Shown: piece after piece, positions 1 through 64,000 of the stretch
Layout: each line of letters starts with the position of its first letter
Numbering within the stretch: position 1 is the stretch's first letter
Sequence record: NZ_CP084508.1
Origin: a plasmid
Length of the DNA: 64,000 bases
Direction: 5' to 3' (one strand)
Translations under genes and position numbers: made by a program
The notes under the pieces: model-generated
The model's input: only the letters and a program-made list of their open reading frames with translations
What the model was told of the DNA's origin: nothing
The model's database searches: none

Positions 1-1360
1 TGGCAGTGACCTGAAAGGTGGTGTGTTTACTGCGTCATATGGCTATGGTCTGGACGGACTGACGCTGCGCACTGGTGGTGTGTTTAACCAGGGCTGGCAG
101 GGAATCAGTGCTGGTGTTGTCCTGGGTCTGGGTTACCTGGGGGCGGTATCTACTGATAGAGCTTATACCTTGGCAAAATACCGTGACGGCAGTCGCAGTG
201 GAAATAAGATGCAGCTCTCATGGAGTAAGCAACTGTCGATTACGAACACCGGGCTGCGGGTAAGTTGGTCACGGCAGAGTGAAGAGTATAAGAGCATATC
301 CTCCTTTAACCCGACGGATTTATGCGGGCAGGGAAACCATGGACGGCGAACCAGGGATGAATGGAGTGCCGGTATCAGTCAGCCGATGGGCAGGGTGTTC
401 AGTTTATCAGTTTCCGGCTGGCAGCGGAGTTATTACCCGGTACAAATGACAGGCCGTTACCGGCACCGTGATGACTACGGTAAGGAGACGGGAGTTACCG
501 GTACCTTGAGCACACAGATTAAAGGGGTTAGCCTGAATTTAGGCTATTTCGGTTCGCGGAACACTCGGGGGGAAAACAACTGGTCTGCATCGGCGTCAAT
601 GTCAGTGCCGTTTACACTGTTTGACCGTCAGTACAGTAGCAGTACGTTGGCGAGCACAAATAAGGACGGCGGTACGGGCTTCAGTACCGGGGTATCCGGC
701 TCACTGAGTGACCGTTTTAGCTATGGCTTTGGCGGTGGTCGTGACAGCGGTTATCTAAATGCCTCGTACAGTGGTGACCGGGCTTATCTGAATGGAGCCC
801 TGAACCACTCGCAGTCCAGCGGAACCAGTGGCTCTGTGTCAGTCAGCGGTTCGGTATTGGCTGTATCGGAGGCGAAAGACGTTATGTTCAGTCGCACGAC
901 CGGTGACACCGTGGCGGTGGTGAATATAAAGGACACGCCGGGCGTGAAGGTGATGTCCAGTGATGGGCAGACCAACAGCGCCGGCAACCTAGTAGTACCG
1001 TTGAACAGCTATGATTGGAATACTGTAACGATTGATGCGAGCACGTTGCCGCTGAGCACCGAACTAACTACTACCAGTCAGAAGGTAGTACCGACGGATA
1101 AAGCGGTGGTCTGGATGCCGTTTAATGCCCTGAAGGTTAAACGTTACCTGCTGCAGGTGAAACAACGTAACGGTGAGTTCGTTCCTGGGGGAACCTGGGC
1201 TCGTGGCAGTAAGAATACCCCGCTGGGCTTCGTAGCCAACAACGGTGTACTGATGATTAATACGGTGGATGTGCCGGGTGACATCACTTTGGGGCAGTGC
1301 CGGCTCCCTGCGACAAAACTGCAGGAGACTGAGAAACTCCAGGAGATTATGTGTGAATAA
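1..1360 (+). CDS. fimbrial outer-membrane usher, C-terminal part (5' end lies upstream of the window)
   Basis: The ORF is open from the window start. The translation has a typical usher C-terminal region (GYGLDGLTLRTGG..., then ...NALKVKRYLLQVKQRNGEFVPGGTWARG). The stop at 1358-1360 overlaps the start of the downstream chaperone gene. Confidence 0.8.
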   Translation, partial: GSDLKGGVFTASYGYGLDGLTLRTGGVFNQGWQGISAGVVLGLGYLGAVSTDRAYTLAKYRDGSRSGNKMQLSWSKQLSITNTGLRVSWSRQSEEYKSISSFNPTDLCGQGNHGRRTRDEWSAGISQPMGRVFSLSVSGWQRSYYPVQMTGRYRHRDDYGKETGVTGTLSTQIKGVSLNLGYFGSRNTRGENNWSASASMSVPFTLFDRQYSSSTLASTNKDGGTGFSTGVSGSLSDRFSYGFGGGRDSGYLNASYSGDRAYLNGALNHSQSSGTSGSVSVSGSVLAVSEAKDVMFSRTTGDTVAVVNIKDTPGVKVMSSDGQTNSAGNLVVPLNSYDWNTVTIDASTLPLSTELTTTSQKVVPTDKAVVWMPFNALKVKRYLLQVKQRNGEFVPGGTWARGSKNTPLGFVANNGVLMINTVDVPGDITLGQCRLPATKLQETEKLQEIMCE

Positions 1361-2144
1361 GCGTAGTGCAGTAGCGAAGTTTTTTACTAACCGGGTGACA
1401 AAAGCGCTGGAGATATCCTTGGCTCTGATGATGGCCTGTCAGAGTGCAATGGCTTCCCTGGCTGCAGACCAGATCCGCTATATCTTTCGCGGGGACAAGG
1501 ACGCACTGACCATCACGGTGACCAACAATGACAAGGAGCGGACCTTCGGTGGACAGGCATGGGTGGATAACATCGTGGAGAAGGACTCCCGCCCGACCTT
1601 TGTGGTGACACCGTCCTTTTTTAAGGTGAAGCCGAATGGTCAGCAGACACTACGTATCATCATAGCTTCGGATCATCTGCCGAAAGATAAGGAGTCGGTG
1701 TACTGGCTGAACCTACAGGATATTCCGCCGGCTCTGGATGGGAGTGGTATTGCGGTGGCACTGCGCACGAAGCTGAAGCTGTTCTACCGACCGAAAGCAC
1801 TGCTTGAAGGTCGCAAAGGGGCTGAAGAGGGTATCAGCCTGCAGAGCCGTCCGGATGGCAAAACCATGCTAGTGAACACCACGCCGTACATTTTTGCCAT
1901 TGGCAGCCTGCTGGATGGAAGCGGAAAGAAAATTGCCACGGACAATGAGGCAGCGCAGAAACTACTGATGTTTATGCCGGGTGATGAGGTGCAGGTGAAG
2001 GGAAATGTGGTGAAAGTGGACTCCCTGAATGACTGGGGAGATCTGCAAACCTGGAACATCAACCAGAAAAAACCGACATATTCCAGGCAGAGGACATCTA
2101 ATACATTAGCTAATGTGTCTGATAGATTAGTAGATAAAAAATAA
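1353..2144 (+). CDS. fimbrial periplasmic chaperone (PapD-like, classical pathway)
   Basis: The N-terminal region reads ...DQIRYIFRGDKDALTITVTNNDKERTFGGQAWVDN..., which is characteristic of PapD/FimC-fold chaperones. A usher-then-chaperone gene order is as in pap-type operons. The GTG start at 1353 overlaps the usher stop; the first ATG is later, around 1429. Confidence 0.75.
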   Translation: MNKRSAVAKFFTNRVTKALEISLALMMACQSAMASLAADQIRYIFRGDKDALTITVTNNDKERTFGGQAWVDNIVEKDSRPTFVVTPSFFKVKPNGQQTLRIIIASDHLPKDKESVYWLNLQDIPPALDGSGIAVALRTKLKLFYRPKALLEGRKGAEEGISLQSRPDGKTMLVNTTPYIFAIGSLLDGSGKKIATDNEAAQKLLMFMPGDEVQVKGNVVKVDSLNDWGDLQTWNINQKKPTYSRQRTSNTLANVSDRLVDKK

Positions 2145-2178
2145 TCACCCTCCGGTATACACAACAGAAGGGGAGTAA

Positions 2179-2700
2179 ATGACGAAAATAGTGATGGTAG
2201 CTGCCCTGACCTTAAGCGTGCTCAGTACTCACCCTGTACTGGCGGCTGAATACAGCGAGAAAATGCAGTACCTAGGAGTGGTGAACGGTCAGGTGGTGGG
2301 TAACAGTGTGTTGAAGGTGACCCGTACACCTAGCGACCCTGTGCTGTACCGGAGTAGATGTGCCCCTCTTCCTGAGAGCCTGACCATCCGCAGAGCAAAG
2401 GCCAGGGCGGCATCCAGTAGTATGGCATATATCACGGTGCAGCAAGCGCTGCCGAATAACGGGGAAGCACGTATCACCCTGAAGATCACCCTGATGGTTG
2501 ACGGAAAAAAAGAGGCATTCACAGCCAGACAACAGGGTGAGGATGTGGTGTTAACCGTGCCGAAGGCACATAGACAGGTTGAGTTAAGAACGGATACTCC
2601 AGCAGAGCTGGAAGTGCCAGTCAGCTACCGGGGAAATCTGCAGATAGCCCTGCAGGTTGAGGATGAAGGACTCACCTTCGACAAAATTGCAAAGCAATAA
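2179..2700 (+). CDS. secreted hypothetical protein inside the fimbrial operon (signal peptide, no recognisable pilin C-terminus)
   Basis: An RBS (GGGGAG) precedes the ATG and the N-terminus has a signal peptide (MTKIVMVAALTLSVLSTHPVLAAE). It is co-oriented and tightly spaced after the chaperone gene. Confidence 0.4.
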   Translation: MTKIVMVAALTLSVLSTHPVLAAEYSEKMQYLGVVNGQVVGNSVLKVTRTPSDPVLYRSRCAPLPESLTIRRAKARAASSSMAYITVQQALPNNGEARITLKITLMVDGKKEAFTARQQGEDVVLTVPKAHRQVELRTDTPAELEVPVSYRGNLQIALQVEDEGLTFDKIAKQ

Positions 2701-2901
2701 TTCCAGAATGGATCTGGCAGGTAAAGGGACTTAAGGGAATACCGTAAAATTATTCTCTGGATAAAAACAAAAAGAAGATTTTAGTGTAGCGCTATAAATA
2801 AGTCGTAAGGGAATAGCTTTGCGGCAATTCCGAAAAACAAGGATTACCGATATATAAGAACATTTCTTCGTCTTCTTATAAAACCGAAAGGAGTTCCTCT
2901 T

Positions 2902-3684
2902 ATGAAAAAGAATTTAATTACACTGACAGTGGCTATTTCCGCAGCAGTATCTGGCTCTGCTATGGCGTGGACTGCAAATAGTCTTGGAGGTTCTGTAGAG
3001 TTTGGTGGGACATTGACACCTGCGGATATAGTGACACCATGGGAGGTTTACATTGGCTCGCCTGTAAATAATATAAATGCAGATATAAAAAAAGGGAGTC
3101 ATCTGGTTGATATTCCTGTTGTTAGTCCTATTCCAATTCTGGGGATTCGTACTACCACATCATCACCAATCAAGGGACAACCGGGAATTTCTCCACAGAT
3201 TGACTTCCAAGGGACAGTAGATATTAGTAAAATAAAAGATAACGAAGCGGTATTTCATGTTGATGTAGTAGATGTTTCGAACTCTAAAGTAATTGGTATG
3301 TTATCCGCCCCGTTACTGGTTGCTGCTGAGTATTCTTACACTGGACGATATGATGGAGCTTATATGATGCATGCGCAAAATGAGGGAGATGCTTTCTTTG
3401 GCGGTTTACCGCCAAAAGAAGGAGGCATTTCTCCTAGCATTCGTTCTCGCATTGAAAACATTAGTCCTGATTTTGTTCGGAAATATAATAACCAAGGATT
3501 CCCTAATCCAAGAAAGGTATCTAACGCCTGGAACTTTGCTGATGGTGATTATTATATCAGTGCTTTTTACGGGGCAGGTATTGAGCAGGGAAAATTAATC
3601 ACCCTCACTCTTGATACCCCTATAACAACATCTGATTCCATTACTTGGAAAGCCTCTCTGCCAATAACTATTTCCTATCGGTAA
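2902..3684 (+). CDS. putative fimbrial minor subunit/adhesin (260 aa, pilin-like C-terminus ...ITISYR)
   Basis: It has a signal peptide (MKKNLITLTVAISAAVSGSAMA). The C-terminal beta-strand shows the pilin-like alternating pattern with a penultimate aromatic residue. An RBS (AAAGGAG) is present and it sits in the operon. Confidence 0.45.
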   Translation: MKKNLITLTVAISAAVSGSAMAWTANSLGGSVEFGGTLTPADIVTPWEVYIGSPVNNINADIKKGSHLVDIPVVSPIPILGIRTTTSSPIKGQPGISPQIDFQGTVDISKIKDNEAVFHVDVVDVSNSKVIGMLSAPLLVAAEYSYTGRYDGAYMMHAQNEGDAFFGGLPPKEGGISPSIRSRIENISPDFVRKYNNQGFPNPRKVSNAWNFADGDYYISAFYGAGIEQGKLITLTLDTPITTSDSITWKASLPITISYR

Positions 3685-3885
3685 TCTGTCTGTTAGATAT
3701 AGAAGAGTAAAGCGTAGCTCTGCAGGAGGCATTCATAACCGACATGCAATAAGTTTTTCCATATAAAAAACTTATTGCATGTCGGTTATAATTTACTTTC
3801 GATATTATAATCGGAATACATTCTCAGGTCTTGGTTTGCTTTTATTTTCTACATTTCATTTACACACCTGGATAAAATAGAGTGA

Positions 3886-4689
3886 ATGCTGATGAAAGTA
3901 ACGCGCCGTTATAAATACCATCTCTCCGCTCTGATAACAGTCGCTCTGTTTTCTTCGGCCGCACCTCACGCAGATATTCTTGACGGTGGAGAAATTCAGT
4001 TCAACGGACTCGTTACTGACGAAGCGCAGAAATGGTCCTGGCAAATAAGTACGCCTGGTCAGACCTGGGCAGTGGACATGGCCGATGCTCGAACGGAGAA
4101 CGGGCAGTTGGTTTTTGATTTGCGTGATAAAGGCACCTTATCGTTTCTGGAAGGCCATCTGCATGAGGTGGCAGAGCGCGGCGGCCCCGGATTCATGCCA
4201 TTTATTACCTTCGGCAACAGTGGGCAACCTTTTACCGTAACGGAGGGTGGTGATACCTCGGCACAACGTTTTCGCGCCTTTGTCCCAGTACGAGACCCGG
4301 AAACGGGGAGCGTATCGGGGCAGCTTTTTTTCACCCTGAATCAGGGGATAGCGGTCAGTGCTGGCAGACAGGAAGACGGAGCCCCTGTTCCAGCTGGCAT
4401 GTCACTGGTCAGTGGACAGAGTGTAACGGAGGTGCAGTCAAACAATCTATCACAGAAGCTGAAATCTCGACTCTCTTCCTTATTGCTGATGAATCAGAAT
4501 TTCGGAAGTGGCATGAGTGCATTGGATAACGGTCTGGTTATCAGTCAGGGGGTACTGGCTGACGGTCGTGTAAAGAACCTGGCTGCATCGTATGCCTCTG
4601 CGGTGTCTGATTTTGAGCTGCGTTTGTCAGCTGAAGACACACCGGCAGCGTGGCAGGCAGGGCTGAATGTGACGGTCACTGTACAATAA
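3886..4689 (+). CDS. putative fimbrial minor subunit/adhesin paralog (267 aa, C-terminus ...NVTVTVQ)
   Basis: It has a signal peptide and a pilin-like C-terminal strand. It is tandem with its neighbours. The start may be the ATG at 3892. Confidence 0.4.
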
Positions 4690-4715
4690 TGGACGCAAGG
4701 ATATAAGAAAGAGAA

Positions 4716-5480
4716 ATGAAAAAGGTGACGTTGTTTCTGTTCGCTTTCAGCCTCCAACCTTCCTGTGTACTGGCTTGGAATACACCGGGAGAGAATTTCA
4801 GTGGAGAGCTTAAGCTGGAAGGTCCGGTGACCAACACACGTAATCCGTGGGTGTGGAAAGTCGGGCCGGGAAATGAACGTCTGGAGGTTAAGCCAAAAGG
4901 AGACACTCATAACAAGGCGCAGAGGATGCCTGTTTCTCTGCCAGCAATGACGATATTGCTGGGAAAAACCACATTGACCACACCGACAAGGCATGAGGGA
5001 TGCTCCCCCAAAGTAATCTATGGGAAGGAGGTAGAAGATTTTTCCCTTACATGGCTCGGAACAGGGATAGCCGAAGTAACGCTTCCCGTAAGCGGTAACA
5101 ACAGTCTCCGGGTGGGGACATTTGTTTTCAGGATGCAGGTGGCGGCGGTTCTGCGGCACAGACAGGACGGGCAGGATATATACGCCAGTGTACATAATGA
5201 CCTGAATACGAATGGTCTTCCTGGAGAGGGGCGAACCATGCAAGCAGGTAACGTCCCGAGTGTGCTGCAAATGATGTTCAACGGGGAAGGCCCAAACTGG
5301 CTGCAGGACATGGTGGTGACCGATACAATAGGCCTGAGCCGTTACAACGATGCTTCTCTGCGCCAGGTGGAGGGAGTTTACGGTACCCAGATAGTGGCTG
5401 ACAGCGGTGAGTTACGTCTGTTCGGGGCGGTACCGGATCGCTGGCTGGCATCACTACCAATAAGTATTGAATATCAATAG
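4716..5480 (+). CDS. putative fimbrial minor subunit/adhesin paralog (254 aa, C-terminus ...PISIEYQ)
   Basis: It has a signal peptide (MKKVTLFLFAFSLQPSCVLA). Its C-terminal motif W-x-A-S-L-P-I-S-I-x-Y-Q parallels that of the ORF at 2902-3684. Confidence 0.4.
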   Translation: MKKVTLFLFAFSLQPSCVLAWNTPGENFSGELKLEGPVTNTRNPWVWKVGPGNERLEVKPKGDTHNKAQRMPVSLPAMTILLGKTTLTTPTRHEGCSPKVIYGKEVEDFSLTWLGTGIAEVTLPVSGNNSLRVGTFVFRMQVAAVLRHRQDGQDIYASVHNDLNTNGLPGEGRTMQAGNVPSVLQMMFNGEGPNWLQDMVVTDTIGLSRYNDASLRQVEGVYGTQIVADSGELRLFGAVPDRWLASLPISIEYQ

Positions 5481-5596
5481 AAAGGGGACTGTCCTGAATA
5501 TTATTCATCATCTGAAGTCCGGTATGTTTCCAGCACTATTTATCTGACCCCGGCCAGCACACAAACTGAGCCCCTAGTTATACCGTCCGGACATTA

Positions 5597-6175
5597 GTGG
5601 AGAATACTATGCATCGTCGAAAACGCATACTGCTGATCGGTAACTGTGAATATGAGCTGCTGGGGTTGTCCCATCTACTGGTTTGTATGGGGTATGCTGT
5701 GGTGCGGCGGCCAAATGTGTCGCTTGGCAGGAAGGGGTATGACCTTACTCTAGTGGCACTAAGTGCGGAACTTCTGGCTGGCTGGGGGCGGCATTTACAG
5801 AGGGTCAGAAAGCTGTACGCAGCCAATCCTGTCCCAATGGTTTTGCTGGTTCCTTCCCGTCTGAAGGGCATGACGCTTCTGAGGGGAACGGCTCAGGTTA
5901 TCAATGGTCGTTACAACCTGAGTAAATTACGTACCATGTTACAACAGGCGTTTAAGGGGGCGTCAGACCCTGAACCTGCAGGAGAACTGACATGTCATCA
6001 GAAGAAGGCGCTGATGTCCTTGCGCATGGCGATAAATTGTAATGCCTCGCAGGAAGTAACGCCACATAAAGATTATTACCTCCGTTCTAGATTGGTAGAG
6101 CATGTTGGGGTGAAAAATCTACATGTGCTATGCGTGAGTGGTCTGTTATCTGAAGTGAACTGTTGGCAGGAGTGA
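5597..6175 (+). CDS. LuxR/FixJ-type regulator with degenerate (Asp-less) receiver-like N-terminus (FimZ/EcpR-like)
   Basis: The C-terminus (LTCHQKKALMSLRMAINCNASQEVTPHKDYYLRSRLVEHVGVKNLHVL) fits the GerE/LuxR HTH spacing pattern. The N-terminal RILLIGNCEYELLGL resembles a receiver strand but lacks the acidic pocket. The annotated start at 5597 is a GTG; the first ATG is at 5609. Confidence 0.4.
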   Translation: MENTMHRRKRILLIGNCEYELLGLSHLLVCMGYAVVRRPNVSLGRKGYDLTLVALSAELLAGWGRHLQRVRKLYAANPVPMVLLVPSRLKGMTLLRGTAQVINGRYNLSKLRTMLQQAFKGASDPEPAGELTCHQKKALMSLRMAINCNASQEVTPHKDYYLRSRLVEHVGVKNLHVLCVSGLLSEVNCWQE

Positions 6176-6306
6176 AAACCGATTATTATTGGTGAAATTA
6201 TTTTTCATCAGCATAGCGTTACGGTTATTTCTGTGAGTACGGATTTAGAATATACCGATGAACGGGTGACATCACTGAATTTTCCATTTTTAAAAGGAGT
6301 AGAATT

Positions 6307-8451
6307 TTGTTAGTCACTAATCGACGTCAGTTTATTAAGCTTGTTGTACAAACTATAGGGTCAGTATTTGCAATGGACTCATTATTTAGCAATATTCGAC
6401 TGGCTATAGCGAGCGAACCATCCATCGATGATGAATTCCTGTGGCTGGAAGATCTGCAGAGCAAAAGATCTCTGCAATGGGTACAGAAGGAAAATCAGCG
6501 CACTATGGCGCGTTTCACCCGGAGTAAAGAATTTTTGCGTGTTGAGCGAGAAATTCTGGACATACTCAATAAAGACACATTGATCCCCTGGGTGAGTAAA
6601 TATGGAAATTACTATTACAATTTTCGGCAAGGGCAGGACAATCCACAAGGGGTGCTAAGGCGTACAGTTCTGGTCGAGTATCGCAAGGCCGAGCCAGTTT
6701 GGGAGACGGTGTTGGATTTTGATGCGTTAGGAAAAGCGGAGGACAAGATGTGGGTTTATCAGGGTATGCAACCTTTGGCACCGGAATACCGATATTGCCT
6801 GATATACCTGTCGCCAGATGGTGGTGATGCCACCGAAATTCGCGAGTTCGATCTGGTGGCCAAATGTTTCGTAAAAGATGGCTTCAATGTACCTGTGGCG
6901 AAAAGCCGGGTATCATGGGTTGATCAGGATACATTGTTTATAGCTACCGATTTTGGCCCCGACTCAATGACTCGCTCTGGCTACATGCGCATAGTTAAAC
7001 GCTGGCGGCGTGGTAAGCCACTGAGCATTGCTGAAACGTTGTATGAAGCACGGCCTGAAGACGTGGAGGCCTTTGCTTATCACGATTACACACCTGGCTT
7101 TGAGCGTGATTTTGTCTGTCGAATAATAGACTTATATCACTGTGACTATTTTTGGCTGACTCAGGATGAGCAGCTTATTAAAATCGATATCCCGGCTGAT
7201 GCTGAACTGAGTACGCATCGGGAATGGATGTTAATCATGCTGAACAGCGACTGGGTAGTAGGCGGTAGGATCTATCCGTCTGGTGCACTGTTGGCAACTA
7301 ATTTCGACGATTATCTGGCGGGTAAGCGCGAATTACAGTTGCTGTTCACCCCCACTGTAGAGTGTGTGTTAAGCGGCTACAGCAAAACCCGCGATTATCT
7401 GATCCTCAGCATCATGGATAACGTAATCAATCGATTGGAGGTATTGATCCCGCAGAAAGGCTGCTGGCAGCATCACCCTCTGAGTAGTCCCGGTTCCATA
7501 TGCACTATTTCCGCTGACGGCATTGATGAAGAAAGTAACGACTATTTCCTGACCACCAGTGGATTTCTACAACCAACCTCGTTGTACATAGGTAACCTCG
7601 ATGGTGGTGAAGCCACATTACTGAAACAAGAGCCGCAGAATTTTGACGTCACGGCCTACCAAGTTAGCCAGCATTTCGCTCGCTCAAGAGACGGTACTCG
7701 TGTGCCATATTTCCAAATTGCTGCCAACGATCTCAAACTGAACGGTAGTACGCCGACTCAACTATATGGTTACGGCGGTTTTGCCGAGTCGCTACTGCCA
7801 GGATATCTGAATGACGAGGCTCCGGCCTGGTTGGAGCGCGGAGGAGTGTATGTCGTGGCTAACATTCGTGGTGGTGGCGAATATGGCCCTGCATGGCACA
7901 AAGCGGCGCTCAGACAAAATCGACATCGAGCTTATGAAGATTTTGTAGCCGTGGCTGAAGACCTGATTGCGCGCAAAGTAACCTCTACGCCACATTTGGG
8001 CATACGCGGTGAGAGTAACGGAGGCTTATTGGTAGGCAATATGTTAACGCTGTATCCGCAGTTATTCGGGTGCATTGTCTGTGGAATGCCTTTGCTGGAT
8101 ATGCAGCGTTATACTCAGCTTTCCGCTGGAGCGTCATGGATCGCAGAGTTTGGTGATCCGGACAAGCCTGAGCAGTGGGCCTATATCAAAACGTTTTCCC
8201 CATATCATAATATTAAAGCGCGAACGGCCTACCCACCGGTGTTATTTTATACAGCCACCAGTGATGACCGTGTTAACCCGGCTCATGCACGCAAAATGGC
8301 GGCGCGTATGCAGGCGATGGGGTATCAGCAGGTATACTTTTATGAGAATATTAAAGGAGGTGGGCACAGTTCTGCCGCGGACAAACAGCAAACGGCCTTT
8401 ATCAGTGCGATGGTGAGCGAGTTCATGTGGTCCAACTTGAATAACAAGTAG
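6307..8451 (+). CDS. S9-family prolyl oligopeptidase-like serine peptidase with twin-arginine (Tat) signal
   Basis: The start is TTG, preceded by AAGGAG. The N-terminus (NRRQFIKL) is a Tat motif. The nucleophile motif GESNGG lies near 8006-8023 and the C-terminus carries a ...GGGHS... His motif. The 714-aa length is typical of the prolyl oligopeptidase family. Confidence 0.8.
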   Translation: MLVTNRRQFIKLVVQTIGSVFAMDSLFSNIRLAIASEPSIDDEFLWLEDLQSKRSLQWVQKENQRTMARFTRSKEFLRVEREILDILNKDTLIPWVSKYGNYYYNFRQGQDNPQGVLRRTVLVEYRKAEPVWETVLDFDALGKAEDKMWVYQGMQPLAPEYRYCLIYLSPDGGDATEIREFDLVAKCFVKDGFNVPVAKSRVSWVDQDTLFIATDFGPDSMTRSGYMRIVKRWRRGKPLSIAETLYEARPEDVEAFAYHDYTPGFERDFVCRIIDLYHCDYFWLTQDEQLIKIDIPADAELSTHREWMLIMLNSDWVVGGRIYPSGALLATNFDDYLAGKRELQLLFTPTVECVLSGYSKTRDYLILSIMDNVINRLEVLIPQKGCWQHHPLSSPGSICTISADGIDEESNDYFLTTSGFLQPTSLYIGNLDGGEATLLKQEPQNFDVTAYQVSQHFARSRDGTRVPYFQIAANDLKLNGSTPTQLYGYGGFAESLLPGYLNDEAPAWLERGGVYVVANIRGGGEYGPAWHKAALRQNRHRAYEDFVAVAEDLIARKVTSTPHLGIRGESNGGLLVGNMLTLYPQLFGCIVCGMPLLDMQRYTQLSAGASWIAEFGDPDKPEQWAYIKTFSPYHNIKARTAYPPVLFYTATSDDRVNPAHARKMAARMQAMGYQQVYFYENIKGGGHSSAADKQQTAFISAMVSEFMWSNLNNK

Positions 8452-8539
8452 AATAATATACATCGACAGGAATTTAAACCGTAAAAACATTATTTCCTTA
8501 CAGGAGTCAGCCAATTCAAGACTCCTGAGCAACAAGCCG

Positions 8540-9230
8540 TATTGGCACTTCACCGGAGTCGTCAGAGTTTCATCAAACAACGGACCGCTCAGGCGAATCA
8601 AATACGGGGGCTATTGGCTGAATTTGGCATCGTTGTATCCCGGGGGATCCAGCAGTTACAACTACAGTTACCTGAGATCCTGGAAGATGCCAATAACTCA
8701 TTACCATATCTATTTCGTGTACAACTGAATCTGTTACAGCACCATATGACATATCTGTTCGATGTCATCGCTACGCTCGACAAGCAGATTGAGCAGTGCT
8801 ACCGCGCAAAATGCGCTATGTCAGCGTATCAGTATCAGCAAGATCCCAGGCATTGGCCCAGTCACCGCCACCGCACTCATTGCGACTATCGGCAACGCCA
8901 GCAATTTCGAAAATAGCCGGCAGTTGGCTGCCTGGTTAGGCCTGGTTCCACGTCAGCATTCAAGTGGTGACAAACAAGTCTTGCTCGGGATAAGCAAACG
9001 AGGTGATGTTTATTTATGAACCTTACTTATTCACGGAGCCAGGGCTGTGTTGCAGTCGGTCAAACGTAAACAGGATGCTGTATCGGGATGGGCCAGTCGG
9101 CTACTGGCACGCCGAAATAACAACATTGCCTCAGTAGCATTGGCTAATAAGAATGCGCGGATTGTGTGGGCACTATTGTCAAAAGACCAGGAATACTGTG
9201 CAGCAGTGATAAACGTTTAATTATCTGAGT
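8540..9230 (+). pseudogene. IS110-family transposase, 5'-truncated and frameshifted (middle plus C-terminal thirds read in three frames)
   Basis: Segments ALHRSRQSFIKQ...LLAEFGIVVSRG, then GIGPVTATALIATIGNASNFENSRQLAAWLGLVPRQHSSGDKQVLLGISKRGD, then ...LLIHGARAVLQSVKRKQDAVSGWASRLLARRNNNIASVALANKNARIVWALL lie in successive frames. Each is a hallmark IS110-family motif. Confidence 0.7.
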
Positions 9231-9482
9231 CAATAAGACAGAAACAACACCACCGATTGTTCAGGCAAGCATGACGTGATGACAGGACAGGTCAGACCGT
9301 GATGGGGAAAACCCGGTTTATTCAAGGCTACTGAAAGAGCGCTTTGTTGATAGAGGTCTCCATCAGCGTATTCCATCAGGGACAGAGGAGTTTCACATCA
9401 CCTCGGCAAAGTCCGGATCTATGGCTGCAATTGATGACCTGCAAATCCACCACAACATGTTTAGCTTGGCAAACCGGAGGCG

Positions 9483-10511
9483 ACCATCTATGAATAAATC
9501 TAACTTTTAGGTGATTGGCGGATCTGATCGCTACAGTTTCTTCCGCATCGGATCCCCATGGCAAAGCAAAAGTTTAAAATCACCAACTGCTCAGCCTACA
9601 ACAAGGCACTCAGGCAGCGTGGTTCACTGACGATCTGGCTTGATGAATCAGCTATTGCTGCATGGACTGACAGTGCACAGCCTGAAGGTCGTGGCCGACC
9701 TCTGTACTACACCGATATGGCGATCACCACGGTTCTGATGATAAAGCGCGTGTTCAATCTGCCGCTCCGGGCATTACAGGGCTTCATTGACTCGATTTTT
9801 ACCCTTATGGTTTTGCCGCTGCGCAGCCCGGACTACTCTCTGGTCAGCAAACGTGCAAAGAGCATCAACATCAGCATAAAGACGCCAACCCGGGGAGAAA
9901 TCTCGCATCTGGTTATCGATGCTACTGGCCTGAAGGTCTTCGGCAAAGGGGTATGGAAAGTCAGGCAACATGGAGCTGACAGGCGCAGAGTATGGCGCAA
10001 ACTTCATCTGGCTGCAGACGGTGCGACGCATGAGATAATCTGTGCCGATTTATCGCTCAGCGGTACGACAGATGCGCAGGCACTTAACCAGACCCACAGA
10101 AAAATAAAGAAGGCTTCAGCAGATGGTGCTTATGACACGCGCTACTGTCATGATGCGTTGCTGAGGAAAAAAATCAGGCAACTTATCCCTCCACGAAACG
10201 GGGCGCAATACTGACCGGGCAGGTACCATGAACGTAACCATGCGGTGGCTAATCAGCATCTGAGCGGTAGTAATGACGAAAGTAGGCTACCATCGACGTT
10301 CCGTGGCAAAAACGGCGATGTTCCGTATCAAAACCTTGCTGGGCGGACACTTGAGCCTGCGAGACTACGACGCACAGGTGGGCGAAGCGATGGCGATGGT
10401 CAAAGCGCTAAACCGGATGACGTTGTTGGGTATGCCGCATAGTGTCCGGATCGCATAACGGGTGTACTGCTGCCCCCCCCTCTTCGGCTGACTCTGATTT
10501 ATTCAACAAAG
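9483..10511 (+). mobile_element. IS903-group (IS5 family) element, divergent copy 1, transposase frameshifted
   Basis: The right end is a perfect IS903 terminal repeat (GATTTATTCAACAAAGCC at 10494-10511) and the left end is a partial repeat (..TGAATAAATC at about 9491-9500). The transposase reads MAKQKFKITNCSAYNKALRQRGSLTIWLD... from 9558-10214 and continues in other frames at 10245-10458 (..SVAKTAMFRIKTLLGGHLSLRDYDAQVGEAMAMVKALNRM..). Confidence 0.75.
9558..10458 (+). pseudogene. IS903-like transposase, frameshifted
   Basis: The N-terminal 218 aa are in one frame and the C-terminal ~70 aa are in a second frame. Full-length IS903 Tnp is about 307 aa. Confidence 0.7.
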
Positions 10512-10572
10512 CCACGAACGTAACATCCAAAATCACTAAACATTCAAGTATTCGTAAACAAGCACAACATAT

Positions 10573-10596
10573 TTCGCTTTTTTACAAAAAAGCGAA
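10573..10596. repeat. perfect 11+11 inverted repeat TTCGCTTTTTT-AC-AAAAAAGCGAA in the AT-rich region upstream of the class-5 fimbrial operon
   Basis: This was read directly from the sequence. It could act as a bidirectional hairpin, terminator or binding site. Confidence 0.5.
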
Positions 10597-10989
10597 GTAA
10601 CTCGTTGAGTTTATTAAATAAATCACACAATTCAAAAGCAGGTAATACCTTTAATATTCTAAAGGTTTGCAAAAAATAAACAACAATAATAAGTTAGAAT
10701 TTTAAACTTAAAAATCAAAAAAACTCATAATTATCTGTTGTTATGAGCGTAACGAACAGTATTGTATGTTGCTCCGCCTAAGAATTATTAGCCATAAAAA
10801 CACCAATTACCACGCCAACACAAGACAAAAGATCGTCAATCTGCGTTTTGACAAGATTTAAAACCAATAATAGTCTATGTCGCACAAGTAGCTGTGAGCG
10901 CTTATTTACTACAAGATGGTGAAGCTCTTGTTGTTTTTATGTTACAGATATAGCTATCGTGTTTTATTTGTGCAGTTAATTAAATACTG

Positions 10990-11718
10990 GTGTCAGCGAT
11001 GGTAACCGTAATGATTAATAAATTAGCAATAAAAATTTCCTCATTTATTGGCCTGTTGTTTGTGATGACAAATGTAGAGGCCAATATTCAGGTCAGCCCA
11101 ATAAATATTACATTATCATCAGAGAATAAATATTCTGGATCAGTAAGAGTGTTTTCAAACTCCGATAAGACAATGTACATAAAAACATCAGTAAAAAGGA
11201 TTGTTAATCCTGGGACGCCTAAACAACAGGAGGTGCCCGTGGCTTCTGATGATAATGCAGGGGTTATCGCTTCCCCCCAGCGTTTTATTATTTCCGGACA
11301 AGGCTCTCACTTGGTAAGAATTCTTCCTATAAATATTCCTCAAAAAGAAGGGGTTTACAGGGTATATATATCGACTGTTCCTAGTGATAGCATTGATCAA
11401 GCGAGTACTAACAGAAGAGATGCTCAGATAACAATTAACGTTATCTGGGGAGTTCTTGTCTATGTGACACCTGAGCATAAAATTATTTCGTTTTCATACG
11501 ATAACGTATCAGGCAAATTAAAAAATACAGGAAATGTCCACGTTCGCATATCAGCATATGATTTTTGTTATAAGGAGGATAGTTGCCAGTGGAAAACAAT
11601 TAATCGTGCTATTTATCCTGACATGAATTATAAAATCACAGATAAAGCCCCCCCCCACTCTTTTTTATTTATTAAATATCAGTTAGGGGGAGCCCCTGTG
11701 ACTTTAAAAGTAAACTGA
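10990..11718 (+). CDS. class-5 (alternate chaperone-usher, CS1/CFA-I type) fimbrial periplasmic chaperone, CooB/CfaA-like
   Basis: The translation shares CooB-style blocks (VRVFSNSDKTMYIKTSVKRIVNPG... and ...QKEGVYRVYIS...). It is 242 aa and the first gene of a four-gene operon with CS1/CFA-I gene order. The segment is low-GC. The start may be an internal ATG. Confidence 0.7.
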   Translation: MSAMVTVMINKLAIKISSFIGLLFVMTNVEANIQVSPINITLSSENKYSGSVRVFSNSDKTMYIKTSVKRIVNPGTPKQQEVPVASDDNAGVIASPQRFIISGQGSHLVRILPINIPQKEGVYRVYISTVPSDSIDQASTNRRDAQITINVIWGVLVYVTPEHKIISFSYDNVSGKLKNTGNVHVRISAYDFCYKEDSCQWKTINRAIYPDMNYKITDKAPPHSFLFIKYQLGGAPVTLKVN

Positions 11719-11745
11719 TACCATTAACTTTTTGAGGTTCTATGT

Positions 11746-12228
11746 ATGAAAATTAAACATATTGTCTTTAGCTCTCTAATCTCTCTTCCATTTTTGGCAA
11801 ACGCCACCACAAATGGTACAGCGACGATTAATGTATCTGCTGACGTTAATCCTGCAGTAGGAATTGTATCTGCTAACAATACTCCATTGACAGATATACA
11901 ATTAGCCTTTGTCCCTGGTGTTGGGCTGCAAGCTGGAACCGAAATGGTTCGTCTTGCCAGTAATGATACCGCCCATGGTGTTGATGTTAGTCTTGCTAAT
12001 GCAATGCAGTTAACAAATTCAGCAGATGCATCTACCGTCCCCATGACTGTTACACTGGCGGGGAAAACATTAAGCACCTCACCAACTAGCTATGAAAAAA
12101 CATTATTTTCTGAGGGGGAGACCAGCCCTATGCAACTATCTGTCAAGCCAACTTCAGATTCAAAGAATCTAACAGCAGGTCATTATGCTGGGATTATTAA
12201 TCTGGTATTAGCTCAGTCTACAAAATAA
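11746..12228 (+). CDS. class-5 fimbrial major pilin, CooA/CfaB-like
   Basis: It is 160 aa with a signal peptide. The C-terminus (AGHYAGIINLVLAQSTK) parallels CooA (AGNYQGLVSIVLTQEP). Confidence 0.65.
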   Translation: MKIKHIVFSSLISLPFLANATTNGTATINVSADVNPAVGIVSANNTPLTDIQLAFVPGVGLQAGTEMVRLASNDTAHGVDVSLANAMQLTNSADASTVPMTVTLAGKTLSTSPTSYEKTLFSEGETSPMQLSVKPTSDSKNLTAGHYAGIINLVLAQSTK

Positions 12229-12250
12229 TTCAAGTAAAAAGGTGATATAA

Positions 12251-14914
12251 ATGAGGGGAGGGGTTATTTGTTTTCAAAGGTTATCCCATTTATTCTTTTG
12301 GGTGCTAATTATCATTAGCAACTCCCCTGTATATGCAAAAGATAGCATTCCGGCAGGATTTGAAGCTCTCAGTTTTGGACAGGATGAGCTTCTAAATATC
12401 TCTTTTCATGGTGAAAACGAGGGCGTTTTTACTGTTTTTGTTACGCCTGAATATCTAACATTTAAAGAACCAAATAAATTATTCGCAAAACTTCCTTTAG
12501 ATGGCGTGCCAGAAAACATCAGAAAAAAAATACTTTTTGAACTAGCTATGCCAATATCTAGGCATGATAAGGATTTTTATTTTGCCCCAGAGGAAAATAT
12601 CGGGATTATCTATAATGAGCAAGAACAATCGGCCATGCTACTGATAACTCCAAGGTGGGTAAAAAATAATAGCCAACACTTTTTCCACCAAAGCTACAAT
12701 GCTCGTTCAGCGCTGGTAAGTCATCAGTCACTTGTGTTTAGCCATGATGGGCACATGGAAAGCTTAGGAGGAACCGGCTACTTTGCTCAGGGAGTAGGTA
12801 GATCAAACTATATACAAGGTGACTGGGTTCTTTTTCAAAATGTGGGAGAGAGAGGCTCATCTTCACAATTTCAGTTTAATAATCTGTATTTGCGTACTGA
12901 TATAACACCTCGTATTTATAGCCAAGTAGGACGAATGGATTTGACTAACCTAAGCTCACGCTTGGGGGGGGATTTTTCACTATCTCTCCTGCCACAATCT
13001 CAAATAGATGGTTTGCGTATTGGCTCAAGTAATGCGTATCTTAATACGGAAAATATTACAACTACGGCTACACCATTAACAGTCATATTAACGCAACCAG
13101 CGAGAGTTGATATTTATCAAGGGAGACAGTTAATTGGCAGCAGTTATCTGATGGCTGGTATCCATGATGTTGATACGAATAACTTTCCCGCCGGAGCTTA
13201 TCCTGTATTATTAAAAATCTTCCAAAATGGGAAACTAATTCGTCAAGAAACACAGTTTTTCGAAAATAGTGATAGAAATCAGCCAGCAGCAGGAGAAATA
13301 CAATGGTTTTTTCAGGTCGGGAAACAACATGCATCGAATGATTATAGTGCAGCATCGAAGTTGACTAAAAAAAACAAAGAAGAAACACAATTCGCCGGAG
13401 GTATTCGATTCGGCCTATCTAGTCATCTGAGTCTAACAAGTGCACTGATGGGGAGAAAAACTGGCTCTCCATTCAGTGAAAGTGACCTAACGTGGACTCT
13501 ACCCACTAGAGCAGGCATCTTATCATTAAAATATAGCTATTTGATGAAAGAAGGAAAAGGTATTTCTGATAGTGAGCAACTGGGTTGGGATTATAGCAAC
13601 ATGGCACTCAACATATCACGCTATCATACATTTTGTACAAATCAAATTAGTTGCCATAATAATTATGGCGTCATAGCCAGCACAAGTAAATATGGGTGGA
13701 CAGCTTCGTTAGGATATAATTATTCATATTCAGCACAACGTTTTTTGCAGCCATTGGAGTATGAGAGAGACGAATCTTCTTACATAAATCCATCTATTCA
13801 TCAACAAAATAGTGGGTTATCATTATACTCATCACAATATGTAACATCCAGTATATTGCTAACATTAGGAACATCGACGAACTATCAGGATTGGAGTATT
13901 TGGCCAAGAATAGGCATGTTCAGCAATCGAAGTAGTGGTAGCGACAATCACGATAATGGGATTTTTTTAACTGTATCATTATCAAAAAACATGCAATCGT
14001 CATCCAATTTTAACCATAATACAACGGCTTCGTTGGACTATCGGCAGCATAGTCAGAATAATAATATATCATTACGCCAACAGTGGGTTTGGAGTGGTCA
14101 GCACTATCGTTCGCTAGACGCGACACTATCTGGTGGAAGGTATTACCAGAACGCTTTGGTTAATACTGAATTGGGTAGCTCACTAGGAAATGCGGGGATA
14201 TCGTTTAGCTATGACCGCTCGAAACAATATACAAATAAAACTATAAGTGGACACTACGACTCAACATTCACAATTTCATCAGCAGGATTTGTATTAGGAA
14301 ATGGTGATGGAAATGAATCTAGTCTTTCTGGAGTTATTATTGATTCTAAAAATCAGAATCAAAAAGAGCTAATAGGACCTATAGCTAAAATAACATCAAT
14401 GCAAGGGGGGGATGCATACATTAGCTATGGGAGCAAACTGTTTATTCCAACGATGGACTATATGGCCGACAAAATCAATATTGAGGATGCAATTGGTTAC
14501 GAAACTAATGGTAACCTGATTAATGGGGCCGGTACACAAAACATCTTCCTGTTACCAGGGCATGTCACCATCAGTCGGTTACGTGCTAATACAATTTATA
14601 TTTATGTTGGACGTCTTTTGGTTAATGGGGAAAATATTCTGGCTGGCGGGCATATTCTTAATGCTGATGTCCCTGATATAAATCCAGATGGCACCTTTGT
14701 TGTAGAGTTTAATTACTCCCCGAAGTCATTATACATACTGAAAGATCGAGATTTTTTTATTTGCCCTATAAAATATAAGGAGGGATTTAACGGTATCCGC
14801 AAAGTGAATGCTGCAAATTGTCATCAAGTAAGTGATACAACTTTACCATCAATAATAAAGAACTCTGATCGAGTGGCTAGACTTCTTTCTATAACAAATG
14901 AAAATAAACATTAA
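12251..14914 (+). CDS. class-5 fimbrial outer-membrane usher, CooC/CfaC-like
   Basis: It is an 887-aa beta-rich protein in the third position of the operon. The size and position match CooC/CfaC. Confidence 0.8.
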   Translation: MRGGVICFQRLSHLFFWVLIIISNSPVYAKDSIPAGFEALSFGQDELLNISFHGENEGVFTVFVTPEYLTFKEPNKLFAKLPLDGVPENIRKKILFELAMPISRHDKDFYFAPEENIGIIYNEQEQSAMLLITPRWVKNNSQHFFHQSYNARSALVSHQSLVFSHDGHMESLGGTGYFAQGVGRSNYIQGDWVLFQNVGERGSSSQFQFNNLYLRTDITPRIYSQVGRMDLTNLSSRLGGDFSLSLLPQSQIDGLRIGSSNAYLNTENITTTATPLTVILTQPARVDIYQGRQLIGSSYLMAGIHDVDTNNFPAGAYPVLLKIFQNGKLIRQETQFFENSDRNQPAAGEIQWFFQVGKQHASNDYSAASKLTKKNKEETQFAGGIRFGLSSHLSLTSALMGRKTGSPFSESDLTWTLPTRAGILSLKYSYLMKEGKGISDSEQLGWDYSNMALNISRYHTFCTNQISCHNNYGVIASTSKYGWTASLGYNYSYSAQRFLQPLEYERDESSYINPSIHQQNSGLSLYSSQYVTSSILLTLGTSTNYQDWSIWPRIGMFSNRSSGSDNHDNGIFLTVSLSKNMQSSSNFNHNTTASLDYRQHSQNNNISLRQQWVWSGQHYRSLDATLSGGRYYQNALVNTELGSSLGNAGISFSYDRSKQYTNKTISGHYDSTFTISSAGFVLGNGDGNESSLSGVIIDSKNQNQKELIGPIAKITSMQGGDAYISYGSKLFIPTMDYMADKINIEDAIGYETNGNLINGAGTQNIFLLPGHVTISRLRANTIYIYVGRLLVNGENILAGGHILNADVPDINPDGTFVVEFNYSPKSLYILKDRDFFICPIKYKEGFNGIRKVNAANCHQVSDTTLPSIIKNSDRVARLLSITNENKH

Positions 14915-14960
14915 CTATACTAATCGGTATATTAATGACATATCTCGGCGAACGGTAAAA

Positions 14961-16070
14961 ATGAATAAATTTATCAAATTAATCATATTGATTGCAGTGA
15001 TATCCTGGAAACCTACAATATCAATGGCCTCAACACCATCTGATTATTCATCAACTATAAACATAGAGAAATCCTATGATTTAAACTCACCATTGCCTGA
15101 GATTTATTTATGGGAAAATAAACGTATCAATATACCAACGCCCAATGGAAAGCCTAATGGTTTAGACTTTTTTCTTAGCTGTTTATCTGATAGCAATGAT
15201 AATTATGGAGCATGCCCGACCTTACCCACTTGGAATGGTGAGGGGAGTTATGTTTTATTATCATTTGTTGAAAAAAAAACGAATATAAAACACGCAGTGG
15301 TGGTTAAAGGAACTGTAAATAATAGTTGCTCTATAATAAAGTTTACAGGAGCACCTGGTGGATGTCCATACAACGGATTAAATTATAATGTATATATACC
15401 ACAAGATGAATTAAAAAAATTCCCCATTGGAGGGGTTTGGTTTGCTCATTTAAAGTTACGGACAGGTCAATGGCATGCAGGTGTAGGCTCTATCAACGAT
15501 AGTTGGCCTGGTTTTATGGACGCCTATTGGGAGGCAAATATTACTTTAAATATAACTGATAATAATAATATTCGCATCTGGTTTCCTCAGTTCCATGGCA
15601 ATACTGCCAATATTATAATGCCTATTATACCTGCATATTGGGCATCAAATACTCCTAGCCGGGTTATGGCAGAAAAAATAATAGACACCTGTTTATACGA
15701 TGGTTATAACAGTAATAGTAAGACATTTCAAATAACATTCAATAGTGATGATATTGATAATACTTCTCAAGAGTTTATTTTACGACGAGCAACAACACCA
15801 GGAGAGTCATTTTTACCTTATCAGATTTTTGTTTCATCCCCTGGTTCATCCGAAGCCCTCCAAATGGTAAAGCCTGGTGAACAACTAATTTATTCAGGAA
15901 TGAGTTCTATAGCCATACGGCAAGTAATGATGCCAGGATTACCAGAACCTGTAGCTTGTGCCCCATGGTCAATAAAAATAAAGCTCAAGCCATTTGATTT
16001 ATCAAAACAGCAAGCGGGCCATTATGTTGGCGTACTAAAAGTAACTTTCACCCCATCCTTGGATAAATGA
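14961..16070 (+). CDS. class-5 fimbrial minor tip adhesin, CooD/CfaE-like
   Basis: The start is taken at MNKFIKLIILIAVISW (signal peptide). The protein is about 370 aa. The C-terminal pilin-domain strand (AGHYVGVLKVTFTPSLDK) repeats the major-pilin motif. It is in the fourth position as in CS1/CFA-I. Confidence 0.6.
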   Translation: MNKFIKLIILIAVISWKPTISMASTPSDYSSTINIEKSYDLNSPLPEIYLWENKRINIPTPNGKPNGLDFFLSCLSDSNDNYGACPTLPTWNGEGSYVLLSFVEKKTNIKHAVVVKGTVNNSCSIIKFTGAPGGCPYNGLNYNVYIPQDELKKFPIGGVWFAHLKLRTGQWHAGVGSINDSWPGFMDAYWEANITLNITDNNNIRIWFPQFHGNTANIIMPIIPAYWASNTPSRVMAEKIIDTCLYDGYNSNSKTFQITFNSDDIDNTSQEFILRRATTPGESFLPYQIFVSSPGSSEALQMVKPGEQLIYSGMSSIAIRQVMMPGLPEPVACAPWSIKIKLKPFDLSKQQAGHYVGVLKVTFTPSLDK

Positions 16071-16693
16071 TAATCATGAACTATTTTTGCTTTTTAGGCG
16101 AGTGCAAATATACTAAGTTGGCGTTTAATTCATTAATACATGAGTTACCAGTAAGATCATGTTCGATACCAATCAATTATTATGAATTGCTCAATAAGCA
16201 ATTGGAGATTGAGGATAGTGTTTTTATTTTCATTTTACTACCCACAAATGGAATAACAAATTTCTATGATGGAGCTTTTCATCAACTTGCTAATATTTTA
16301 GAGAGACATAAAACTGTAATTGGGGGGGCTGTTTTTTTTACTTCAAATGAAGTTGAGAGAAATATTGCAATATTGACTTGTCAAATAACAGGTTTATATG
16401 TTTGGGTCTTTGATAAAAAAACACAAATCAAAACAGCAAAAGATATCATAATTGACATAGCAAATTCAAAATATTGCGAGAAAAATCTAGTGACTAAAGA
16501 AATAATAACTTGGAGAGAGCTTGAGATATTAGAAATGATTCTCGCTGGGTATAGTTACAATGACATTGCATCTTTTTTTTCGCTATCAGTAAAAACCATA
16601 TACTCATATGTATATGCCATACAGAGGAAGATGTTAATAAAAAAAATCATACATCTTTTCTTTTTATCTGAGCTAACTCAGAACTTCTCTTAA
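16067..16693 (+). CDS. LuxR/GerE-family HTH transcriptional regulator
   Basis: The C-terminus (ITWRELEILEMILAGYSYNDIASFFSLSVKTIYSYVYAIQRKM) fits the LuxR HTH consensus. Its start overlaps the adhesin gene stop. Confidence 0.55.
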   Translation: MIIMNYFCFLGECKYTKLAFNSLIHELPVRSCSIPINYYELLNKQLEIEDSVFIFILLPTNGITNFYDGAFHQLANILERHKTVIGGAVFFTSNEVERNIAILTCQITGLYVWVFDKKTQIKTAKDIIIDIANSKYCEKNLVTKEIITWRELEILEMILAGYSYNDIASFFSLSVKTIYSYVYAIQRKMLIKKIIHLFFLSELTQNFS

Positions 16694-17010
16694 TTAGAAT
16701 ATCATCATCTTGATGAAACAAATATTATTTTGGTTAATTATTAATAATGCTTTTTCAGAGGTAATTGCTAATCTCCTTACCACCTATAAGTCAAATGACT
16801 TTGTAATAATTACGATAACTGTTTCTGCTATATTTTTCTTACCATATTCATAGAGCAGACTTTATCTTAAACGATCTATTTTTTAAGTGGTAAAAAATGA
16901 TAACATGCCGTTTTTTTAGCTCATTAATAATAAGCAGACAGATAAACTCTATCAGTTGTATTTAATACCGATTTAATGAGCAGAATGAACAAACATAAAT
17001 TACATCAAAC

Positions 17011-17397
17011 CTACCCTTTATTATAGCGATGAATTAGGTGGCTAACTATAACTATTAGTAACACAACCATAAGTTGATAGCTACCCACTCCATACCATGG
17101 GCGTTCGTCGAGAAAAACGATTTCTCCAATTTGTCCAAGCGTGTGACTAAATTGCTCCTTATCTGCAATATAGTCAAGCAATGGGAACGTACCCGTGATG
17201 AACCATGCAGCCAGAACACCATTAACAAACCACGTAGGAAATAGATCAATAAAGTCTATCAAGTTTCTTCCTCGCCATGAATAATGCTGTGCCTTGAAAA
17301 AAATATACCAAGCTGCTATGCAAAATGCCGTCCATATCAGCATAGAAAAAGTAATCGCCCTAAAAAAATCCACTCCATCATTTATAACATCAAGCAT
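17011..17397 (-). CDS. hypothetical small membrane protein (3-4 predicted TM segments)
   Basis: It is 128 aa and hydrophobic. No family was recognised. Confidence 0.3.
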   Translation of the reverse strand: MLDVINDGVDFFRAITFSMLIWTAFCIAAWYIFFKAQHYSWRGRNLIDFIDLFPTWFVNGVLAAWFITGTFPLLDYIADKEQFSHTLGQIGEIVFLDERPWYGVGSYQLMVVLLIVIVSHLIHRYNKG

Positions 17398-17999
17398 TCT
17401 ATCATCTCCTTTTTTCCTGCTTATTTAATTAGACTCAATTTGATTATTTTTTCACCTGATAATTCGCCACATAACAACCGTCAGAGTATCAATATTGATT
17501 TATAATGGCCACTTACAGATCCAGAATCATTCACATTTATTTTTGATCCAAAACCATAAATACTGGTATTGACATACCAGAAAATCTTCATTAATGCAAT
17601 AAATTTTCGATATCTAAATTAACCCTATCTTAGGAGCGATGAAGAGAATAGTTAGTCACTGGTCATGGCCGTTCTGGATTTCGTACTCTAATGGTTCTCC
17701 AGAGCTAGAAGAGAGTTCAGGTATTTTTATCCTATTAACTTCCTCCCTGAAGGTTAGTCTCCAAGGTTACCAGATTCGGTTTACTTTCTGCGGTTTTTAC
17801 GACAAAGGATGAATAGCCATGACACAATAACGACACCAGAAATACCGCTGATGCTGTACTTATGATCTAAATACCATTGGTATCAGCGTTGCTGAAGGTA
17901 CCTCCTTGAACCAATAGCTTGCCTTTCCCCCTAACCACTGGGCTAAACCTAACAATTGTAGAATGGTAGCAACACCGTAAATCGCCAGTTCTGTGGTGT

Positions 18000-20880
18000 G
18001 AATTGAACTATGCCGACGTTATACTGTTATAAAACATTTCGAGGTAATCAAAAATATTGCGATGGGCTTCTTCCCGAGTCCCATAGTTTTTTTCTTTAAT
18101 CCATTCACATTTCAGTAGCTGGAAAAAACCTTCTGCAACTGCGTTGTCATGACAGTTACCACGACGGCTCATACTGCCCTCCAGTCCGTGTGATTTCAGG
18201 AACGACTGCCACTCATGGCTTGTGTACTGACTACCTTGATCAGAATGAACCAGCACCTGTTTTTGGGGATTACATCGTCACATGGCCATCATAAGCACAT
18301 TCAGGACAATATCTTTGGTCATTCGGGCAGCCGATAACTTTGCGCAAGAACATGTCAACAACCACGGCCAGATACAGCCAGCCTTCGAGTGTTCGGAGTA
18401 GAGTAAGAGACAGGACGTGTCGGACTATTTCCCTGCATCTCCGAACCGGACGTGCACCTTTCAGCGCATCCGGCTCTCCGTTTAAACGCTGGCTAGTGCC
18501 ATTGCCACTTCCGGGTACCGTGATGTATTTCTAGCTTCCAGCCTCAGGTAAGGGTTATCTTCTGGCAATTGCCAACGGAATAGCTTCTTGCCTTGCCCTA
18601 ACAACCGGTAAAGTGCTTCACCGTTGAGCCTCCCGTAGTTGGTTATTACCAAATAAAACTTACGTTTTACTCTGACCTGGTTTCGGTGATTTACACCACC
18701 ACCTCATCAGGAATGCAATACCTTTACGATATTTTCGGGAGTAGACAGAACACCACGCGGTCAATATAACTGAATACTTTTGCTTTAAAATCAATAAACT
18801 GTTAGAACACAGCCCAGCCTTTCAGCTTCTGGTTGAATATCTCAACCATATCGATTTTGCTTTCTAAGCATTATGTTCGACAGCCGCGGATATTACACCA
18901 CCCAGCATACGCCTTCACTGGCTACCCGAAAGAGACCGACATCAATATGTCCCGCTTTGATTGTTTTCCACAGCAGAACCATGAAACGTAACTCACTGCT
19001 CCTGCGGCGTACGGTTTTCATCAGTAATCGATGAGGTACGGTGTCAAAACAGGTCACCGTCAATCACCCTGCGGCCCCGTGTCTCACCACAGTCTGTGTT
19101 GTTGTTCCGTTCAGGCCGGAAACCGTACGAAAGCGCATGAAAATCACTTTCCCATTCCCATATTAGCCCCCCTAGACATCAGCATGGCCCGTTGAATAAT
19201 ACGATCCCGCAACGTGGGGCTCCCCAACGGCCACTGTTTACCATTTCTTTTGGAAATGCAAACCCGCCTGGCGGACGACGGCTGGTAGTGGCCAGAGATT
19301 AATTCAACCCTAAGTCCTTGCAGTTCAGCAGCCAGCCTGGCCTGCAGCACAAATTTATTCACGCCATCAACACCGTGTGTATGAGCACCTTTTGATGAAA
19401 GCGTAATTCGTGTAGATTCAGCCAGCTATTCTGGCTGTGTTATCAGACGCCGCAACCGTTCAATCCGTCGGGACGGATCGGCTATTGCCCATGAGGCAAG
19501 CTTGCGTTGTATTTCGCTGATCATCAAAGGTCTTCACCTCATTGGATCAGGTAGCGTGCTCAGCAAACACATTTAAGCTGCCTCCCTTTGCCATGTAATG
19601 GGTTTTCCCCATCGCGGACTACTACGGAAGCTCCGCCAGCCAGCGCGTCATCGGAGCCATGCCTCCTTAACATCCGTCACTGACTTTTCCCGGTTTACCT
19701 GCCCGGACTCAAACATACTGAGGAGGCTGCCAGTCGCACTCTTTATCCTTGCTTGCTGCAAGGTGGTAGAAGTCAGCAACGCTGATCGTGATAGGCGCTG
19801 CTGACCGGTGCTTCGCATACATATCAAAACACCGTCGATCGGCCGTGCTTACGTATAACCACCAATCCCTCCCGCACGGCCTGTCAGATCACGTAGACCA
19901 TGGTGATATTTTCAACCCACAGAGGCGGATTAACGGGTTCATGTTCCTCAGCCTTTCAGTACTCAACCTTGAGGATCATCTTGGCTTTCGCCTCAATCTC
20001 CGTTGTCAGCGAGTTACATCACCCGGCGAGCATGCCGTAGGTCACTGCCGCTCGTCATCACACCCAACGGGATTGTTGGACTTTTCGTCATGAGTTACCG
20101 GTTCAATATTCCAGATAGACTCGTGGTTCATTTGAGCATTCATGCTCGCCCTAAACTCCAGGCACACTGTAAGTTATGTCCGTTATCCAACGTTCATCCG
20201 GTACTTCCAGATTGAACTGCCGCTGGCCGCTGGAGTCTGTTGGGTGTCACGATACTGGCCTCACATTTACGCGTTCGTGGGCTTCGATAGCCGGCCTAAG
20301 CTTTTCTCCCGGCACGCATCATGAGCCGCCAGAAACGGTTAATCCCGCATTGTTGCCCGCTATCTCTCAGGTCGTGATGGATCTTGCGATAGCCATAAAC
20401 GCAACCGTGCTCGGGCTCCAACCAGAACTGCTTGATTTGTCCAGCCAGCCTGAGATCCGCCTGATACCGTGGTGAAGGAGGCTGCTGAAGCCAGGTGTAA
20501 AACCCACTCGGATGAACATTCAGCCCCCGCCAGAGTAGACGAACAGGTCAACAACAGGAGTTGTCACGGATAAAGGCGTATCTCAATCGGACAGTTTTGC
20601 AAAGTACGCTGCAGCTTTTTTTATATGTCCCGTTCGTCAATAACCCGCTTCAGCTCATTCTGGAGTCGACGGATCTCGGCCTGAGCATCTGACTGCTCTT
20701 TGTTGGTGGAGGAGTCCAGCACGTACTTCTTTATCCAGGTATAAAGGTTGCAGGTAGTGATACCGAAACATGTTGCAACACTGGAAACAGAATGGACACG
20801 ATCAACAACCAGTTTGACAGCTTTCAATTTTAAACTCTTCAGGATAACGCTTACTGCTCATGTGCACCTCTCTTTAAGCC
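18000..20880 (-). mobile_element. IS3-family (IS3-group) element remnant whose orfB is interrupted by a group II intron
   Basis: orfA is at 20621-20827 (..VSSVATCFGITTCNLYTWIKKY..SSTNKEQSDAQAEIRRLQNELKRVIDERDI, continuing as ..LKKAAAYFAKLSD). The orfB N-terminal fragment runs to about 20170 (..LEVPDERWITDITYS). The orfB C-terminal half is at about 18008-18410 (EGWLYLAVVVDMF..., then ..HSDQGSQYTSHEWQSFLKSHGLEGSMSRRGNCHDNAVAEGFF..). Confidence 0.65.
18410..20167 (-). mobile_element. group II intron (degenerate intron-encoded protein) inserted in IS3 orfB between ..DITY and LRT.EGWLYLA
   Basis: On the minus strand a 5' GUGUG/GUGCC-like start lies next to the orfB break at about 20167. The intron-encoded protein starts at about 19522 (MISEIQRKLASWAIADPSRRIERLRRLITQPEWLAES..KGAHTHGVDGV..YQPSSARRVCISKRNGKQWPLGSPTLRDRIIQRAML, which are RT domain 0/1 motifs) and continues with stop-riddled RT domain 2-4 motifs (..CFDTVPHRLLMKTVRRR..) down to about 18700. 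A canonical 34-nt domain V (GAGCCGGATGCGCTGAAAGGTGCACGTCCGGTTC, with the AGC triad and a GAAA loop) lies at 18433-18466 on the minus strand, about 25 nt before the exon resumes. Confidence 0.7.
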
Positions 20881-21429
20881 ATTCTAAATGACTCTGAGGT
20901 GTCTGTTAAAACCATGGCGATTCAGCCATGCTGTGGTGGCTGGTGCTGATCTCCAGCTTTGTCATTACTAAAGTGCTAACTCTTTAACGACTGGCGTTTA
21001 TTGAGGTGTTCATATCCTGCTAGCATAACCACTCTATCAGCCTAGAGACTCACCACATTCGGCTGAGCCATCACATGGTAGTAAACTGCTGAGATACACA
21101 TCCATGTAAACCCACCAAGCAATGGCTCAGCCGAGCGTAGTGTAAGTGTAATACTTATATAAAATCCAGCAATATCAAACTGTTAGATAAATTACCCAAA
21201 CAACACATAACAAAATGTACGCACCGCACAATACTCCAACCCAAAAACCCAACTTCCCCATACTACAATCATGTTGCGATGTATCAATTATACTAATTTA
21301 AAAACAGTTATTGAAGAATGTCTATATCAATTTCGTTTTTGATTTACTCTTTTTTCATAAAAATAGTCATCGATAAAAAATGCTCAAATAAGAAAATCAG
21401 TTGTGATTCAGACGTGAGATGAACCAGCA

Positions 21430-21990
21430 AGCTGAGTCAGTTCCTCTCTTCTCCTCCCCACTCGGGATGAAACCACTCATCTAGTGATGAGATTTCACAG
21501 GCCTTAGTATAAGTACTCTAGCTTTAGCTCCACGTATTGTACTTTTTGAGAGCTCCGATTTTTCAGCTATCAGCCAACGCTGCGTTTCCCGACTTTTATG
21601 TATGGATAATGTAGTTATCCACACTGACACATCGCTTTAAGATGCTTTAACAGGCTGATAAATAAGGCTGAGCCTTTGCTGTTGCCGCCCACGTAGCTAA
21701 CTTTGCTCGTACCACAGAGCAGCACTCTGGCCAGATAGTATTTCTCATTCTGCCCAGGTATTACCACGCGTTTTTGTTGTCTTCGTACCTGCCAGTCTGT
21801 GCTGATTTTGGGATTAAGATGGATATCCACTTCATCTTCATAAAAGACGAGATTCTCTGCGCGACATTCGCCCAATATTTTATGGGTTACCGCACCTTTC
21901 TTATGAGGGTCGTAGATACACAGGGTTGTGTGCTGCCCTGTGCTACGCCAGACCCGCAGAGGGCAGCCAGCAGTGGAAGATAGATATTTT
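21430..21990 (-). pseudogene. IS630-family transposase fragment (divergent, DDE-domain part, frameshifted)
   Basis: ..ENLVFYEDEVDIHLNPKISTDWQVRRQQKRVVIPGQNEKYYLA..VSYVGGNSKGSALFISLLKHLKA.. matches the intact IS630-family copies elsewhere in the window. It then shifts frame (..VDNYIIHKSRETQRWL..). Confidence 0.5.
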
Positions 21991-22089
21991 TAATGTAAAT
22001 GTTTGTAACTTACTGAAGTTGCATCACAGTTGTATTATACAGAATTTTATACTTTTCCCTCACTGAGGATAAAATAAAAGAGGGGAAGA

Positions 22090-23511
22090 ATGAAATTATC
22101 ATTTAAATGGAAAAAGTTATTAGGGATAAGTGCTATTACGACAATCTTTTATGTATTACCACCACCAGGCGGGTTGTCTATTAACGGCTATCATTTATCT
22201 TTGTTATTCGTAGCAACTATTGCTGCCATAGTGCTAAATGTTATGCCTACAGGAGCCATAGCAATACTATCTATTGCAGTTTATTGTGTCACTTTACCTG
22301 TGGAGAAAATAGGCTCAGCAGCAATAAAAACAGAACTACATAATTTTAGTAATTCTTTAATTTGGCTGATTGTAATTGCTTTCATGATAGCGAAAGCATT
22401 TACTAAAACCGGTTTGGGTGAGCGAGTATCACTTATTCTGCTTAAGAAATTTGGCACATCATCATTAAAAATAGCCTACTGCATAGGTTTGGCTGACTAT
22501 ATACTGGCCCCAGCCACACCTAGTAATACAGCAAGATTTGCAATAACGTCACCAATAGCGAATGGTTTAGCTAAAACCATAGCTCCAGAGGATAAAAAAC
22601 TTGGCGAGTTTTTAATAAGTAATGCATCAGCAATGAACGATGCATCAGCAGTTGGTTTTAGTACCGGCTTTGCTGGCAACCTAGCACTCGTTGGAATAGC
22701 TTCAACTTTACTAGGAATTCATTTGACTTTTTTAGAGTGGACGTACTATCTATTACCGCCATCAATAGCTTTGTTTATAATTATACCATTTATATTATAT
22801 TACTTTATCTCTCCAAATACAAAAAAAACCCCTGACGCACCAAAATTTGCTAAAGCAAGGCTTTGTGAACTAGGAAAAATCACACTACCAGAAATATTAC
22901 TGTCTATAGTTTTCTTATTACTAGTGGTTATGTGGATCGTAGGTCCATTACTAAACTTAGATGCTACAAGCGCTGCATTTATAGGCTTGTCAGTAATGCT
23001 TATGCTTGGGGTTCTAAGTTGGAATGATGTGAAATCTGAATCAAGTGCTTGGGATACACTTATTTGGTTTTCTGTTTTAATGGGAATGGCTGATAACTTG
23101 AGAAAACTTGGTGTTGTAAAATGGCTTGGTGATGGAATTTCGTCACTCTTAGCTAATGTCATGAGTGGAGCATCACCAGTTTTATTTTTACTTGTTTTGA
23201 TGTTGTTTTTCCTAATAACATCTTATTTGTTCGCATCAGGAACAGCAAAGATAGTAGCGCTTGGTGGAGTGATGATTGGATCATTATTATCACTCCATGT
23301 GCATCCAATTATAGCCGTTCTTTCTATTGCAGGAATAATGAACATTGGTTGTAACCTAACAACTTACTCTCATGCTAGAAATCCTATTGCACTAGGATAT
23401 GGATACCATTCCCCTAGTCGCTGGATGGTTAATGGATTGATTATAGGATTGTCTGGATTTATTATTTTTATGACATCTGGTTTAATATGGTGGTCAATAT
23501 TAGGACTTTAG
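22090..23511 (+). CDS. polytopic membrane transporter, probably DASS/SLC13-type (divalent anion:Na+ symporter) or ArsB/NhaD-superfamily permease
   Basis: It is 473 aa with about 12 TM segments. It has a PSNTAR hairpin-tip motif like DASS SNT motifs. The GC is low (~35%), it has an RBS, and it is flanked by IS and intron debris. Confidence 0.5.
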   Translation: MKLSFKWKKLLGISAITTIFYVLPPPGGLSINGYHLSLLFVATIAAIVLNVMPTGAIAILSIAVYCVTLPVEKIGSAAIKTELHNFSNSLIWLIVIAFMIAKAFTKTGLGERVSLILLKKFGTSSLKIAYCIGLADYILAPATPSNTARFAITSPIANGLAKTIAPEDKKLGEFLISNASAMNDASAVGFSTGFAGNLALVGIASTLLGIHLTFLEWTYYLLPPSIALFIIIPFILYYFISPNTKKTPDAPKFAKARLCELGKITLPEILLSIVFLLLVVMWIVGPLLNLDATSAAFIGLSVMLMLGVLSWNDVKSESSAWDTLIWFSVLMGMADNLRKLGVVKWLGDGISSLLANVMSGASPVLFLLVLMLFFLITSYLFASGTAKIVALGGVMIGSLLSLHVHPIIAVLSIAGIMNIGCNLTTYSHARNPIALGYGYHSPSRWMVNGLIIGLSGFIIFMTSGLIWWSILGL

Positions 23512-23639
23512 CTACAAACATTATTAACAACCCAGTACCGTCGGTGAATCGTGAACAAGAAGGTTTAGGGCGAGAGTACGGTTGAAGCGTGGAAATTTCG
23601 AAGCCAGCGGACGGCATGCTTGAGGATACCAACTGTTAC

Positions 23640-24560
23640 ATCGATAGACTCATCTAGTAAATGCAGCTACAAGTGCTGCAACCGTTGATTGATCCGATAT
23701 TATCTGATTTCAGTTATGGTCTCCGACCGGACTGCAGCTCGCACAACGCGGTGCTACAAGCACAGGAAAGTTTTCGGGGAGATCTTGAAAAGTTTTTTGA
23801 TCGAGTTTATCACGACATCCTGATGGGGCGATTGGTGAAACAAATCTCCGATGAGGCCATGCTACAGCAGATTCGCCGTTATTTGTAGACTAAGCTCATA
23901 GCGAATAGCGTGGTTGGTTCGTGATCAGGGGATCACCGTAAGGTGGCCGCTGCTGTTGGTCAATGTGCTGCTAAAACTGCAATAGCGCGGACATCGTTTC
24001 ACTCGCCATTTCGCAGCTAGAAAGCAGAAGAACTGCCTAGGCTGGATGCGCAAGATGTATGAAAGTTGCATCTGCGCGTGAACGAGAAGAAAAACAAAGA
24101 GTGCCCAGCTTCGGATGGGCGTTCCTTATCTACAAACCTACGGCGGTGGATGGGAAGCTCTGTCAAGATTACAGTAACTCCCAAGGCTCCCGGCTCGTTC
24201 AAGCAGCATGTCCGCGACATCACCAGACGTATCGACAGCTAAGACCTGCCTCAGATTACCGAAAAAATACGGGAATACATCTCGGGTAGGAGATCCTACT
24301 TCCGTTTGGCACAAACACAGCAGATCTTTAAAAATCTGGATTCAGAGATACGCTACCGGCTCCAAGCTATTCAACTCAAGTAATGGAGCACAGGAAGACG
24401 GTGTACATCACAACATTGATGTCTCACGAGGGCCGCACATATTGCGGGAGGCACAGGGTACTAGTGGCGACACCAGCGAGGCTGGGGTGAACTGACGCTC
24501 TCGGCTTCCCCCTACTTGCATGACCTCAACTTCTCGACCCGCTCGGTACGGCTACTACTT
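23640..24560 (+). pseudogene. second group II intron-encoded RT/maturase remnant (RT domains 2-7 and X domain, N-terminus missing, frameshifted)
   Basis: ..LQPLIDPILSDFSYGLRPDCSSHNAV..DLEKFFDRVYHDILMGRLVKQISDEAMLQQIRRYL (RT2-3). Then ..RGHRFTRHFAA.. with a degenerate YADD, ..VKITVTPKAPGSFKQHVRDITRR.. and ..REYISGRRSYFRLAQTQQIFKNLDSEIRYRLQAIQLKQW (thumb/X domain) follow in shifted frames. Confidence 0.55.
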
Positions 24561-24892
24561 ACTGTGTGGTGTAGTAGGGATATAACCTTGTGCTACCCTC
24601 CTCCTATGCCGATCAACACCGAACCGTCCTAAAGGACTGTCCTCAAATAATAGTGCCCTCGCAAGGTGAGGGTAGAATTTCTGCTCTGCCCCCCTAATGC
24701 TAACTGAAGATAACCCAGGCAGGCGCTAGACAAAAAAAACGCCGCATAAGCAGCGAGCTAAAACATCAAGGAGTCAATATTGACGCAAAATCGAACTCAT
24801 TCAAAAATGAGCCAGTCAGCTATGATTCTAGTCAGTCTACCACAAAATAAAAAACAGCCAATCCTAGTGGATAATATTTTTTACTCGGGAAT

Positions 24893-26059
24893 TTCATTCT
24901 ATAACTAACTAATCCTAATACCGCTACACTTTAGCCAGCCCATGTTTCCCTCCGGGGAATGGGCTAACGGTATCCATAAAGTGACGAACCTTCTTCAACA
25001 GTTGCCACATTGAACGGCACTGGTGATTTCGGGTTATTGTTTCATGAAGCGCCTGCCACAACCGTTCGACATGGTTGACCCACGGCGAGTACACCGGCTG
25101 ATAAATCACCCTGAACTTCGGGTTTGCTTTCAGCCAGCGCAACGTTTCACGGCTTTTGTGGGTGATGTAGTTATCGACAATGAGCGTAATCGTTTTTGCC
25201 CGCCGGTATGTCACCTTAAGATGTTTTAACAGTATGATAAATAAGGATGAACCTTTACTGTTTCCACCCACGTAGCTGACTTTTCCCGTACCACTGTGCA
25301 GCGCACCGGCAAGATAGTACTTTTCATTCTGGCCCGGTGTGACAACGCGCTTTTGCTGCCCGCGTGACTGCCAGTCAGCCCCGATTTTCGGGTTGAGATG
25401 AATATCCACTTCATCTTCGTAAAATACGGGGTTTTCCGCACTGCATTTCGTCAGCGCTATCATGGATAGCGGCCATTTTTTCTTCTTTGTGTGGGTCACG
25501 GATACGCAGTGTCGGCGCGGCTCTGCGCCATACCAGTCCGGCAACAGGTAACCATCGCCGGATGGTTGAAGCATGTAGCGGGCAACCGGTGACATCACGG
25601 ATTTTTATCGCCAGCAGTTCGGTACTCCAGCGGGAACGCTGATAACCGAAATCGCCAGGAGAATGCTTAACAAGCTCACGCAGCAATGCGCAAATATGTT
25701 CGAACGGCCAGCGCCTCCCACGTCTTGATGGTAATGACTTCAGGCCTTCAGCACCAGACAGTGTGAGCCAGTTAATCCAACGACAAATCGATGAACGGGC
25801 ACAGCAGAGCGTTCTGGCTACATGACTGACGGTATCACCACGATGCAGCATCAGCATGGCGGTGAGCCGCCGGGCGTGGTGTTTGTCCTTTGTTTTATGG
25901 ATCGTTTTCTGCATCAGGCGTCGTTCGGTTCTGGGGATTGGTGCTATGATCGGCATGGCTCAGTCCGGCTGGTGATTTGGGATATTCCGCGATTGATCAG
26001 ATCGCATAAACCGGACTGAGTTCCCCCTGAGTGATCTACTATTTCGAGCAGTTATTTAG
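24893..26059 (-). mobile_element. IS630-family insertion sequence, copy A (about 1.17 kb, transposase in two overlapping ORFs)
   Basis: One end is CTAAATAACTGCTCGAAATAGTAGATCAC... at about 26059 (reverse-complemented). The other end is partly mutated, near 24895. The transposase N-terminal HTH ORF is at 25411-25956 and the DDE ORF is at 24924-25598. They are joined at an A6 tract near 25476-25481. The copy is near-identical to copy B. Confidence 0.75.
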
Positions 26060-27221
26060 ATAGGGATCTCTCGAACAGCGGATTTTCCATGCAATAAAAA
26101 TATAAGCATTGCAGTCACAAAAAACGAAAAATAAAACACAAAAAAAGAAACACCACAAGATGTTATCACAATATTACATATAAATTATCAAGAAGTTTCT
26201 TAAGCGTTCGACATTGTTTCACAACTACTCCACTAAAATTTATAAAGTTAAACTCAGATATCAAGATAACATCATGGAGATTTCACTCTGAAATTTTAAT
26301 AAAAAACCATTTAAATTCATTTTGTTAAAACAAAAATCACGTGGAGAAACATTACAAAGTTTCATAAGTTAAATTACTATACTACCAATATCTGCGGCCC
26401 CTCTCACAAGAGTAATCAGCAAAACCACACAATGATAGTTATTGAATATTTGAAGGCGAAAGGCATATCAAAGTTCGCAGTGAATATAGTCTACCTGTCG
26501 AGATACAATGTCCGGGAAAAATAAGGCTTAAACAGCTCAACAGTGGATCAGGATGATAAAAAATGCGTTATTAGTTTGAATATAAGCAACACTGACATGG
26601 ATGTGAGTTGCTGGTAGCCCCACCACTAGGATATACCAATCAATTTTGCTCATACTTTATGTCGCATAGTAAAAAACTCTCATAGAGTAAATTATGTGTA
26701 CAACTAGGGGGGCAGTTGAAGAAAAGACACATCATTTAGAACATGGAGGGCATAAAAATATTCATTGTAAATGACCAGTGGTTGGCCTTTTAGGGAGGGA
26801 GAATATCACAATTTACCTACTTCATAATTAAGAGTCGGTACATTCACATCGCGAATACTGGTAATTACTGGTATCTTTTTTGTGATAAAGTTGGCTTTTT
26901 TATTAGCTCTTTTTTGTTGTAATAATAAAGTACTTGCAGTATTGGATGCTTTAGCAACTTTTTGATGATTTGTATGTGATACAGCGACTATTTTTGCCGG
27001 GCGGAGTCTCGGCACTTTTTTTTTGTTGTTTCGTTTTTCGCTTTTTGTATATAAGGATGTTATATGTGATAATGTCATACATTTAGAATACCATGCATGA
27101 CGACCAATGGTGATATTTTTCTTGTAAATGATGTTTGCAACTATTGTTTAATACATTTTTTCTATTATAATAGTACGGCCTGTCTAGATGTAGCAACATG
27201 TTAGAGTTAATGATGATTTAG

Positions 27222-27250
27222 ATTAGCCGCTAAAATTAGCGGCTTTTTTT
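27222..27250 (+). terminator. rho-independent terminator-like hairpin GCCGCTAAAATTAGCGGC followed by T9
   Basis: The stem is 7-8 bp perfect, the loop is AAAATT and a T-run follows. This was read from the sequence. Confidence 0.5.
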
Positions 27251-27479
27251 TCATTTCACCATAAATATGGCTGTTTGACTTATTCTTAGATGTATCGTGT
27301 ATCGGCTTTGTTGAGTTAATCTAGTTTAGATAAAACTATCCCATCCCATATCAATCATTACCCAAAGTAATTCACATATTTTTGTACATTCCCGCGCGTG
27401 TCATTTTGTAAATAGGCCCATTTTAGTTCCAGGCATTTTTTAAGATCCTGGTCAAATAATGGTGCTGTCGATATTCCTC

Positions 27480-29230
27480 CGGTGTCATATTGTTCAGTGA
27501 TTCATGCGGACGTTCACAGTTATATTCTTATAACCATTTCTCCGTGATTTCCCGCACTTCATTCAGCGTTCTGAACAGATAAAAACCGAGTATTTCTGTA
27601 CGGTATGTCCTGTTAAAACGCTTGATGAAAGCATTCTGCGTCGGCTTACCCGGTTGGATAAACTCCAATTTTACTGCGTGCCTCTCTGCCCATTTAGCCA
27701 GCGCCAGAGAGATAAATTCCGGACCATTATCCATGCGCAGCATGGACGGATAGCCACGGTTTGCCGCGATCCTGTCGAGAACACGAACGACTCGCTGAGC
27801 TGGCAGGTTCAGATTGATTTCAATCGACAACGCCTCACGGTTAAAGTCATCAACGACATTGAACGTGCGAAAACGACGGCCACAGGCCAGTGCATCATGC
27901 ATAAAATCGACAGACCAGCTCTGGTTTAGCGCCTCCGGTGTAGCCAGTGGCGAGGGATTACGCACCGGCAACCGCTGTTTGCCCTTACGGCGAAAATTCA
28001 GCTTCAGCAGACAATAAATACGGTGGAGCTTTTTGTGATTCCACGAATATCCCTGCCGCCGCAGGACCTGGAAAAGCTTCGGAAAACCATATCGTGGGTA
28101 TCGCTCAGCCACAGCCTGCAGGGCGGCAATAACGGGTTCATCACGTGTGGTATCCGGGCGGTAATGGTAAACCGTTCTGCTCAGGTTCAGACTCCAGCAA
28201 GCCTAACGGATACTGAGTCCAAATGTCGTTATCAGATAAGTGACCAGATCACTCTTACGTGCTGATTTTAAAGTTTTTTGATAACGTCTTTCCGTGCCCG
28301 GTTCTCAAGGCTCAGGCTGGCAAACATCTGTTTGAGACGTCGGTTCTCGTCCTCAAGATCCTTGACCTTTTTAATATCAGAAGCCTCCATGCCGCCGTAT
28401 CTGGACTTCCTGTTAATGGGATGGACTACCTCCTCCCGCTGCGGTTAACTGTACGAAATGCGCTCACCAGGAGAATCACCATGAATATCGTATTTCTGGG
28501 TATTGATCTGGCTAAAAATGTTTTTTAGCTCTGCGGGTTAAACCAGGCCAGCAAACCAGTTTATACGAAACGAACTGGCCGAAAATAATTGCTCCAGACG
28601 CTGGCAAATATTCCTGCATGTCTGATTGGGATCGAAGCATCCAACGGGGCATTTTACTGGTAGCGTGAGTTTGAGAAGCTGGGGCACAAAGTAAAGGTCA
28701 TCAGTCCTCAGTATGTAAAACCCTTTGTCCGCGGGCAAAAAAATGATGGTAATGATGCACAGGCCATCGCAGTGGCTCTGATGCAACCGACAATGCAGTT
28801 CGGGCCACCAAAAAGCCCCGAACAGCAGGATATCCAAGCTTTACATCGGGCAAGGCAGCGTATTGTCAATCGCTACACAGGTTGCACCTGCACAATCGGA
28901 ACCTGATTTTTATACTGGCCTCAGAGGCCGTCCAGTTGTTGAGACGACTGTGCGCAAATTACCCATTTGGGCACAGATTTTCCTGATGCCGGATAGATGT
29001 AAGCAACAACCCGAAACCAAATTCAGTACTTGCAAAACGGAGGTAGTCCATAGATGTAGTTGGTGGCTTCAGAGATGCCGACCTCCCGGCAGACATCTTT
29101 AACGTTCGTCCGGCTTCAACCGACTTAATCACAGCGATGATCTGATGCGCAGTAAAACGGGCTTTACGCATAGCGATCTCCTTCGTTGGTAGATTGATTA
29201 TGCCGGATTTTCTCTAAATGTGAATGGCAC
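27480..29230 (-). mobile_element. IS3-family (IS407-like) element remnant; orfA interrupted by an IS110-family 5' fragment
   Basis: orfB is at 27528-28112 (..YPRYGFPKLFQVLRRQGYSWNHKKLHRIYCLLKLNFRRKGKQRLPVRNP..WSVDFMHDAL.., the DDE core). The orfA C-terminus is at about 28290-28440 (..YGGMEASDIKKVKDLEDENRRLKQMFASLSLENRA..). The orfA N-terminus is at 28959-29171 (MRKARFTAHQIIAVIKSVEAGRTL.., matching the IS407-family KRFTEQQIIGFLKEAEAG). Confidence 0.6.
28470..28880 (+). pseudogene. IS110-family transposase 5' fragment (stop codons), embedded within the IS3-family orfA
   Basis: MNIVFLGIDLAKNVF*..GIEASNGAFYW*REFEKLGHKVKVISPQYVKPFVRGQKNDGNDAQAIAVALMQPTMQF..QQDIQALHRARQRIVNRY shows canonical IS110 N-terminal motifs with in-frame stops. 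Confidence 0.6.
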
Positions 29231-29472
29231 GATTATGCGGGGCACTTATAACTCCACTATATTACTATAAACGTAATCATACAATGTCGGAGCAGTGCCT
29301 ACACGATGATAATGGCGACTAAAAAAAGAAAATTTGACTTTATTTGACCATTTTATCAATGGTTATTCAACATAAATATGTATGCTAAAAGATAACAAAA
29401 GCAAAGGAAAACATCCTTTGTCCTAAGCGTAAAATAATCCATGTACCTTGTTACACAATAGCTAATACTATA

Positions 29473-30456
29473 TTATACGGAAAAGTGTATTTTTTTTCTA
29501 TATTGTGTTGGGGTCATATTATAGTTAATCTTAAAATACCTAACCGCTATACTTAACGACTTAAAACCACTTTCCAGAGAGAGTAGTTCGATGCTAGATG
29601 TCGGGTTTCTAATTATCTTGTTTAATAAAAGCTCACTTCTTTGTTTATTTAGATACTCATAAAACTTAATATTATACTTTTTTAGTTTGTATTGAATTGC
29701 CCTAGGGGTTAAATTGTAATAATTAGACATTTCACACAAGGAAAAATTGACTTTTTTCATATTACTGCGAATGTAATCTTGCATTGATAATATATCAACA
29801 TCATAATTCCTATGTTTTTTTGGAGGGGGGGAGTTATCTAACTGTAGACTCAAAATACTAATTATGGCGTTTACTATTTTTGTAGAATAGCGCTCACTTG
29901 TTGTTTTATAAAGTTGCAAAGCTAAAGAGTTTAGCATGTCGCCATATCCATGTAATGACAACCCACTCCAACACCATGAATTTATATCGCTTTTATCGTC
30001 ACAAACACTACTAAGCTTAATGATAAACGATAAGCTATTTCTATGCGTCAAACAAGTCTCAACATAAGGCTCCCACGCTGGGATAAGTATACTCTCTCCC
30101 CTGGGTACATGAATACGTCGTTGGGGTGAAGTAACAATTAATCCCGAACAAGCATGGAGTAAAATAATATGCTTTTCTTGTGCATGAATAACATCATGAT
30201 GAATAAGTGATATCTGTTGAGGTGATGAGTTAACCTTAACCATTATTACTTTATTACTAAACTCATTTAATTGAATATCTCCATTAAATGCATCCATATC
30301 TCCATTCTTGGGGATTTTCATATCGGCTTTAAAAAAGCCAAGCTTTTGTTTGGCCACATTAGACCACTCTTCAATACCACTCTCTCCACAAGCATTTAAT
30401 GTATAATTATTCACCATAAATAAAAAGTAACAAATTATTATGAAGGGGTATTTCAC
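29473..30456 (-). CDS. AraC/XylS-family transcriptional regulator (327 aa), low GC
   Basis: The C-terminus has AraC-type HTH repeats (..NYYNLTPRAIQYKLKKYNIKFYEYLNKQRSELLLNKIIRNPTSSIELLSLESGFKSLSIAVRYFKINYNMTPTQYRKK). The gene contains C7 and A8 tracts (DNSPPPKKH). Confidence 0.75.
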   Translation of the reverse strand: MKYPFIIICYFLFMVNNYTLNACGESGIEEWSNVAKQKLGFFKADMKIPKNGDMDAFNGDIQLNEFSNKVIMVKVNSSPQQISLIHHDVIHAQEKHIILLHACSGLIVTSPQRRIHVPRGESILIPAWEPYVETCLTHRNSLSFIIKLSSVCDDKSDINSWCWSGLSLHGYGDMLNSLALQLYKTTSERYSTKIVNAIISILSLQLDNSPPPKKHRNYDVDILSMQDYIRSNMKKVNFSLCEMSNYYNLTPRAIQYKLKKYNIKFYEYLNKQRSELLLNKIIRNPTSSIELLSLESGFKSLSIAVRYFKINYNMTPTQYRKKIHFSV

Positions 30457-30574
30457 TATACTGTATTACTAACACACATAAAATAGAAACATCTGCTTTT
30501 TTAAAAAATAAAACTCTTTTTTACAAATTGAAAACGATATCACTTTCTGAGTAGCATCCCTTAATCACTTGATG

Positions 30575-31643
30575 GCGTTGTTGAATAAATCAGGTTTCGG
30601 GCAAGGATCCCCGTAGCGGGTTGTGTTTTCAGGTAATATGAACGCTTTCTGGCATACCTGCCCTCGTCATTTTGTTCAGTGCACGCACCATGGCCATAGC
30701 CTCCGCAACCTGTCCATCATAATCACGCAGCGTCAATGAATCTCCGAATAGCTATTTCACCCTGTACATCGCCGTTTCCGCTATCGAGTGACGTTTGTAA
30801 TCTGTTGTCCATTTCCACCGGGCATTACTCCCGCTCAGATGCGGATTAGCCACAGCACGGTTGCAGTCTGCATATTCTCCGGGCCAGTAACCGGCCCCCT
30901 TTCGGGGAGGGATGAGGGCACTAATTTTCTTTCGGCGCAGTTCATCGTGACATAACCGTGTGTCGTAAGCTCCGTCTGTAGCCGCTGACCTGATTTTTCT
31001 GTGTGTCTGCCGGATTAGCCCGGGAAAGGCCTCTGCGTCCGTGACATTGTTCAGTGAAAGGTCTGCGCAGATTATTTCATGTGTTTTAGCATCGACTGCA
31101 AGGTGCAGTTTTCGCCAGATGCGACGACGTTCTTTACCCTGTTTTTTGACTTTCCATTCACCCTCACCGAAGACTTTCAGTCCTGTTGAATCAATCACCA
31201 GATGGGCTATCTCACCCCGGGAGGGGGCTTTAAAACTGATGTCAACTGACTTTATCCGCTTGCTAACGCTGGTGTAATCATCTGGGCAGCGCAGCGGAAC
31301 GTCCATCAGCGTAAAAATGGAATCAATAAAGCCCTGTGCGGCGCGTAGGGTGAGGCAGAATACGCGTTTAATCACGAGGACGATCGTGATGGCAAGGTCA
31401 GAATAGCGCAGAGGCCTTCCCCGGGATGAAGGCGTTGCTGACTCATACCAGGCCTGAATAGCCTCATCGTCCAGCCAGAAAGTGAGGGAGCCACGGTTGA
31501 TGAGGGCCTTGTTGTAGGTCTTCCAATTGATGATTTTAAATTTTTGTTTTGCCACGGCATCGTCTGCGTTGTTGGGAGGAGCTGAGCTCTGATCCTTCAA
31601 CACAGCAAAAGTTCGATTTATTCAACAACGCCCGTTTTTCGCG
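30575..31643 (-). mobile_element. IS903-like (IS5 family) insertion sequence, copy 2 (about 1.07 kb)
   Basis: The terminal inverted repeats are GGCGTTGTTGAATAAATC (30575-30592) and GATTTATTCAACAACGCC (31626-31643). The transposase at 30752-31603 is almost identical to IS903 Tnp but ends at an in-frame TAG (RVK*, where IS903 has RVKQLFGG). The remaining 40 codons still read through downstream (..LFGDSLTLRDYDGQVAEAMAMVRALNKMTRAGMPESVHIT). Confidence 0.85.
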
Positions 31644-32088
31644 TGATGTGACTCCCGATATCGAGTGGCTTCTGAAACAGGGGCGCCAGCTGAGCGTCAG
31701 CGCGAAGCTGACCAGTAAGCTGAATTACCTCTGGCGCTCCTGCACCGGCGAGCTGTCTGAACAGAGCGACCTGTTCCGGTTAACATATGCCCTGGAAACC
31801 GCGCAAGACATGAGCTGGAATTACCGCCTGTTAAGCGATCGGGAATGGTCAGGTCGGTATGCCGTTGCGTTGAACGCTGGCGTGAACGGCATTTATCTCT
31901 CACGGACTAACCTCGACGCGGCATTTGACGATGATGGGCGACAGATAAATCCGCTGCTGACGCGCCTGACTGGTAATGTTGGGGGCGTGGTAAAGCTGTT
32001 TAACCGCTATAGCTGGCAGGCTGATTCGGCACAGGATACGCCCCTGCCCCACCAGTTTCTGTTGGTAGCCAGCCGGGATGCCGGATAG
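31644..32088 (+). pseudogene. 3' part of an unknown gene truncated by the IS903 insertion (..DVTPDIEWLLKQGRQLSVSAKL...LLVASRDAG)
   Basis: The ORF reading frame starts inside the IS (31549). Only the sequence after the IS end is non-IS. No family was recognised. Confidence 0.35.
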
Positions 32089-32159
32089 GCTATAAGTATT
32101 TCACATGTAATACATTTGTAATCGCTCGTCAGCAACTTGCCAGAGATAACTCAGTAGCA

Positions 32160-32501
32160 CAACTACTAATGCAATTTAGGGGGATAGGCCCAATGACTGC
32201 TACAGCAATCGTTGCCAGCATAGGTAATGGTCATGATTTCAAGAACGGGCGTCAGTTTAGTGCATGGCTGGGGTTAACACCAAGACAACAAAGCTCCGGG
32301 GGTAAAGCACGGTTGGGGAGAATAACGAAAGCCGGCGACAGCTATCTCAGAACACTTCTTGTTTTGGGGGCGAGATCTGTACTGTTGGGAGCAGCTAAAA
32401 ATGATGATCCGGTCAGTCGATGGGCCCTGCAATTAAAAGAAAGGCGAGGATATGGACGAGCGCTTGTTGCGATAGCAGCAAAAAATACACGTATGTGCTG
32501 A
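32160..32501 (+). pseudogene. IS110-family transposase 3' fragment
   Basis: ..GIGPMTATAIVASIGNGHDFKNGRQFSAWLGLTPRQQSSGGKARLGRITKAGDSYLRTLLVLGARSVLL.. is the C-terminal signature region of IS110-family Tnp. Confidence 0.6.
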
Positions 32502-32539
32502 GCAATGTTGCACCTGAGAGATGAATTCAGATTCCCAGT

Positions 32540-33699
32540 CTAAATAACTGCTCGAAATAGTAGATCACTCAGGGGGAACTCAGTCCGGTTTATGCGATCT
32601 GATCAATCGCGGAATATCCCAAATCACCAGCCGGACTGAGCCATGCCGATCATAGCACCAATCCCCAGAACCGAACGACGCCTGATGCAGAAAACGATCC
32701 ATAAAACAAAGGACAAACACCACGCCCGGCGGCTCACCGCCATGCTGATGCTGCATCGTGGTGATACCGTCAGTCATGTAGCCAGAACGCTCTGCTGTGC
32801 CCGTTCATCGATTTGTCGTTGGATTAACTGGCTCACACTGTCTGGTGCTGAAGGCCTGAAGTCATTACCATCAAGACGTGGGAGGCGCTGGCCGTTCGAA
32901 CATATTTGCGCATTGCTGCGTGAGCTTGTTAAGCATTCTCCTGGCGATTTCGGTTATCAGCGTTCCCGCTGGAGTACCGAACTGCTGGCGATAAAAATCC
33001 GTGATGTCACCGGTTGCCCGCTACATGCTTCAACCATCCGGCGATGGTTACCTGTTGCCGGACTGGTATGGCGCAGAGCCGCGCCGACACTGCGTATCCG
33101 TGACCCACACAAAGAAGAAAAAAATGGCCGCTATCCATGATAGCGCTGACGAAATGCAGTGCGGAAAACCCCGTATTTTACGAAGATGAAGTGGATATTC
33201 ATCTCAACCCGAAAATCGGGGCTGACTGGCAGTCACGCGGGCAGCAAAAGCGCGTTGTCACACCGGGCCAGAATGAAAAGTACTATCTTGCCGGTGCGCT
33301 GCACAGTGGTACGGGAAAAGTCAGCTACGTGGGTGGAAACAGTAAAGGTTCATCCTTATTTATCATACTGTTAAAACATCTTAAGGTGACATACCGGCGG
33401 GCAAAAACGATTACGCTCATTGTCGATAACTACATCACCCACAAAAGCCGTGAAACGTTGCGCTGGCTGAAAGCAAACCCGAAGTTCAGGGTGATTTATC
33501 AGCCGGTGTACTCGCCGTGGGTCAACCATGTCGAACGGTTGTGGCAGGCGCTTCATGAAACAATAACCCGAAATCACCAGTGCCGTTCAATGTGGCAACT
33601 GTTGAAGAAGGTTCGTCACTTTATGGATACCGTTAGCCCATTCCCCGGAGGGAAACATGGACTGGCTAAAGTGTAGCGGTATTAGGATCAGTTATTTAG
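32540..33699 (+). mobile_element. IS630-family insertion sequence, copy B (about 1.16 kb), in inverted orientation relative to copy A
   Basis: The terminal repeats are CTAAATAACTG... and ...CAGTTATTTAG. The ORFs are at 32643-33140 (HTH) and 33137-33676 (DDE), joined at an A7 tract (33118-33124). A -1 shift on A_AAA_AAT would fuse them into a transposase of about 344 aa. Confidence 0.8.
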
Positions 33700-33734
33700 A
33701 ATAAATAAACAAAGAACAAAGCCAATCAAACATA

Positions 33735-34965
33735 TGTGTGTCATAAGTTATATTAGTCACGACTTGATCTGACACTGAGCCTTGAAAGGTTGAGATTTAC
33801 CGGTTTTGATATGGGTGTCGAATCCTTATACAAAACACGAGGTAACTCTCATGCTTCATACTACCAATCCCGTTATCAAACACAAAGCCGGTTTGCTCAA
33901 TCTGGCTGAAGAACTCAGCAACGTATCAAAAGCCATGTAAAATCATGGGCGTTTCGCGTGATACGTTTTATCGTTACCGCGAACTGACCGATGAAGGCGG
34001 TATGGATGCGCTGATTAATCGTAGTCGCCGCGCTCCTAACTTTAAGAACCGTACCGATGAGGCAACTGAACAGGCTGTTGTTGATTACGCCGTCGCTTTC
34101 CCGGCACACGGTCAGCACCGGACCAGCAACGAGCTGCGTAAACAGGGCATTTTTATCTCCGGCAGTGGTGTCCGTTCTATCTGGTTACGCCATAACCTTG
34201 AGAATTTCAAAAAACGTCTGAAAGCACTGGAAGAAAAAGTAGCCCGTGATGGTATTGAGCTAACTGACAGCCAGATCGCAGCACTGGAGCGTAAAGCCAG
34301 TGATGACGAGGCCTGTGGCGAAATCGAAACAGCTCATCCGGGATATCTGGGGTCGCAGGACACGTTCTATGTAGGCAACCTGAAAGGTGTCGGGCCGTAT
34401 TATCAGCAGACGTTCGTTGATACGTACTCGAAAGTGGCTCACTGTAAGCTTTACGTCACCAAAACACCGATTACCACGGCTGACTTACTGAACGATCGTG
34501 TACTGCCGTTTTATGCGTCTCAGGGCCTGCCGATGCTGAGAATACTGACCGACAGAGGCACGGAGTACTGTGGCAAAGTAGAGCAACATGATTATCAGCT
34601 TTATCTGGCAATAAACGACATAGAACACACGAAAACGAAGGCGATGTCCTCGCAGATCAACGGCGTCTGCGAGCAGTTCCATAAAACAATCCTGAACGAA
34701 TTTTATCAGGTAACGTTCCGTAAAAACTGTACGGCGATCTTGATATATTACAGTCGGATCTTGATGAATGGCTGGCTCACTATAATAATGAGCGAACCCA
34801 TCAGGGAAAAATGTGCAATGGGCGGACGCCAATGGAAATGTTACTTGATGGAAAGCGCATCTGGGCCGAGAAAAATTTAAGCCAGATGTAATCTGACAGA
34901 TACCTGTATAAATAACCGGTAACTGTCAGCTCAGGTCTGAGCTAATACACATAAGTAAGGCACGC
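33735..34965 (+). mobile_element. IS481-family insertion sequence with transposase disrupted by two single-base indels
   Basis: Imperfect terminal inverted repeats were found (..TATTAGTCACGACTTGATCTGACA at about 33750-33773 and TGTCAGCTCAGGTCTGAGCTAATA at about 34924-34947). Tnp HTH: MLHTTNPVIKHKAGLLNLAEELSNVSKA(frameshift)KIMGVSRDTFYRYREL... The integrase core is at 33945-34880. The C-terminus ..DLDEWLAHYNNERTHQGKMCNGRTPMEMLLDGKRIWAEKNLSQM is in the +1 frame after an A5 run. Confidence 0.65.
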
Positions 34966-34994
34966 TCCTTATGCCCTACTATGTAAAGGAAGTG

Positions 34995-35516
34995 TTAATT
35001 CCAAATTTTCACAGTGATAACATCACTATAATTCCCAGCCGGCAAAGTTCCTTCACCCAAAGGCTTGACCATAAACATGGCGTTTGCTGTACTTAGGTTA
35101 CCACCAGGCGAAGTACCTTCAGCTTGAGCACCATTAATAAATGGTCCATAGCTATCAGCAGTTAAACTAGTAACAGCAGTCGCTAAAATGCTTCCGCCAT
35201 CACTATTAGTAAAGGTGAGAGCACCAGCTTTACCCGCTTGGTCGGTCAAATTAGCTCTTGATGTTAAACCAAATGCTGTCCCTTGAGTGCCGTCTTTATT
35301 GCTCAAAGTAATCACGCCAACACCCTTCTGGAACGCTTCAGAAGAGGTAAATGTTTTCAAAGTCGGCATCCAACTAACGGTATAGCCTGTTGGTGGCGTT
35401 ATTGAAAAGGAAGCAGTTATACTACCTTCAGGTGTCCAATCACCAGCATAAGCCCCTACGCTAGCAATTAAACCCGTACATGCTAATAGTGCTGCAAATT
35501 TAGATTTCATATTCAT
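34995..35516 (-). CDS. fimbrial subunit (173 aa, signal peptide, C-terminal ..AGNYSDVITVKIWN)
   Basis: This is the last gene of a chaperone-usher-subunit operon on the minus strand. It has the pilin C-terminal strand motif. Confidence 0.6.
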   Translation of the reverse strand: MNMKSKFAALLACTGLIASVGAYAGDWTPEGSITASFSITPPTGYTVSWMPTLKTFTSSEAFQKGVGVITLSNKDGTQGTAFGLTSRANLTDQAGKAGALTFTNSDGGSILATAVTSLTADSYGPFINGAQAEGTSPGGNLSTANAMFMVKPLGEGTLPAGNYSDVITVKIWN

Positions 35517-35579
35517 GACAACCTCGACTAATTAGTTGATGTTAGTAATTGAAGTCCATTTCATCGTTTTAACGCAATA

Positions 35580-38090
35580 TCATCCATTACATGACGCAGT
35601 TAGATAATCAATTCCAGTTTTACTATGCATAACCATATCTAAATTAATGGTTGAGGTGCAATAATCATTATTCTTATTGCTCCAGCGAGCTTTTATCACG
35701 TCACCATTCTTTATACCGGTCAAATATACAGATCCGTTGTCATCAACAATTCCATTCACTCCATTATCAACATTAACAATCGAGCCAAATGGTAGGATTG
35801 AACCGTTATTTCTCCTTAGTGTTAACAATAGCCGAGCCCCTATGCGCGCGTGAAAATCAGCCAGAACAACAGCACCTTTTGTTGGCGTTACATTTACACT
35901 ATTTTTTGATAATGCTGCATTTGGTGGCAAAGATAACGGATTAATATTGATTCTATTAGTAGAATATGGCTGTAGCCCTCCATCTAACGTATAGCCGTGT
36001 AAATCTGTCTTTTCTCCGGGCCAATATCCTACTTTCGCGCCAGAAACACCATCGGCTTTAACAATTGCTATAGTTTCACCCTGTTTCTGTCCAAAAACAA
36101 ATCCTGTTTCTTTTGTGGCAACTATATCCCCATGAGCACCAAGTCCATACTGCACCAAGGTGTTACTTCGCCCATAGTTTCCATCAATCTGGCCATAAGT
36201 CCCTTGGTAACTAAGATTAACCATTGCCGACTTACTGGATTGACGATCCGCTATAATTTTATCTTGAACTTCCCAGTTTAATTGTCTATCAAGTAATGTT
36301 CCGTTAACCCCTACTACATTACTACTATAACCATTCGATGGTGTCATATTCTGGTAAGTGATATAAACTGGATTGTTATCAACATAATGATTTACAAAAG
36401 GGATAGACAACCACAAACTTGTTATACTCTCCCCTTGATAGGGAGTTCTGTTTAATGACAAGCTTCTATTCCAAGATAGTCCCAAAGAAATATTGTAAGG
36501 TAGTGTTATATTGTAATCCACGCCGTAAGACGTTACTCCACGATTAAATCCTCTGTACAACTCTCTGGTTCCAAATAAATTTAAATAACCATAACCTAAC
36601 AATGGCTGGCTTACATTAAGCCCAGTTTGACTTTTGGGCTGTGAAGAACCAACCATTATGTTTTTTTTAAAAACCACATCAGAAAATGAATTATAACCTT
36701 CAGAATATGTTTTATACGATAAGCTAAATGTTGTGCCAGTGGGTAGATAGTTATTATAACGAACCTGCCAACGCAAACCATTTACTGATGATTCTTTATT
36801 ATCTCTATACGCATGTGATTTAGAAACATCAACGGATACAGCGCCTGCACTGCTTAGCATGGTCCCGATGCCTAATGCCGCCACCTGATAATGTTTAGAT
36901 AATTGAGCGCCAGTGTACCCAGTAAAATTTAAAGGGAACCCATATGCAATATTAACCTCACTCAAAAAAGGATTGCTACTATCGCTGATTATTTTTGAGC
37001 GATACTTGCCGATAGCAAAACTATATTTTAGAAAATTTCTATGCAGCGCAATAGCCGGCGTTGTAAATGGAACATTAAACTCTTGTTTTGTCCCATCGTT
37101 CTCATTAACAATAACATGCAAATCACCATTCGCGCCAGATGCTGGAATATTAGTCAACTCGAATTGGCCAGCAGGCACAACAACGCTCGTTAGGGTGTAT
37201 CCGAATTGTTTTACCTCAACTCTAGCTTGGGTTCTTGCTATCCCTCTAATAACTGGAGCGAATGCACGCTTCGAGAACGGTATCATAGAGTCGTCTGTGT
37301 ATAATTTAATTCCTCGAAACGGAATACTATCAAATACAGTTCCTGATGAGTAACTATCGCCAACCACAAAACGACTTTTAATACTATTTACCCCTCGTTC
37401 TGCATAAGAATATAACGTTTGCCATCCACCATTGTTTTTAGTGTTCACCCACGAAAGATTATTTCTTATTCGCCAAGAACCTATATTTATACCAGGTTGT
37501 AACTGAATGAACTTTGATGTATGTGATGCATCTCTCTGCCCTCTAACCTTAACCCACTGAGTATTTACATCATATCCGAGTACAAAAGCAGACAAGCCAT
37601 CATCCCAAATTCCCTCAGGGGCCATACCACTGACAGCATCATTCAGTAAGTAATTTCTTGGAACAAAGATATTAACTTGCTGATGCTTAATATCAGATGA
37701 AATACTCACATCTCGCAGAGAACTAATGCGAACACATGATACGCTTTTCTTATGCGTAACATTGTTAATTTTATTGTTTTTGCCATGAGTTAGTTCCGAT
37801 GTATCTATGCCATATTCCTTTAAGTCATTTAAGCTTAAGCATGGCACTAGTTGACTATCATTCTTTGACGATCCATATTTAAATAATAACGATTGGTGCG
37901 AAACAAGTTTTCCGTTCACATAAACAGACACATAATACCAACCTGGTAGCGGCAATCCTCGGTTCAATAAAGACACATCACTTCCACTTACTCCATCAAT
38001 CATTGCTGGATCAAAGTAATATTCCGACGCAAAGGAATGCGTGGACACCAAACCAATAACAAATGATAATGCCACTTTAAAATAATTCAT
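35580..38090 (-). CDS. fimbrial outer-membrane usher (836 aa)
   Basis: It has a usher N-terminal domain pattern (..SEYYFDPAMIDG..VSLLNRGLPLPGWYYVSVYVNGKL..). Its size fits and it lies between the chaperone and subunit genes. Confidence 0.85.
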   Translation of the reverse strand: MNYFKVALSFVIGLVSTHSFASEYYFDPAMIDGVSGSDVSLLNRGLPLPGWYYVSVYVNGKLVSHQSLLFKYGSSKNDSQLVPCLSLNDLKEYGIDTSELTHGKNNKINNVTHKKSVSCVRISSLRDVSISSDIKHQQVNIFVPRNYLLNDAVSGMAPEGIWDDGLSAFVLGYDVNTQWVKVRGQRDASHTSKFIQLQPGINIGSWRIRNNLSWVNTKNNGGWQTLYSYAERGVNSIKSRFVVGDSYSSGTVFDSIPFRGIKLYTDDSMIPFSKRAFAPVIRGIARTQARVEVKQFGYTLTSVVVPAGQFELTNIPASGANGDLHVIVNENDGTKQEFNVPFTTPAIALHRNFLKYSFAIGKYRSKIISDSSNPFLSEVNIAYGFPLNFTGYTGAQLSKHYQVAALGIGTMLSSAGAVSVDVSKSHAYRDNKESSVNGLRWQVRYNNYLPTGTTFSLSYKTYSEGYNSFSDVVFKKNIMVGSSQPKSQTGLNVSQPLLGYGYLNLFGTRELYRGFNRGVTSYGVDYNITLPYNISLGLSWNRSLSLNRTPYQGESITSLWLSIPFVNHYVDNNPVYITYQNMTPSNGYSSNVVGVNGTLLDRQLNWEVQDKIIADRQSSKSAMVNLSYQGTYGQIDGNYGRSNTLVQYGLGAHGDIVATKETGFVFGQKQGETIAIVKADGVSGAKVGYWPGEKTDLHGYTLDGGLQPYSTNRININPLSLPPNAALSKNSVNVTPTKGAVVLADFHARIGARLLLTLRRNNGSILPFGSIVNVDNGVNGIVDDNGSVYLTGIKNGDVIKARWSNKNNDYCTSTINLDMVMHSKTGIDYLTASCNG

Positions 38091-38127
38091 AAATCTAACA
38101 CTTCTAACTCATGAAAAAATCTGGTTA

Positions 38128-38916
38128 TTATTTCACTATATAATTCCACCCTTTACTTACATTTCCAAGATCACCTACAATCGACCAAGATAGTTTTCCT
38201 GGTTTTGCCCCCTCACTAGGAAGTTCAAAAGATGTAGAACTCATAGGGTTTACATACCCACTATTAATTGCAACACCATTTAGTTTTAAGTCAGTTATAC
38301 TCATGACAAACGGGGTTGGATTATCAACGACGAGCTTACGCCCAACCAAACGCCACTTAAGCTCCCCGACCTGGTCTGATGGTTTCCCCTGAACTGATTG
38401 CGGTCTATAAATTAGTTTTATACAATTATCAACCGCTATTAATATATTTATATTCAGTTTATTTTTACTACCACCCTCACTTTGAGGGTTCCATAACTCC
38501 CCGCCTTTTGGCGGAACGCCTTTGACGCATAGCCAATTCAAACTCTCCTTATTAGAAGGAAACTCTCCGCCAGAGTAAACAATTTGAATTAAATCAGTCT
38601 CTTTAGGCTCCAGTCTAAATAACGGTGGCGTGACAATAAATTTATTTGATTTTTCTTTATCACTGTTAAGAACAGAGGATTGAACAAGCACAGGATAGCT
38701 ACGAGGATTATCAACCGTCAGTGTTTGCCCATTGTCGCCTTGATTATAAATAACCTTAGCCTTGTTTAACACGATTCCAAAATTTGTTGTGGAAACCATA
38801 GTATCTGAACTTTTATTTTCAAATACATTGGCTGCGGCAAAGTTATAAAAGAAACTGTATGCTGCCAAGGCTAGCAAAAGCACCTTAGATGTAGATGTAG
38901 ATGTATTTTTTTTCAC
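38128..38916 (-). CDS. fimbrial periplasmic chaperone (classical PapD-like fold; chaperone-usher-subunit order as in Caf/Psa/Afa-type loci)
   Basis: ..GIVLNKAKVIYNQGDNGQTLTVDNPRSYPVLVQSSV..FIVTPPLFRLEPKET..IQIVYSGG.. are typical chaperone motifs. It has a signal peptide with a run of S/T (TSTSTS). Confidence 0.8.
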   Translation of the reverse strand: MKKNTSTSTSKVLLLALAAYSFFYNFAAANVFENKSSDTMVSTTNFGIVLNKAKVIYNQGDNGQTLTVDNPRSYPVLVQSSVLNSDKEKSNKFIVTPPLFRLEPKETDLIQIVYSGGEFPSNKESLNWLCVKGVPPKGGELWNPQSEGGSKNKLNINILIAVDNCIKLIYRPQSVQGKPSDQVGELKWRLVGRKLVVDNPTPFVMSITDLKLNGVAINSGYVNPMSSTSFELPSEGAKPGKLSWSIVGDLGNVSKGWNYIVK

Positions 38917-39347
38917 CAGGTAAGCCTCAATTCAGTTACGCAAAAACATACCCCCCACCGCTCCGCGCCACAATAAACTGCCTCACCATTTGAAGTTTTG
39001 TCAACCAATTGAAGTCACCGGAAGTGTCACATCTTCACTCACATAAAAAAGACCATAAAAATGACAATTTAAATAAATATTCTAATACCAACTCGGAAAT
39101 ACGGAATAACACCTAAAAAATAACTATAAAAATTACTATTTTAAGCACAAAACACTATTTATTTTTTTGACAAAAAACAAACAAAAAACAAACAATCGTG
39201 GCAATAATTGAAGTTAAGACATACACACCTCCTCCTCATTAGGCACTTTTGTGAAAAAAACGAAATCAATTACGCAAAAAAATTCACAGGGTGGAGGGAG
39301 GGTTAAAAATCACTCAAACATAAATGTAAATATGAACACAAACACAC

Positions 39348-40408
39348 GGCGTTGTTGAATAAATCAGGTTTCGGGCAAGGGTCCCCGTAGCGGATCGTGT
39401 TTTCAGGTAATATGAACGCTTTCTGGCATACCTGCCTTCGTCATTTTGTTCAGTGCATGCACCATGGCCATAGCCTCCGCAACCTGCCCATCATAATCAC
39501 GCAGCGTCAATGAATCTCCGAATAGCTATTTCACCCTGTACATCGCCGTTTCCGCTATCGAGTGACGTTTGTAATCTGTTGTCCATTTCCACCGGGCATT
39601 ACTCCCGCTCAGATGCTGATTAGCCACAGCACGGTTGCAGTCTGCATATTCTCCGGGCCAGTAACCGGCCCCCTTTCGGGGGGAGGGATGAGGGCACTAA
39701 TTTTCTTTCGGCGCAGTTCATCGTGACATAACCGTGTGTCGTAAGCTCCGTCTGTAGCCGCTGACCTGATTTTTCTGTGTGTCTGCCGGATTAGCCCGGG
39801 AAAGGCCTCTGCGTCCGTGACATTGTTCAGTGAAAGGTCTGCGCAGATTATTTCATGTGTTTTAGCATCGACTGCAAGGTGCAGTTTTCGCCAGATGCGA
39901 CGACGTTCTTTACCCTGTTTTTTGACTTTCCATTCACCCTCACCGAAGACTTTCAGTCCTGTTGAATCAATCACCAGATGGGCTATCTCACCCCGGGAGG
40001 GGGCTTTAAAACTGATGTCAACTGACTTTATCCGCTTGCTAACGTTGGTGTAATCATCCGGGCAGCGCAGCGGAACGTCCATCAGCGTAAAAATGGAATC
40101 AATAAAGCCCTATGCGGCGCGTAGGGTGAGGCAGAATACGCGTTTAATCACGAGGACGATCGTGATGGCAAGGTCAGAATAGCGCAGAGGCCTTCCCCGG
40201 GATGAAGGCGTTGCTGACTCATACCAGGTCTGAATAGCCTCATCGTCCAGCCAGAAAGTGAGGGAGCCACGGTTGATGAGGGCCTTGTTGTAGGTCTTCC
40301 AATTGATGATTTTAAATTTTTGTTTTGCCACGGCATCGTCTGCGTTGTTGGGAGGAGCTGAGCTCTGATCCTTCAACACAGCAAAAGTTCGATTTATTCA
40401 ACAACGCC
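39348..40408 (-). mobile_element. IS903-like insertion sequence, copy 3, directly upstream of the fimbrial operon; transposase frameshifted by GG insertion
   Basis: It has the same terminal inverted repeats as copy 2. The internal run CCCCCTTTCGGGGGGAGGG (copy 2 has CCCCCTTTCGGGGAGGG) splits the Tnp gene into 39609-40082 and 40110-40379. It has the same in-frame TAG as copy 2. Confidence 0.85.
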
Positions 40409-40908
40409 CTTCCAAACTATCAACGCGCACCTTCGCGTACCTCTGCAAGACAGCCATTAAGTCCCGGACGATCATCGCGCATACCAGAGGTATGATCTTG
40501 ATGTAAATAGTAGAGGCTAACTCCGGCAGTAATCAATACATCACGTTACAAAACAACAGATTGACATTCATCATTGCTTGATAGTCGCATATAGTCACTC
40601 GACGTATACGACAAACTACAGGTGATTTCAACCGTGGCGGAGCCTTTAATGAAGAACAGAAAAAGTCTATAGTCGAATCACTGAACTCGGGCGCCAGCAT
40701 CAGTGCAGTCGCACGCGAGTTCAGTACTACCCGACAAACTATCAGAGTTTGGGCATACCTGACTGAGTATTAAAATTTCTTACAGGCTGGTCGCAATATG
40801 ATAAATGCCTTATAGCATATCTATGCTAATAGACATGCCAATCTGTTGACTGAATTGGCTATCACTTTGACTTTAATTAGCCTGCATCAGTAGGTGCTGT
40901 TTCGCTTC

Positions 40909-41358
40909 CTACTCATGCACACCAGACTGTCCGTTTTTGGTGAACTCATGAACCACAGCAGCCTGCTCATGCTCGTTCATGGACGAAAATGGTTTGGCAG
41001 TGCTCACGGTTTCCGTTGGTGCCTGCGTACCCATCATTTTTTTATGGGCGTTGACCATTTGTTGATGTGCGAAAGCGTTTCCGTTGTTCATATTCTCATG
41101 CACTGTTATCGCCTGCTGATGTTCATTCATGGCGGAGAAAGATTGCGATTTACTGGCGTTCGTCGTCTGTTCGCCCATCATTTTCTTGTGCATGTCTGCC
41201 ATTTGCTGATGAGCATTTGAATTACCGTTGTTCATCGTGTTATGGGCAATAATAGCCAGCTGATGCTGGCTCATATCCATTTCTGGTATTGTGGTTTGTG
41301 CAGCCCAGGCAGAAGAAGCAATACCAATGGAAATAGCAGTGATAATAATCTTTTTCAT
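40909..41358 (-). CDS. silE: periplasmic metal-binding protein SilE/PcoE-like
   Basis: It is 149 aa. Repeated HxxM/MxxH motifs (AHQQMADMHKKMMG, ..NEHQQAITVHENMNNG.., ..NEHEQAAVVHEFTKNGQSG) match SilE. Confidence 0.8.
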   Translation of the reverse strand: MKKIIITAISIGIASSAWAAQTTIPEMDMSQHQLAIIAHNTMNNGNSNAHQQMADMHKKMMGEQTTNASKSQSFSAMNEHQQAITVHENMNNGNAFAHQQMVNAHKKMMGTQAPTETVSTAKPFSSMNEHEQAAVVHEFTKNGQSGVHE

Positions 41359-41533
41359 GTGATGTTCCTGATTAATTCAGTGATTAAATATTATCAAGGT
41401 ATAATGAAACAGGTTCTTGCCCTGATTTCACTGATTATATGAATATCATTCTGTTTGGTTCGTGACCGGAGAATGACAATTTCGTCATTTAACTGAATTA
41501 AATGAAATGCATCCGATTAAAGGTACATATTTG

Positions 41534-42994
41534 TTATGCGTGTAACCGGGGCAATGTGAGGATAAAGCGGGTGGAATGCAGGTCAGAGGCGACGCTTATT
41601 TTTCCCTTATGCGCAACTACAATGGATTTTACGATAGCAAGTCCGATACCACTTCCTTCACTCTTTCTCTGCCGCGAAGGATCCACCCGGTAAAACCGGT
41701 CAAACAGGTGGGGCAGGTGCTCCTGTGGGATGGGCGTACCCGGATTCTCCACAGTGAGCGCGACCGATTCAGCATTTTCCTGGATATGGACAGCCACTGA
41801 ATGCCCTGCCGAGGTATAGCGAATAGCATTAGACAGCAGATTATTAATAACCTGTCGGAGCATCAGTCTGTCTCCCTCCACCATCCCGCTATCACCATCC
41901 AGCACCAGTCCCACTTCACGTTCTTCTGCCCAAGCTTCAAAGAAATCAAACAATTTGATAGTTTCGGCCTTCAGATCGAGGGGCATCTGTTCTGGGATCA
42001 GCTGATTATTATCTGCCTGAGCTAGGAACAGCATGTCGCTGACCATTTTTGCCATTCGGTTGTATTCTTCAAGACTTGAATAGAGAACGTCTTCAAGCTC
42101 TTTTTCCGAGCGCTGCTGGCTTAACGCTATCTCAGTTTGGGTCACCAGGTTAGTAATAGGGGTTCTTATCTCATGGGCAATATCAGCGGAAAAATTCGCC
42201 TGCCGGGTAAAAACATCCTCAATACGTGAAATCATGCTGTTAAAGGATATCACCAGTTGTTCGAGTTCAATCGGTACGCGGGCAGGATCAAGACGGACAT
42301 CCAGATTATCGGAGGTAATGTTTTTTATTTTCATGCTAACATTACGCAATGGCTGATGTCCTTTATGAACGGCAAAATACACTGTCAGAATAATTAATAA
42401 ACTCATCAACGAAGCAATTAGCAGTAGATTATATTTAAGTGTATCGAGATAATGTAAGTGGAAGTCTATAGAGAGCGCAATTAATAAGGTATCGTTTTTT
42501 ATATTCATGCCATCAGGGGTGTTTACGGTGGATGCCATAATACGCCAGGATGACGGACTCATACTTTTATTTTCACGCATGGTTATTTCATGTGGCATCC
42601 GTCCATCAGACCACTCAAAAACTTCACCCGAAGACTGGGCATCTGTAAACCCGGCAGTACTGATCGCTGGCATCAGCGCCAGTCCGTCTGGTGAGCGATA
42701 GATGACCTTGTTCCCGGGCCCTAGTAATAACACCGATATATGGCGATAACTGGGGAGGAGGATGCTCATTTTATCGATTTTTTGCTGTTCTGATTCCTGC
42801 GGATTTTCCAGAATGGCGGTCAATGCTGTGTTGATTCGCTTCAGATTTCTTATGTCCTGCTCCGCAAAATGATTTTGGACAGAAATAAGCATGATGGCCG
42901 CAAAGATTGCGAAGGTAAAAAGTGTGGTCAGACTGATGAGAAAAGTCAGCCTGACTTCGAGTGAGAAAGGCCTGCGCTTACCCTTAATCCTCAT
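41534..42994 (-). CDS. silS: two-component sensor histidine kinase SilS/CusS-type
   Basis: The start is [19 protein letters not shown], as in CusS. The H-box is ..[16 protein letters not shown].. and the protein ends ..[18 protein letters not shown]... It overlaps the silR stop. Confidence 0.8.
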
Positions 42995-43667
42995 CCGGCA
43001 CCTCAAGGGTATAACCTACGCCACGAACCGTCTGAATGAGTTTAGGTTCGAAATCATTGTCAATTTTCGCTCGCAGGCGTTTCACCGCGACATCAATGGC
43101 ATTGGTATCACTGTCAAAGTTCATGTCCCAGACCTGAGAAGCGATGAGCGAACGTGGGAGCACTTCGCCCTGATGCCTGACGAAAAACTCAAGCAGGGTA
43201 AACTCTTTACTCGTCAGCGTAATTCGCCGGCCTGCCCGACTAACTTTGCGTGATACCAGATCGATAGTCAGATCTGCCACCTGAAACTGGCTTTCCGTAA
43301 TGACCGCCGCCCCGCGGCGCAACAATGTCCTCACCCGAGCCAGCAGTTCGGCAAAAGCAAAAGGTTTCACCAAATAATCGTCTGCCCCCAGTTCCAACCC
43401 TTTAACCCGATGTTCAATAGTCCCGAGTGCGGTCAGTAGCAGAATTGGCATTCCTTTACTGGCCTCGCGCAACATGCGGACAATGTCCCAACCATTCACG
43501 TCAGGGAGCATAATATCCAGAACGATAAGATCGTATTCCGCCGTCATGGCATAGTGGTATCCGGTGAGGCCGTTATCCGCTAAATCCACGATAAAACCGG
43601 CTTCCGTCAGCCCCTTGCTCAGGAACTCGCCGGTTTTCGCCTCATCTTCAACAATCAGTATCTTCAT
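42984..43667 (-). CDS. silR: two-component response regulator SilR/CusR-type (OmpR family)
   Basis: MKILIVEDE...[19 protein letters not shown]... is a receiver domain and ..GVGYTLEV is a winged helix. Confidence 0.85.
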
Positions 43668-43852
43668 CTTCTCTCCGGATATCGGCTATTTTCCAGTCAT
43701 TCTAGTTAGCATAATAACGAGATCAACGACTGAAACAGAAAATGACAGCTTTGTCATTATCCTGTCACCAAGCCAACAGAGTCCCCCGGCTACTCTACCC
43801 CCATCATAATTTATCAGCAGGATTTTCCGGGCGAGCCTGGACGGGAAACGAT

Positions 43853-45238
43853 ATGTTCAAATTAAAACTACTGGCGGTCGGTACGGCGCTTATTCTGACC
43901 GGCTGTGTATCACTGGCACCTGAATACGAGCGCCCGGCACTCCCTGTACCGCAACAATTTTCTCTTTCCCGTAACAGCCTCGTCCCCGCCAGCGCGGGCT
44001 ATCAGGATACCGGCTGGAAAACCTTTTTCGTCGATCCTCAGGCCCGGCGTTTTATTGCTGAAGCGTTGAGGAATAACCCTGACCTCAAAATGGCCACCCT
44101 GAAAGTCCAGGAAGCTCGGGCGCAATACAACGTGACTGACGCAGACCGCTACCCGCAGTTGGATACGTCCTCAAATGCCAGCTATCAGGGGGGATTAAAG
44201 GACAGTAGTGCAACGACAAAAGAATATGCTGCGGGCCTGAATCTGAGTTTTAACCTGGACTTCTTTGGCAAGCTGAAAAATATGAGCGAGGCCGATCGGC
44301 AGAATTATTTTGCCAGCCAGGAGGCGCAGCGAAATGTCCATATTCTGCTGATTTCTAACGTCTCGCAAAGTTACTACAACCAGCAACTTGCGCTGGCGCA
44401 GCTGAAGATCGCCCGCGAGGCGCTGCAAAACTACCAGCAATCCTATGCCTTTGTTGAACAACAGCTCGTCACCGGTAGCACAACGGTACTGGCTCTCGAA
44501 CAGGCGCGCGGGGTGATAGAAAGCACCCGCGCCGAAATTGCCAGCCGTGAAGGGCAACTGGCTCAGGCAAACAACGCACTTCAGCTGTTACTCGGGATCT
44601 ATAATGACCTGCCAGTTGCCCGGACCGATGAAACAGCCGATCTTAATCCCGTTAAATTACCGCCTAATCTTTCCTCAGAAGTGTTACTCCAGAGGCCGGA
44701 TATTATGGAAGCAGAACACCAGCTGAAAGCGGCCGATGCCAACATCGGCGCAGCCAGAGCGGCATTCTTCCCATCCATCAGCTTGACCAGCGGCCTGTCA
44801 GTCAGTAGCTCTGACCTCTCAAACCTGTTTACGCCAGGGAGTGGAATGTGGAATTTCGTGCCAAAAATCGAACTTCCTGTATTCAATGCGGGCCGCAATG
44901 AGGCCAACCTGACGCTGGCGAAAGTGCGTCAGCTGCAATCTGTAGTGAATTATGAACAAAAAATTCAGACCGCGTTTAAAGACGTGGCCGATGCGCTGTC
45001 CTTGCGGGACAGCATCAGTGGGCAAATCGCTGCACAAGAACGCTATCTTGACTCGCTTAAAATAACGTTGCTGCGGGCCCGTGGCTTATATTCAAACGGC
45101 GCGGTCAGCTATATCGAAGTCCTAGATGCGGAGCGCTCATTATTTACTACTCAACAAACTATTCTTGATCTGAAATATTCTCAACAGGTCAATGAAATCA
45201 AACTATTCACCGCACTCGGCGGCGGCTGGGTTGAATAA
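43853..45238 (+). CDS. silC: outer-membrane efflux lipoprotein SilC/CusC-type
   Basis: The start is taken at MFKLKLLAVGTALILTGC (lipobox). It is divergent from silRS. The family is OMF (TolC-like). Confidence 0.8.
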   Translation: MFKLKLLAVGTALILTGCVSLAPEYERPALPVPQQFSLSRNSLVPASAGYQDTGWKTFFVDPQARRFIAEALRNNPDLKMATLKVQEARAQYNVTDADRYPQLDTSSNASYQGGLKDSSATTKEYAAGLNLSFNLDFFGKLKNMSEADRQNYFASQEAQRNVHILLISNVSQSYYNQQLALAQLKIAREALQNYQQSYAFVEQQLVTGSTTVLALEQARGVIESTRAEIASREGQLAQANNALQLLLGIYNDLPVARTDETADLNPVKLPPNLSSEVLLQRPDIMEAEHQLKAADANIGAARAAFFPSISLTSGLSVSSSDLSNLFTPGSGMWNFVPKIELPVFNAGRNEANLTLAKVRQLQSVVNYEQKIQTAFKDVADALSLRDSISGQIAAQERYLDSLKITLLRARGLYSNGAVSYIEVLDAERSLFTTQQTILDLKYSQQVNEIKLFTALGGGWVE

Positions 45239-45271
45239 TTTATCTCTTTTAATTAGTCAGGAGTACACAAT

Positions 45272-45622
45272 ATGCGTCAGTCAATGAAAGTCGTCTTTTT
45301 CGGTATGCTGTCACTGGTGATGGCTCAGACCGTACAGGCTGAGAAGTTGCACCAGGGTATGCAGATGTCGCACGGCGAAATGAAAACGGAACAGCAGGTC
45401 ATCAGCGCCACAGGTATTGTGAAAGATATTGATTTTCAGAACAAAAAAATCACAATTGCCCATGACGCTATTCCGTCCATTGGCTGGCCAGCCATGACCA
45501 TGCGCTTTACCTCCCAGGATGACGGTATTACGGCGCTCAAACCAGGCAACAAAGTTAATTTTTCCTTTATACAGCAGGGAAATCTCTCACTGCTTCAGGA
45601 TATCCAGGTCACGCAGCCATAA
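45272..45622 (+). CDS. silF: periplasmic Cu/Ag chaperone SilF/CusF-type
   Basis: It is 116 aa with a signal peptide. ..ITIAHDAIPSIGWPAMTMRF.. is CusF-like. Confidence 0.8.
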   Translation: MRQSMKVVFFGMLSLVMAQTVQAEKLHQGMQMSHGEMKTEQQVISATGIVKDIDFQNKKITIAHDAIPSIGWPAMTMRFTSQDDGITALKPGNKVNFSFIQQGNLSLLQDIQVTQP

Positions 45623-45725
45623 TCTCGTCACCCGGTTCAGACCCATCACAGTAAAATCTTGTGACGGGTTTCTTTTATATGTTGTATGACCCGTTGAGTT
45701 TATATTTCCTTTACCAGGAGCAGTC

Positions 45726-47003
45726 ATGGCTTCCTTAAAATTAAAATACGCTGCAGTAATGATTAGCAGCCTTCTCATTGGAGGGATCGTGGCCGTGTAT
45801 CCCCATTTTAATACTGCCGGGCATCAGACATCACAGCCAACGGAGCGTAAGGTTCTGTTCTGGTACGATCCCATGAAGCCTGATACCAAATTCGATAAGC
45901 CCGGCAAATCGCCGTTTATGGATATGGATCTGGTGCCCAAATACGCCGATGAAGGTGATGTACAGAACGGCAACGGCATCCGGATCGATCCGTCGTTGGT
46001 GCAGAATCTGGGTATGAAAACCATGAAGGTGAACAAGGGGCACTTACAGTACACTCAAACGATTCCGGCTAACGTCAGTTATAACGATTACCAGTTCGTT
46101 ATCGTGCAGGCGCGTGCGGACGGATTTGTCGAAAAAGTCTATCCGCTCACGATTGGGGATAAGGTCCGCAAAGGAGCACCTCTGATTGACATCACCATCC
46201 CTGAGTGGGTGGAAGCACAGAGCGAATACCTGTTGTTATCGGGATCCGGAGGAACCCAGGTTCAGGTGAAGGGGAGCCTTGAACGTCTGCGTCTGGCCGG
46301 TATGCCGGAAGAAGATATTCAGCGACTGCGCAGCACCCGTACAATCCAGACACGGTTCACCATTAAAGCACCTATCAGTGGGGTCATCACCGCCTTTGAT
46401 CTGCGGACCGGAATGAATATTTCAAAAGACAAAGTCGTGGCCCAGATTCAGGGGACGGATCCGGTTTGGATCAGCGCTTCAGTTCCGGAATCCATTGCTT
46501 ACCTTCTGAAGGACACCTCGCAGTTTGCTATTTCAGTTCCGGCGTATCCTGACAAAACGTTTAATATTAAAAAATGGAATATTTTACCGAGCGTAGACTC
46601 TACAACCCGCACCCTCCAGGTCCGTCTGCAGGTGAGCAATCCGGATGAGCTGCTAAAGCCGGGGATGAGTGCCTATCTGAAACTGAACACCCAAAGCAGC
46701 GAAATGCTGCTGATCCCTTCACAGGCGGTGATTGACACAGGCAAGGAGCAGCATGTCATTACCGTTGATGGTAAAGGCCGGTTTGTCCCGAAATCCATCA
46801 AAATACTGCATGAATCGCAGAATCAGACCGGGATCGCCAGCGGACTCTCTGAAGGTGAGTCCGTGGTGGTGAACGGTCTGTTCCTGATTGACTCTGAGGC
46901 CAATATTTCCGGGGCCCTGGAACGAATGCACCAGGCGGATAAACCTGCACCGATGGCGCCGGGTATGGTGATGCCATCAGACAATACCCATGCAGGTCAC
47001 TGA
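45726..47003 (+). CDS. silB: RND membrane-fusion protein SilB/CusB-type
   Basis: It is a 425-aa MFP-family protein immediately upstream of the RND pump gene. Confidence 0.8.
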
Positions 47004-47013
47004 GGATAACGCA

Positions 47014-50000
47014 ATGATTGAATGGATTATCCGGCGTTCAGTGGCCAACCGCTTTCTGGTGATGATGGCGGTACTGTTCCTGAGTATCTGGGGAACATGG
47101 ACCATTGTGAATACCCCTGTTGATGCCTTACCCGACCTTTCTGACGTTCAGGTCATTATTAAAACCAGCTATCCGGGTCAGGCACCGCAGATTGTCGAAA
47201 ATCAGGTCACTTACCCACTGACCACAACCATGCTTTCCGTTCCGGGCGCGAAGACGGTCAGGGGATTTTCACAGTTTGGTGACTCCTATGTGTATGTGAT
47301 CTTCGAGGATGGTACCGATCAATACTGGGCTCGCTCACGCGTGATGGAATACCTGAACCAGGCTCAGGGAAAATTACCTAAAGGCGTGACCTCAGAAATT
47401 GGTCCCGACGCTACCGGGGTGGGCTGGATTTACGAGTATGCCCTTGTTGATAAAAGCGGCAAGCACAATTTAGCTGAACTGCGTTCGCTTCAGGACTGGT
47501 TCCTGAAATATGAGTTAAAAACCATTCCGAACGTTTCGGAGGTCGCCTCCATTGGCGGTATGGTCCGGGAATATCAGGTTCAGGTGGATCCGATCAAACT
47601 GTCGCAGTACGGGATCACCCTGTCCCAGGTCAAAAACGCGCTCAACGCCTCGAATCAGGAAGCCGGCGGTTCCTCGGTTGAACTGGCCGAAACCGAATAC
47701 ATGGTGCGCGCCACCGGTTATCTTCAGTCCCTGAATGATTTCAACAACATTGTCCTCAGTGCGGGGGCAAACGGCATTCCTGTGTATTTAAAAGACGTGG
47801 CTCGGGTACAGATTGGACCTGAAATGCGTCGTGGTATTGCAGAGCTGAACGGTGAGGGTGAAGTCGCCGGCGGGGTGATTATTTTGCGTTCCGGGAAGAA
47901 TGCCCGTGACGTTATATCTGCGGTGAAAGAGAAGCTCAACACGCTGAAAAAAAGTCTTCCGCAAGGTGTGGAAGTGGTGACTACCTACGACCGCAGCCAG
48001 TTAATCGATCGCTCAATAGATAACCTCAGCCATAAACTGCTGGAAGAATTTATTGTTGTGGCCGTGGTCTGTGCGCTGTTCCTCTGGCATCTGCGTTCTG
48101 CGCTGGTCGCTATCATCTCTCTCCCACTCGGATTGTGTATTGCTTTCATCGTCATGCACTTCCAGGGAATGAATGCCAATATCATGTCGCTCGGCGGCAT
48201 TGCTATTGCGGTCGGCGCTATGGTGGATGCCGCAGTGGTCATGATAGAAAATGCGCATAAACAGCTGGAGGAGTGGGATCATCTCCACCCTGGCGAAAAA
48301 ATTGATAACACCACGCGCTGGAAGGTCATCACTGACGCGTCGGTGGAGGTGGGCCCGGCACTGTTCATCAGTCTGCTGATCATTACCCTGTCATTTATCC
48401 CGATCTTTACCCTTGAAGGTCAGGAAGGCCGCCTGTTTGGTCCACTGGCCTTCACCAAAACCTATTCAATGGCAGGGGCAGCAGTTCTGGCGATTGTGGT
48501 GATCCCCATCCTGATGGGATTCTGGATCCGCGGGAAAATTCCGGCTGAAACCAGTAACCCGCTGAACAGATTCCTGATCAGGATCTATCACCCCCTGCTG
48601 CTGCGGGTTCTGCACTGGCCGAAGCTGACACTGATCGTCGCCTTATTATCGATCCTGACCATCGCCTGGCCACTCAGTAAGGTGGGCGGAGAATTTCTGC
48701 CTCAGATTAACGAGGGCGATTTACTGTATATGCCGTCCACGCTGCCAGGCATTTCTCCCGCACAGGCCCGGACGTTGCTGCAGACGACCGATAAGCTTAT
48801 CAAAACCGTACCTGAAGTGGCCTCTGTGTTTGGTAAGTCAGGAAAAGCAGATACTGCAACAGACTCAGCCCCAATGGAAATGCTGGAAACTACCATTCAG
48901 CTAAAACCTGAAGATCAGTGGCGTCCAGGAATGACTATCGACAAAATTATCGAGGAGCTTGATAAAACGGTTCGTTTACCCGGCCTGGCTAACCTCTGGG
49001 TTCCACCTATTCGTAACCGTATCGATATGCTGTCGACGGGGATTAAAAGCCCGATAGGGATCAAAGTCTCCGGAACCGTTCTGGCTGATCTTGACCAGAC
49101 GGCACAACAGATTGAAGAAGTCGCCAGAACGGTTCCGGGTGTAACTTCTGCCTTGGCGGAACGTCTGGAAGGTGGGCGCTACGTCACCGTCGATATTAAC
49201 CGTGAAAAAGCAGCCCGCTACGGGATGAGCATTGATGATGTACAGCTGTTTATCACCTCGGCGATTGGTGGCGCTCAGGTAGGGGAAGTGGTGGAAGGCG
49301 TGGCCAGATACCCCATCAACATTCGTTACCCGCAGGGTTATCGTGATGGACCTGAAATGTTGCGTCAGTTGCCGATACTTACGCCAATGAAACAGCAGAT
49401 AACCCTGGGCGATATTGCAGAAGTGAAGGTGGTTTCTGGCCCAAGTATGCTGAAAACTGAAAATGCCCGACCAACCAACTGGATCTATATTGATGCCCGT
49501 GGCCGCGACATGGTATCGGTGGTCAATGACCTCAAAGCCGCGATCAGCGAAAAAGTGGCCTTAAAACCAGGCACCAGTGTGGCCTTCTCCGGGCAGTTTG
49601 AACTGCTGGAGCATGCCAATAAGAAGCTGAAATTGATGGTGCCAATGACCATCATGATCATTTTCGTTCTACTCTACCTGGCGTTCCGCCGTGTTGATGA
49701 AGCCGTACTGATCCTTATGAGTCTGCCTTTTGCACTGGTCGGAGGAGTTTGGTTCCTTTACTGGCAAGGCTTCCATATGTCAGTGGCGACCGGAACCGGA
49801 TTTATTGCCCTCGCAGGCGTTGCGGCTGAATTTGGTGTAGTGATGCTGATGTATCTGCGTCATGCCATTGAGGCTCACCCGGAGTTGTCCAGCCAAGAAA
49901 CGTTCACCGCTGAAGGACTTGATGAGGCGCTGTACCATGGTGCGGTACTTCGTGTAAGACCAAAAGCCATGACGGTGGCCGTTATTATCGCGGGTCTGTT

Positions 50001-50160
50001 ACCTATACTGTGGGGAACCGGCGCGGGTTCTGAGGTGATGAGCCGTATAGCAGCACCGATGATTGGTGGCATGATCACCGCCCCTCTGTTGTCTCTGTTC
50101 ATCCTCCCAGCGGCTTATAAGTTGCTCTGGCTGCATAGACATAAGTCACTCAACGCCTGA
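47014..50160 (+). CDS. silA: RND heavy-metal efflux pump SilA/CusA-type
   Basis: The start is [16 protein letters not shown].., as in CusA. It is about 1048 aa with the 12-TM RND architecture. Confidence 0.85.
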
Positions 50161-50249
50161 ATCAGATGGGGCGTCGAAGGACGGCGCCCCTGATGTATTG
50201 TCCGTCCTGCCAGCTCTGGCACTGACGGGATCTTTAAGAGGAAAATATG

Positions 50250-50365
50250 AAAAAAAACTGTTAATGGCTGTTCTACTTACATCTCCTCTCCCGGCCTTTG
50301 CTGGCGACCAGGTGATTGATTTGTATAAATCGGTATACTACGTCTGCTGTTCTCTATGAGGTCAG
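50250..50365 (+). pseudogene. remnant of the small ORF that follows silA in intact sil operons (ORF105/silG-like), disrupted in a homopolymer A run
   Basis: ATGAAAAAAAACTGTTAATGGCTGTTCTACTTACATCTCCTCTCCCGGCCTTTGCTGGCGACCAGGTGATTGATTTGTAT.. would encode a signal peptide plus ..AGDQVIDLYKSVYYVCC if one A were removed. No silP follows. Confidence 0.35.
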
Positions 50366-50399
50366 ACGATGGAAAAGGAAGAATTTACTGTGAAAACGC

Positions 50400-50930
50400 A
50401 TGTCGCGAGCAACTAGGTAGAGCGAACAAGTTGTTATATCGCTATGGCTGAGAAGCTGATTATTGAAGGGCATGTTCCTGCGACGGTGATTCGCTAGACT
50501 TTGCAACCAGCCACGGAGCGACTATCGATACCACAACAGCTGCTGGCAAGCTTATTTTGGGGAGCTTTGCCGCGCTGGCCAAGTTTAGGCGTGAACTGAT
50601 TGCCGAGCGAACAGTTGCAGGCCTAGCCTCAGCGAGATCTCACGGATGGAAAGGAAGCCACCCTTTCACTAAGTTAGCGATCTGCATAAACAGGATATCC
50701 AGTTCAGGAGCCGCACCGACTCTTTTTCCATGTCATGACAAGCTTCGCAGAGATGGAACGAGACCTGACCGTCGAACGAACCCGGGCTGGTCTAGAAGTT
50801 GCTAGACAGCTCGGCCGCAAAGGTGGCCACAAGCCAAAAATGACCAACAGTAAGAGCGAGTCAACCAAGAACCTTGGCGTGTCCGTTCCTACGCTATGTC
50901 GCTGGATTCCAGCCTCTGAACTCGCTTAGC
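50400..50930 (+). pseudogene. serine recombinase (resolvase/invertase) gene fragment, frameshifted
   Basis: ..IDTTTAAGKLIFGSFAALAKFRRELIAERTVAGLASARSHGWKG.. and ..FAEMERDLTVERTRAGLEVARQLGRKGGHKPKM.. are C-terminal resolvase motifs, read in two frames. Confidence 0.55.
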
Positions 50931-51298
50931 GTACGATTTTCCCGTTTCCCTAGGCCCCCCAATTAACTGAGGCGACAACCGCCTTGACACACACTGCCTT
51001 CTGCGAATCCCCATACACCACAAATAACCATAACTCTCTGAAACCGGGCAGAATCAACCCGTTTTTTTGACCACAAAATAAAACAATAACCTTATTATTC
51101 ATAATGTGATTCTCATCTCACTTACACAAAACATACAATGTACTGATATATAAGGCTTATTTTATAAGGGAGAAATTTATTCTCTGCCGCCTGCAGTTGC
51201 GGAATTTTTTTAGAAAATTTTTTTTGACTACCTGTGCCATTATCCGGTCATTACAATAACCATTAAATATTCATCGCATATTTTACAGGACACCAACT

Positions 51299-52444
51299 AT
51301 GAGTAAGAAAATTGCTACTGTGCTGATCCACGGTGGACAGCAGCAGGATAAAGTTAACCATGCTATTTTTCCGGCGATCACAACCGCCAGTACTTTTGTA
51401 CAAACCAGCCTGAGCGAACACGGTGAATACGTCTATTCCCGCGTCAGTAACCCGACCCGCCACACCTATGAAACACTGCTTGCCGATATTGAGGAAGGCA
51501 CTTACGCCACTGCAACCGCCTCCGGTGTGGCCGCCGCAGCACTGGTGCTGAATATCTTCCCGCAGGGCTCTCATATTATTGCGATGAAAGGTGTGTACGG
51601 TGGTACTTTCCGCCTGTTTGAACGCGTGGCAAAAGAAAACTGCGGCCATGAGTTTGATTATGTTGATCTTAATGATTTAGCGGCAGTACGCAACAAAATC
51701 AAAAATAATACCCGTCTGATCTGGATAGAAAGCCCGACCAACCCGTTACTTGAACTGGTTGATATCGAAGCCATCTGCGGCCTGGCCAAAGAACACAATA
51801 TCGTGACTTGTATTGATAATACCTTTGCGACACCGTGGAACCAGAAGCCACTGACCATGGGGGCGGATCTGATTATGGTTTCCTCCAGTAAATATATCGG
51901 CGGTCACTCTGATTTAATCGGCGGTGCAGTCATCACCAACCGTAACGACCTCGCAGAAAAACTGAATTTTCTGAAAACCACCACCGGCGCTATTGCCTCA
52001 CCGTTTGATGCCTATCTAGCCCTGCGCGGCCTGAAAACCCTAGTACTGCGTATGGCGGCACAGTGCAGCAATGCACTGGCGGTGGCGGAATTCCTGTCCG
52101 GTCACGACAAAATTGAGAAGGTGTTTTACCCGGGCCTGAAAGATCACCCGCAGTATGCATTATGCAAAAAACAGATGCGCACCGGCGGTGCCGTAGTCAC
52201 TATTCAGCTGAAAGGTGGCCTCGCAGAGGCCGAAGCCTTTGTGAAAAAGCTTCGCTATTTTGTGCTCGCCGAATCGCTGGGCGGCGTGGAAAGCATGGTG
52301 AATCACTCCGCGACTATGTCCCACGGCTCCATGACCCACGAAGAGCGCGAATCCATCGGTGTTTTTGACAGCACACTGCGTTTGTCTGTCGGCATCGAAG
52401 ATATCGGCGATTTACTGGCTGACTTACAGCAGGCTTTGACCTGA
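51299..52444 (+). CDS. PLP-dependent trans-sulfuration enzyme (cystathionine gamma-synthase/beta-lyase/methionine gamma-lyase family)
   Basis: It is 381 aa. The PLP-lysine motif is SSSKYIGGHSD. The N-terminus (..TTASTFVQTS..YSRVSNPTRHTYE) is family-typical. Confidence 0.75.
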   Translation: MSKKIATVLIHGGQQQDKVNHAIFPAITTASTFVQTSLSEHGEYVYSRVSNPTRHTYETLLADIEEGTYATATASGVAAAALVLNIFPQGSHIIAMKGVYGGTFRLFERVAKENCGHEFDYVDLNDLAAVRNKIKNNTRLIWIESPTNPLLELVDIEAICGLAKEHNIVTCIDNTFATPWNQKPLTMGADLIMVSSSKYIGGHSDLIGGAVITNRNDLAEKLNFLKTTTGAIASPFDAYLALRGLKTLVLRMAAQCSNALAVAEFLSGHDKIEKVFYPGLKDHPQYALCKKQMRTGGAVVTIQLKGGLAEAEAFVKKLRYFVLAESLGGVESMVNHSATMSHGSMTHEERESIGVFDSTLRLSVGIEDIGDLLADLQQALT

Positions 52445-52481
52445 CACAGCATCACTACCACAATAATAAAAGAGAAAGCGT

Positions 52482-53927
52482 ATGCAGGGCTATGGTATCT
52501 GGACGGTCATTACCCCGGTCGTCACAATTATTCTGGCCATCTGTACCCGTCAGGTGATTTTATCACTGCTGATCGGGATACTTGTTGGCTTTACTGTTAT
52601 TCATGATCACAATCTATTACTGGGGATCCGCGCGACCCTCGAGGGGATTATTGATGTCTTTAAATCATCAGGCAACGCCAATACCATCATCTTTATGCTG
52701 ATGATTGGCGGGATCATACGGCTGGTCGTGGTGACCGGCGGTGTGCGGGCGCTTGTCTGCCTGCTGACCCACAAAACACAGATTATCAAAGACCGCAGAG
52801 GGGTACAGTTGCTGGCGGTGATTATCACCTCACTGACTTTTATCGAAAGTTCGATTAACCAGCTGGTTTCCGGTGCATCCACCAAAGCACTGGCGAAAAA
52901 ATACGGCGTATCGCCGGAAAAAATGTCTTACCTCATCCAGACTGCCTGTGTGTCTGTTTGTTCTTCCGCCATGATCAATGGCTGGGGTGCAGCAATGATG
53001 GGGGTTATCGGTGTGCAGATCTCTCAGGGGCTGATCACTGGCGAACCGTTTGATATCCTGGCACATTCCATGATTTACAACATAATGGCCTGGTTCTCAC
53101 TCGCCAGCATTTTGTTCTATATCTTCAGTAATGTCTCCTGGGGAGCGATGCGCAAAGCAGAAATGCGTGCGCAGGCGCTTATCAGCTCAGTGGATGTTAT
53201 CGCCAGCACCCCGGAAGAGACTCATGAAGAGCCGGAAGATGATAAAGACATTATCGATCATCCAAACTGCCATACTTCACTGAACTTCTTTATTCCGATC
53301 CTCTCTACCATTCTAATGGTGCCGGTGGCACTGTATATCACCGGAGACGGCGAGTTCAGTAAAGGCAGTGGTTCCACCTCGGTTTACTGGGGCGTGATGT
53401 TCGGTACGGCGGTGTCATTTGTCTGGTTCCTTGCGCGCCGTGTGATGAGTGTGGATACCTTCTTTAAAGAGCTTTATATCGGCTATGCCAATATGATTAA
53501 AATCAGTTCGGTTATGATCCTCGCCTTCCTGATGGGCTCAGTGTCTTCTGACCTCAACACCGGTGCCTACATTGCCCAGGTGACATCCGGCGTTATCGCA
53601 CCAGGCTTCTCTGTCGGCTTTATCTTCCTGATCAGTGCCATTATGTCACTGGCAACAGGTACCTCCTGGGGCACATTCGCCATAATGATCCCAATTGGTG
53701 TGCAGCTGGGTCTGTCTGTCGGTATGCCGCCGGAATATATGATTGGTGCCGCTATCTCCGGGTCTATCTTTGGAGATATGACTTCCCCTATCTCCAGTGA
53801 TGCCATTGTAGCATCGATGGCGACAGACTGTGACCATATTGAGCATATCCGTACCCAGATGCCGTATGCGGTATTAACCGCGAGTCTTGTGCTGGCCGTC
53901 TATCTCTGGTTAGGATTCACCTACTGA
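52482..53927 (+). CDS. NhaC-family (Na+/H+ antiporter-like) membrane transporter
   Basis: It is 481 aa and polytopic, with an acidic loop (..EETHEEPEDDKD..). It lies 37 bp downstream of the PLP enzyme gene, co-oriented, suggesting an operon. Confidence 0.55.
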   Translation: MQGYGIWTVITPVVTIILAICTRQVILSLLIGILVGFTVIHDHNLLLGIRATLEGIIDVFKSSGNANTIIFMLMIGGIIRLVVVTGGVRALVCLLTHKTQIIKDRRGVQLLAVIITSLTFIESSINQLVSGASTKALAKKYGVSPEKMSYLIQTACVSVCSSAMINGWGAAMMGVIGVQISQGLITGEPFDILAHSMIYNIMAWFSLASILFYIFSNVSWGAMRKAEMRAQALISSVDVIASTPEETHEEPEDDKDIIDHPNCHTSLNFFIPILSTILMVPVALYITGDGEFSKGSGSTSVYWGVMFGTAVSFVWFLARRVMSVDTFFKELYIGYANMIKISSVMILAFLMGSVSSDLNTGAYIAQVTSGVIAPGFSVGFIFLISAIMSLATGTSWGTFAIMIPIGVQLGLSVGMPPEYMIGAAISGSIFGDMTSPISSDAIVASMATDCDHIEHIRTQMPYAVLTASLVLAVYLWLGFTY

Positions 53928-54249
53928 ATATGACTGCGAACTCAATAAAGATATGATATATCTTCTTCTATAATAAGCTTACGCTGGACATATTATCCAT
54001 GAATGGTAATGGTTTTGTCGATGGGGAATATCTCACAAAAGTAACGCTGAACCACAAAATCGAAATCATTTTCCTCGTTCTTTAGTGAAAAACGAAAGAA
54101 GGCGTGTTTGGCTTTGAAATACCCCGTCAGTAGGAGGCAATAAATTTGTACTTGTATTCCGGTAGCGTGTTTTGTCTGTGAACTAAGGCTGCCAGAACCG
54201 GGTTCACGACTGATGCATAATACACTTTTTCCGCTTCAGCCACTGGGGG

Positions 54250-54420
54250 GGGAGATATGACCGAGCCGCGCCATCAACCTGCGATTGTTGTACCAGTCCA
54301 CCCAGGGCCAGCTTTACTTCCTGCCGGGTTTCCCAACTTTTTCGATGTATCACCTTCGCCTTGTACAGGCTGTTGATGCTTTCCGGACCAACAGGAACAT
54401 TTGCGCAGAATCTTAAGGTT
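54250..54420 (-). pseudogene. IS3-family orfB C-terminal remnant (..VDWYNNRRLMARLGHISP..)
   Basis: It matches the conserved IS3-family C-terminus (..YNNRRLHSSLGYMSP). Confidence 0.4.
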
Positions 54421-54751
54421 TGGAGAGCAACCCGGCAACCAGCTTAACGTGCTTTACTTTCTGTTTTCTGAGACAACCCGAGACAGACCACGGATCTGTT
54501 GACCCCGGTCGCGCTGTGAACACAGGCTTGCGCAGCCACATCACGCCAAGCCTCTGCTGCTGCGCAGAAATAGCCCTCTCGCTCGAGAATAACAGCGCGT
54601 CGTGCACGTTGCTGATGGGGAGATAAGGGGGTATACCGAGTATACACGATGAGGACCTCCTTGCGTCTTACTGTGTTTTTTCTGAGTTAGCCGGTCCCTC
54701 TCCCCAACAGTAAAGCAAGGGAGAGGAAAAATACCTCGGCGGCATATTATA

Positions 54752-55675
54752 TTAATGTCGAACCTGCTCGAGCTCAGCGGCTGTTAAACCGGTCACCTGC
54801 ATAATCGTAGCGTGATCTATACCGATAGCCAGCATGTTGCGCGCCATTTCGCGCTGAGCCTCTTGGCGGCCTTCCTGACGGCCTTCCTGACGGCCTTTGT
54901 GAATGCCTTTCTGCATGCCTTTCTGTTCAAGTTGTTCAGCGATGGTCATCAGCGTGTCTCCATGTTGCGGCACTTGCGATGCCAGGGTGGTTAGCAGGGC
55001 CTCCGGGTTTTGTGTCTCCCCGACCTGGAACATGTAGTTCATCAGGGTGCGCACCTGCTTTTCGGTAGTGTAGCCTGCCAACAGTAATGTGACCACCTGG
55101 TTTAGCAACTCAGCCAGGTCACGCTGCCGGATATGCTTCTGCAGCAGCTCCAGCAAGGCGATGCGCTTGTGCTGCATGATCTCGTCATCCGGGATGACGG
55201 TGATATCCACCAACGGGAAATCACCGCAGTATAGCTGCCTGGCCAACGCCGGGTTGGCAAACTCCTGTAACCAGGACAGGCTGTAGGGATACGGTGACGT
55301 CTGCCCTTGGTAGAACAGGATGGGTATCACCAGAGGCAATGTGTCGTGGCCGGCATCGAGGTGTTGTTGCATGGCAGCAATCGCATAACGCATCAAGCGA
55401 AATGCCATGTGCTTGTCCGGTCGGGATTGATGCTCGATCAATGTATAGATAAAACCGTCCCCACCCTGGGTCTTCAGGGTGTACAACACATCACTGTAAT
55501 ACGGGCGCAAGCTCTCTTCGACAAACGAACCGGGAGCCAGTTGCAGCGTATCGAGGTCACAGATTTCCCGCAGTGCCGGCGGCAGATGAATAGACAGAAA
55601 ATCCCGGGCGGTCTCGGGGTGAGTGAGGAACGCCTTGAATACGCTGTCGTGAGGAGTCGCTGGATGTTTTTTCAT
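54752..55675 (-). CDS. Rpn-family (YhgA-like, PD-(D/E)XK) recombination-promoting nuclease/putative transposase
   Basis: The N-terminus (HDSVFKAFLTHPETARDFL..LPPALREICDLDTLQL) and the C-terminal ..LAIGIDHATIMQVTGLTAAELEQV are YhgA/Rpn-like. It contains a tandem EGRQ codon repeat. Confidence 0.75.
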   Translation of the reverse strand: MKKHPATPHDSVFKAFLTHPETARDFLSIHLPPALREICDLDTLQLAPGSFVEESLRPYYSDVLYTLKTQGGDGFIYTLIEHQSRPDKHMAFRLMRYAIAAMQQHLDAGHDTLPLVIPILFYQGQTSPYPYSLSWLQEFANPALARQLYCGDFPLVDITVIPDDEIMQHKRIALLELLQKHIRQRDLAELLNQVVTLLLAGYTTEKQVRTLMNYMFQVGETQNPEALLTTLASQVPQHGDTLMTIAEQLEQKGMQKGIHKGRQEGRQEGRQEAQREMARNMLAIGIDHATIMQVTGLTAAELEQVRH

Positions 55676-55905
55676 TCAGGTATATTAACATTTTACCCTG
55701 CCTGCAGATAGCGGGCGGCCATATTATCAAACCCAAAAATCACAACGACCCGGACGAGCGAGCCATCCTTTGGAGGGGGTAGCTCAGACCGCTACGACCT
55801 CTATCCGACTTAGAGTACGATTTTCTCCATTTTCCAAGCGGCCCCCAATACTCGATCATTGTTCGAACGATACCCTTCTATCTCACCATGTTGTGAATCC
55901 TATTT

Positions 55906-56088
55906 CTACTGGCACTTGATACCGGCCATATCAGAAGAGGATGATGGGGCTACCGTTCCTCCTTGAATATCATGAATATAGTTTGCCTGACAGGCTGAAA
56001 GAAGAAAACCTAACGTTGCAAATAATATAAAAAAATAAATTTCTTTTTTCTCATAAATTTCCTTATTGATATAGCTACCAGCATTCAT
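55906..56088 (-). CDS. bacteriocin release (lysis) lipoprotein, copy 2, cloacin DF13 BRP-like
   Basis: The mature part CQANYIHDIQGGTVAPSSSSDMAGIKCQ closely matches the 28-aa colicin/cloacin lysis lipoproteins (CQANYIRDVQGGTV..PSS..). The lipobox is LSAC. The canonical RBS+ATG (MRKKKFIF) is out of frame by one T in a T7 run. The in-frame call uses the upstream ATG (MNAGSY..). Confidence 0.75.
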   Translation of the reverse strand: MNAGSYINKEIYEKKEIYFFILFATLGFLLSACQANYIHDIQGGTVAPSSSSDMAGIKCQ

Positions 56089-56135
56089 CCTTGATTACTG
56101 GTAGCTTGCTCATCAATTATTAATTGCTAATGGGA

Positions 56136-56393
56136 TCACCAATTTCCATCCCGATAATCAAAAGCTATATAATAATTATCCAAATCAGGCTTTATTTGAT
56201 TTTTAAAAAATGGCTGTAGTAAAGCAACCCATTCTTTCTTCAAATCAAACTCACCATTATTAATATTATCCTTTAAAGGCATCCCCAGACTTTCAATGAC
56301 AGCCCCATCATCACCAAAATCTTTAGAATACTCCTCACCTTTAAAATCGCTTGTCTTCTTATCAAACCATGTCAAACGTAATTTAAGACCCAT
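56136..56393 (-). CDS. rRNase-colicin immunity protein (ImmE3/cloacin DF13 immunity family), orphan copy
   Basis: [68 protein letters not shown]. Im3 reads [37 protein letters not shown]...FDYRDGDW. It is 85 aa. Confidence 0.8.
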
Positions 56394-56395
56394 AT

Positions 56396-56520
56396 TTACC
56401 TCTCAAAGATATTTTTTAATATTACGTTTAGGATCGGGAGACTTTAACTGCTTACCAGTCTTATGGTCAAAAGAGCCTAAATGCTCACCATCGCTCGAAC
56501 GATACCCTTCCATCTCACCA
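56396..56520 (-). pseudogene. 3'-terminal remnant (last ~40 codons) of a second rRNase bacteriocin gene
   Basis: It translates HGEMEGYRSSDGEHLGSFDHKTGKQLKSPDPKRNIKKYL*. This is near-identical to the C-terminus of the intact bacteriocin at 57035-58828. It is joined directly to the end of the upstream lysis gene. Confidence 0.75.
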
Positions 56521-56537
56521 TGCTGTGAATTCTATTT

Positions 56538-56720
56538 CTACTGGGACTTAATACCGGTAACAACAGAAGAGGATGATGGGGCTACTGTTCCTCCTTGAAT
56601 ATCATGAATATAGTTTGCCTGACAAGCTGCAAGAAGAAATCCCAACATTATAAAAGATATAAAAAAACAACTTTCTTTTTCCTCATAAATCTCCTTATTA
56701 GTATAGCTACCAGCATTCAT
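56538..56720 (-). CDS. bacteriocin release (lysis) lipoprotein, copy 1
   Basis: The mature part is CQANYIHDIQGGTVAPSSSSVVTGIKSQ and the lipobox is LAAC. The canonical start MRKKKVVF is again out of frame at a T7 run. Confidence 0.75.
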   Translation of the reverse strand: MNAGSYTNKEIYEEKESCFFISFIMLGFLLAACQANYIHDIQGGTVAPSSSSVVTGIKSQ

Positions 56721-56767
56721 CCTTGATTACTGGTAGTTTGTTTATCAATTATTAATTACTAATAAGA

Positions 56768-57025
56768 TCACCAAACTCCATCTCGATATACAAAAGAGAT
56801 AAAATAGTCAAATTGGTTAATATCAATTACATTTTTAAAATGTGGCTGCAATATTGAAACCCATGACTGCTCAACATTAAACCATCCATTATTTATATTA
56901 TCTTCCAAAGGGAGACCTAAACTCTCAATGATAGAACCATCATCACCAAAATCCTTTGAATACTCTCCCCCTTTAAACTCTTCTGTTTTTTTATCAAACC
57001 AATGAATATGTAATTTTAGTCCCAT
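56768..57025 (-). CDS. cognate immunity protein of the rRNase bacteriocin (ImmE3 family)
   Basis: [51 protein letters not shown], 85 aa. It starts 9 bp after the bacteriocin stop. Confidence 0.85.
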
Positions 57026-57034
57026 AATTTCCTC

Positions 57035-58828
57035 TCAAAGATATTTTTTAATATTGCGTTTAGGATCAGGAGATTTTAACTGTTTCCCTGTCTTATGATC
57101 AAAGGAGCCTAAGTGTTCACCATCACTGGCACGATATCCTTCTAACTCACCATGCCGAGAGTCCCATTCATAGATTTTACGCCCTTTATCGCCATACCAC
57201 CTAGCTCGCTTCCCTCCTCCGTTTTGTTTTGGTGTTTTAGGTTTGCCCTCTTGCAATTCGCCTAATCCATGAATATCTTTTGTTTCTGGATCAGGGTAAT
57301 AATCATGACCATAATCCTTAAGCCCTTTTCGAGGTTTTTTCTTCTCCTCATTAACTTTATTTTCCGCAGCTTTTTTCTTCCCTTCCTTTTCTCTGCGATT
57401 CTCTAATGCATGAGATAACGCTTGCTCCGCTAATGTCAATTTATCCTTGGCAACAATTAACCTATTTCGGATTTTTCCGTACTCGATTAATTGCCCTTCA
57501 AGAGCTTGTCGAGATGCCTCTCGTGAATCTTTATCAGGGTTACCTTCATTAAAATCCCACCCAAATGCTTGCGCCCCTTGTGAGATCAGTTTATCACGAT
57601 CTTGTATCGTATTAATCTGTCCAACAGTACGAATTGTGCCACTATAATACGATGTTTTAAAAGGAATTGTTCCTTCTGAAACAATGGGGTATTTTGATGG
57701 ATCATTCCATGACTTTACATCAGGTTCATTTCTGACCCGCTCCAGTTCACGCTGTTGGCTAGTAACATTCTCCCTTGCCCGACGAAGCTCATCATTTGCA
57801 ATAGCCAGGTCATGCTTTGCGGCCTCAAGAGGATAAGATGCATTCCACATCTGTTGACGACGTCGATCTTCCGCCTCACGCAGTTTTACTTGTTCAGGTG
57901 TTAGCACATCTGATACGGAAACATAAATCGGTTTAACATTACTATTATCGGGAAAGCGGATCACTGCATCATGGGTGTTCCCTCCCGCACTAAACCCCAC
58001 AGCTTTTTCATCACCCCGTTCAGTAGGAATGCCTTTAGGCTGGCTAACGGATACAGGCGTATTATTCTTAATACTCAGATGGATATCCGGCTTACCAGGT
58101 ACAATACTGGCTATAAAAACACCAGGACGGGAGGTTGGCTTAGCTTCAACCACAGGGACACTCATTGGTACACCAGCTACCACTGCCAGCTTTTGCTTTT
58201 CATCCTGAATGATATCCGCCACCCGATTTTTTACCCGAACAGTAGCCGGCTGTAGAGGTAATGAGGGTGCCAGTGGTGCATCTAACACTTTATCTGCCGG
58301 AAGAGATGTCATAATTTGAGACATCATATTAGGATCATCTTTTGCGATTTCAGAGGGGATTAACACACCAAAAGTTACCCCCATTAATCGCCCAGCATAA
58401 GGCAGACCTGCAACTAAACCCTGCTCCAGCTTTGCCATTGCGTCCAATAAAGCTTTCTGAATTGGTGCAGTACGAAACAGAGAAAATCCCCACATACCAT
58501 CAATAAGAGAAATATTCATCGGCACGCCATAAGCGACATTGGCTTGAGCCTCAGGGAATAATGACAGATTAACGCCAGAGCTAGCGTGATCTTTATCACC
58601 ACCATTTCCACCCCGACTCCATCCGGCATCGGGACGTTCCCGTCCACCATAATGAGTAATAGAGCCTCGATGATCTGTTGTCGTTGAGGTACCATCACCA
58701 TTATCACGAGTATGCCCGCCTAAATTCTTCCCATCGTACCCACCAGTGGACCCTCTATCTCCACCACCAGGGTTTCGGCCTCCACCAAAAGCATTACCGT
58801 GAGCATTATTGCCCCCATTTCCACTCAT
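57035..58828 (-). CDS. colicin E3/cloacin DF13-type bacteriocin with C-terminal 16S rRNA-cleaving RNase domain (klebicin/cloacin-like)
   Basis: The N-terminal translocation domain is Gly-rich (SGNGGNNAHGNAFGGGRNPGGGD..). The C-terminus (..KTPKQNGGGKRARWYGDKGRKIYEWDSRHGELEGYRASDGEHLGSFDHKTGKQLKSPDPKRNIKKYL) matches the colicin E3 ribonuclease domain. An RBS (AGAGGA) precedes the ATG at 58828. Confidence 0.8.
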   Translation of the reverse strand: MSGNGGNNAHGNAFGGGRNPGGGDRGSTGGYDGKNLGGHTRDNGDGTSTTTDHRGSITHYGGRERPDAGWSRGGNGGDKDHASSGVNLSLFPEAQANVAYGVPMNISLIDGMWGFSLFRTAPIQKALLDAMAKLEQGLVAGLPYAGRLMGVTFGVLIPSEIAKDDPNMMSQIMTSLPADKVLDAPLAPSLPLQPATVRVKNRVADIIQDEKQKLAVVAGVPMSVPVVEAKPTSRPGVFIASIVPGKPDIHLSIKNNTPVSVSQPKGIPTERGDEKAVGFSAGGNTHDAVIRFPDNSNVKPIYVSVSDVLTPEQVKLREAEDRRRQQMWNASYPLEAAKHDLAIANDELRRARENVTSQQRELERVRNEPDVKSWNDPSKYPIVSEGTIPFKTSYYSGTIRTVGQINTIQDRDKLISQGAQAFGWDFNEGNPDKDSREASRQALEGQLIEYGKIRNRLIVAKDKLTLAEQALSHALENRREKEGKKKAAENKVNEEKKKPRKGLKDYGHDYYPDPETKDIHGLGELQEGKPKTPKQNGGGKRARWYGDKGRKIYEWDSRHGELEGYRASDGEHLGSFDHKTGKQLKSPDPKRNIKKYL

Positions 58829-58863
58829 AACGATTCCTCTTTGACATATAAAAACCAAAAATC

Positions 58864-58901
58864 AATACTGTACATAAACACATGTGTTTATGTACAGTAT
58901 T
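58864..58901. promoter_or_regulatory. SOS (LexA) operator: 38-bp perfect palindrome AATACTGTACATAAACACATG|TGTTTATGTACAGTATT with overlapping CTGT-N8-ACAG-type half sites, 35-70 bp upstream of the bacteriocin start
   Basis: This was read directly. It is the classic dual LexA box arrangement of colicin promoters. Confidence 0.75.
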
Positions 58902-59666
58902 GATGCTAGCTCTACGATAGTTAGCTGTCAATGCAATTAATTTGATTGCAATCAAAATTTCAACCGATGTGAATGGGAGGGAGCGTTCAGTCAACCCCTT
59001 GATCCAATGGGTGAGCCGTGCGCAAGTAGCATCTTTGAATGCCGCAAAGCGGCATGGAGGCGCCAACAGATGTTGAATAGAACACTGTCAGTGACTGGCG
59101 CCGTCGCCCGGCGCAGCCGGTTACTGTCTTGATAGGTTTCACCTTACCCATCCCTTGCCCTGTAAAGCCATAATCCGCTAACAGAGAGCGTAGATGTGAA
59201 TGTGCGCCGTCGGAGTGGTCACGACAAGGCGTAGCCGTAGTCGGGGCGTATCTCCGCGTTAGCGGGCCGTTAGGGCCGCTTACGGGCGTGTTATACCGAA
59301 CTTTTCAGGCGCAGTATTCCTAACAGCAGCGATTAATTTTAGTTACAACATCCATTATTAAAAGCGACATCATCCCGGCCCAGAGGGCCGGGGCGCCGTC
59401 GCTTTTCAGTGGTGGGATGGGCGTTGGTGTTTCTGCTGGGCGCGGTACTGATGGTGAGTTTGGCGGTGGTGTTTAGCTAGGCTGAGTTTGGGGCCCATCG
59501 CAACGCGATGGGAGGTACTTTTTAGATGTTGTTGCCGGTTGGCTTTGGTGTTGCCAGGGAAGGGTTTGTGCCCGAGTGAAACGAGGGAGCTACCATCGAG
59601 AGCAGCCGTAAGGCTAGCTCGATGCTTACTCCCTTTTTTAAAAAGGGCTTTTGTTCAGAAACAACG

Positions 59667-59727
59667 TTCGAAATTAACGATGATATTGGGTACCTCTTCG
59701 AAGTTAATCTGTTACTTCGAATTTAAC
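59667..59727. repeat. three direct repeats TTCGAA(A/G/T)TTAA(C/T) downstream of repA (candidate origin/Rep-binding repeats)
   Basis: The copies are at 59667-59678, 59697-59708 and 59716-59727. They lie 180-240 bp beyond the repA stop. A G9 run is at 59889-59897. Confidence 0.4.
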
Positions 59728-59903
59728 TGTTTATTTCCTGTGCTATAGGGGTAGGCCAAGTTGGCCATCACCGAAAATCTGTGAATATCGAAGAGAGAGG
59801 GGGTGAATAACGCTCAAAATCCGTGCTATTTATCAACTACAGGGCAAGCGAGGGCCTCGCGTTGATAGACGAAAACTCGACGGATTAAAGGGGGGGGGAA
59901 GGT

Positions 59904-60980
59904 TTAGATTTTAAAGGCACCGGTACGCTCAAGCAGCAACTTGTAGAACGCCTCCGCGTCCTGCTGCAGCAGTCCAGGGTACTCACGTTTAAGGATTTCC
60001 TGTAGCTGCAGCAACTGGATTGGCGTCATCGCGCCGGTGATCGACCACTGCGTAAACTGCTGATAGTAGCTGTGCGTTTTCCGCTTGGCCAGCTGCCGGA
60101 TGTTCTGGTTGGTCTCATCCAATTGTTGCTCCAGCGCCGAGCGTTGCGCCAAGGTTTGCTCTATCGTGGCCACAGCCTGAGCCTTATCCCGTGCCAAGTC
60201 CGGGCTGACCACCCAGCGCTTGATTTGGCGCAGCCGGTTACGCAATGAGTGACGGGATTTCAGGTCAATACCGATACGCTCAATGTGCACCAGGTGTTTT
60301 TCATAGCGTTGGCGCAGTGTCTCCGTCAGACCGTTCTTCATCGCCCAACGCTTGAATTTGCCCAGCCAGTCACGTATTTCATCGACCTGGATACCGCGCG
60401 AAGTAAAGAACGTCTCGGATAGCCAGATACGCAGCGGCTTGTTCTGGCCACTGTCGCTGTCCTGGGTATGCAGCACAATGACATAGCCCAGCTGCTCCAT
60501 CACCGAGAGGGCATGCAAGGCAACGTCGTAAGCTTTGCGACCGCTCTCGTAAACGTGCAGTACCCCCATCGCCGAGGCGATTTGCTCAAACGGTACCATC
60601 ACTTCGAAGGGATAGTCGCTATCCGGGTTGTAATCCGTGTGTGCAGCCAATGCCTGGGAGAGAACCGTTAACGCTTCACGGCTCTCTGAGCGTGTGCTGA
60701 TCCGCATCGGTTTGGGCACAAAATTCGGATCATGACGATAGGCATAGGGAATATATCCCCGCTGGCGCAGGGCAATCAGATCGCCATTGCGATTCCAATC
60801 GTGACGGCTAATCCGTGCCACGACTTTTGACGCCATACCACGCGAAACGGCACAACACAGTTTCGGCTGATAGCGGCGATGGATTTTAGGCTGTCCCTTA
60901 CGGGCCGCATTGGCCGCACCCCGCCGATTTGGCGAGTGGGACAGGTTATCGGCAATCGACGGAGAAAGGTTGCTATACAC
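59904..60980 (-). CDS. repA: plasmid replication initiator, IncFII RepA-family-like
   Basis: The central region (..YDVALHALSVMEQLGYVIVLHTQ..KPLRIWLSETFFTSRGIQVDEIRDWLGKFKRWAMKNGL..) parallels RepA1 (..ITRATRALTFLSELGLITYQTEYDP..). It lies next to finO and traX as in F-like plasmids. The true start may be the internal MASKVV... Confidence 0.55.
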   Translation of the reverse strand: MYSNLSPSIADNLSHSPNRRGAANAARKGQPKIHRRYQPKLCCAVSRGMASKVVARISRHDWNRNGDLIALRQRGYIPYAYRHDPNFVPKPMRISTRSESREALTVLSQALAAHTDYNPDSDYPFEVMVPFEQIASAMGVLHVYESGRKAYDVALHALSVMEQLGYVIVLHTQDSDSGQNKPLRIWLSETFFTSRGIQVDEIRDWLGKFKRWAMKNGLTETLRQRYEKHLVHIERIGIDLKSRHSLRNRLRQIKRWVVSPDLARDKAQAVATIEQTLAQRSALEQQLDETNQNIRQLAKRKTHSYYQQFTQWSITGAMTPIQLLQLQEILKREYPGLLQQDAEAFYKLLLERTGAFKI

Positions 60981-61387
60981 CCCGCCCTGCGCTTATGTTG
61001 CGCGGACAGAGTACGGAGCACAGAAAGGATTGCAGTTTTCCGAGCATGGCTTTATACTCCCTGCATAGAGCAACAGCTTCTATGCAGCATTGTAGTGAGC
61101 CCCGTTAGTCTTCTTCTAGTCGCCAAACCTGGGAAGATTATCGGGGTTTTCGCTTTTCTGGCGCGGAGTAACGTCCCCCTCACCAGCTCCCTGCCACCTT
61201 GCGGCGTGGCCCGCCATGAATTCGTCTGTCTGTATCCTGCCCTCGCCCCTCATCATCAGTGATGATGAGGGGGCAGAAACAGCGCTTCTCGCAAGAATAC
61301 TACAGACAACCCAAAAAATTAACCTGTTTTCGGTCTGTTTTGGCGTACAGACGGCAACAGGATCAGAATGATGCATAAAAGGCGGCA

Positions 61388-61772
61388 TCACCTGGCAGTC
61401 GTTCGAGCCTGAAGATAATGGTGTACATGCTGGACGAGTACCTCGGGATCATCTCCTCGCCATAACGGTATCTGTGCCTGACGAAAAATTTCGTTGAGCA
61501 CGATATCGCGCCGTATACGCTTTGCTTGTTGATGCGTTGCATCATCCAGCTCAATCGCCGCAATAATGTGACCTGTTTTTCGCTCAATAACCACGACATC
61601 ACAATGCCACTGTGAAATAAGCCGGAATAAACACCACCATTGACGGCTACCTTTTTTCCAGGTTGACGAAACCTCAACAATATCGGCGACACGAACCTGG
61701 AGACAAAAATACCAGTGATGTGCGCCAGTCGCCGGCGATAACGCGGAAAAGAAGGCATATTCACGCGCGGTC
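61388..61772 (-). CDS. DUF2726-family (NERD/PD-(D/E)XK-like) protein
   Basis: ..REYAFFSALSPATGAHHWYFCLQVRVADIVEV.. and ..DVVVIERKTGHIIAAIELDDATHQQAKRIRRDIVLNEIFRQAQIPLWR.. are DUF2726-like. An upstream overlapping ORF (61761-62045) encodes a TM helix and may be the frameshifted N-terminus. Confidence 0.5.
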
Positions 61773-62163
61773 ATCAATTGTGGCTTGGCCGTAAAGGAAC
61801 AGTAATCTATCCGATTCTTTCGGCTTGATACCCGCCGCCAGCAGAGCGCGTAATAAGGGATGAGCCTGCTTTCTGCCTTGCACCGATAGCCAGATGATAA
61901 ATAATAAAATGAATAGGGCAAGCCCTAAGAAGATAAAAAACACGATTATTCTCCGATTGGCCACTATTTGCATGCAGTCGCTATCTTGTCGCCAAATAAT
62001 AAAGCGATAATGGCAACCATAAAATAACGGCAGTAATAATTTCATTATGAAAACTTACATTTTGTAAAATGCAAAAAGACTAACGCCCTGCGGTTGTTCA
62101 ATTGCGTTCACTCCCCGATATAAAATCAGGGCGCGAACACAATTTTATAAAATATAAATAGAA

Positions 62164-62784
62164 CTAAATGCTGTTAGCAGGTGTTGATTTTCGCCGTTGA
62201 TAGGATTCAATCCGGGCACACGCGTACTGTTGTTCCTCCTCCGTGATCGTGGCAACCGGCTGGCCATCAATGCCATAGCGGGAAGCTCCGACAACCATAC
62301 TGCGCAAATAGGTCGTCGAGCGCGTAATACGTTTCAGGCAACGGCGCAGCTGTTTGCGTGACAAGGGCAGCGCGCGCGTAGCAATGTCGGCCAGCAACGC
62401 ATCCCGTAACCCGACTTGCAGCAAACGCGGCTTGTCCCCCTCAAACAGCCCAGGCCAGTGGGGTTTCATCAGGGCAACGGCCTCCGCCAATGGCATCAAT
62501 ACCACCCCTTTCGGCGGCTTCGGTGGGCATTTTTTATCCTGCTTGGCCGGGGCTGCGGGTGGCGGGGTGAGAGTCGGCGCTTTTGCTGGCGCCCGTTTTG
62601 CCTCTTTCGCCTGCTTTTGTGCCGCCAGTTTCTGCTTCTTCACCTTCCAGGGAGGTGGCGTGTTCACCACCACCACTTTCTTACGATGGACAACCACCGG
62701 GGCGGTATCCGATGTCACTGCAGGTGTTTCTTCAACGGGTCGTTTACGCTTCAGACTCAATGTTGGCCGCTTCTCTGTATTCAT
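62164..62784 (-). CDS. finO: fertility inhibition RNA chaperone FinO (ProQ/FinO family)
   Basis: It has a basic N-terminus. The C-terminal ..WPGLFEGDKPRLLQVGLRDALLADIATRALPLSRKQLRRCLKRITRSTTYLRSMVVGASRYGIDGQPVATITEEE is the FinO domain. It sits after traX as in F. Confidence 0.8.
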   Translation of the reverse strand: MNTEKRPTLSLKRKRPVEETPAVTSDTAPVVVHRKKVVVVNTPPPWKVKKQKLAAQKQAKEAKRAPAKAPTLTPPPAAPAKQDKKCPPKPPKGVVLMPLAEAVALMKPHWPGLFEGDKPRLLQVGLRDALLADIATRALPLSRKQLRRCLKRITRSTTYLRSMVVGASRYGIDGQPVATITEEEQQYACARIESYQRRKSTPANSI

Positions 62785-62797
62785 CTTATCTCCCTGT

Positions 62798-63508
62798 TCA
62801 CATCACACTGGCCACACAACTCAATACAGCCAGATGTACCGTATATGTCACCACAAAAAAATGTGAGGGCCAAAACCGCTCTTGACCAGACCATCGCAGG
62901 CCCCCCTGCGCGGCAGCTACACTCAGCACCAGGCCACTCACCGCCGCTGCCCAACTGATATTAACATTCAACATCAGAACACTCAGTCCCCACAGCAGGG
63001 CAACCAGCCGGCGCTCCGCTGCCGCCATTGGCACAAAAAGGTAGCGGCAGGCCACTAACATCACGACGCCCGCCAGATCATAGCTTGTCAGAGAGAAGGG
63101 AAGCCAAATCAGGGTAAGCCCTGTCGCTGCCAGTACCCCCTTGATCCCCTGTCGTTGCTCAAACCAGCGTAAGGCTTGCCCGGTGACCGCGAACACAAAC
63201 AGGATATTCCCTTGCCACCACGGGAACCCGGCCAACAGATACGCAGGTTGGGCGATCATCGCCCAACACCACAGGGCGTTGAGATTCGACTGGCGTATGC
63301 CGGCATGCCTGGCCAGATTGTACCCCCACACCAGCCCAAACAGCGGAAAGGCCCCGCGCCCCAGCCACAGCATGACCTCACTGTGCAAGCCAAAGATCTG
63401 GTTAGCATGGTCAAGCACCATCAACAATAATGCGACCCCTTTGAGCACATCACATTGCCCAGCACTCCACTGCCAGCGACAGGCCAATCCCTGAAAAACT
63501 GACGGCAT
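62798..63508 (-). CDS. traX: F-pilin acetylase TraX
   Basis: ..KGVALLLMVLDHANQIFGL..GRGAFPLFGLVWGYNLARHAGIRQ..GFPWWQGNILFVFAV.. matches F TraX (..VALVLMVLDHINLIF..GRGAFPLFALVWGLNLSRH..GFPWYEGNILFAFAV). The start is taken at MPSVFQG. The ORF is open further upstream. Confidence 0.8.
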   Translation of the reverse strand: MPSVFQGLACRWQWSAGQCDVLKGVALLLMVLDHANQIFGLHSEVMLWLGRGAFPLFGLVWGYNLARHAGIRQSNLNALWCWAMIAQPAYLLAGFPWWQGNILFVFAVTGQALRWFEQRQGIKGVLAATGLTLIWLPFSLTSYDLAGVVMLVACRYLFVPMAAAERRLVALLWGLSVLMLNVNISWAAAVSGLVLSVAAAQGGLRWSGQERFWPSHFFVVTYTVHLAVLSCVASVM

Positions 63509-63605
63509 CACATCCACTCTCATTGAACGTCTCCTCTTGGCCTGGGGTGGCACCCTGATTTTAATCGGGGTGTTTCCCCAGGCTGACAAACCGCATCGCG
63601 GTGCG

Positions 63606-64000
63606 TCAGTCCCCGGCCAGGGTCTTGTCGCGTACCAGCTCACGCTCCATCTGCTGTAAGCGCTCCCGCTGTAAATTCTCGGCAACCCGCTCAACGGCGG
63701 ACTGTTGGTGATCCGGTAAGGTCGGCAGCGTATCCGCCGGGTGCCGTTCCTGTTCGACGCCGCCTTTGACCACCTCATCGACAATCTGCCGCATTTTCTC
63801 TGGCGCCACATCATCGGGCGTGGGCTTCTCTTTTTGCCCCAGCATTTCCCGCGCCGTTTTCTCGGCCTGCTTCTCCAGGGCGACCCGCGCGGCCTCCTCC
63901 GACTGGCGCAAGGCCAGGATCTCGGGCGCTAACCTGGCTGCTTCCCCCGATATGCCTTGTCCGGTTTCCCCCGCATCAGCCCAAACGCGCCCGCCGGTCA
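63606..64000 (-). CDS. traI: 3' end of relaxase/helicase TraI (partial; continues beyond the window)
   Basis: It is open to the window edge. The acidic/ER-rich C-terminal tail (..LRQSEEAARVALEKQAEKTAREM..) sits upstream of traX in the conserved traI-traX-finO order. Confidence 0.5.
   Translation of the reverse strand, partial: TGGRVWADAGETGQGISGEAARLAPEILALRQSEEAARVALEKQAEKTAREMLGQKEKPTPDDVAPEKMRQIVDEVVKGGVEQERHPADTLPTLPDHQQSAVERVAENLQRERLQQMERELVRDKTLAGD

What the first reader, a model, noticed from the sequence alone, without database searches (positions are those of the whole stretch)
10990..16693. Low-GC class-5 (CS1/CFA-I-like) fimbrial operon with in-frame G/C homopolymer tracts in every gene
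This alternate chaperone-usher operon (chaperone, major pilin, usher, tip adhesin) is typical of ETEC colonisation factors. It is AT-rich. Yet it carries a C9 tract in the chaperone (11648-11656), G8 in the usher (12964-12971), G7 in the adhesin (14404-14410) and G7 plus T8 in the LuxR-type regulator (16323-16338). The distant low-GC AraC gene (29473-30456) has C7 plus A8 (29816-29833). Such tracts are unexpected in AT-rich genes. They are classic slipped-strand mispairing (phase-variation) substrates. All are currently in frame.
Basis: seen in the sequence. Interest (0 to 1): 0.65.

Follow-up and report, generated by a model that had tools for sequence, protein, structure and literature searches.

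The report
Edwardsiella plasmid fimbrial operon with G/C runs
This is an intact CFA/I-like (alpha, class 5) fimbrial operon on the large plasmid of the Edwardsiella tarda type strain; it carries more long G or C runs than chance predicts, but nothing shows that these runs act as on/off switches.

Summary
The runs exist: C9 (11648-11656, chaperone), G8 (12964-12971, usher), G7 (14405-14411), G7+T8 (16322-16328, 16332-16339, LuxR-type gene), and C7+A7 in the AraC gene. Three details are wrong. The G7 at 14405 lies in the usher, not the adhesin. The pilin and adhesin have no G/C run. Several coordinates are off by one. Four G/C runs of 7 or more compare with 0.5-0.7 expected from synonymous-codon shuffles (P 0.0007-0.0025). 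Other genes in the window avoid such runs. Eleven other alpha-fimbrial operons, including CFA/I and CS1, show a weaker excess (about 2.5-fold).

The operon is a true alpha/class 5 chaperone-usher operon, but it is not from ETEC. It sits on the 145.7-kb plasmid of E. tarda ATCC 15947 and is already annotated there.

Phase variation is unsupported. Run lengths are identical in every available assembly of this plasmid. The runs are not conserved in homologues. In related operons they change only by base substitution. They show no 5' bias. Most likely they are unconserved runs at Gly-Gly and Pro-Pro codons, and at most low-rate frameshift hot spots. Interest is low to moderate.

The parts
10514..10989 (+). 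AT-rich upstream region between the IS5-family end and the chaperone gene; the presumed promoter and regulatory region
   Evidence: Read directly from the sequence. The IS5 match ends near 10513. Only weak AT-rich inverted repeats are present and no recombinase gene is adjacent, so there is no sign of an invertible switch. Promoter function is inferred; the consensus scan was not above shuffles.
10990..11718 (+). Periplasmic chaperone, CfaA/TcfA-like. The ORF starts at GTG 10990. Public annotations call shorter products of 239 and 235 residues, which correspond to starts near 10999 and 11011.
   Evidence: PDB CfaA 6k73_A E=3.2e-26 and 4y2o_A E=5.7e-26. NCBIfam TcfA 112 bits, below the equivalog cut-off of 500. 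Weak PapD_N and EcpB_C Pfam hits.
11648..11656 (+). C9 run in the chaperone (GCC CCC CCC CAC; Ala-Pro-Pro-His, codons 220-223 of 242)
   Evidence: It lies in an indel-rich, non-conserved loop; homologues read ASKEKS, N-EDG, KENH and similar. A +1 or -1 slip gives a stop after 9-12 codons and alters only the last ~22 residues. Length is 9 in five assemblies.
11746..12228 (+). Major pilin, CS1 type; no G/C run
   Evidence: PF04449 Fimbrial_CS1 E=1.6e-13. Weak TcfB and CblA NCBIfam hits. Run scan.
12251..14914 (+). Outer-membrane usher, TcfC/CooC type (887 aa)
   Evidence: PF16967, PF17271 and PF15976. NCBIfam TcfC 373 bits, below the cut-off of 1428. Public sources name it TcfC or TcfC E-set like domain-containing protein of E. 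tarda.
12964..12971 (+). G8 run in the usher (TTG GGG GGG GAT; Leu-Gly-Gly-Asp, codon 238)
   Evidence: The Gly-Gly dipeptide is conserved in all homologues, but the codons drift (GGG GGA, GGG GGC, GGT GGG, GGA GGA), so the run itself is not conserved. A slip gives a stop after 14-23 codons.
14405..14411 (+). G7 run in the usher, not the adhesin (CAA GGG GGG GAT; Gln-Gly-Gly-Asp, codon 719 of 887)
   Evidence: GGG GGG is shared with L006 and L008 only.
14898..16070 (+). Tip adhesin, CfaE/CblD family. NCBI's 369-residue product corresponds to a start near 14961. It has no G/C run; it has an A9 at 15271-15279.
   Evidence: PF07434 E=2.7e-65. PDB CfaE 6k73_C E=1.6e-27..
16067..16693 (+). LuxR/GerE-type HTH regulator gene whose start overlaps the adhesin stop by 4 bases (16067-16070). 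It is an orphan with 29% GC.
   Evidence: PF00196 GerE E=6.6e-10. Weak EcpR-like hit NF047921 E=8e-6, 26 bits against a cut-off of 300. No relative among 5.8 billion clustered proteins by word search. Only 23 hits with E<=1e-3 among 1.84 billion representatives; 20 of the 22 non-self hits have their best stretch inside the HTH, aa 143-200. Absent from the fetched homologous loci.
16322..16339 (+). Composite G7 (16322-16328) plus T8 (16332-16339) in the regulator gene (ATT GGG GGG GCT GTT TTT TTT; codons 86-91 of 208)
   Evidence: A slip gives a stop after 6-17 codons and removes the HTH. Lengths are identical in three assemblies.
29473..30456 (-). Isolated low-GC AraC-family gene carrying C7 (29825-29831) and A7 (29815-29821), which encode Ser-Pro-Pro-Pro-Lys-Lys at about 64% of the gene. 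Its link to the operon is unproven.
   Evidence: PF12833 HTH_18. Best NCBIfam hits are RhrA and FeaR, with no Rns/CfaD-type model listed. It is flanked by IS genes at 27528-28112 and 30752-31603. It is 28% identical over 303 aa to the AraC gene downstream of the Salmonella homologue operon L008. Run lengths are the same in CP082940.1 and UFYK01000002.1.
9558..10513 (+). IS5-family element bounding the island on the left; it contains the C8 at 10473-10480
   Evidence: DDE_Tnp_1 families on the same gene in L002. 97% match to IS5-family ends on Edwardsiella plasmids.

Best explanation
This is an intact, horizontally acquired alpha-class (class 5, CFA/I-CS1-Tcf-Cbl type) chaperone-usher fimbrial operon on the ~145.7-kb F-type plasmid of Edwardsiella tarda ATCC 15947. 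Assembly is inferred from the CFA/I paradigm: the CfaA-like chaperone caps subunits in the periplasm, the TcfC/CooC-like usher assembles them, the two-domain CfaE-like adhesin starts the fibre, and the CS1-type pilin forms the shaft. A lineage-specific LuxR/GerE-type regulator gene starts 4 bases before the adhesin stop codon, so it is probably co-transcribed (inferred). The G/C runs are real and over-represented. Each is a Gly-Gly or Pro-Pro(-Pro) dipeptide written with GGG or CCC codons and flanked by a matching base. They arise and disappear by base substitution, are not conserved between homologous operons, and are not placed where a switch would work best. The most likely reading is that they are unconserved codon runs that this poorly expressed, foreign operon tolerates, perhaps favoured by run-extending mutation bias. 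On this reading they are not evolved contingency switches. As a side effect they must be frameshift hot spots: any +1 or -1 slip truncates the chaperone, usher or regulator. They could therefore produce rare, reversible fimbria-negative variants.
For: Operon identity: Pfam, NCBIfam and PDB matches for all four structural genes. Host and replicon: 100% identity to CP082940.1 and UFYK01000002.1, source names 'Edwardsiella tarda ATCC 15947 = NBRC 105688', and F-type backbone matches to E. tarda plasmids. Runs are Gly-Gly or Pro-Pro codons. Enrichment: 4 observed against 0.5-0.7 expected. Not conserved: at the conserved usher Gly-Gly sites the codons drift among seven operons, and the C9 lies in a variable indel-rich loop. 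No length polymorphism: five assemblies of this plasmid are identical over the operon, and the AraC run is the same in two others. The same comparison did detect one real homopolymer difference elsewhere (A7 against A6 at 33118-33124), so it was sensitive enough. In 10 alleles (95-100% identical) of a related IncI/IncF-plasmid alpha operon, every run difference is a substitution that keeps the frame; one site reads C10, CAGTC6 or CAGC7. In a 68%-identical Salmonella operon with a G9 in the adhesin, the listed forms are 61 full-length copies plus fragments. Most fragments are labelled partial, and the N-terminal ones read through the run in frame. None of the forms listed and read begins or ends at the run. 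No truncated usher clusters exist in the family. No 5' bias: the runs lie at 90%, 27%, 81%, 41% and 64% of their genes. N-terminal bias is the published signature of coding-repeat phase variation (PMC3315296).
Against: The excess of runs is not explained by codon usage alone, and it extends to the family. Eleven other alpha operons have 14 G/C runs of 7 or more against 5.9 expected. Dropping a near-duplicate gives 12 against 4.85, P=0.004. GGG-GGG at Gly-Gly dipeptides occurs 20 times against 10.5 expected, whereas the other window genes have 0 of 76 against 3.5 expected. Low-GC non-alpha genes sit at expectation: 2 against 1.3. So some force favours runs in alpha operons, and selection for mutability is one candidate. 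One relative has a C10 at codon 22 of its usher, a classic switch position. All assemblies of the window plasmid come from one strain. Consensus assemblies hide minority variants. PGAP drops frameshifted genes from protein sets. The comparisons therefore bound only high-frequency, fixed variation.
Confidence: 0.55

Rival explanations
1. The runs are true contingency loci. Slipped-strand mispairing at C9, G8, G7 and G7/T8 reversibly switches the chaperone, usher or regulator, and hence the fimbriae, off and on. Selection for this mutability keeps the runs in alpha-fimbrial operons.
For: Runs are 6-8 fold over codon-shuffle expectation here and about 2.5-3 fold across the family, while control genes avoid them or sit at expectation. 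Every slip gives an early stop. A relative has a C10 at usher codon 22. E. coli can show rare reversible frameshifts at an A7 in a low-GC surface-structure gene, kpsC (PMC13410964).
Against: No length polymorphism in any comparison. The runs are not conserved and are created or destroyed by substitutions. They show no 5' bias, and the longest run (C9) would alter only the last ~22 residues of the chaperone. A 2022 review of chaperone-usher fimbrial regulation cites slipped-strand control only for the Haemophilus Hif promoter (PMC9820224).
Confidence: 0.28
2. The enrichment is a look-elsewhere fluctuation. A reader scanning 64 kb will find some 6-kb stretch with a few long runs, and the family-wide signal reflects shared ancestry of a few sites.
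For: P values are about 1e-3 and uncorrected for selection of the region. Close homologues taken alone are not significant: 6 against 3.2, P=0.08. Some runs are at homologous sites in several operons.
Against: Operons not used for discovery still show 12 against 4.85 (P=0.004). Most runs lie at non-homologous sites. Other genes in the same window are depleted.
Confidence: 0.12
3. The runs are sequencing or assembly artefacts.
For: None found. Homopolymers are a known weak point of long-read assemblies (general knowledge).
Against: Independent NCBI assemblies and two Logan run assemblies agree base for base over the operon. All genes stay in frame.
Confidence: 0.02

Closest known systems
ETEC class 5 fimbriae: CFA/I (cfaABCE), CS1 (cooBACD), CS14
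   Same: Same gene order and the same four protein families. The adhesin matches CfaE and the chaperone matches CfaA in the PDB. They are low-GC and plasmid-borne among IS elements. CFA/I and CS1 also carry coding G7/G8 runs: two G7 in cfaE and one G8 in cooC.
   Different: The ushers are only about 25% identical. The host is Edwardsiella tarda, not ETEC. No Rns/CfaD-type activator is evident; instead an orphan LuxR/GerE-type gene overlaps the end of the operon.
Salmonella Typhi colonisation factor Tcf (tcfABCD) and Tcf-like plasmid operons of Salmonella, E. coli and E. fergusonii
   Same: All four proteins hit the TcfA-D NCBIfam models best. The plasmid Tcf-like ushers are about 33% identical and also carry many G/C runs.
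   Different: Scores are far below the equivalog cut-offs (for example TcfC 373 against 1428), so these are not Tcf orthologues.
Uncharacterised alpha-fimbrial operons of E. tarda chromosomes and of Salmonella enterica and E. coli (ushers P0002-P0017)
   Same: These are the closest relatives. Ushers are 46-78% identical, with the same four genes in the fetched loci (one contig ends before the adhesin) and low GC (40-45%). A published survey noted an E. tarda homologue (62% identity) of divergent plasmid alpha ushers in Salmonella serovars Horsham and Roodepoort (PMC9238391).
   Different: No LuxR-type gene was found in any fetched homologous locus. One Salmonella group has EAL and AraC genes downstream instead. 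Their G/C runs are mostly at other positions.
Slipped-strand phase variation of surface structures: Haemophilus Hif fimbrial promoter repeats, Neisseria and Campylobacter poly-G/C coding tracts, and the E. coli K96 kpsC A7
   Same: Homopolymer runs lie in genes for a surface organelle, and a slip would abolish the product.
   Different: No length variation was observed, the runs show no 5' bias and they are not conserved. Hif is a promoter dinucleotide repeat (PMC9820224). The kpsC case is a rare event, with about 0.004% unencapsulated cells (PMC13410964).
EcpR (MatA), the LuxR-type regulator of the E. coli common pilus
   Same: A small LuxR-type HTH protein encoded in a fimbrial operon. It is the only NCBIfam model that aligns beyond the HTH, covering aa 38-191.
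   Different: It scores 26 bits against a cut-off of 300. EcpR is the first gene of its operon, whereas this gene is the last. The N-terminal 140 residues have essentially no detectable relatives.

Membership tests
Alpha (class 5, alternate) chaperone-usher fimbriae | Gene order: chaperone, major pilin, usher, tip adhesin | tested here: met
   ORFs at 10990-11718, 11746-12228, 12251-14914 and 14898-16070, all on the + strand
Alpha (class 5, alternate) chaperone-usher fimbriae | Usher of the TcfC/CooC type rather than the PapC type | tested here: met
   PF16967 E=4.8e-18, PF17271 E=1e-17, PF15976 E=1.1e-5
Alpha (class 5, alternate) chaperone-usher fimbriae | CS1-type major subunit and two-domain CfaE/CblD tip adhesin | tested here: met
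   PF04449 E=1.6e-13 and PF07434 E=2.7e-65; PDB CfaE E=1.6e-27
Alpha (class 5, alternate) chaperone-usher fimbriae | CfaA/CooB-type chaperone | tested here: met
   PDB CfaA E=3e-26 over residues 31-231
ETEC colonisation factors (CFA/I, CS1 and relatives) | Carried by enterotoxigenic E. coli and orthologous to a named CF | tested here: not met
   The host is E. tarda ATCC 15947. There is no megablast match in 5,426 complete E. coli genomes or in PLSDB. Ushers are about 25% identical to CfaC, CooC and CsuC.
ETEC colonisation factors (CFA/I, CS1 and relatives) | Activation by an Rns/CfaD-type AraC regulator | tested here: inconclusive
   The only AraC gene (29473-30456) gives RhrA and FeaR as its best NCBIfam hits and no Rns-type model. 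Regulation itself cannot be tested here.
Tcf fimbriae (tcfABCD orthologues) | Scores above the NCBIfam equivalog cut-offs for TcfA-D | tested here: not met
   112 against 500, 61.5 against 384, 373 against 1428, 87 against 589 bits
Slipped-strand (simple-sequence-repeat) contingency locus | A hypermutable repeat whose length change shifts the frame | tested here: met
   C9, G8, G7 and G7+T8 are present, and every +1 or -1 change gives a stop within 6-37 codons
Slipped-strand (simple-sequence-repeat) contingency locus | Repeat length varies between isolates, stocks or cells | tested here: not met
   Lengths are identical in all assemblies of this plasmid. Related operons vary only by substitution. 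No frameshifted forms were found in homologue clusters. Read-level data were not available.
Slipped-strand (simple-sequence-repeat) contingency locus | Repeat placed near the 5' end or in the promoter, and kept in orthologues | tested here: not met
   Positions are at 27-90% of the genes. The runs are not conserved.
Slipped-strand (simple-sequence-repeat) contingency locus | Observed reversible on/off switching of the phenotype | not testable with these tools
   This needs culture experiments.
EcpR/MatA-type fimbrial regulators | Score above the NF047921 cut-off | tested here: not met
   26 bits against 300

The most novel reading that the evidence does not exclude
Alpha-class fimbrial operons across Enterobacterales (this E. 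tarda operon, its Salmonella and E. coli relatives, Tcf-like plasmid operons, and even CFA/I and CS1) share a selected excess of coding G/C runs. These runs would act as low-rate, reversible mutational off-switches for an immunogenic surface organelle. That would be a form of phase variation not described for this fimbrial class or, in coding form, for chaperone-usher fimbriae of enteric bacteria.
Probability: 0.12. Interest if true: 0.6.

Novelty: new member of a known kind. Interest (0 to 1): 0.3.

Why it matters
If the runs did switch, an unrecognised bet-hedging mechanism would control a whole class of adhesins. That class includes the ETEC vaccine antigens CFA/I and CS1, so antigen loss during infection or vaccine-strain culture would become a concern. 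As it stands, the value is more modest. The finding documents an uncharacterised alpha-fimbrial operon with an orphan LuxR-type regulator on the plasmid of the human-derived E. tarda type strain. It shows a reproducible roughly 2.5-3 fold excess of long G/C runs in alpha-fimbrial operons that a codon-usage null does not explain. It also gives a worked example where the obvious 'homopolymer means phase variation' inference is not borne out by comparative data.

Tried and rejected
- **Megablast searches.** The operon found only the IS5 end in PLSDB and nothing in complete E. coli genomes. The E. coli M605 homologue operon also found nothing in complete E. coli genomes, so no E. coli population sample was available for the close family.
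- **Genome-contig scan** with the usher alone confirmed no relatives. I did not repeat it with a profile.
- **Exact look-ups.** P0009 and the 327-aa AraC ORF were not on record. I reached the AraC run through the neighbouring usher instead.
- **LuxR-type protein.** The word-based search found only the protein itself. The exhaustive search found almost only HTH-level hits.
- **Assembly artefact:** rejected.
- **Invertible-promoter switch:** only weak AT-rich inverted repeats upstream and no recombinase gene adjacent.
- **Programmed frameshifting or transcriptional slippage as the purpose of the runs:** all genes are already in frame, and no alternative-frame extension appears.
- **Contig breaks in Salmonella assemblies as a read-out of G9 instability:** rejected, because the N-terminal fragments read through the run and end about 40 codons later.
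- **P0070 (a 284-aa usher form) as a slip product:** rejected, because it diverges at about residue 279, well past the G7 site at about residue 198.
- **Promoter and terminator consensus scan:** not above shuffles.


Full report
**1. What is in the sequence**

- C9 at 11648-11656.
- G8 at 12964-12971.
- G7 at 16322-16328, followed three bases later by T8 at 16332-16339.
- On the minus strand of the ORF 29473-30456, C7 (29825-29831) and A7 (29815-29821).

The ORF map shows five co-directional genes.
- 10990-11718: 242 aa.
- 11746-12228: 160 aa.
- 12251-14914: 887 aa.
- 14898-16070: 390 aa.
- 16067-16693: 208 aa.

The G7 at 14405 is therefore in the 887-aa usher (codon 719), not in the adhesin. 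The pilin and the adhesin have no G/C run of six or more; the adhesin has an A9 at 15271-15279. 'Tracts in every gene' is wrong. 'All in frame' is right.

**2. Is it more than chance?**

The operon is 36.7% GC. Each G/C run is a Gly-Gly or Pro-Pro dipeptide written with GGG or CCC codons and flanked by a matching base.

I shuffled synonymous codons while keeping the proteins and the operon's codon usage.
- Pooled shuffle: 0.51 runs of 7 or more expected against 4 observed, P=0.0007.
- Within-gene shuffle: 0.66 expected, P=0.0025.
- Markov-1 and Markov-2 models: 0.33-0.42 expected, P<=0.002.
- A/T runs of 8 or more are mildly enriched too: 6 against 2.7-2.9, P=0.02.

The controls behave differently.
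- The other 34 ORFs of the window have 1 run against 2.7 expected, and 5 runs of 6 or more against 10 expected. This is the usual avoidance.
- The two other chaperone-usher operons on the same plasmid have none.
- The low-GC non-fimbrial genes of ETEC plasmid p948 have 1 against 0.68 expected, and its higher-GC genes 0 against 2.4.

The excess is real.

**3. What the locus is and where it comes from**

All four structural proteins fall in the alternate (alpha, class 5) chaperone-usher families.
- Pilin: Fimbrial_CS1.
- Usher: TcfC E-set, TcfC barrel and CooC_C domains.
- Adhesin: CblD/CfaE.
- Solved structures: the adhesin matches CfaE (E=1.6e-27) and the chaperone matches CfaA (E=3e-26).
- NCBIfam's TcfA-D models are the best hits but score far below their equivalog cut-offs.

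The fifth gene encodes a GerE/LuxR-type HTH protein.

An exact look-up of the pilin found the locus in GCA_019933175.1 (CP082940.1, 145,764 bp), GCA_900447385.1 (UFYK01000002.1, 145,762 bp), GCA_000264805.1 and two Logan run assemblies. Each is 100% identical to the window over its aligned stretch, up to 16.5 kb for the two complete plasmids. Source names give Edwardsiella tarda ATCC 15947 = NBRC 105688. The right-hand part of the window matches F-type backbones of other E. tarda plasmids at 92-94%.

The operon lies between an IS5-family element and IS3 remnants. It is not an ETEC locus. It has no near match in PLSDB or in complete E. coli genomes. Its usher is about 25% identical to CfaC, CooC and CsuC and about 33% to Tcf-like plasmid ushers.

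The nearest relatives are uncharacterised operons.
- 78% usher identity: chromosomal operons in other E. tarda strains.
- 46-69%: Salmonella enterica and E. coli.

A published Salmonella fimbriome survey already noted an E. tarda homologue of such divergent plasmid alpha ushers (PMC9238391).

**4. Test of the phase-variation idea**

(a) Stability within the strain. All five assemblies have the same run lengths wherever they cover the operon. The AraC run is C7/A7 in two further assemblies. The comparison was sensitive enough to see a difference. Across 39 kb compared, the single difference is a homopolymer: A7 in the window against A6 in both complete assemblies, at 33118-33124 in an IS630-like transposase.

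(b) Conservation. In codon alignments of seven operons, the two usher Gly-Gly dipeptides are conserved as protein, but their codons drift: GGG GGG, GGG GGA, GGG GGC, GGT GGG, GGA GGA. The C9 lies in an indel-rich loop that no homologue shares.

(c) Population samples of relatives.
- Ten alleles (95-100% identical) of an IncI/IncF-plasmid alpha operon differ at their runs only by substitutions that keep the frame. One site reads C10, CAGTCCCCCC or CAGCCCCCCC.
- A Salmonella operon with a G9 in its adhesin has 61 full-length adhesin records plus fragments, against about 101 pilin records. Most fragments are labelled partial. The N-terminal fragments read through the run in frame. None of the forms listed and read begins or ends at the run.
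- No truncated usher clusters were found. The one short form diverges well past its G7 site.

(d) Position. The runs lie at 90%, 27%, 81%, 41% and 64% of their genes. Coding-repeat switches are typically biased to the N-terminal end (PMC3315296). A slip in the C9 would change only the last ~22 residues of the chaperone.

(e) Consequence. Every +1 or -1 change gives a stop within 6-37 codons. The runs would therefore inactivate the genes if they slipped.

(f) Literature. A 2022 review of chaperone-usher fimbrial regulation cites slipped-strand control only for the Haemophilus Hif promoter. E. coli can show rare reversible A7 slips in kpsC.

**5. A family-wide signal**

Other alpha operons also carry runs.
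- CFA/I has two G7 in cfaE.
- CS1 has a G8 in cooC.
- The Salmonella Newport plasmid operon has a C10 at usher codon 22 and two G7.
- The E. fergusonii allele has a G7 and a G8.
- CS14 has none.

The pooled counts against codon-shuffle expectation are as follows.
- Five distant operons: 8 against 2.7, P=0.005.
- Six close homologues: 6 against 3.2, P=0.08.
- All operons except the window and one near-duplicate: 12 against 4.85, P=0.004.
- GGG-GGG at Gly-Gly dipeptides: 20 of 154 against 10.5 expected. In the other window genes it is 0 of 76 against 3.5 expected.

These operons share ancestry, so the tests are not fully independent. Still, alpha operons appear not merely to tolerate long G/C runs but to carry roughly 2.5-3 times more than expected. 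I cannot tell whether run-extending mutation bias, weak selection or selection for mutability causes this.

**6. The regulators**

The LuxR-type protein is an orphan.
- The word-based search of 5.8 billion clustered proteins returned only itself.
- The exhaustive search of 1.84 billion representatives returned 23 hits at E<=1e-3. Twenty of the 22 non-self hits have their best stretch inside the HTH, residues 143-200.
- A weak EcpR-like match (26 bits against a cut-off of 300) is the only hint about the N-terminal part.
- No fetched homologous locus has this gene.

The AraC gene lies 13 kb away between IS genes and is not of the Rns/CfaD type by NCBIfam. It is 28% identical over its full length to an AraC gene downstream of the Salmonella homologue operon. 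This is a lead, not proof of a link to the operon.

**7. Verdict**

- Observation: partly confirmed.
- Identity of the operon: supported, but the host attribution to ETEC is wrong.
- Phase variation: not supported by any available comparison, although low-rate slippage cannot be excluded without reads or experiments.

The most likely account (0.55) is an ordinary, already annotated alpha-fimbrial operon whose G/C runs are unconserved codon runs and incidental frameshift hot spots. A true contingency mechanism keeps about 0.28. Novelty: a new member of a known kind. Interest: 0.3.

Noticed in passing
window 33118-33124 (ORFs 32643-33140 and 33137-33676): The only difference between the window and two other complete assemblies of the same plasmid over 39 kb is a homopolymer: A7 here against A6 in CP082940.1 and UFYK01000002.1. 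It lies at the junction of the HTH and DDE_3 ORFs of an IS630-like transposase, a plausible slippery site. The window therefore comes from a third assembly.
   Followed up: partly
window 16067-16693: The LuxR/GerE-type gene at the end of the operon (29% GC) is an orphan. Its N-terminal ~140 residues have almost no detectable relative among 1.84 billion representative proteins.
   Followed up: partly
window 54245-54252, 59890-59898 and 10473-10480: Three long G/C runs lie outside genes. A G8 lies between ORFs. A G9 lies 6 nt beyond the stop of the minus-strand ORF 59904-60980, in the part of the window that matches E. tarda plasmid backbones (replication protein, traX, finO). A C8 lies inside the IS5-family end just upstream of the operon.
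   Followed up: no
window 1-5480 and 34995-38916: The same plasmid segment carries two more chaperone-usher operons: a K88/Pef-AfrB-like one and one with a PapC-type usher, a PapD-type chaperone and a Caf1-like subunit. It also carries a cus/sil copper-silver efflux cluster at 40909-50160, all interleaved with IS elements.
   Followed up: partly
L008-L010 (Salmonella homologue operon), adhesin 7660-8766 and usher 5001-7598: Dozens of Salmonella draft assemblies break inside this adhesin (around residues 134-225) and inside the usher, giving many 'partial' proteins. The breaks are not at the G9 run, and their cause is unknown.
   Followed up: partly
L018-L027 (IncI/IncF plasmid alpha operons), alignment columns 4391-4408: Some alleles of the adhesin gene carry an in-frame 18-nt insertion bounded by G runs. 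At usher codon 22 a C6 run becomes C7 or C10 purely by substitutions.
   Followed up: partly
L008-L010, gene at about 1928-2992 (minus strand): A NicO-family gene next to the Salmonella homologue operon varies in length between isolates (348, 351 and 354 aa), which suggests an in-frame repeat polymorphism.
   Followed up: no
window 17011-17397 (minus strand): A 128-aa ORF of hydrophobic sequence just downstream of the operon has no Pfam or NCBIfam match. It is called as a gene in the public annotations.
   Followed up: no

Follow-up and report, generated by a model that had tools for sequence, protein, structure and literature searches.

A degenerate E.c.I4-type group II intron within a decayed IS3-family element on an Edwardsiella tarda plasmid

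In the 64-kb stretch of plasmid DNA analyzed here (the window), the orfB reading frame of an IS3-family element breaks off and is taken up again about 1.76 kb later, which raises the question of what interrupts it and whether the interrupting sequence still functions. A first-pass annotation had placed a group II intron inside this orfB, its domain V intact-looking and its intron-encoded protein (IEP) dead, and Rfam, nucleotide alignment, and tblastn all agreed with that description. We confirmed that the minus-strand segment from 20167 to 18398 (1,770 nt) is a group II intron interrupting an IS3-family orfB (Table 1). Furthermore, with a probability of roughly 0.93, we regard this E.c.I4-type intron relic in a decayed IS3-family element on an Edwardsiella tarda plasmid as an inert fossil, neither a working system nor a new one.

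Table 1. Coordinates of the intron, its parts, and the host element in the window
Feature	Position	Strand	Basis
Degenerate IS3-family insertion sequence (about 1,177 bp without the intron)	17978..20924	-	Alignment to intron-free elements; Pfam
orfA remnant (HTH_Tnp_1)	20590..20861	-	tblastn with intact relative's orfA; Pfam PF01527, E = 2.1e-08
5' exon, N-terminal part of orfB to ..WITDITY	20168..20600	-	tblastn with intact relative's orfB
Degenerate group II intron, E.c.I4-like (putative bacterial class A)	18398..20167	-	Alignment to L001, L002, L003
Ribozyme domain I	19687..20167	-	Consensus fold of intact copies
Orphaned 3' strand (GUGAUC) of domain I long-range pairing	19887..19892	-	Partner loop deleted
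Predicted domain II	19635-19684	-	RNAalifold consensus of intact copies mapped to window
Predicted domain III	19580-19631	-	RNAalifold consensus of intact copies mapped to window
Pseudogene of intron-encoded RT/maturase	18482..19512	-	tblastn to E.c.I4 IEP; indel list
425-nt deletion junction	18864..18865	-	Alignment, tblastn, indel list
Domain V, 34 nt (GAGCCGG...CCGGTTC)	18443..18476	-	Rfam RF00029, alignment, fold
Eroded domain VI and 3' splice site	18398..18442	-	Folds, alignment
3' exon, rest of orfB (rve core, IRTLEGWLYLA...)	18005..18397	-	tblastn; alignment to L008; Pfam

Identity and boundaries of the intron

The Rfam model RF00029 (Intron_gpII) matched the minus strand at 18398-18478 with 54.3 bits (E = 6.8e-08 for the whole window), above its gathering score of 40 and 10.6 bits below the 64.9 bits obtained for an intact relative. 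To set the boundaries, we aligned the intron with three full-length relatives and also with a related IS copy that lacks the intron and is continuous across the exon junction. The intron begins with GTGTGCC from 20167 and finishes with ..CTCTTACTCTAC at 18398, and its termini (GUGUG at 20167-20163 and ..UAC at 18400-18398) have the 5' GUGYG and 3' AY form of group II introns. The GUGYG-like 5' end annotated in the first pass was therefore correct, whereas the 3' end moves from 18410 to 18398; similarly, domain V exists but lies 10 nt away from the position given to it (18433-18466), and the break of orfB at DITY stands, although the gene resumes with IRTLEGW and not LRT.EGW. When the exons are joined, the product reads ..W I T D I T Y / I R T L E G W L Y L A; the junction divides the Ile codon as A/TC, and the intron lies in sense orientation relative to orfB.

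The window intron was 88.5%, 85.0%, and 84.2% identical at the nucleotide level to L001, L002, and L003, respectively, and it is 1,770 nt long compared with 2,270 nt in the intact copies, the alignment containing 15 indels. Among full-length relatives, a variant on the E. coli plasmid pTQ17-tet(X4) is the closest (88.5%). L002 is E.c.I4, since it matches the E24377A copy, listed as E.c.I4-2b in Table S3 of PMC3522654, at 99.9% identity and shares its ltrA protein (WP_001189123.1). The Zimmerly database requires at least 90% nucleotide identity for the same intron name (PMC3522654), and the window intron falls short of this both to the E.c.I4 copy and to the nearest variant. In E-value mode over 17800-25200, no Rfam D1-D4 class model matched; intact E.c.I4 likewise matches none of them, which means that Rfam is unable to class this lineage.

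A different kind of RT element (a retron, a DGR, or an Abi-type RT) might merely resemble a group II intron, and it would be in keeping with this that the stitched IEP remnant gave just a sub-threshold RVT_1 match (19.5 bits; cutoff, 29.6) and no GIIM match, but the homology at the nucleotide level runs end to end along annotated ltrA-carrying introns, including domains I-III, V, and VI, RF00029 scored above threshold, and the E.c.I4 IEP was found by tblastn with E values of about 1e-70 and 1e-45. This reading has a negligible probability and is already refuted. Pfam searches of the individual small ORFs of the intron returned no matches, and we based the homology of the IEP remnant on tblastn and nucleotide alignment, not on Pfam.

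We also considered whether the lesions described below could be sequencing or assembly artifacts of a single record whose true element is intact, given that error-prone assemblies often show frameshifts, a general possibility only. Four independent assemblies (FDAARGOS, CP082940.1; NCTC, UFYK01000002.1; a 2012 draft, AFJG01000135.1; and the Logan assembly of SRR16259835) agreed at 99.98-100% over 19090-24967, a comparison that includes the 5' 1,078 nt of the intron and leaves out its 3' 690 nt (18398-19089). Besides, a 425-nt deletion and a substitution divergence of about 12-15% cannot come from read errors. The artifact reading is effectively refuted for the 5' 1,078 nt and highly improbable overall.

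Decay of the encoded protein and the ribozyme

The closest intact relatives encode a 502-residue RT and X protein with Pfam RVT_1 and GIIM domains. In the window, this domain IV ORF is present as a pseudogene, to which the intact E.c.I4 IEP aligned by tblastn in six pieces (residues 1-113, 118-162, 164-233, 370-408, 416-446, and 448-502) spread over three frames, with 64-87% amino acid identity and in-frame stops. The start codon has changed from ATG to ATA (19512-19510), and the remnant contains at least four in-frame stops, at least five frame changes, and indels of 30, 8, 14, 6, and +7 nt. The 425-nt deletion takes out IEP residues 234-369, which cover RT5-RT7 (including YADD) and the beginning of domain X, while beyond it the X (maturase) domain retains its C-terminal half, the C-terminal tail is still present, and the alignment runs through residue 502, the C terminus of the endonuclease-less E.c.I4 IEP. 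The remnant is thus stop-riddled, as annotated in the first pass, but it has not lost everything past RT4. Substitutions private to the window were spread evenly over the codon positions (24/25/30; P = 0.68), which implies neutral decay, and this distribution differs from that among the intact copies (32/23/109; chi-square P = 9e-05). A second RT/X-domain remnant, noticed earlier near 23640-24560, was recovered by tblastn with 29% identity at 23643-23852; its stitched translation gave 38.1 bits for GIIM (cutoff, 23) and 19.3 bits for RVT_1, and no second domain V was found beside it by Rfam in E-value mode over 17800-25200.

Domain I has lost 9 nt between 20054 and 20055 and 7 nt between 19987 and 19988. 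Counted on a structure that was itself taken from the intact copies and so favors them in the comparison, 15 of the 195 predicted pairs in domains I-III are lost in the window compared with 0-4 in the intact copies. The hairpin at E.c.I4 positions 96-119, formed in 25 of 25 relatives, is lost, and the long-range 6-bp pairing 190-195 x 292-297 has its 5' strand deleted. The latter is paired in 100% of cells in the 25 relatives, with compensatory changes in four of the six pairs, and the window is the sole row with a gap in the alignment.

Domain V has the 34-nt helix, AGC triad, 2-nt bulge, and GNRA loop that define it, is 100% identical to that of E.c.I4, and was predicted by folding to form its helix, in accordance with the first-pass annotation. 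Domain VI, on the other hand, has lost the 5' strand of its basal helix to a 5-nt deletion and carries a U.C mismatch and a 1-nt deletion; GGNGAGGAGAG is kept in 20 of 20 relatives. In folds of the intact relatives, the branch-point A bulges between an 11-bp helix and the 4-bp basal helix, whereas in the window it lies in a 7-nt single-stranded tail and is no longer bulged. These folds gave -30.9 kcal/mol for the window versus -48.2 and -45.4 kcal/mol for intact copies. In group II introns, the domain VI helix holds a bulged branch-point A at a distance of 7-8 nt from the 3' splice site, and the loss of this feature here reflects decay rather than non-membership of group II introns.

These results bear on whether the element is a non-autonomous but functional intron, in which case its RNA would be competent for splicing or mobility and a class A maturase would come from elsewhere in the E. 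tarda genome. The domain V identical to that of an active relative, the intact 5' GUGUG and 3' AC termini, and the region around the IEP start, which still aligns with intact copies, would all fit such an intron, and the 180 of 195 domain I-III pairs that are formable, together with this domain V, may allow some residual catalytic activity, e.g., hydrolytic splicing. However, three structural elements conserved in all 20-25 relatives are destroyed, and the private substitution load of the ribozyme part (6.2%) is about the same as that of the dead ORF (7.9%). At the ribozyme load, a 34-nt domain V would stay unchanged by chance in about 11% of cases (0.938^34); its perfect state is thus compatible with chance (P about 0.1) and should not be taken as a sign of activity. 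Moreover, the ORF remnant is untidy, with stops and frameshifts, unlike streamlined ORF-less introns; within the 64-kb window there is a single intron copy and no intact class A IEP (tblastn with the E.c.I4 IEP); and the best 80 of 311 E.c.I4-like loci in species-representative genomes include none from Edwardsiella. The host gene is also dead, which leaves no selective reason for splicing. We therefore consider a functional intron very unlikely. The first pass had rightly called the IEP dead and had left splicing to a trans-acting maturase; such splicing is unlikely, given damage to the RNA at three elements that every relative examined has kept, and it would restore nothing because the host transposase gene, too, is a pseudogene.

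The host element and a proposed history

The left end of the IS is TGAATCGCCATGG, and its right end is eroded and approximate, the leftover GGCGATTTA being similar to the IRR of a relative. The terminal repeats were absent among the top inverted repeats of a repeat finder; since they are too short or eroded for it, the ends rest on alignment to a relative. The element is single copy in the window, is 83.7% identical to intron-free E. coli elements annotated "IS3 family transposase, programmed frameshift," and carries HTH_Tnp_1 and rve on its ORF fragments (Pfam), as expected of the IS3 family, in which a programmed -1 frameshift links orfA (HTH) to orfB (rve DDE) between terminal inverted repeats. 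Its orfA remnant is frameshifted near codon 10 and contains an in-frame stop, and the tblastn match (76.7% identity over residues 10-82) lies in a frame differing from that of the start codon. The 5' exon runs in two frames with stops (orfB residues 1-130 and 129-170 by tblastn); the 3' exon has an 11-nt deletion and one stop and has lost about 25 C-terminal residues, although its stitched translation still scored 61.1 bits for rve over profile positions 20-102. The host transposase gene is a pseudogene, with both orfA and orfB disrupted. Accordingly, 17978-20924 is best annotated as one IS3-family pseudogene and one group II intron pseudogene, not as many small ORFs.

The insertion point lies 1 nt after the Tyr codon of TDITY in orfB. 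In all 29 relatives checked, the insertion site is at the D-x-T-Y codons of rve-type transposase genes, and their 3' exons begin at about rve profile position 20. E.c.I4 is a bacterial class A intron (PMC3552965) that homes into IS629, IS911, ISEc16, and ISEc31, i.e., IS3-like transposases (PMC3522654). Thus, a mobile element within a mobile element is not unusual here but the very habit that defines this intron lineage. We infer target recognition by the window intron from conservation of the site only. A candidate EBS1/IBS1 interaction of UGUGGGUU (E.c.I4 263-270) with the last 8 exon nucleotides, to which it is complementary (chance, about 0.02), was rejected because it did not covary with exon changes in 29 relatives and RNAalifold puts UGUGGGUU in a helix.

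Based on these observations, we propose that a class A, endonuclease-less E.c.I4-type intron retrohomed in sense orientation into an IS3-family transposase gene, at the D-x-T-Y codons with which the rve catalytic core begins, and that the IS and the intron then both lost function and drifted neutrally. The decay may have taken place in E. tarda, where the present carrier is the roughly 146-kb, low-GC plasmid of strain ATCC 15947, or earlier than the arrival of the plasmid or the IS there. Today, the IEP cannot be made, the interrupted transposase gene is broken, and the ribozyme lacks a conserved domain I hairpin, one strand of a conserved long-range pairing in domain I, and the domain VI basal helix presenting the branch-point A. 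Retrohoming followed by neutral decay to an inactive element very probably suffices as the whole explanation; that the internally deleted intron is instead excised from IS transcripts by hydrolysis or a helper maturase and persists as a non-autonomous retroelement seems very improbable.

Relation to known introns

Plasmid records contained no match to domains I-III above the 90-95% band, and PLSDB held no close full-length relative; plasmid matches of at least 99% identity are probably short conserved stretches such as domain V. An exact scan for the 34-nt deletion junction in 185,579 species-representative genomes gave no match, and the representative E. tarda genome evidently does not carry this plasmid sequence.

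E.c.I4 (= S.f.I1, 99% identical) is a class A intron of Escherichia and Shigella. It shares with the window intron its architecture, its ends (GUGUGCC... and ...CUCUUACUCUAC), its domain V, and its sense insertion after the Tyr codon of TDITY in an IS3-family orfB, and the IEP remnant aligns as far as residue 502, the C terminus of the E.c.I4 IEP, which has no endonuclease domain (PMC3522654, PMC3552965). In contrast to E.c.I4, the window intron is 500 nt shorter, is degenerate in both IEP and ribozyme, and resides on an E. tarda plasmid rather than in Escherichia or Shigella. Inactivated fragments and ORF-disrupted copies of E.c.I4 have been cataloged in Enterobacteriales, e.g., in E. coli MG1655 and SMS-3-5 and in Shigella; they occur on large mobile elements, singly per genome, and were read as relics inactivated before or without proliferation (Leclercq and Cordaux 2012, PMC3522654). 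Those relics are >90% identical to E.c.I4 or are truncated fragments, whereas the window intron retains both ends, is deleted internally, and is more diverged. That survey, in which E. ictaluri was the only Edwardsiella species, recorded no intron in the genus (PMC3522654).

RmInt1 (class D) of Sinorhizobium meliloti in ISRm2011-2 and E.c.I3 in IS679 are endonuclease-less bacterial introns that have their natural homing sites within an IS transposase gene and commonly leave degraded remnants (PMC1802570, PMC4496777, PMC3522654); they differ from the window intron in intron class, IS family, and target motif. The present locus thus adds a diverged, full-ended, internally deleted E.c.I4-type relic on an E. 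tarda plasmid, and its value is mainly one of annotation. Under the selection-driven extinction model, mobile DNA brings group II introns into enterobacteria, where they target IS elements and usually end up lost or inactivated (PMC3522654), a picture that this relic fits.

Identity and boundaries of the intron

A single Intron_gpII match (domains V and VI; 18398-18478; 54.3 bits against a gathering score of 40; E = 6.8e-08) was detected by Rfam in the whole 64-kb window, and no second one appeared around the locus even at relaxed thresholds. This match, a four-way intron alignment, and an intron-free related IS bear out the first-pass annotation, which had proposed a group II intron inside an IS3-family orfB. 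The alignment placed the 5' end, described as GUGYG-like, at GTGTGCC (20167), as annotated, and the 3' end (...CTCTTACTCTAC) at 18398 rather than 18410. Domain V is present, although at 18443-18476 instead of 18433-18466. The joined exons read ...ACTTACA|TCCGAACACTC, and the intron-free IS (83.7% identity) aligned in one piece across this junction. The translation of the joined exons, W-I-T-D-I-T-Y-I-R-T-L-E-G-W-L-Y-L-A, agrees with the annotated stop of orfB at ..DITY, whereas the frame resumes as I-R-T-L-E-G-W, not LRT.EGW. A non-intron reverse transcriptase element is contradicted by the Rfam match, the four-way alignment, and tblastn matches to the intron-encoded protein (IEP) of E.c.I4. 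The observation is real, its interpretation was correct, and the element is ordinary, a degenerate representative of the E.c.I4 lineage that occupies the IS3 target canonical for this lineage.

Features of the intron locus and plasmid (A2, alignment of the window intron with 25 relatives)
Feature	Position	Strand	Basis or effect
Group II intron, 1770 nt	20167..18398	-	Rfam and alignment of relatives
9-nt deletion	between 20054 and 20055	-	hairpin 3' strand lost (E.c.I4 positions 96-119)
7-nt deletion	between 19987 and 19988	-	loop GAUCAC(U) lost
6-bp domain I pairing	A2 columns 205-210 with 307-312 (E.c.I4 190-195, 292-297)		covariation
5-nt deletion	between 18442 and 18443	-	repeat GGAGAGGAGAG collapsed
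Host IS3-family element, ~1177 bp without intron	~17978-20924		alignment to 83.7% relative
Second group II IEP remnant, dead, separate from E.c.I4-like intron	23643 to ~24500	+	tblastn and Pfam
CopA-like antisense RNA, 74.2 bits	61065-61155	+	replication control

The second, unrelated RT/X-domain remnant that had been reported was also recovered. It shares 29% amino acid identity with the E.c.I4 IEP, is spread over three frames, and scored 38.1 bits for GIIM and 19.3 bits for RVT_1 as a stitched translation. Its nearest DNA relatives (65-71% nucleotide identity) are unannotated E. coli plasmid stretches and a Polaromonas ltrA. No domain V for it was recognizable by Rfam within 17800-25200, and the remnant is unable to supply a maturase.

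Decay of the intron and its host element

The IEP of an intact relative has 502 residues with RVT_1 and GIIM domains. In the window, tblastn recovered six pieces distributed over three frames (residues 1-113, 118-162, 164-233, 370-408, 416-446, and 448-502), with at least four in-frame stops and the start codon mutated from ATG to ATA, in accordance with the earlier description of a recognizable but stop-riddled, dead protein. A clean 425-nt deletion (junction 18864/18865) removed residues 234-369, and with them RT5-RT7, including the YADD active site, and the beginning of domain X. Further deletions measure 30, 8, 1, 2, 14, and 6 nt, and two insertions measure 7 and 1 nt. In the window copy, private substitutions fell evenly on codon positions 1, 2, and 3 (24, 25, and 30; p = 0.68 against uniformity), whereas differences among intact copies were concentrated at position 3 (32, 23, and 109; p = 2e-18); the distributions differ from each other (p = 9e-05). 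This pattern is characteristic of neutral decay.

Besides, three conserved ribozyme elements are broken. The hairpin at E.c.I4 positions 96-119, which has 6 to 11 bp of differing sequence in 25 of 25 relatives (-7 to -17 kcal/mol), is not formed by the window segment (-3.8 kcal/mol). The lost loop GAUCAC(U) pairs in 25 relatives with GUGAUC 100 nt downstream; this 6-bp long-range pairing is paired in 100% of cells and carries compensatory double changes in four of six pairs (25 sequences). A 15-pair structure comprising it and the two helices enclosing its loop exceeded 500/500 shuffles and all slid controls in covariation score. The loop strand of the 6-bp pairing is gapped only in the window row of A2, which keeps the orphaned partner strand at 19887-19892; the pairing is a domain I kissing interaction of the alpha-alpha' or beta-beta' type. 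The repeat GGAGAGGAGAG, kept in 20/20 relatives, is predicted to form in intact copies a 4-bp basal helix of domain VI, so that the branch A bulges out; the predicted window fold instead has the branch A within a 7-nt unpaired tail and a U.C mismatch in the upper helix. Predicted stability is -30.9 kcal/mol, versus -48.2 and -45.4 kcal/mol for intact copies, and the Rfam score is 10.6 bits below that of E.c.I4. Of 195 predicted domain I-III pairs, 15 are lost in the window versus 0 to 4 in intact copies, a comparison biased toward the latter, from which the structure was derived.

Of the domain V/VI fold expected by the first-pass annotation, then, domain V stands, with the sequence of E.c.I4, and the basal helix of domain VI does not. 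Nor is the "textbook" domain V evidence of constraint, since a 34-nt stretch would remain unchanged by chance in ~11% of cases at the private substitution rate of the non-coding ribozyme parts (46/738, 6.2%), which is about that of the dead ORF (79/997, 7.9%).

The host IS, present as a single copy within the window, was compared with the intact transposase found in its 83.7%-identical relative. Its orfA carries a frameshift near codon 10 and one stop; its orfB is scattered across three frames and has at least three stops and an 11-nt deletion. Also lost are the final ~25 codons and a portion of the right end. With the transposase broken, splicing restores nothing. It is thus highly improbable that the intron still functions by complementation in trans, given this, the three broken ribozyme elements, and a ribozyme decaying about as fast as its dead ORF.

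Plasmid setting

The locus adjoins a 473-aa transporter gene, with identical flanks, in CP082940.1 (145,764 bp; in GCA_019933175.1), UFYK01000002.1, AFJG01000135.1, and one Logan assembly. GCA_019933175.1 and GCA_000264805.1 are Edwardsiella tarda FDAARGOS_1473 and ATCC 15947 (PMC11385721). Over 19090-24967, identity among the four assemblies is 99.98-100%. Sequencing errors therefore do not account for the lesions in the intron's 5' 1078 nt, which contradicts a sequencing or assembly artefact. The G+C content of the window (46%, versus 57.3% in the genome of a related E. tarda strain [PMC11385721]) and the CopA-like RNA, which marks an IncF-type replication control region, indicate a horizontally acquired plasmid.

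We also observed two inverted copies of an IS630-family element (DDE_3 and HTH ORFs; 24891-26069 and 32529-33706; 99.2% identical) and a further IS630-like fragment at ~21481-21875. An intact Na+/sulfate-symporter-like (CitMHS) gene (22090-23511) is bracketed by IS630 elements and the IS3/intron relic. The plasmid also carries a full-length, strong match to isrN, an Hfq-binding sRNA family (28127-28269, plus strand; 131 bits; E = 1.5e-28), and an F4 (K88)-like fimbrial operon (faeD/E/H/I-like; 1-5557, plus strand) ~80% identical to E. coli plasmid operons.

Target site and relationship to E.c.I4

The 5' exons end in GAY-NTN-ACN-TAY-N in 29/29 relatives examined (Escherichia, Legionella, Photobacterium, and Paraglaciecola among them), and further 5' exons with the D-x-T-Y motif include those of Rhizobium, Brucella, Nitrospirales, and Desulfarculaceae. 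The nucleotide just before the splice site can be any of the four bases (A/G/C/T). Ten 3' exons were translated, and in the four remote ones scanned against Pfam, as in the window's own, the 3' exon starts at about position 20 of the rve (orfB catalytic core) profile. Throughout the E.c.I4-like IEP clade (loci L010-L089, L001-L003, and L009; 66-100% amino acid identity), insertions into rve-type transposase genes follow the same codons (GAY NTN ACN TAY N|). The hosts are Enterobacterales, Legionella, Vibrionaceae, Alteromonadales, Rhizobiales, Nitrospirales, and Desulfarculaceae MAGs; the entire lineage therefore appears, from these sequences, to have specialized, across phyla, in a single conserved transposase motif.

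The best-supported origin, favored by the invariant site in 29/29 relatives, is reverse splicing, in which a class A intron ribonucleoprotein would have entered an IS3-family orfB within the sequence that encodes D-x-T-Y. IS and intron were then both inactivated and drifted, either in E. tarda or before transfer. Divergence from E. coli relatives is about equal (IS part, ~82-86% identity; intron part, ~85-88%), and this is consistent with the two having been inherited together.

The E.c.I4 lineage is very common. Megablast returned full-length relatives (82-86% identity; at least 80% of the query covered) in 123 plasmid and 83 E. coli records. In the top 30 records, every match is ~2466 bp long, versus 1973 bp in the query, and overlaps a gene annotated as "ltrA group II intron reverse transcriptase/maturase"; in those from E. 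coli, two IS3-family transposase pseudogene halves flank the match. Among 72,556 plasmid records, 1664 matched the domain I-III segment, at identities no higher than the 90-95% band, and 311 stretches of species-representative genomes encode an IEP relative, with Edwardsiella absent among the best 80. In pTQ17-tet(X4) and E. coli strain 2273-PO3, an IS30 copy (locus positions 1036-2187) additionally interrupts the intron-bearing IS3-family element, a three-level nesting of mobile elements.

The ltrA product of the chromosomal 2273-PO3 copy, WP_001189123.1, is also that of NC_009801:4848623-4850893, which is E.c.I4-2b (Leclercq and Cordaux, Table S3, PMC3522654), with 99.9% identity between the two introns. 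The intact relatives are thus copies of E.c.I4 or close variants of it. E.c.I4 (= S.f.I1) belongs to bacterial class A and lacks an endonuclease (PMC3552965). The window intron shares 85.0% nucleotide identity with E.c.I4 and 88.5% with the closest full-length variant, carried by E. coli plasmid pTQ17-tet(X4), and under the 10% divergence rule for intron naming (quoted in PMC3522654) it warrants a name of its own.

Follow-up and report, generated by a model that had tools for sequence, protein, structure and literature searches.

A colicin E3-type operon and a second immunity-lysis unit

The window analysed here, a 64,000-nt stretch of sequence record NZ_CP084508.1, belongs to an IncFII plasmid of Edwardsiella tarda that carries a bacteriocin operon of the colicin E3/cloacin DF13 family. 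Read along the minus strand, the array consists of a promoter and operator, the toxin gene, imm1, a hairpin, lys1, the remnant of another toxin gene (stub2), imm2, a second hairpin, lys2, and the start of a further remnant (stub3; Table 1). This order (SOS box, toxin, Imm, lysis, toxin 3' end, Imm, lysis) had been proposed in an initial annotation of the sequence, and every element that it described was found; its range of 55862-58901 stops just short of the -35 hexamer of the promoter (58926-58931). The Rpn/YhgA-type gene next to the array marks the break that truncates stub3, and an Rpn gene borders the array in all related plasmids. A scan of the toxin, Imm1, Imm2, the lysis proteins and the stub against NCBIfam returned zero family matches, and Pfam was used instead.

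Table 1. Features of the bacteriocin array and its neighbour, in minus-strand order (MFE and z values of the two stem-loops were computed on the 84-nt imm-lys spacers)
Feature	Coordinates	Strand	Evidence
Sigma-70-type promoter, TTGACA + 17-nt spacer + TAGCAT	58903..58931	-	10/12 match, best of the region
Double LexA-type operator, two overlapping boxes within a 44-nt perfect palindrome	58861..58904	-	Sequence
Toxin gene, 597 aa	57035..58828	-	Pfam Cloacin, E 9e-68; Cytotoxic, E 9e-32
Imm1, presumed cognate immunity gene, 85 aa	56768..57025	-	Pfam Cloacin_immun (PF03513), E 7e-45
imm1-lys1 stem-loop, T1-like attenuator, AAGGAUGA in loop	56707..56736	-	MFE -22.3 kcal/mol, z -5.0
lys1, colicin-release lipoprotein gene, 149 nt	56538..56686	-	Pfam Lysis_col, E 2e-24 once repaired
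stub2, 3' remnant of second toxin gene	56403..56537	-	Pfam Cytotoxic, positions 46-80 of 80, E 5e-12
Imm2, orphan immunity gene, 85 aa, intact, own GAGG Shine-Dalgarno	56136..56393	-	Pfam Cloacin_immun, E 1e-38
imm2-lys2 stem-loop, unit-1 type	56073..56106	-	MFE -23.3 kcal/mol, z -3.8
lys2, second lysis gene, 149 nt	55906..56054	-	Pfam Lysis_col, E 4e-23 once repaired
stub3, repeat of the lys-to-toxin-tail junction	55847..55905	-	HGEIEGYRS; sequence comparison
Rpn/YhgA-type nuclease gene, neighbour outside the operon	54752..55675	-	Pfam Transposase_31, E 9e-88

The toxin comprises a Gly-rich N-terminus, a translocation domain (PF03515, residues 46-329), a divergent central region that corresponds to the receptor-binding part, and a C-terminal rRNase domain of the colicin E3 type (PF09000). 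Its translocation domain aligns with its T-domain counterparts in colicins E3, E9 and E7, and its rRNase domain aligns with colicin E3 from end to end; in the alignment to colicin E3 as a whole (2b5u_A, E 9e-131), residues about 367-459 remained unaligned. In the motif WDSRHGELEG, the counterparts of D510, H513 and E517 are all retained as the catalytic Asp, His and Glu, residues whose roles have been described (PMC4905994). By family membership, the toxin is thus predicted to be a 16S-rRNA-cleaving bacteriocin of the colicin E3/cloacin type. Immediately downstream, with its start 9 nt past the toxin stop codon, lies imm1, whose product has 89% identity with the immunity protein that one large group of cloacin-type plasmids in Klebsiella encodes.

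The promoter sits directly upstream of the operator, an arrangement shared with the E. coli plasmid ColE9-J, and the overlapping LexA-type boxes CTGTACATAAACACATGTGTTTATGTACAG (58868-58897) closely resemble the double operator CTGTACATAAAACCAGTGGTTTTATGTACAG of that plasmid. A double box that is homologous to the one in ColE9-J comes after TTGACA-17-TAGCAT, and at the level of sequence the promoter is predicted to be controlled by LexA. Together with the Pfam domains and the alignment to colicin E3, this bears out the SOS-type rRNase operon of the initial annotation. Between imm1 and lys1, both the position of the hairpin and its GGA motifs match the T1 and CsrA sites of ColE7, and an AAGGAG Shine-Dalgarno sequence follows downstream of the stem-loop. 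If the operon behaves as its family does, DNA damage would free the double operator of LexA, and the toxin, with its translocation domain, its lineage-specific part for the receptor and the domain that cleaves 16S rRNA, would be produced together with Imm1, while the stem-loop with its CsrA-type GGA motifs would restrict read-through into lys1 and its translation.

The operons of colicin E3, cloacin DF13 and klebicin CCL have T and rRNase domains, an immunity family, a lysis lipoprotein family and a promoter-operator layout in common with the E. tarda operon. However, the central, receptor-binding part of the E. tarda toxin shows no match to colicin E3, and operons in Klebsiella and Citrobacter, unlike the one described here, end in a terminator right after lys and have no stub.

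Lysis genes and toxin remnants

Two homologous lysis genes had been recognised previously, but the 60-aa ORFs given for them could not be upheld: the ATG of these ORFs lies inside the imm-lys hairpin, and homology places the starts of the real lysis frames at 56686 (lys1) and 56054 (lys2). Both genes contain a run of seven T (56661-56667 in lys1 and 56029-56035 in lys2) that is 1 nt short, whereas the lysis genes of two related Edwardsiella plasmids (L001 and L002) have eight T and an annotated product of 49 aa. As sequenced, T7 puts the canonical start out of frame with the lipobox, and only after addition of one T, which in lys1 yields a protein of 49 aa, does either gene reach a match to PF02402. 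The repaired products are identical at 39 of 49 aa (dS 0.25). This frameshift of both genes relative to the canonical start was absent from the initial annotation, and short-read contigs end upstream of the lysis genes.

Sequencing error was considered as a source of the T7 runs and rejected: an indel survey against relatives revealed no general loss of homopolymer bases in coding regions, and the assembly of a second strain has T7 in both lys1 and lys2. For these two reasons, the T7 runs are probably real. They occur in three lysis-gene copies (lys1, lys2 and a lys2-type gene in a further relative, L007), with the lys1 and lys2 states each present in two assemblies. Because both lysis genes of the E. 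tarda plasmid carry a -1 change in the T run, lysis-mediated release would probably be lost or strongly reduced. It is also conceivable, if quite improbable, that T7 serves as a throttle, in which a -1 ribosomal slip or a U added by RNA polymerase restores the 49-aa lipoprotein so that lysis protein is produced in a small, adjustable proportion, or as a phase-variable T7/T8 switch. In the canonical frame, T7 reads U_UUU_UUA, a correctly phased heptamer of the classic slippery type for -1 shifts, and the restored lipoprotein would read MRKKKVVFL/ISFIMLGFLLAAC... However, any change from T8 to T7 automatically creates this heptamer, which by itself is therefore no evidence for a throttle.

Downstream of lys1, stub2 contains decayed Trp-Asp-Ser-Gln codons (TAG stands in place of Trp and AAT in place of Asp), 39 intact codons, HGEM...KKYL (56406-56522; translation HGEMEGYRSSDGEHLGSFDHKTGKQLKSPDPKRNIKKYL), and a stop codon (56403-56405). 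A toxin remnant had been expected here as the last 40 codons at 56396-56520, coordinates that are 2 nt off, and the translation of that segment does resemble the toxin C-terminus. As a fragment without N-terminal domains, stub2 would be unable to be active. It is identical to the tail of the resident toxin at 101 of 117 nt, and 14 of the 16 differences fall on third codon positions (dN 0.027, dS 1.1, dN/dS about 0.02). Because the differences are almost all at third positions, stub2 appears to have diverged as part of a working gene, i.e., its substitution pattern marks it as what is left of a different toxin gene that was once functional; the notion of a second immunity-lysis module with a toxin 3' end upstream is supported by the same counts. 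A weak signal (30 versus 27 matches out of 33) suggests that stub2 may be a hybrid of stub and tail, and a search for RNA structure in the stub detected none (z +0.55).

The second unit had been thought to begin exactly at the HGE codons, but similarity to the toxin starts right after the lys stop codons: each lys stop is followed by the same junction, TAG AAA TAG (formerly Trp) AAT (formerly Asp) TCA CAG CAT..., which is identical at its two occurrences in the window and also in L001, L002 and L007. At the end of the array, it leads into stub3, a third remnant of which the initial ~45 nt are present. The recurrence of a 27-bp stretch encoding HGEIEGYRS had been noted there at 55862-55888; the stretch is present, its nine codons lie at 55864-55890, and toxin homology extends to about 55847. 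Because the same lys-to-stub junction occurs at both places and in relatives, it would trace to a single ancestral junction that was spread by homologous recombination. Recombination at toxin ends, as originally put forward, is thus retained, with one ancestral illegitimate junction, subsequently propagated, in place of independent events between short homologies. As comparisons of the arrays suggest, the 3' flank of a lysis gene would have been joined once to codon ~508 of a downstream toxin gene, and homologous recombination between toxin tails or stubs and between lysis genes would then add, swap and delete stub-imm-lys cassettes.

Imm2 and the standing of the second unit

Both immunity proteins were recovered as members of the ImmE3 family (Table 1), and Imm2 aligns with ImmE3 itself (1e44_A) at E 3e-38. 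Imm1 and Imm2 had been judged about 70% identical; their divergence is evident, at 71% identity in DNA and 65% in protein. A common cloacin-like bacteriocin of Klebsiella, encoded on 10-12 kb plasmids, has a cognate immunity protein with which Imm2 shares 92.9% identity. Six residues differ between the two proteins, and the specificity of Imm2 could differ from that of its Klebsiella counterpart. As a lead only, the column of Cys47 of ImmE3 (C) is occupied by W in Imm1, E in Imm2 and G in Imm3, the product of a third immunity gene present in relatives; Masaki reportedly named Cys47 in 1991 as a specificity determinant of ImmE3.

No terminator-like site was found between lys1 and imm2, and transcription from lys1 should for this reason continue into the second unit. 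A constitutive imm promoter within the stub was also considered. The promoter-like site in stub2 (56470-56441) proved no better than chance: weak matches occur at homologous positions of the toxin tail and stub2, shuffling the region yields, on average, more matches than it has in total, and the Klebsiella tail does not preserve the -10-like hexamer. Constitutive expression of Imm2 is therefore unproven.

We consider it highly probable that the locus combines an E3/cloacin operon with the remnant of a second toxin allele, its Imm2 and lys2, and the start of a third remnant, that this array was built by the junction and by recombination, and that Imm2 extends immunity. Most likely, Imm2 would confer immunity to a second rRNase specificity, that of the common cloacin-like toxin of Klebsiella, while sparing the host the expense of producing this toxin. 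The second unit might instead be inert debris in a decaying locus, with an Imm2 that is neither expressed nor useful. Both lysis genes are frameshifted, unit 2 has no convincing promoter of its own, and among relatives there are deletions, insertions of IS elements and an imm3 with a frameshift, all of which would fit such decay. We nevertheless regard inert debris as unlikely: the Imm2 ORF and its Shine-Dalgarno sequence are intact in two strains, dN/dS of Imm2 relative to L007 and Klebsiella is 0.07-0.09, and no terminator separates unit 2 from the SOS-driven operon. Elsewhere, moreover, orphan immunity genes with truncated toxins persist across plasmids (PMC12546727), and protection has been demonstrated for one such orphan (PMC4905994). 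The frameshifted lysis genes and the decayed relatives (L003, L004 and, with its imm3, L007) do show that parts of such arrays are eroding, and the second unit may itself be in the course of being lost.

History of the array and its counterparts

Units 1 and 2 (toxin tail, imm, spacer and lys) align over about 685 columns with 82% identity, far beyond chance, as the initial annotation had led one to expect. Their parts differ in age, as synonymous divergence indicates: tail and imm are old (dS 1.1-1.4), whereas lys and spacer are either recent or have been homogenised (dS 0.25 for lys, and differences at 9 of 84 nt in the imm-lys spacer). This pattern bears on whether the tail of the resident toxin, imm1 and lys1 could simply have been duplicated in tandem, with unit 2 as the copy that then diverged where it lay and no second toxin gene ever involved. 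The units are collinear and have the lys-to-stub junction and hairpin type in common, and lys and spacer are merely 11-13% diverged, as a duplicate might be. However, synonymous sites in tail and imm are saturated relative to those in lys, the differences in the stub are almost all synonymous, which is unexpected in a non-coding copy, and Imm2 groups with Klebsiella cognate immunity proteins and with L007, which refutes an origin in place. Duplication is thus very improbable. That the repeat is a long-read assembly artefact is scarcely credible: short-read assemblies do break just 3' of imm1 (1.9 kb contigs), as is typical of repeats, but the same structure is present in two separate assemblies, the 82% identity of the units makes collapsed or duplicated reads impossible, and the lys2-stub3 junction occurs independently in L003, as does imm2-lys2-stub3 in L007.

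The reading that we prefer, cassettes exchanged by recombination, can be followed in related plasmids. The array is identical in GCA_900447385.1, and over an 8.3-kb stretch around the array, the differences in E. tarda FDAARGOS_1473 are limited to one indel and to 9 substitutions that fall in the N-terminus of the toxin. L001 and L002 carry tox-imm1-lys-stub3-imm3 with a chimeric lys (5' end lys1-like, 3' end lys2-like), and L007 carries imm2-lys2-stub3-imm3, in which the toxin remnant ahead of imm2 is longer, at about 70 codons, and imm3 is frameshifted; in L001 and L007, stub3 runs on into this third immunity gene. In L003, the toxin is fused to the end of lys2 across the 8-bp repeat ATCCTCTT, and stub3 is kept. 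With imm3 after stub3, a lys1/lys2 chimera and microhomology deletions, the related Edwardsiella plasmids show that these arrays apparently grow and shrink through recombination among repeats. A search of the plasmid collection for a cognate toxin of Imm3 gave no match above 75% identity outside Edwardsiella, and the species-representative genome collection returned no Edwardsiella locus.

Arrays of immunity genes, each with a C-terminal fragment of the displaced toxin in front of it, built by recombination in conserved flanks, are found among the orphan cdiA-CT/cdiI modules of CDI systems and in the T6SS of Vibrio cholerae. These involve other delivery systems and protein families, whereas each E. 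tarda cassette brings a lysis gene. Orphan effector-immunity arrays of contact-dependent systems are treated in PMC5361080. ColE9-J and the pyocin S6 remnant of PAO1 are better precedents than the mosaics of E3, E6 and E8 immunity genes, to which the array had been likened. In ColE9-J, a full SOS-regulated nuclease colicin operon is likewise followed by a toxin 3' fragment, its presumed immunity gene and a second lysis gene: record NC_011977.1 has a 'colicin E5-related ribonuclease' fragment (4262-4540), an ORF (4530-4859, annotated as 'colicin transporter') where the E5 immunity gene should lie, and lys (4957-5100). The E5 part has been termed a 'second, partial colicin operon' (PMC6856555). 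The units of ColE9-J, however, represent different toxin classes (DNase and tRNase), whereas both E. tarda units are of the E3 rRNase type; the first lysis gene of ColE9-J is the degenerate one; and in E. tarda the junction occurs a third time, and the replicon is an IncFII plasmid of Edwardsiella, whereas ColE9-J is one of the small plasmids of the ColE2 type.

In PAO1, a 250-nt 3' remnant of a PF09000 rRNase toxin (pyocin S6) with an intact orphan immunity gene lies downstream of pyocin S2, and this immunity gene protects experimentally (PMC4905994). As with stub2-imm2, a toxin 3' remnant and an intact orphan immunity gene thus stand beside a different, complete bacteriocin. The PAO1 locus differs in being chromosomal, a single unit and without lysis genes, and the similarity of its immunity protein to ImmE3 is borderline (18.5% identity; PMC4905994), whereas Imm1 and Imm2 are clearly ImmE3-like.

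The collection of extra immunities via toxin remnants is real but already known, and the architecture recurs in other genomes; the locus represents no new kind of system, and annotation pipelines already name every gene. It is a clean, well-resolved case of colicin-type operons gathering orphan immunity cassettes, in which the E. tarda locus and four relatives keep successive states of one array, namely gain, a deletion between lys1 and lys2, deletions at microhomologies and an IS insertion. In addition, the Edwardsiella plasmid appears to hold immunities that match both large Klebsiella cloacin-type groups, which suggests, as a hint, bacteriocin warfare across genera.

Composition of the array and state of its lysis genes

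On the minus strand, all parts reported in the initial annotation were recovered in the same order, small coordinate offsets aside (see table), and gene finders and PGAP already name them correctly. The palindrome with its LexA-type boxes closely resembles the ColE9-J operator. The toxin aligned with colicin E3 (2b5u_A, E 9e-131) over its translocation and rRNase domains but not over residues ~367-459, and it retains the catalytic Asp-His-Glu motif. Both immunity proteins belong, as had been proposed, to the ImmE3 family (Pfam Cloacin_immun for both; Imm2 vs. ImmE3, 1e44_A, E 3e-38). Unit 1 (resident toxin tail, Imm1, spacer and lys1) and unit 2 (the toxin remnant stub2, Imm2, spacer and lys2) share 82% identity over ~685 aligned columns, and the translation of 56396-56520 indeed resembles the toxin C-terminus, with a hit to Pfam Cytotoxic that covers its C-terminal half.

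Features of the bacteriocin array and its surroundings (window coordinates unless a related plasmid locus is named)
Feature	Position	Strand	Basis or remark
CopA RNA	61065-61155		
Replication gene	59904-60980		
Promoter TTGACA-17-TAGCAT	58931-58903	minus	
44-nt perfect palindrome, two overlapping LexA-type boxes	58904-58861	minus	sequence match
Toxin gene	57035-58828	minus	Pfam Cloacin (translocation), Cytotoxic (rRNase)
Imm1	56768-57025	minus	Pfam Cloacin_immun
Stem-loop, Imm1-lys1	56707-56736	minus	
lys1	56538-56686	minus	Pfam Lysis_col after frame repair
T7 run, lys1	56661-56667	minus	
stub2 (toxin-tail remnant)	56403-56537	minus	Pfam, C-terminal half of Cytotoxic
Imm2	56136-56393	minus	Pfam Cloacin_immun
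Stem-loop, Imm2-lys2	56073-56106	minus	
lys2	55906-56054	minus	Pfam Lysis_col after frame repair
T7 run, lys2	56029-56035	minus	
stub3 (third lys-to-tail junction, codons HGEIEGYRS)	55864-55890	minus	homology fades at ~55847
8-bp direct repeat ATCCTCTT	57827-57834 and 55935-55942; L003 ~6600-6660		
Rpn/YhgA-type recombination-promoting nuclease gene	54752-55675		PF04754
Rpn/YhgA-type gene in relatives	L001 6966-7901; L002 8035-8958; L003 6888-7823; L004 4893-5816; L007 5975-6886		

The proposal of two lysis genes holds insofar as Pfam Lysis_col matches both after frame repair, but their canonical frame is broken and the 60-aa ORFs first drawn were misplaced: these start at an ATG in the hairpin loop, whereas homology puts the true starts at 56686 and 56054. 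In each 149-nt gene, a run of seven T, compared with eight in the related Edwardsiella plasmid loci L001 and L002 (where a 49-aa lipoprotein is annotated), sets the canonical MRKKK start out of frame with the lipobox. An indel survey found no general homopolymer problem in this assembly, and T7 also occurs in L007, a second locus, on plasmid pEtSC002-2 (lys2-type gene), and in the E. tarda FDAARGOS_1473 plasmid, there in both lysis genes. Because both genes are frameshifted, release by lysis has probably been lost or reduced in the window plasmid. The T7 form sets U_UUU_UUA in phase, but low-level recoding there to restore the lysis protein is unlikely, since any T8-to-T7 change yields this motif automatically.

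Origin of the toxin remnant and assembly of the array

The initial annotation had read stub2 as the fossil 3' end of a second bacteriocin gene, and its codons bear this out: across 39 intact codons, 16 of 117 nt differ from the resident toxin tail, 14 of them at third codon positions, with two changing the amino acid (dN 0.027, dS 1.1). This synonymous pattern rules out a decayed copy of the resident tail; because mostly synonymous differences arise only under translation and selection, stub2 is, judged by its codons, the 3' end of a distinct toxin gene that lost its function only fairly recently. By its residues (SFDHKTGKQLKSP) it belongs to the Edwardsiella and not to the Klebsiella type (AFDPKTGKQVKGP). 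Its catalytic Asp codon is gone and its Trp codon has become a stop, the sequence after lys reading TAG AAA TAG AAT TCA CAG CAT against GAA TGG GAT TCC CAG CAC (Glu-Trp-Asp-Ser-Gln-His) in the Klebsiella-type tail. Toxin-gene similarity starts directly after each lys stop codon and not, as had been stated for the second unit, exactly at the HGE codons, which implies that the original junction fused the bases immediately following a lysis gene to a downstream toxin gene at about its codon 508, with no filler and no more than 3 nt of microhomology.

This junction is identical after lys1, after lys2 and in three related loci, which argues that one ancestral junction was copied by homologous recombination and not remade each time. 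Of the recombination between short homologies suggested initially, recombination among the repeats therefore stands, but independent junctions do not. By synonymous divergence, the parts of the array are of different ages: tail and imm are saturated (dS 1.1-1.4), lys1 and lys2 have a dS of 0.25, and 9 of 84 spacer positions differ. Unit 2 joins an Edwardsiella-type tail, a Klebsiella-type Imm2 core and a unit 1-type spacer and hairpin in one mosaic, whereas L007 has a Klebsiella-like spacer after the same Imm2 type; that locus comprises a ~70-codon Klebsiella-type toxin remnant, imm2 (95% aa identity), lys2, a degenerate stub3 and a frameshifted imm3, the immunity gene that follows stub3 in relatives.

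In L001 and L002 the order is tox, imm1, lys, stub3, imm3, and the single lysis gene is lys1-like at its 5' end and lys2-like at its 3' end, a pattern left by a crossover between lys1 and lys2 that deleted unit 2. Within the degenerate stub3 of L002 lies a ~1.1-kb insertion (~6527-7640), probably an IS-like element, whose 160-aa ORF has copies of the palindrome TTAATGCTAATGTACGCATACATTAGCATTAA near both ends and gave no significant match in a Pfam search. On E. tarda KC-Pc-HB1 plasmid locus L003, IS110 interrupts the toxin gene, and the toxin now runs into the end of lys2 at the 8-bp direct repeat, with stub3 and downstream sequence retained; the repeat identifies this locus as a microhomology deletion of a window-like array. 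In L004, the toxin N-terminus is joined to sequence just upstream of the Rpn gene. The simplest history would begin with an ancestor tox-imm1-lys1-stub2-imm2-lys2-stub3-imm3, from which the window plasmid would then have lost imm3 via rearrangement beside the Rpn gene.

Predicted expression and role of the second immunity gene

By analogy with nuclease colicin operons, SOS induction would drive the toxin and Imm1, and the imm-lys stem-loop would attenuate the lysis gene, with GGA motifs in the loop and Shine-Dalgarno sequence taking part; for ColE7, such attenuation and a role of the GGA motifs have been demonstrated, with CsrA binding both motif sites (PMC2896534). Both hairpins in the window are stable (z -5.0 and -3.8) and carry AAGGAUGA and AAGGAG. 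In Klebsiella and Citrobacter operons a terminator lies right after lys; here a stub replaces it, and a scan between lys1 and imm2 found no terminator-like site, so that Imm2 would be expected to be co-transcribed with the operon, at least during SOS induction. Sequence scan and tail comparison gave no support for a separate Imm2 promoter within the stub.

Imm2 shares 92.9% identity with the immunity protein encoded beside the toxin on Klebsiella plasmids of 10-12 kb (378 records lie at 90-95% identity), and Imm1 is 89% identical to that of the other large Klebsiella group; Imm3 had no close cognate in the plasmid collection. In K. pneumoniae isolates, cloacin-like types rank among the commonest bacteriocins (PMC10269471). 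Judged from these sequences, unit 2 would most likely provide extended immunity to a second rRNase specificity. The residue after NNG (Imm alignment column 48), which we take to be the ImmE3/ImmE6 specificity determinant of Masaki (1991), is W, E, G and C in Imm1, Imm2, Imm3 and ImmE3, respectively, which would fit the presence of three specificities in Edwardsiella arrays.

Precedents and plasmid setting

The original observation is thus confirmed and its interpretation supported with refinements, but the architecture has direct precedents, the new part being a well-preserved further example. After its complete E9 operon, ColE9-J carries a 3' fragment of colicin E5, an ORF at the expected E5 immunity position and a second lysis gene, a unit described as a second, partial colicin operon (PMC6856555). 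In P. aeruginosa PAO1, 250 nt left from the gene of pyocin S6, which has the E3 fold, precede an orphan immunity gene shown to protect (PMC4905994). E. coli plasmids widely carry orphan colicin immunity genes, in some cases together with truncated toxins (PMC12546727). We surveyed 63 loci with ImmE3-type genes, drawn from species-representative genomes; 10 had at least two such genes, and several had short rRNase C-terminal fragments directly before an immunity gene, namely those of Morganella (L061), Pluralibacter (L062) and Yersinia (L020). A dense array of orphan modules on an uncultured Enterobacteriaceae contig (L009; CANRKT010000016.1, 1-3100) holds two identical copies of an rRNase stub, with a different ImmE3-type gene after each, two more ImmE3-type genes, DNase-type immunity genes, of which one follows a C-terminal remnant of a DNase (HNH) toxin (another such remnant lies at 2921-3103), and an in-frame fusion of a lysis gene with an immunity gene.

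The backbone around the array is IncFII (CopA RNA, replication gene, DUF2726, FinO, TraX), with copper/silver-type efflux genes farther along. No near-identical plasmid was found in the plasmid collection, where the closest were Edwardsiella IncF plasmids (92-97% identity). The 8.3 kb around the array is identical in assembly GCA_900447385.1 (contig UFYK01000002.1, 145,762 bp), and the exact Imm1 protein also occurs in the E. tarda ATCC 15947 draft. Over the same 8.3 kb, the 145,764-bp FDAARGOS_1473 plasmid (CP082940.1) differs by nine substitutions and one indel. All nine fall within 90 nt of the Gly-rich toxin N-terminus (58613-58700), which suggests a small recombination patch; the indel, at 58835, lies in the toxin ribosome-binding region (GAGGAATCG vs. 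GAGGAAATCG).

The Rpn/YhgA-type gene adjoins the array in every Edwardsiella plasmid seen, in variable orientation, and in the window the break truncating stub3 sits just upstream of it. Elsewhere, 4.7 kb without long ORFs (17400-22090) looks like a mobile-element graveyard, with fragments resembling an IS3-type integrase, a group II intron reverse transcriptase and an IS630-type transposase.
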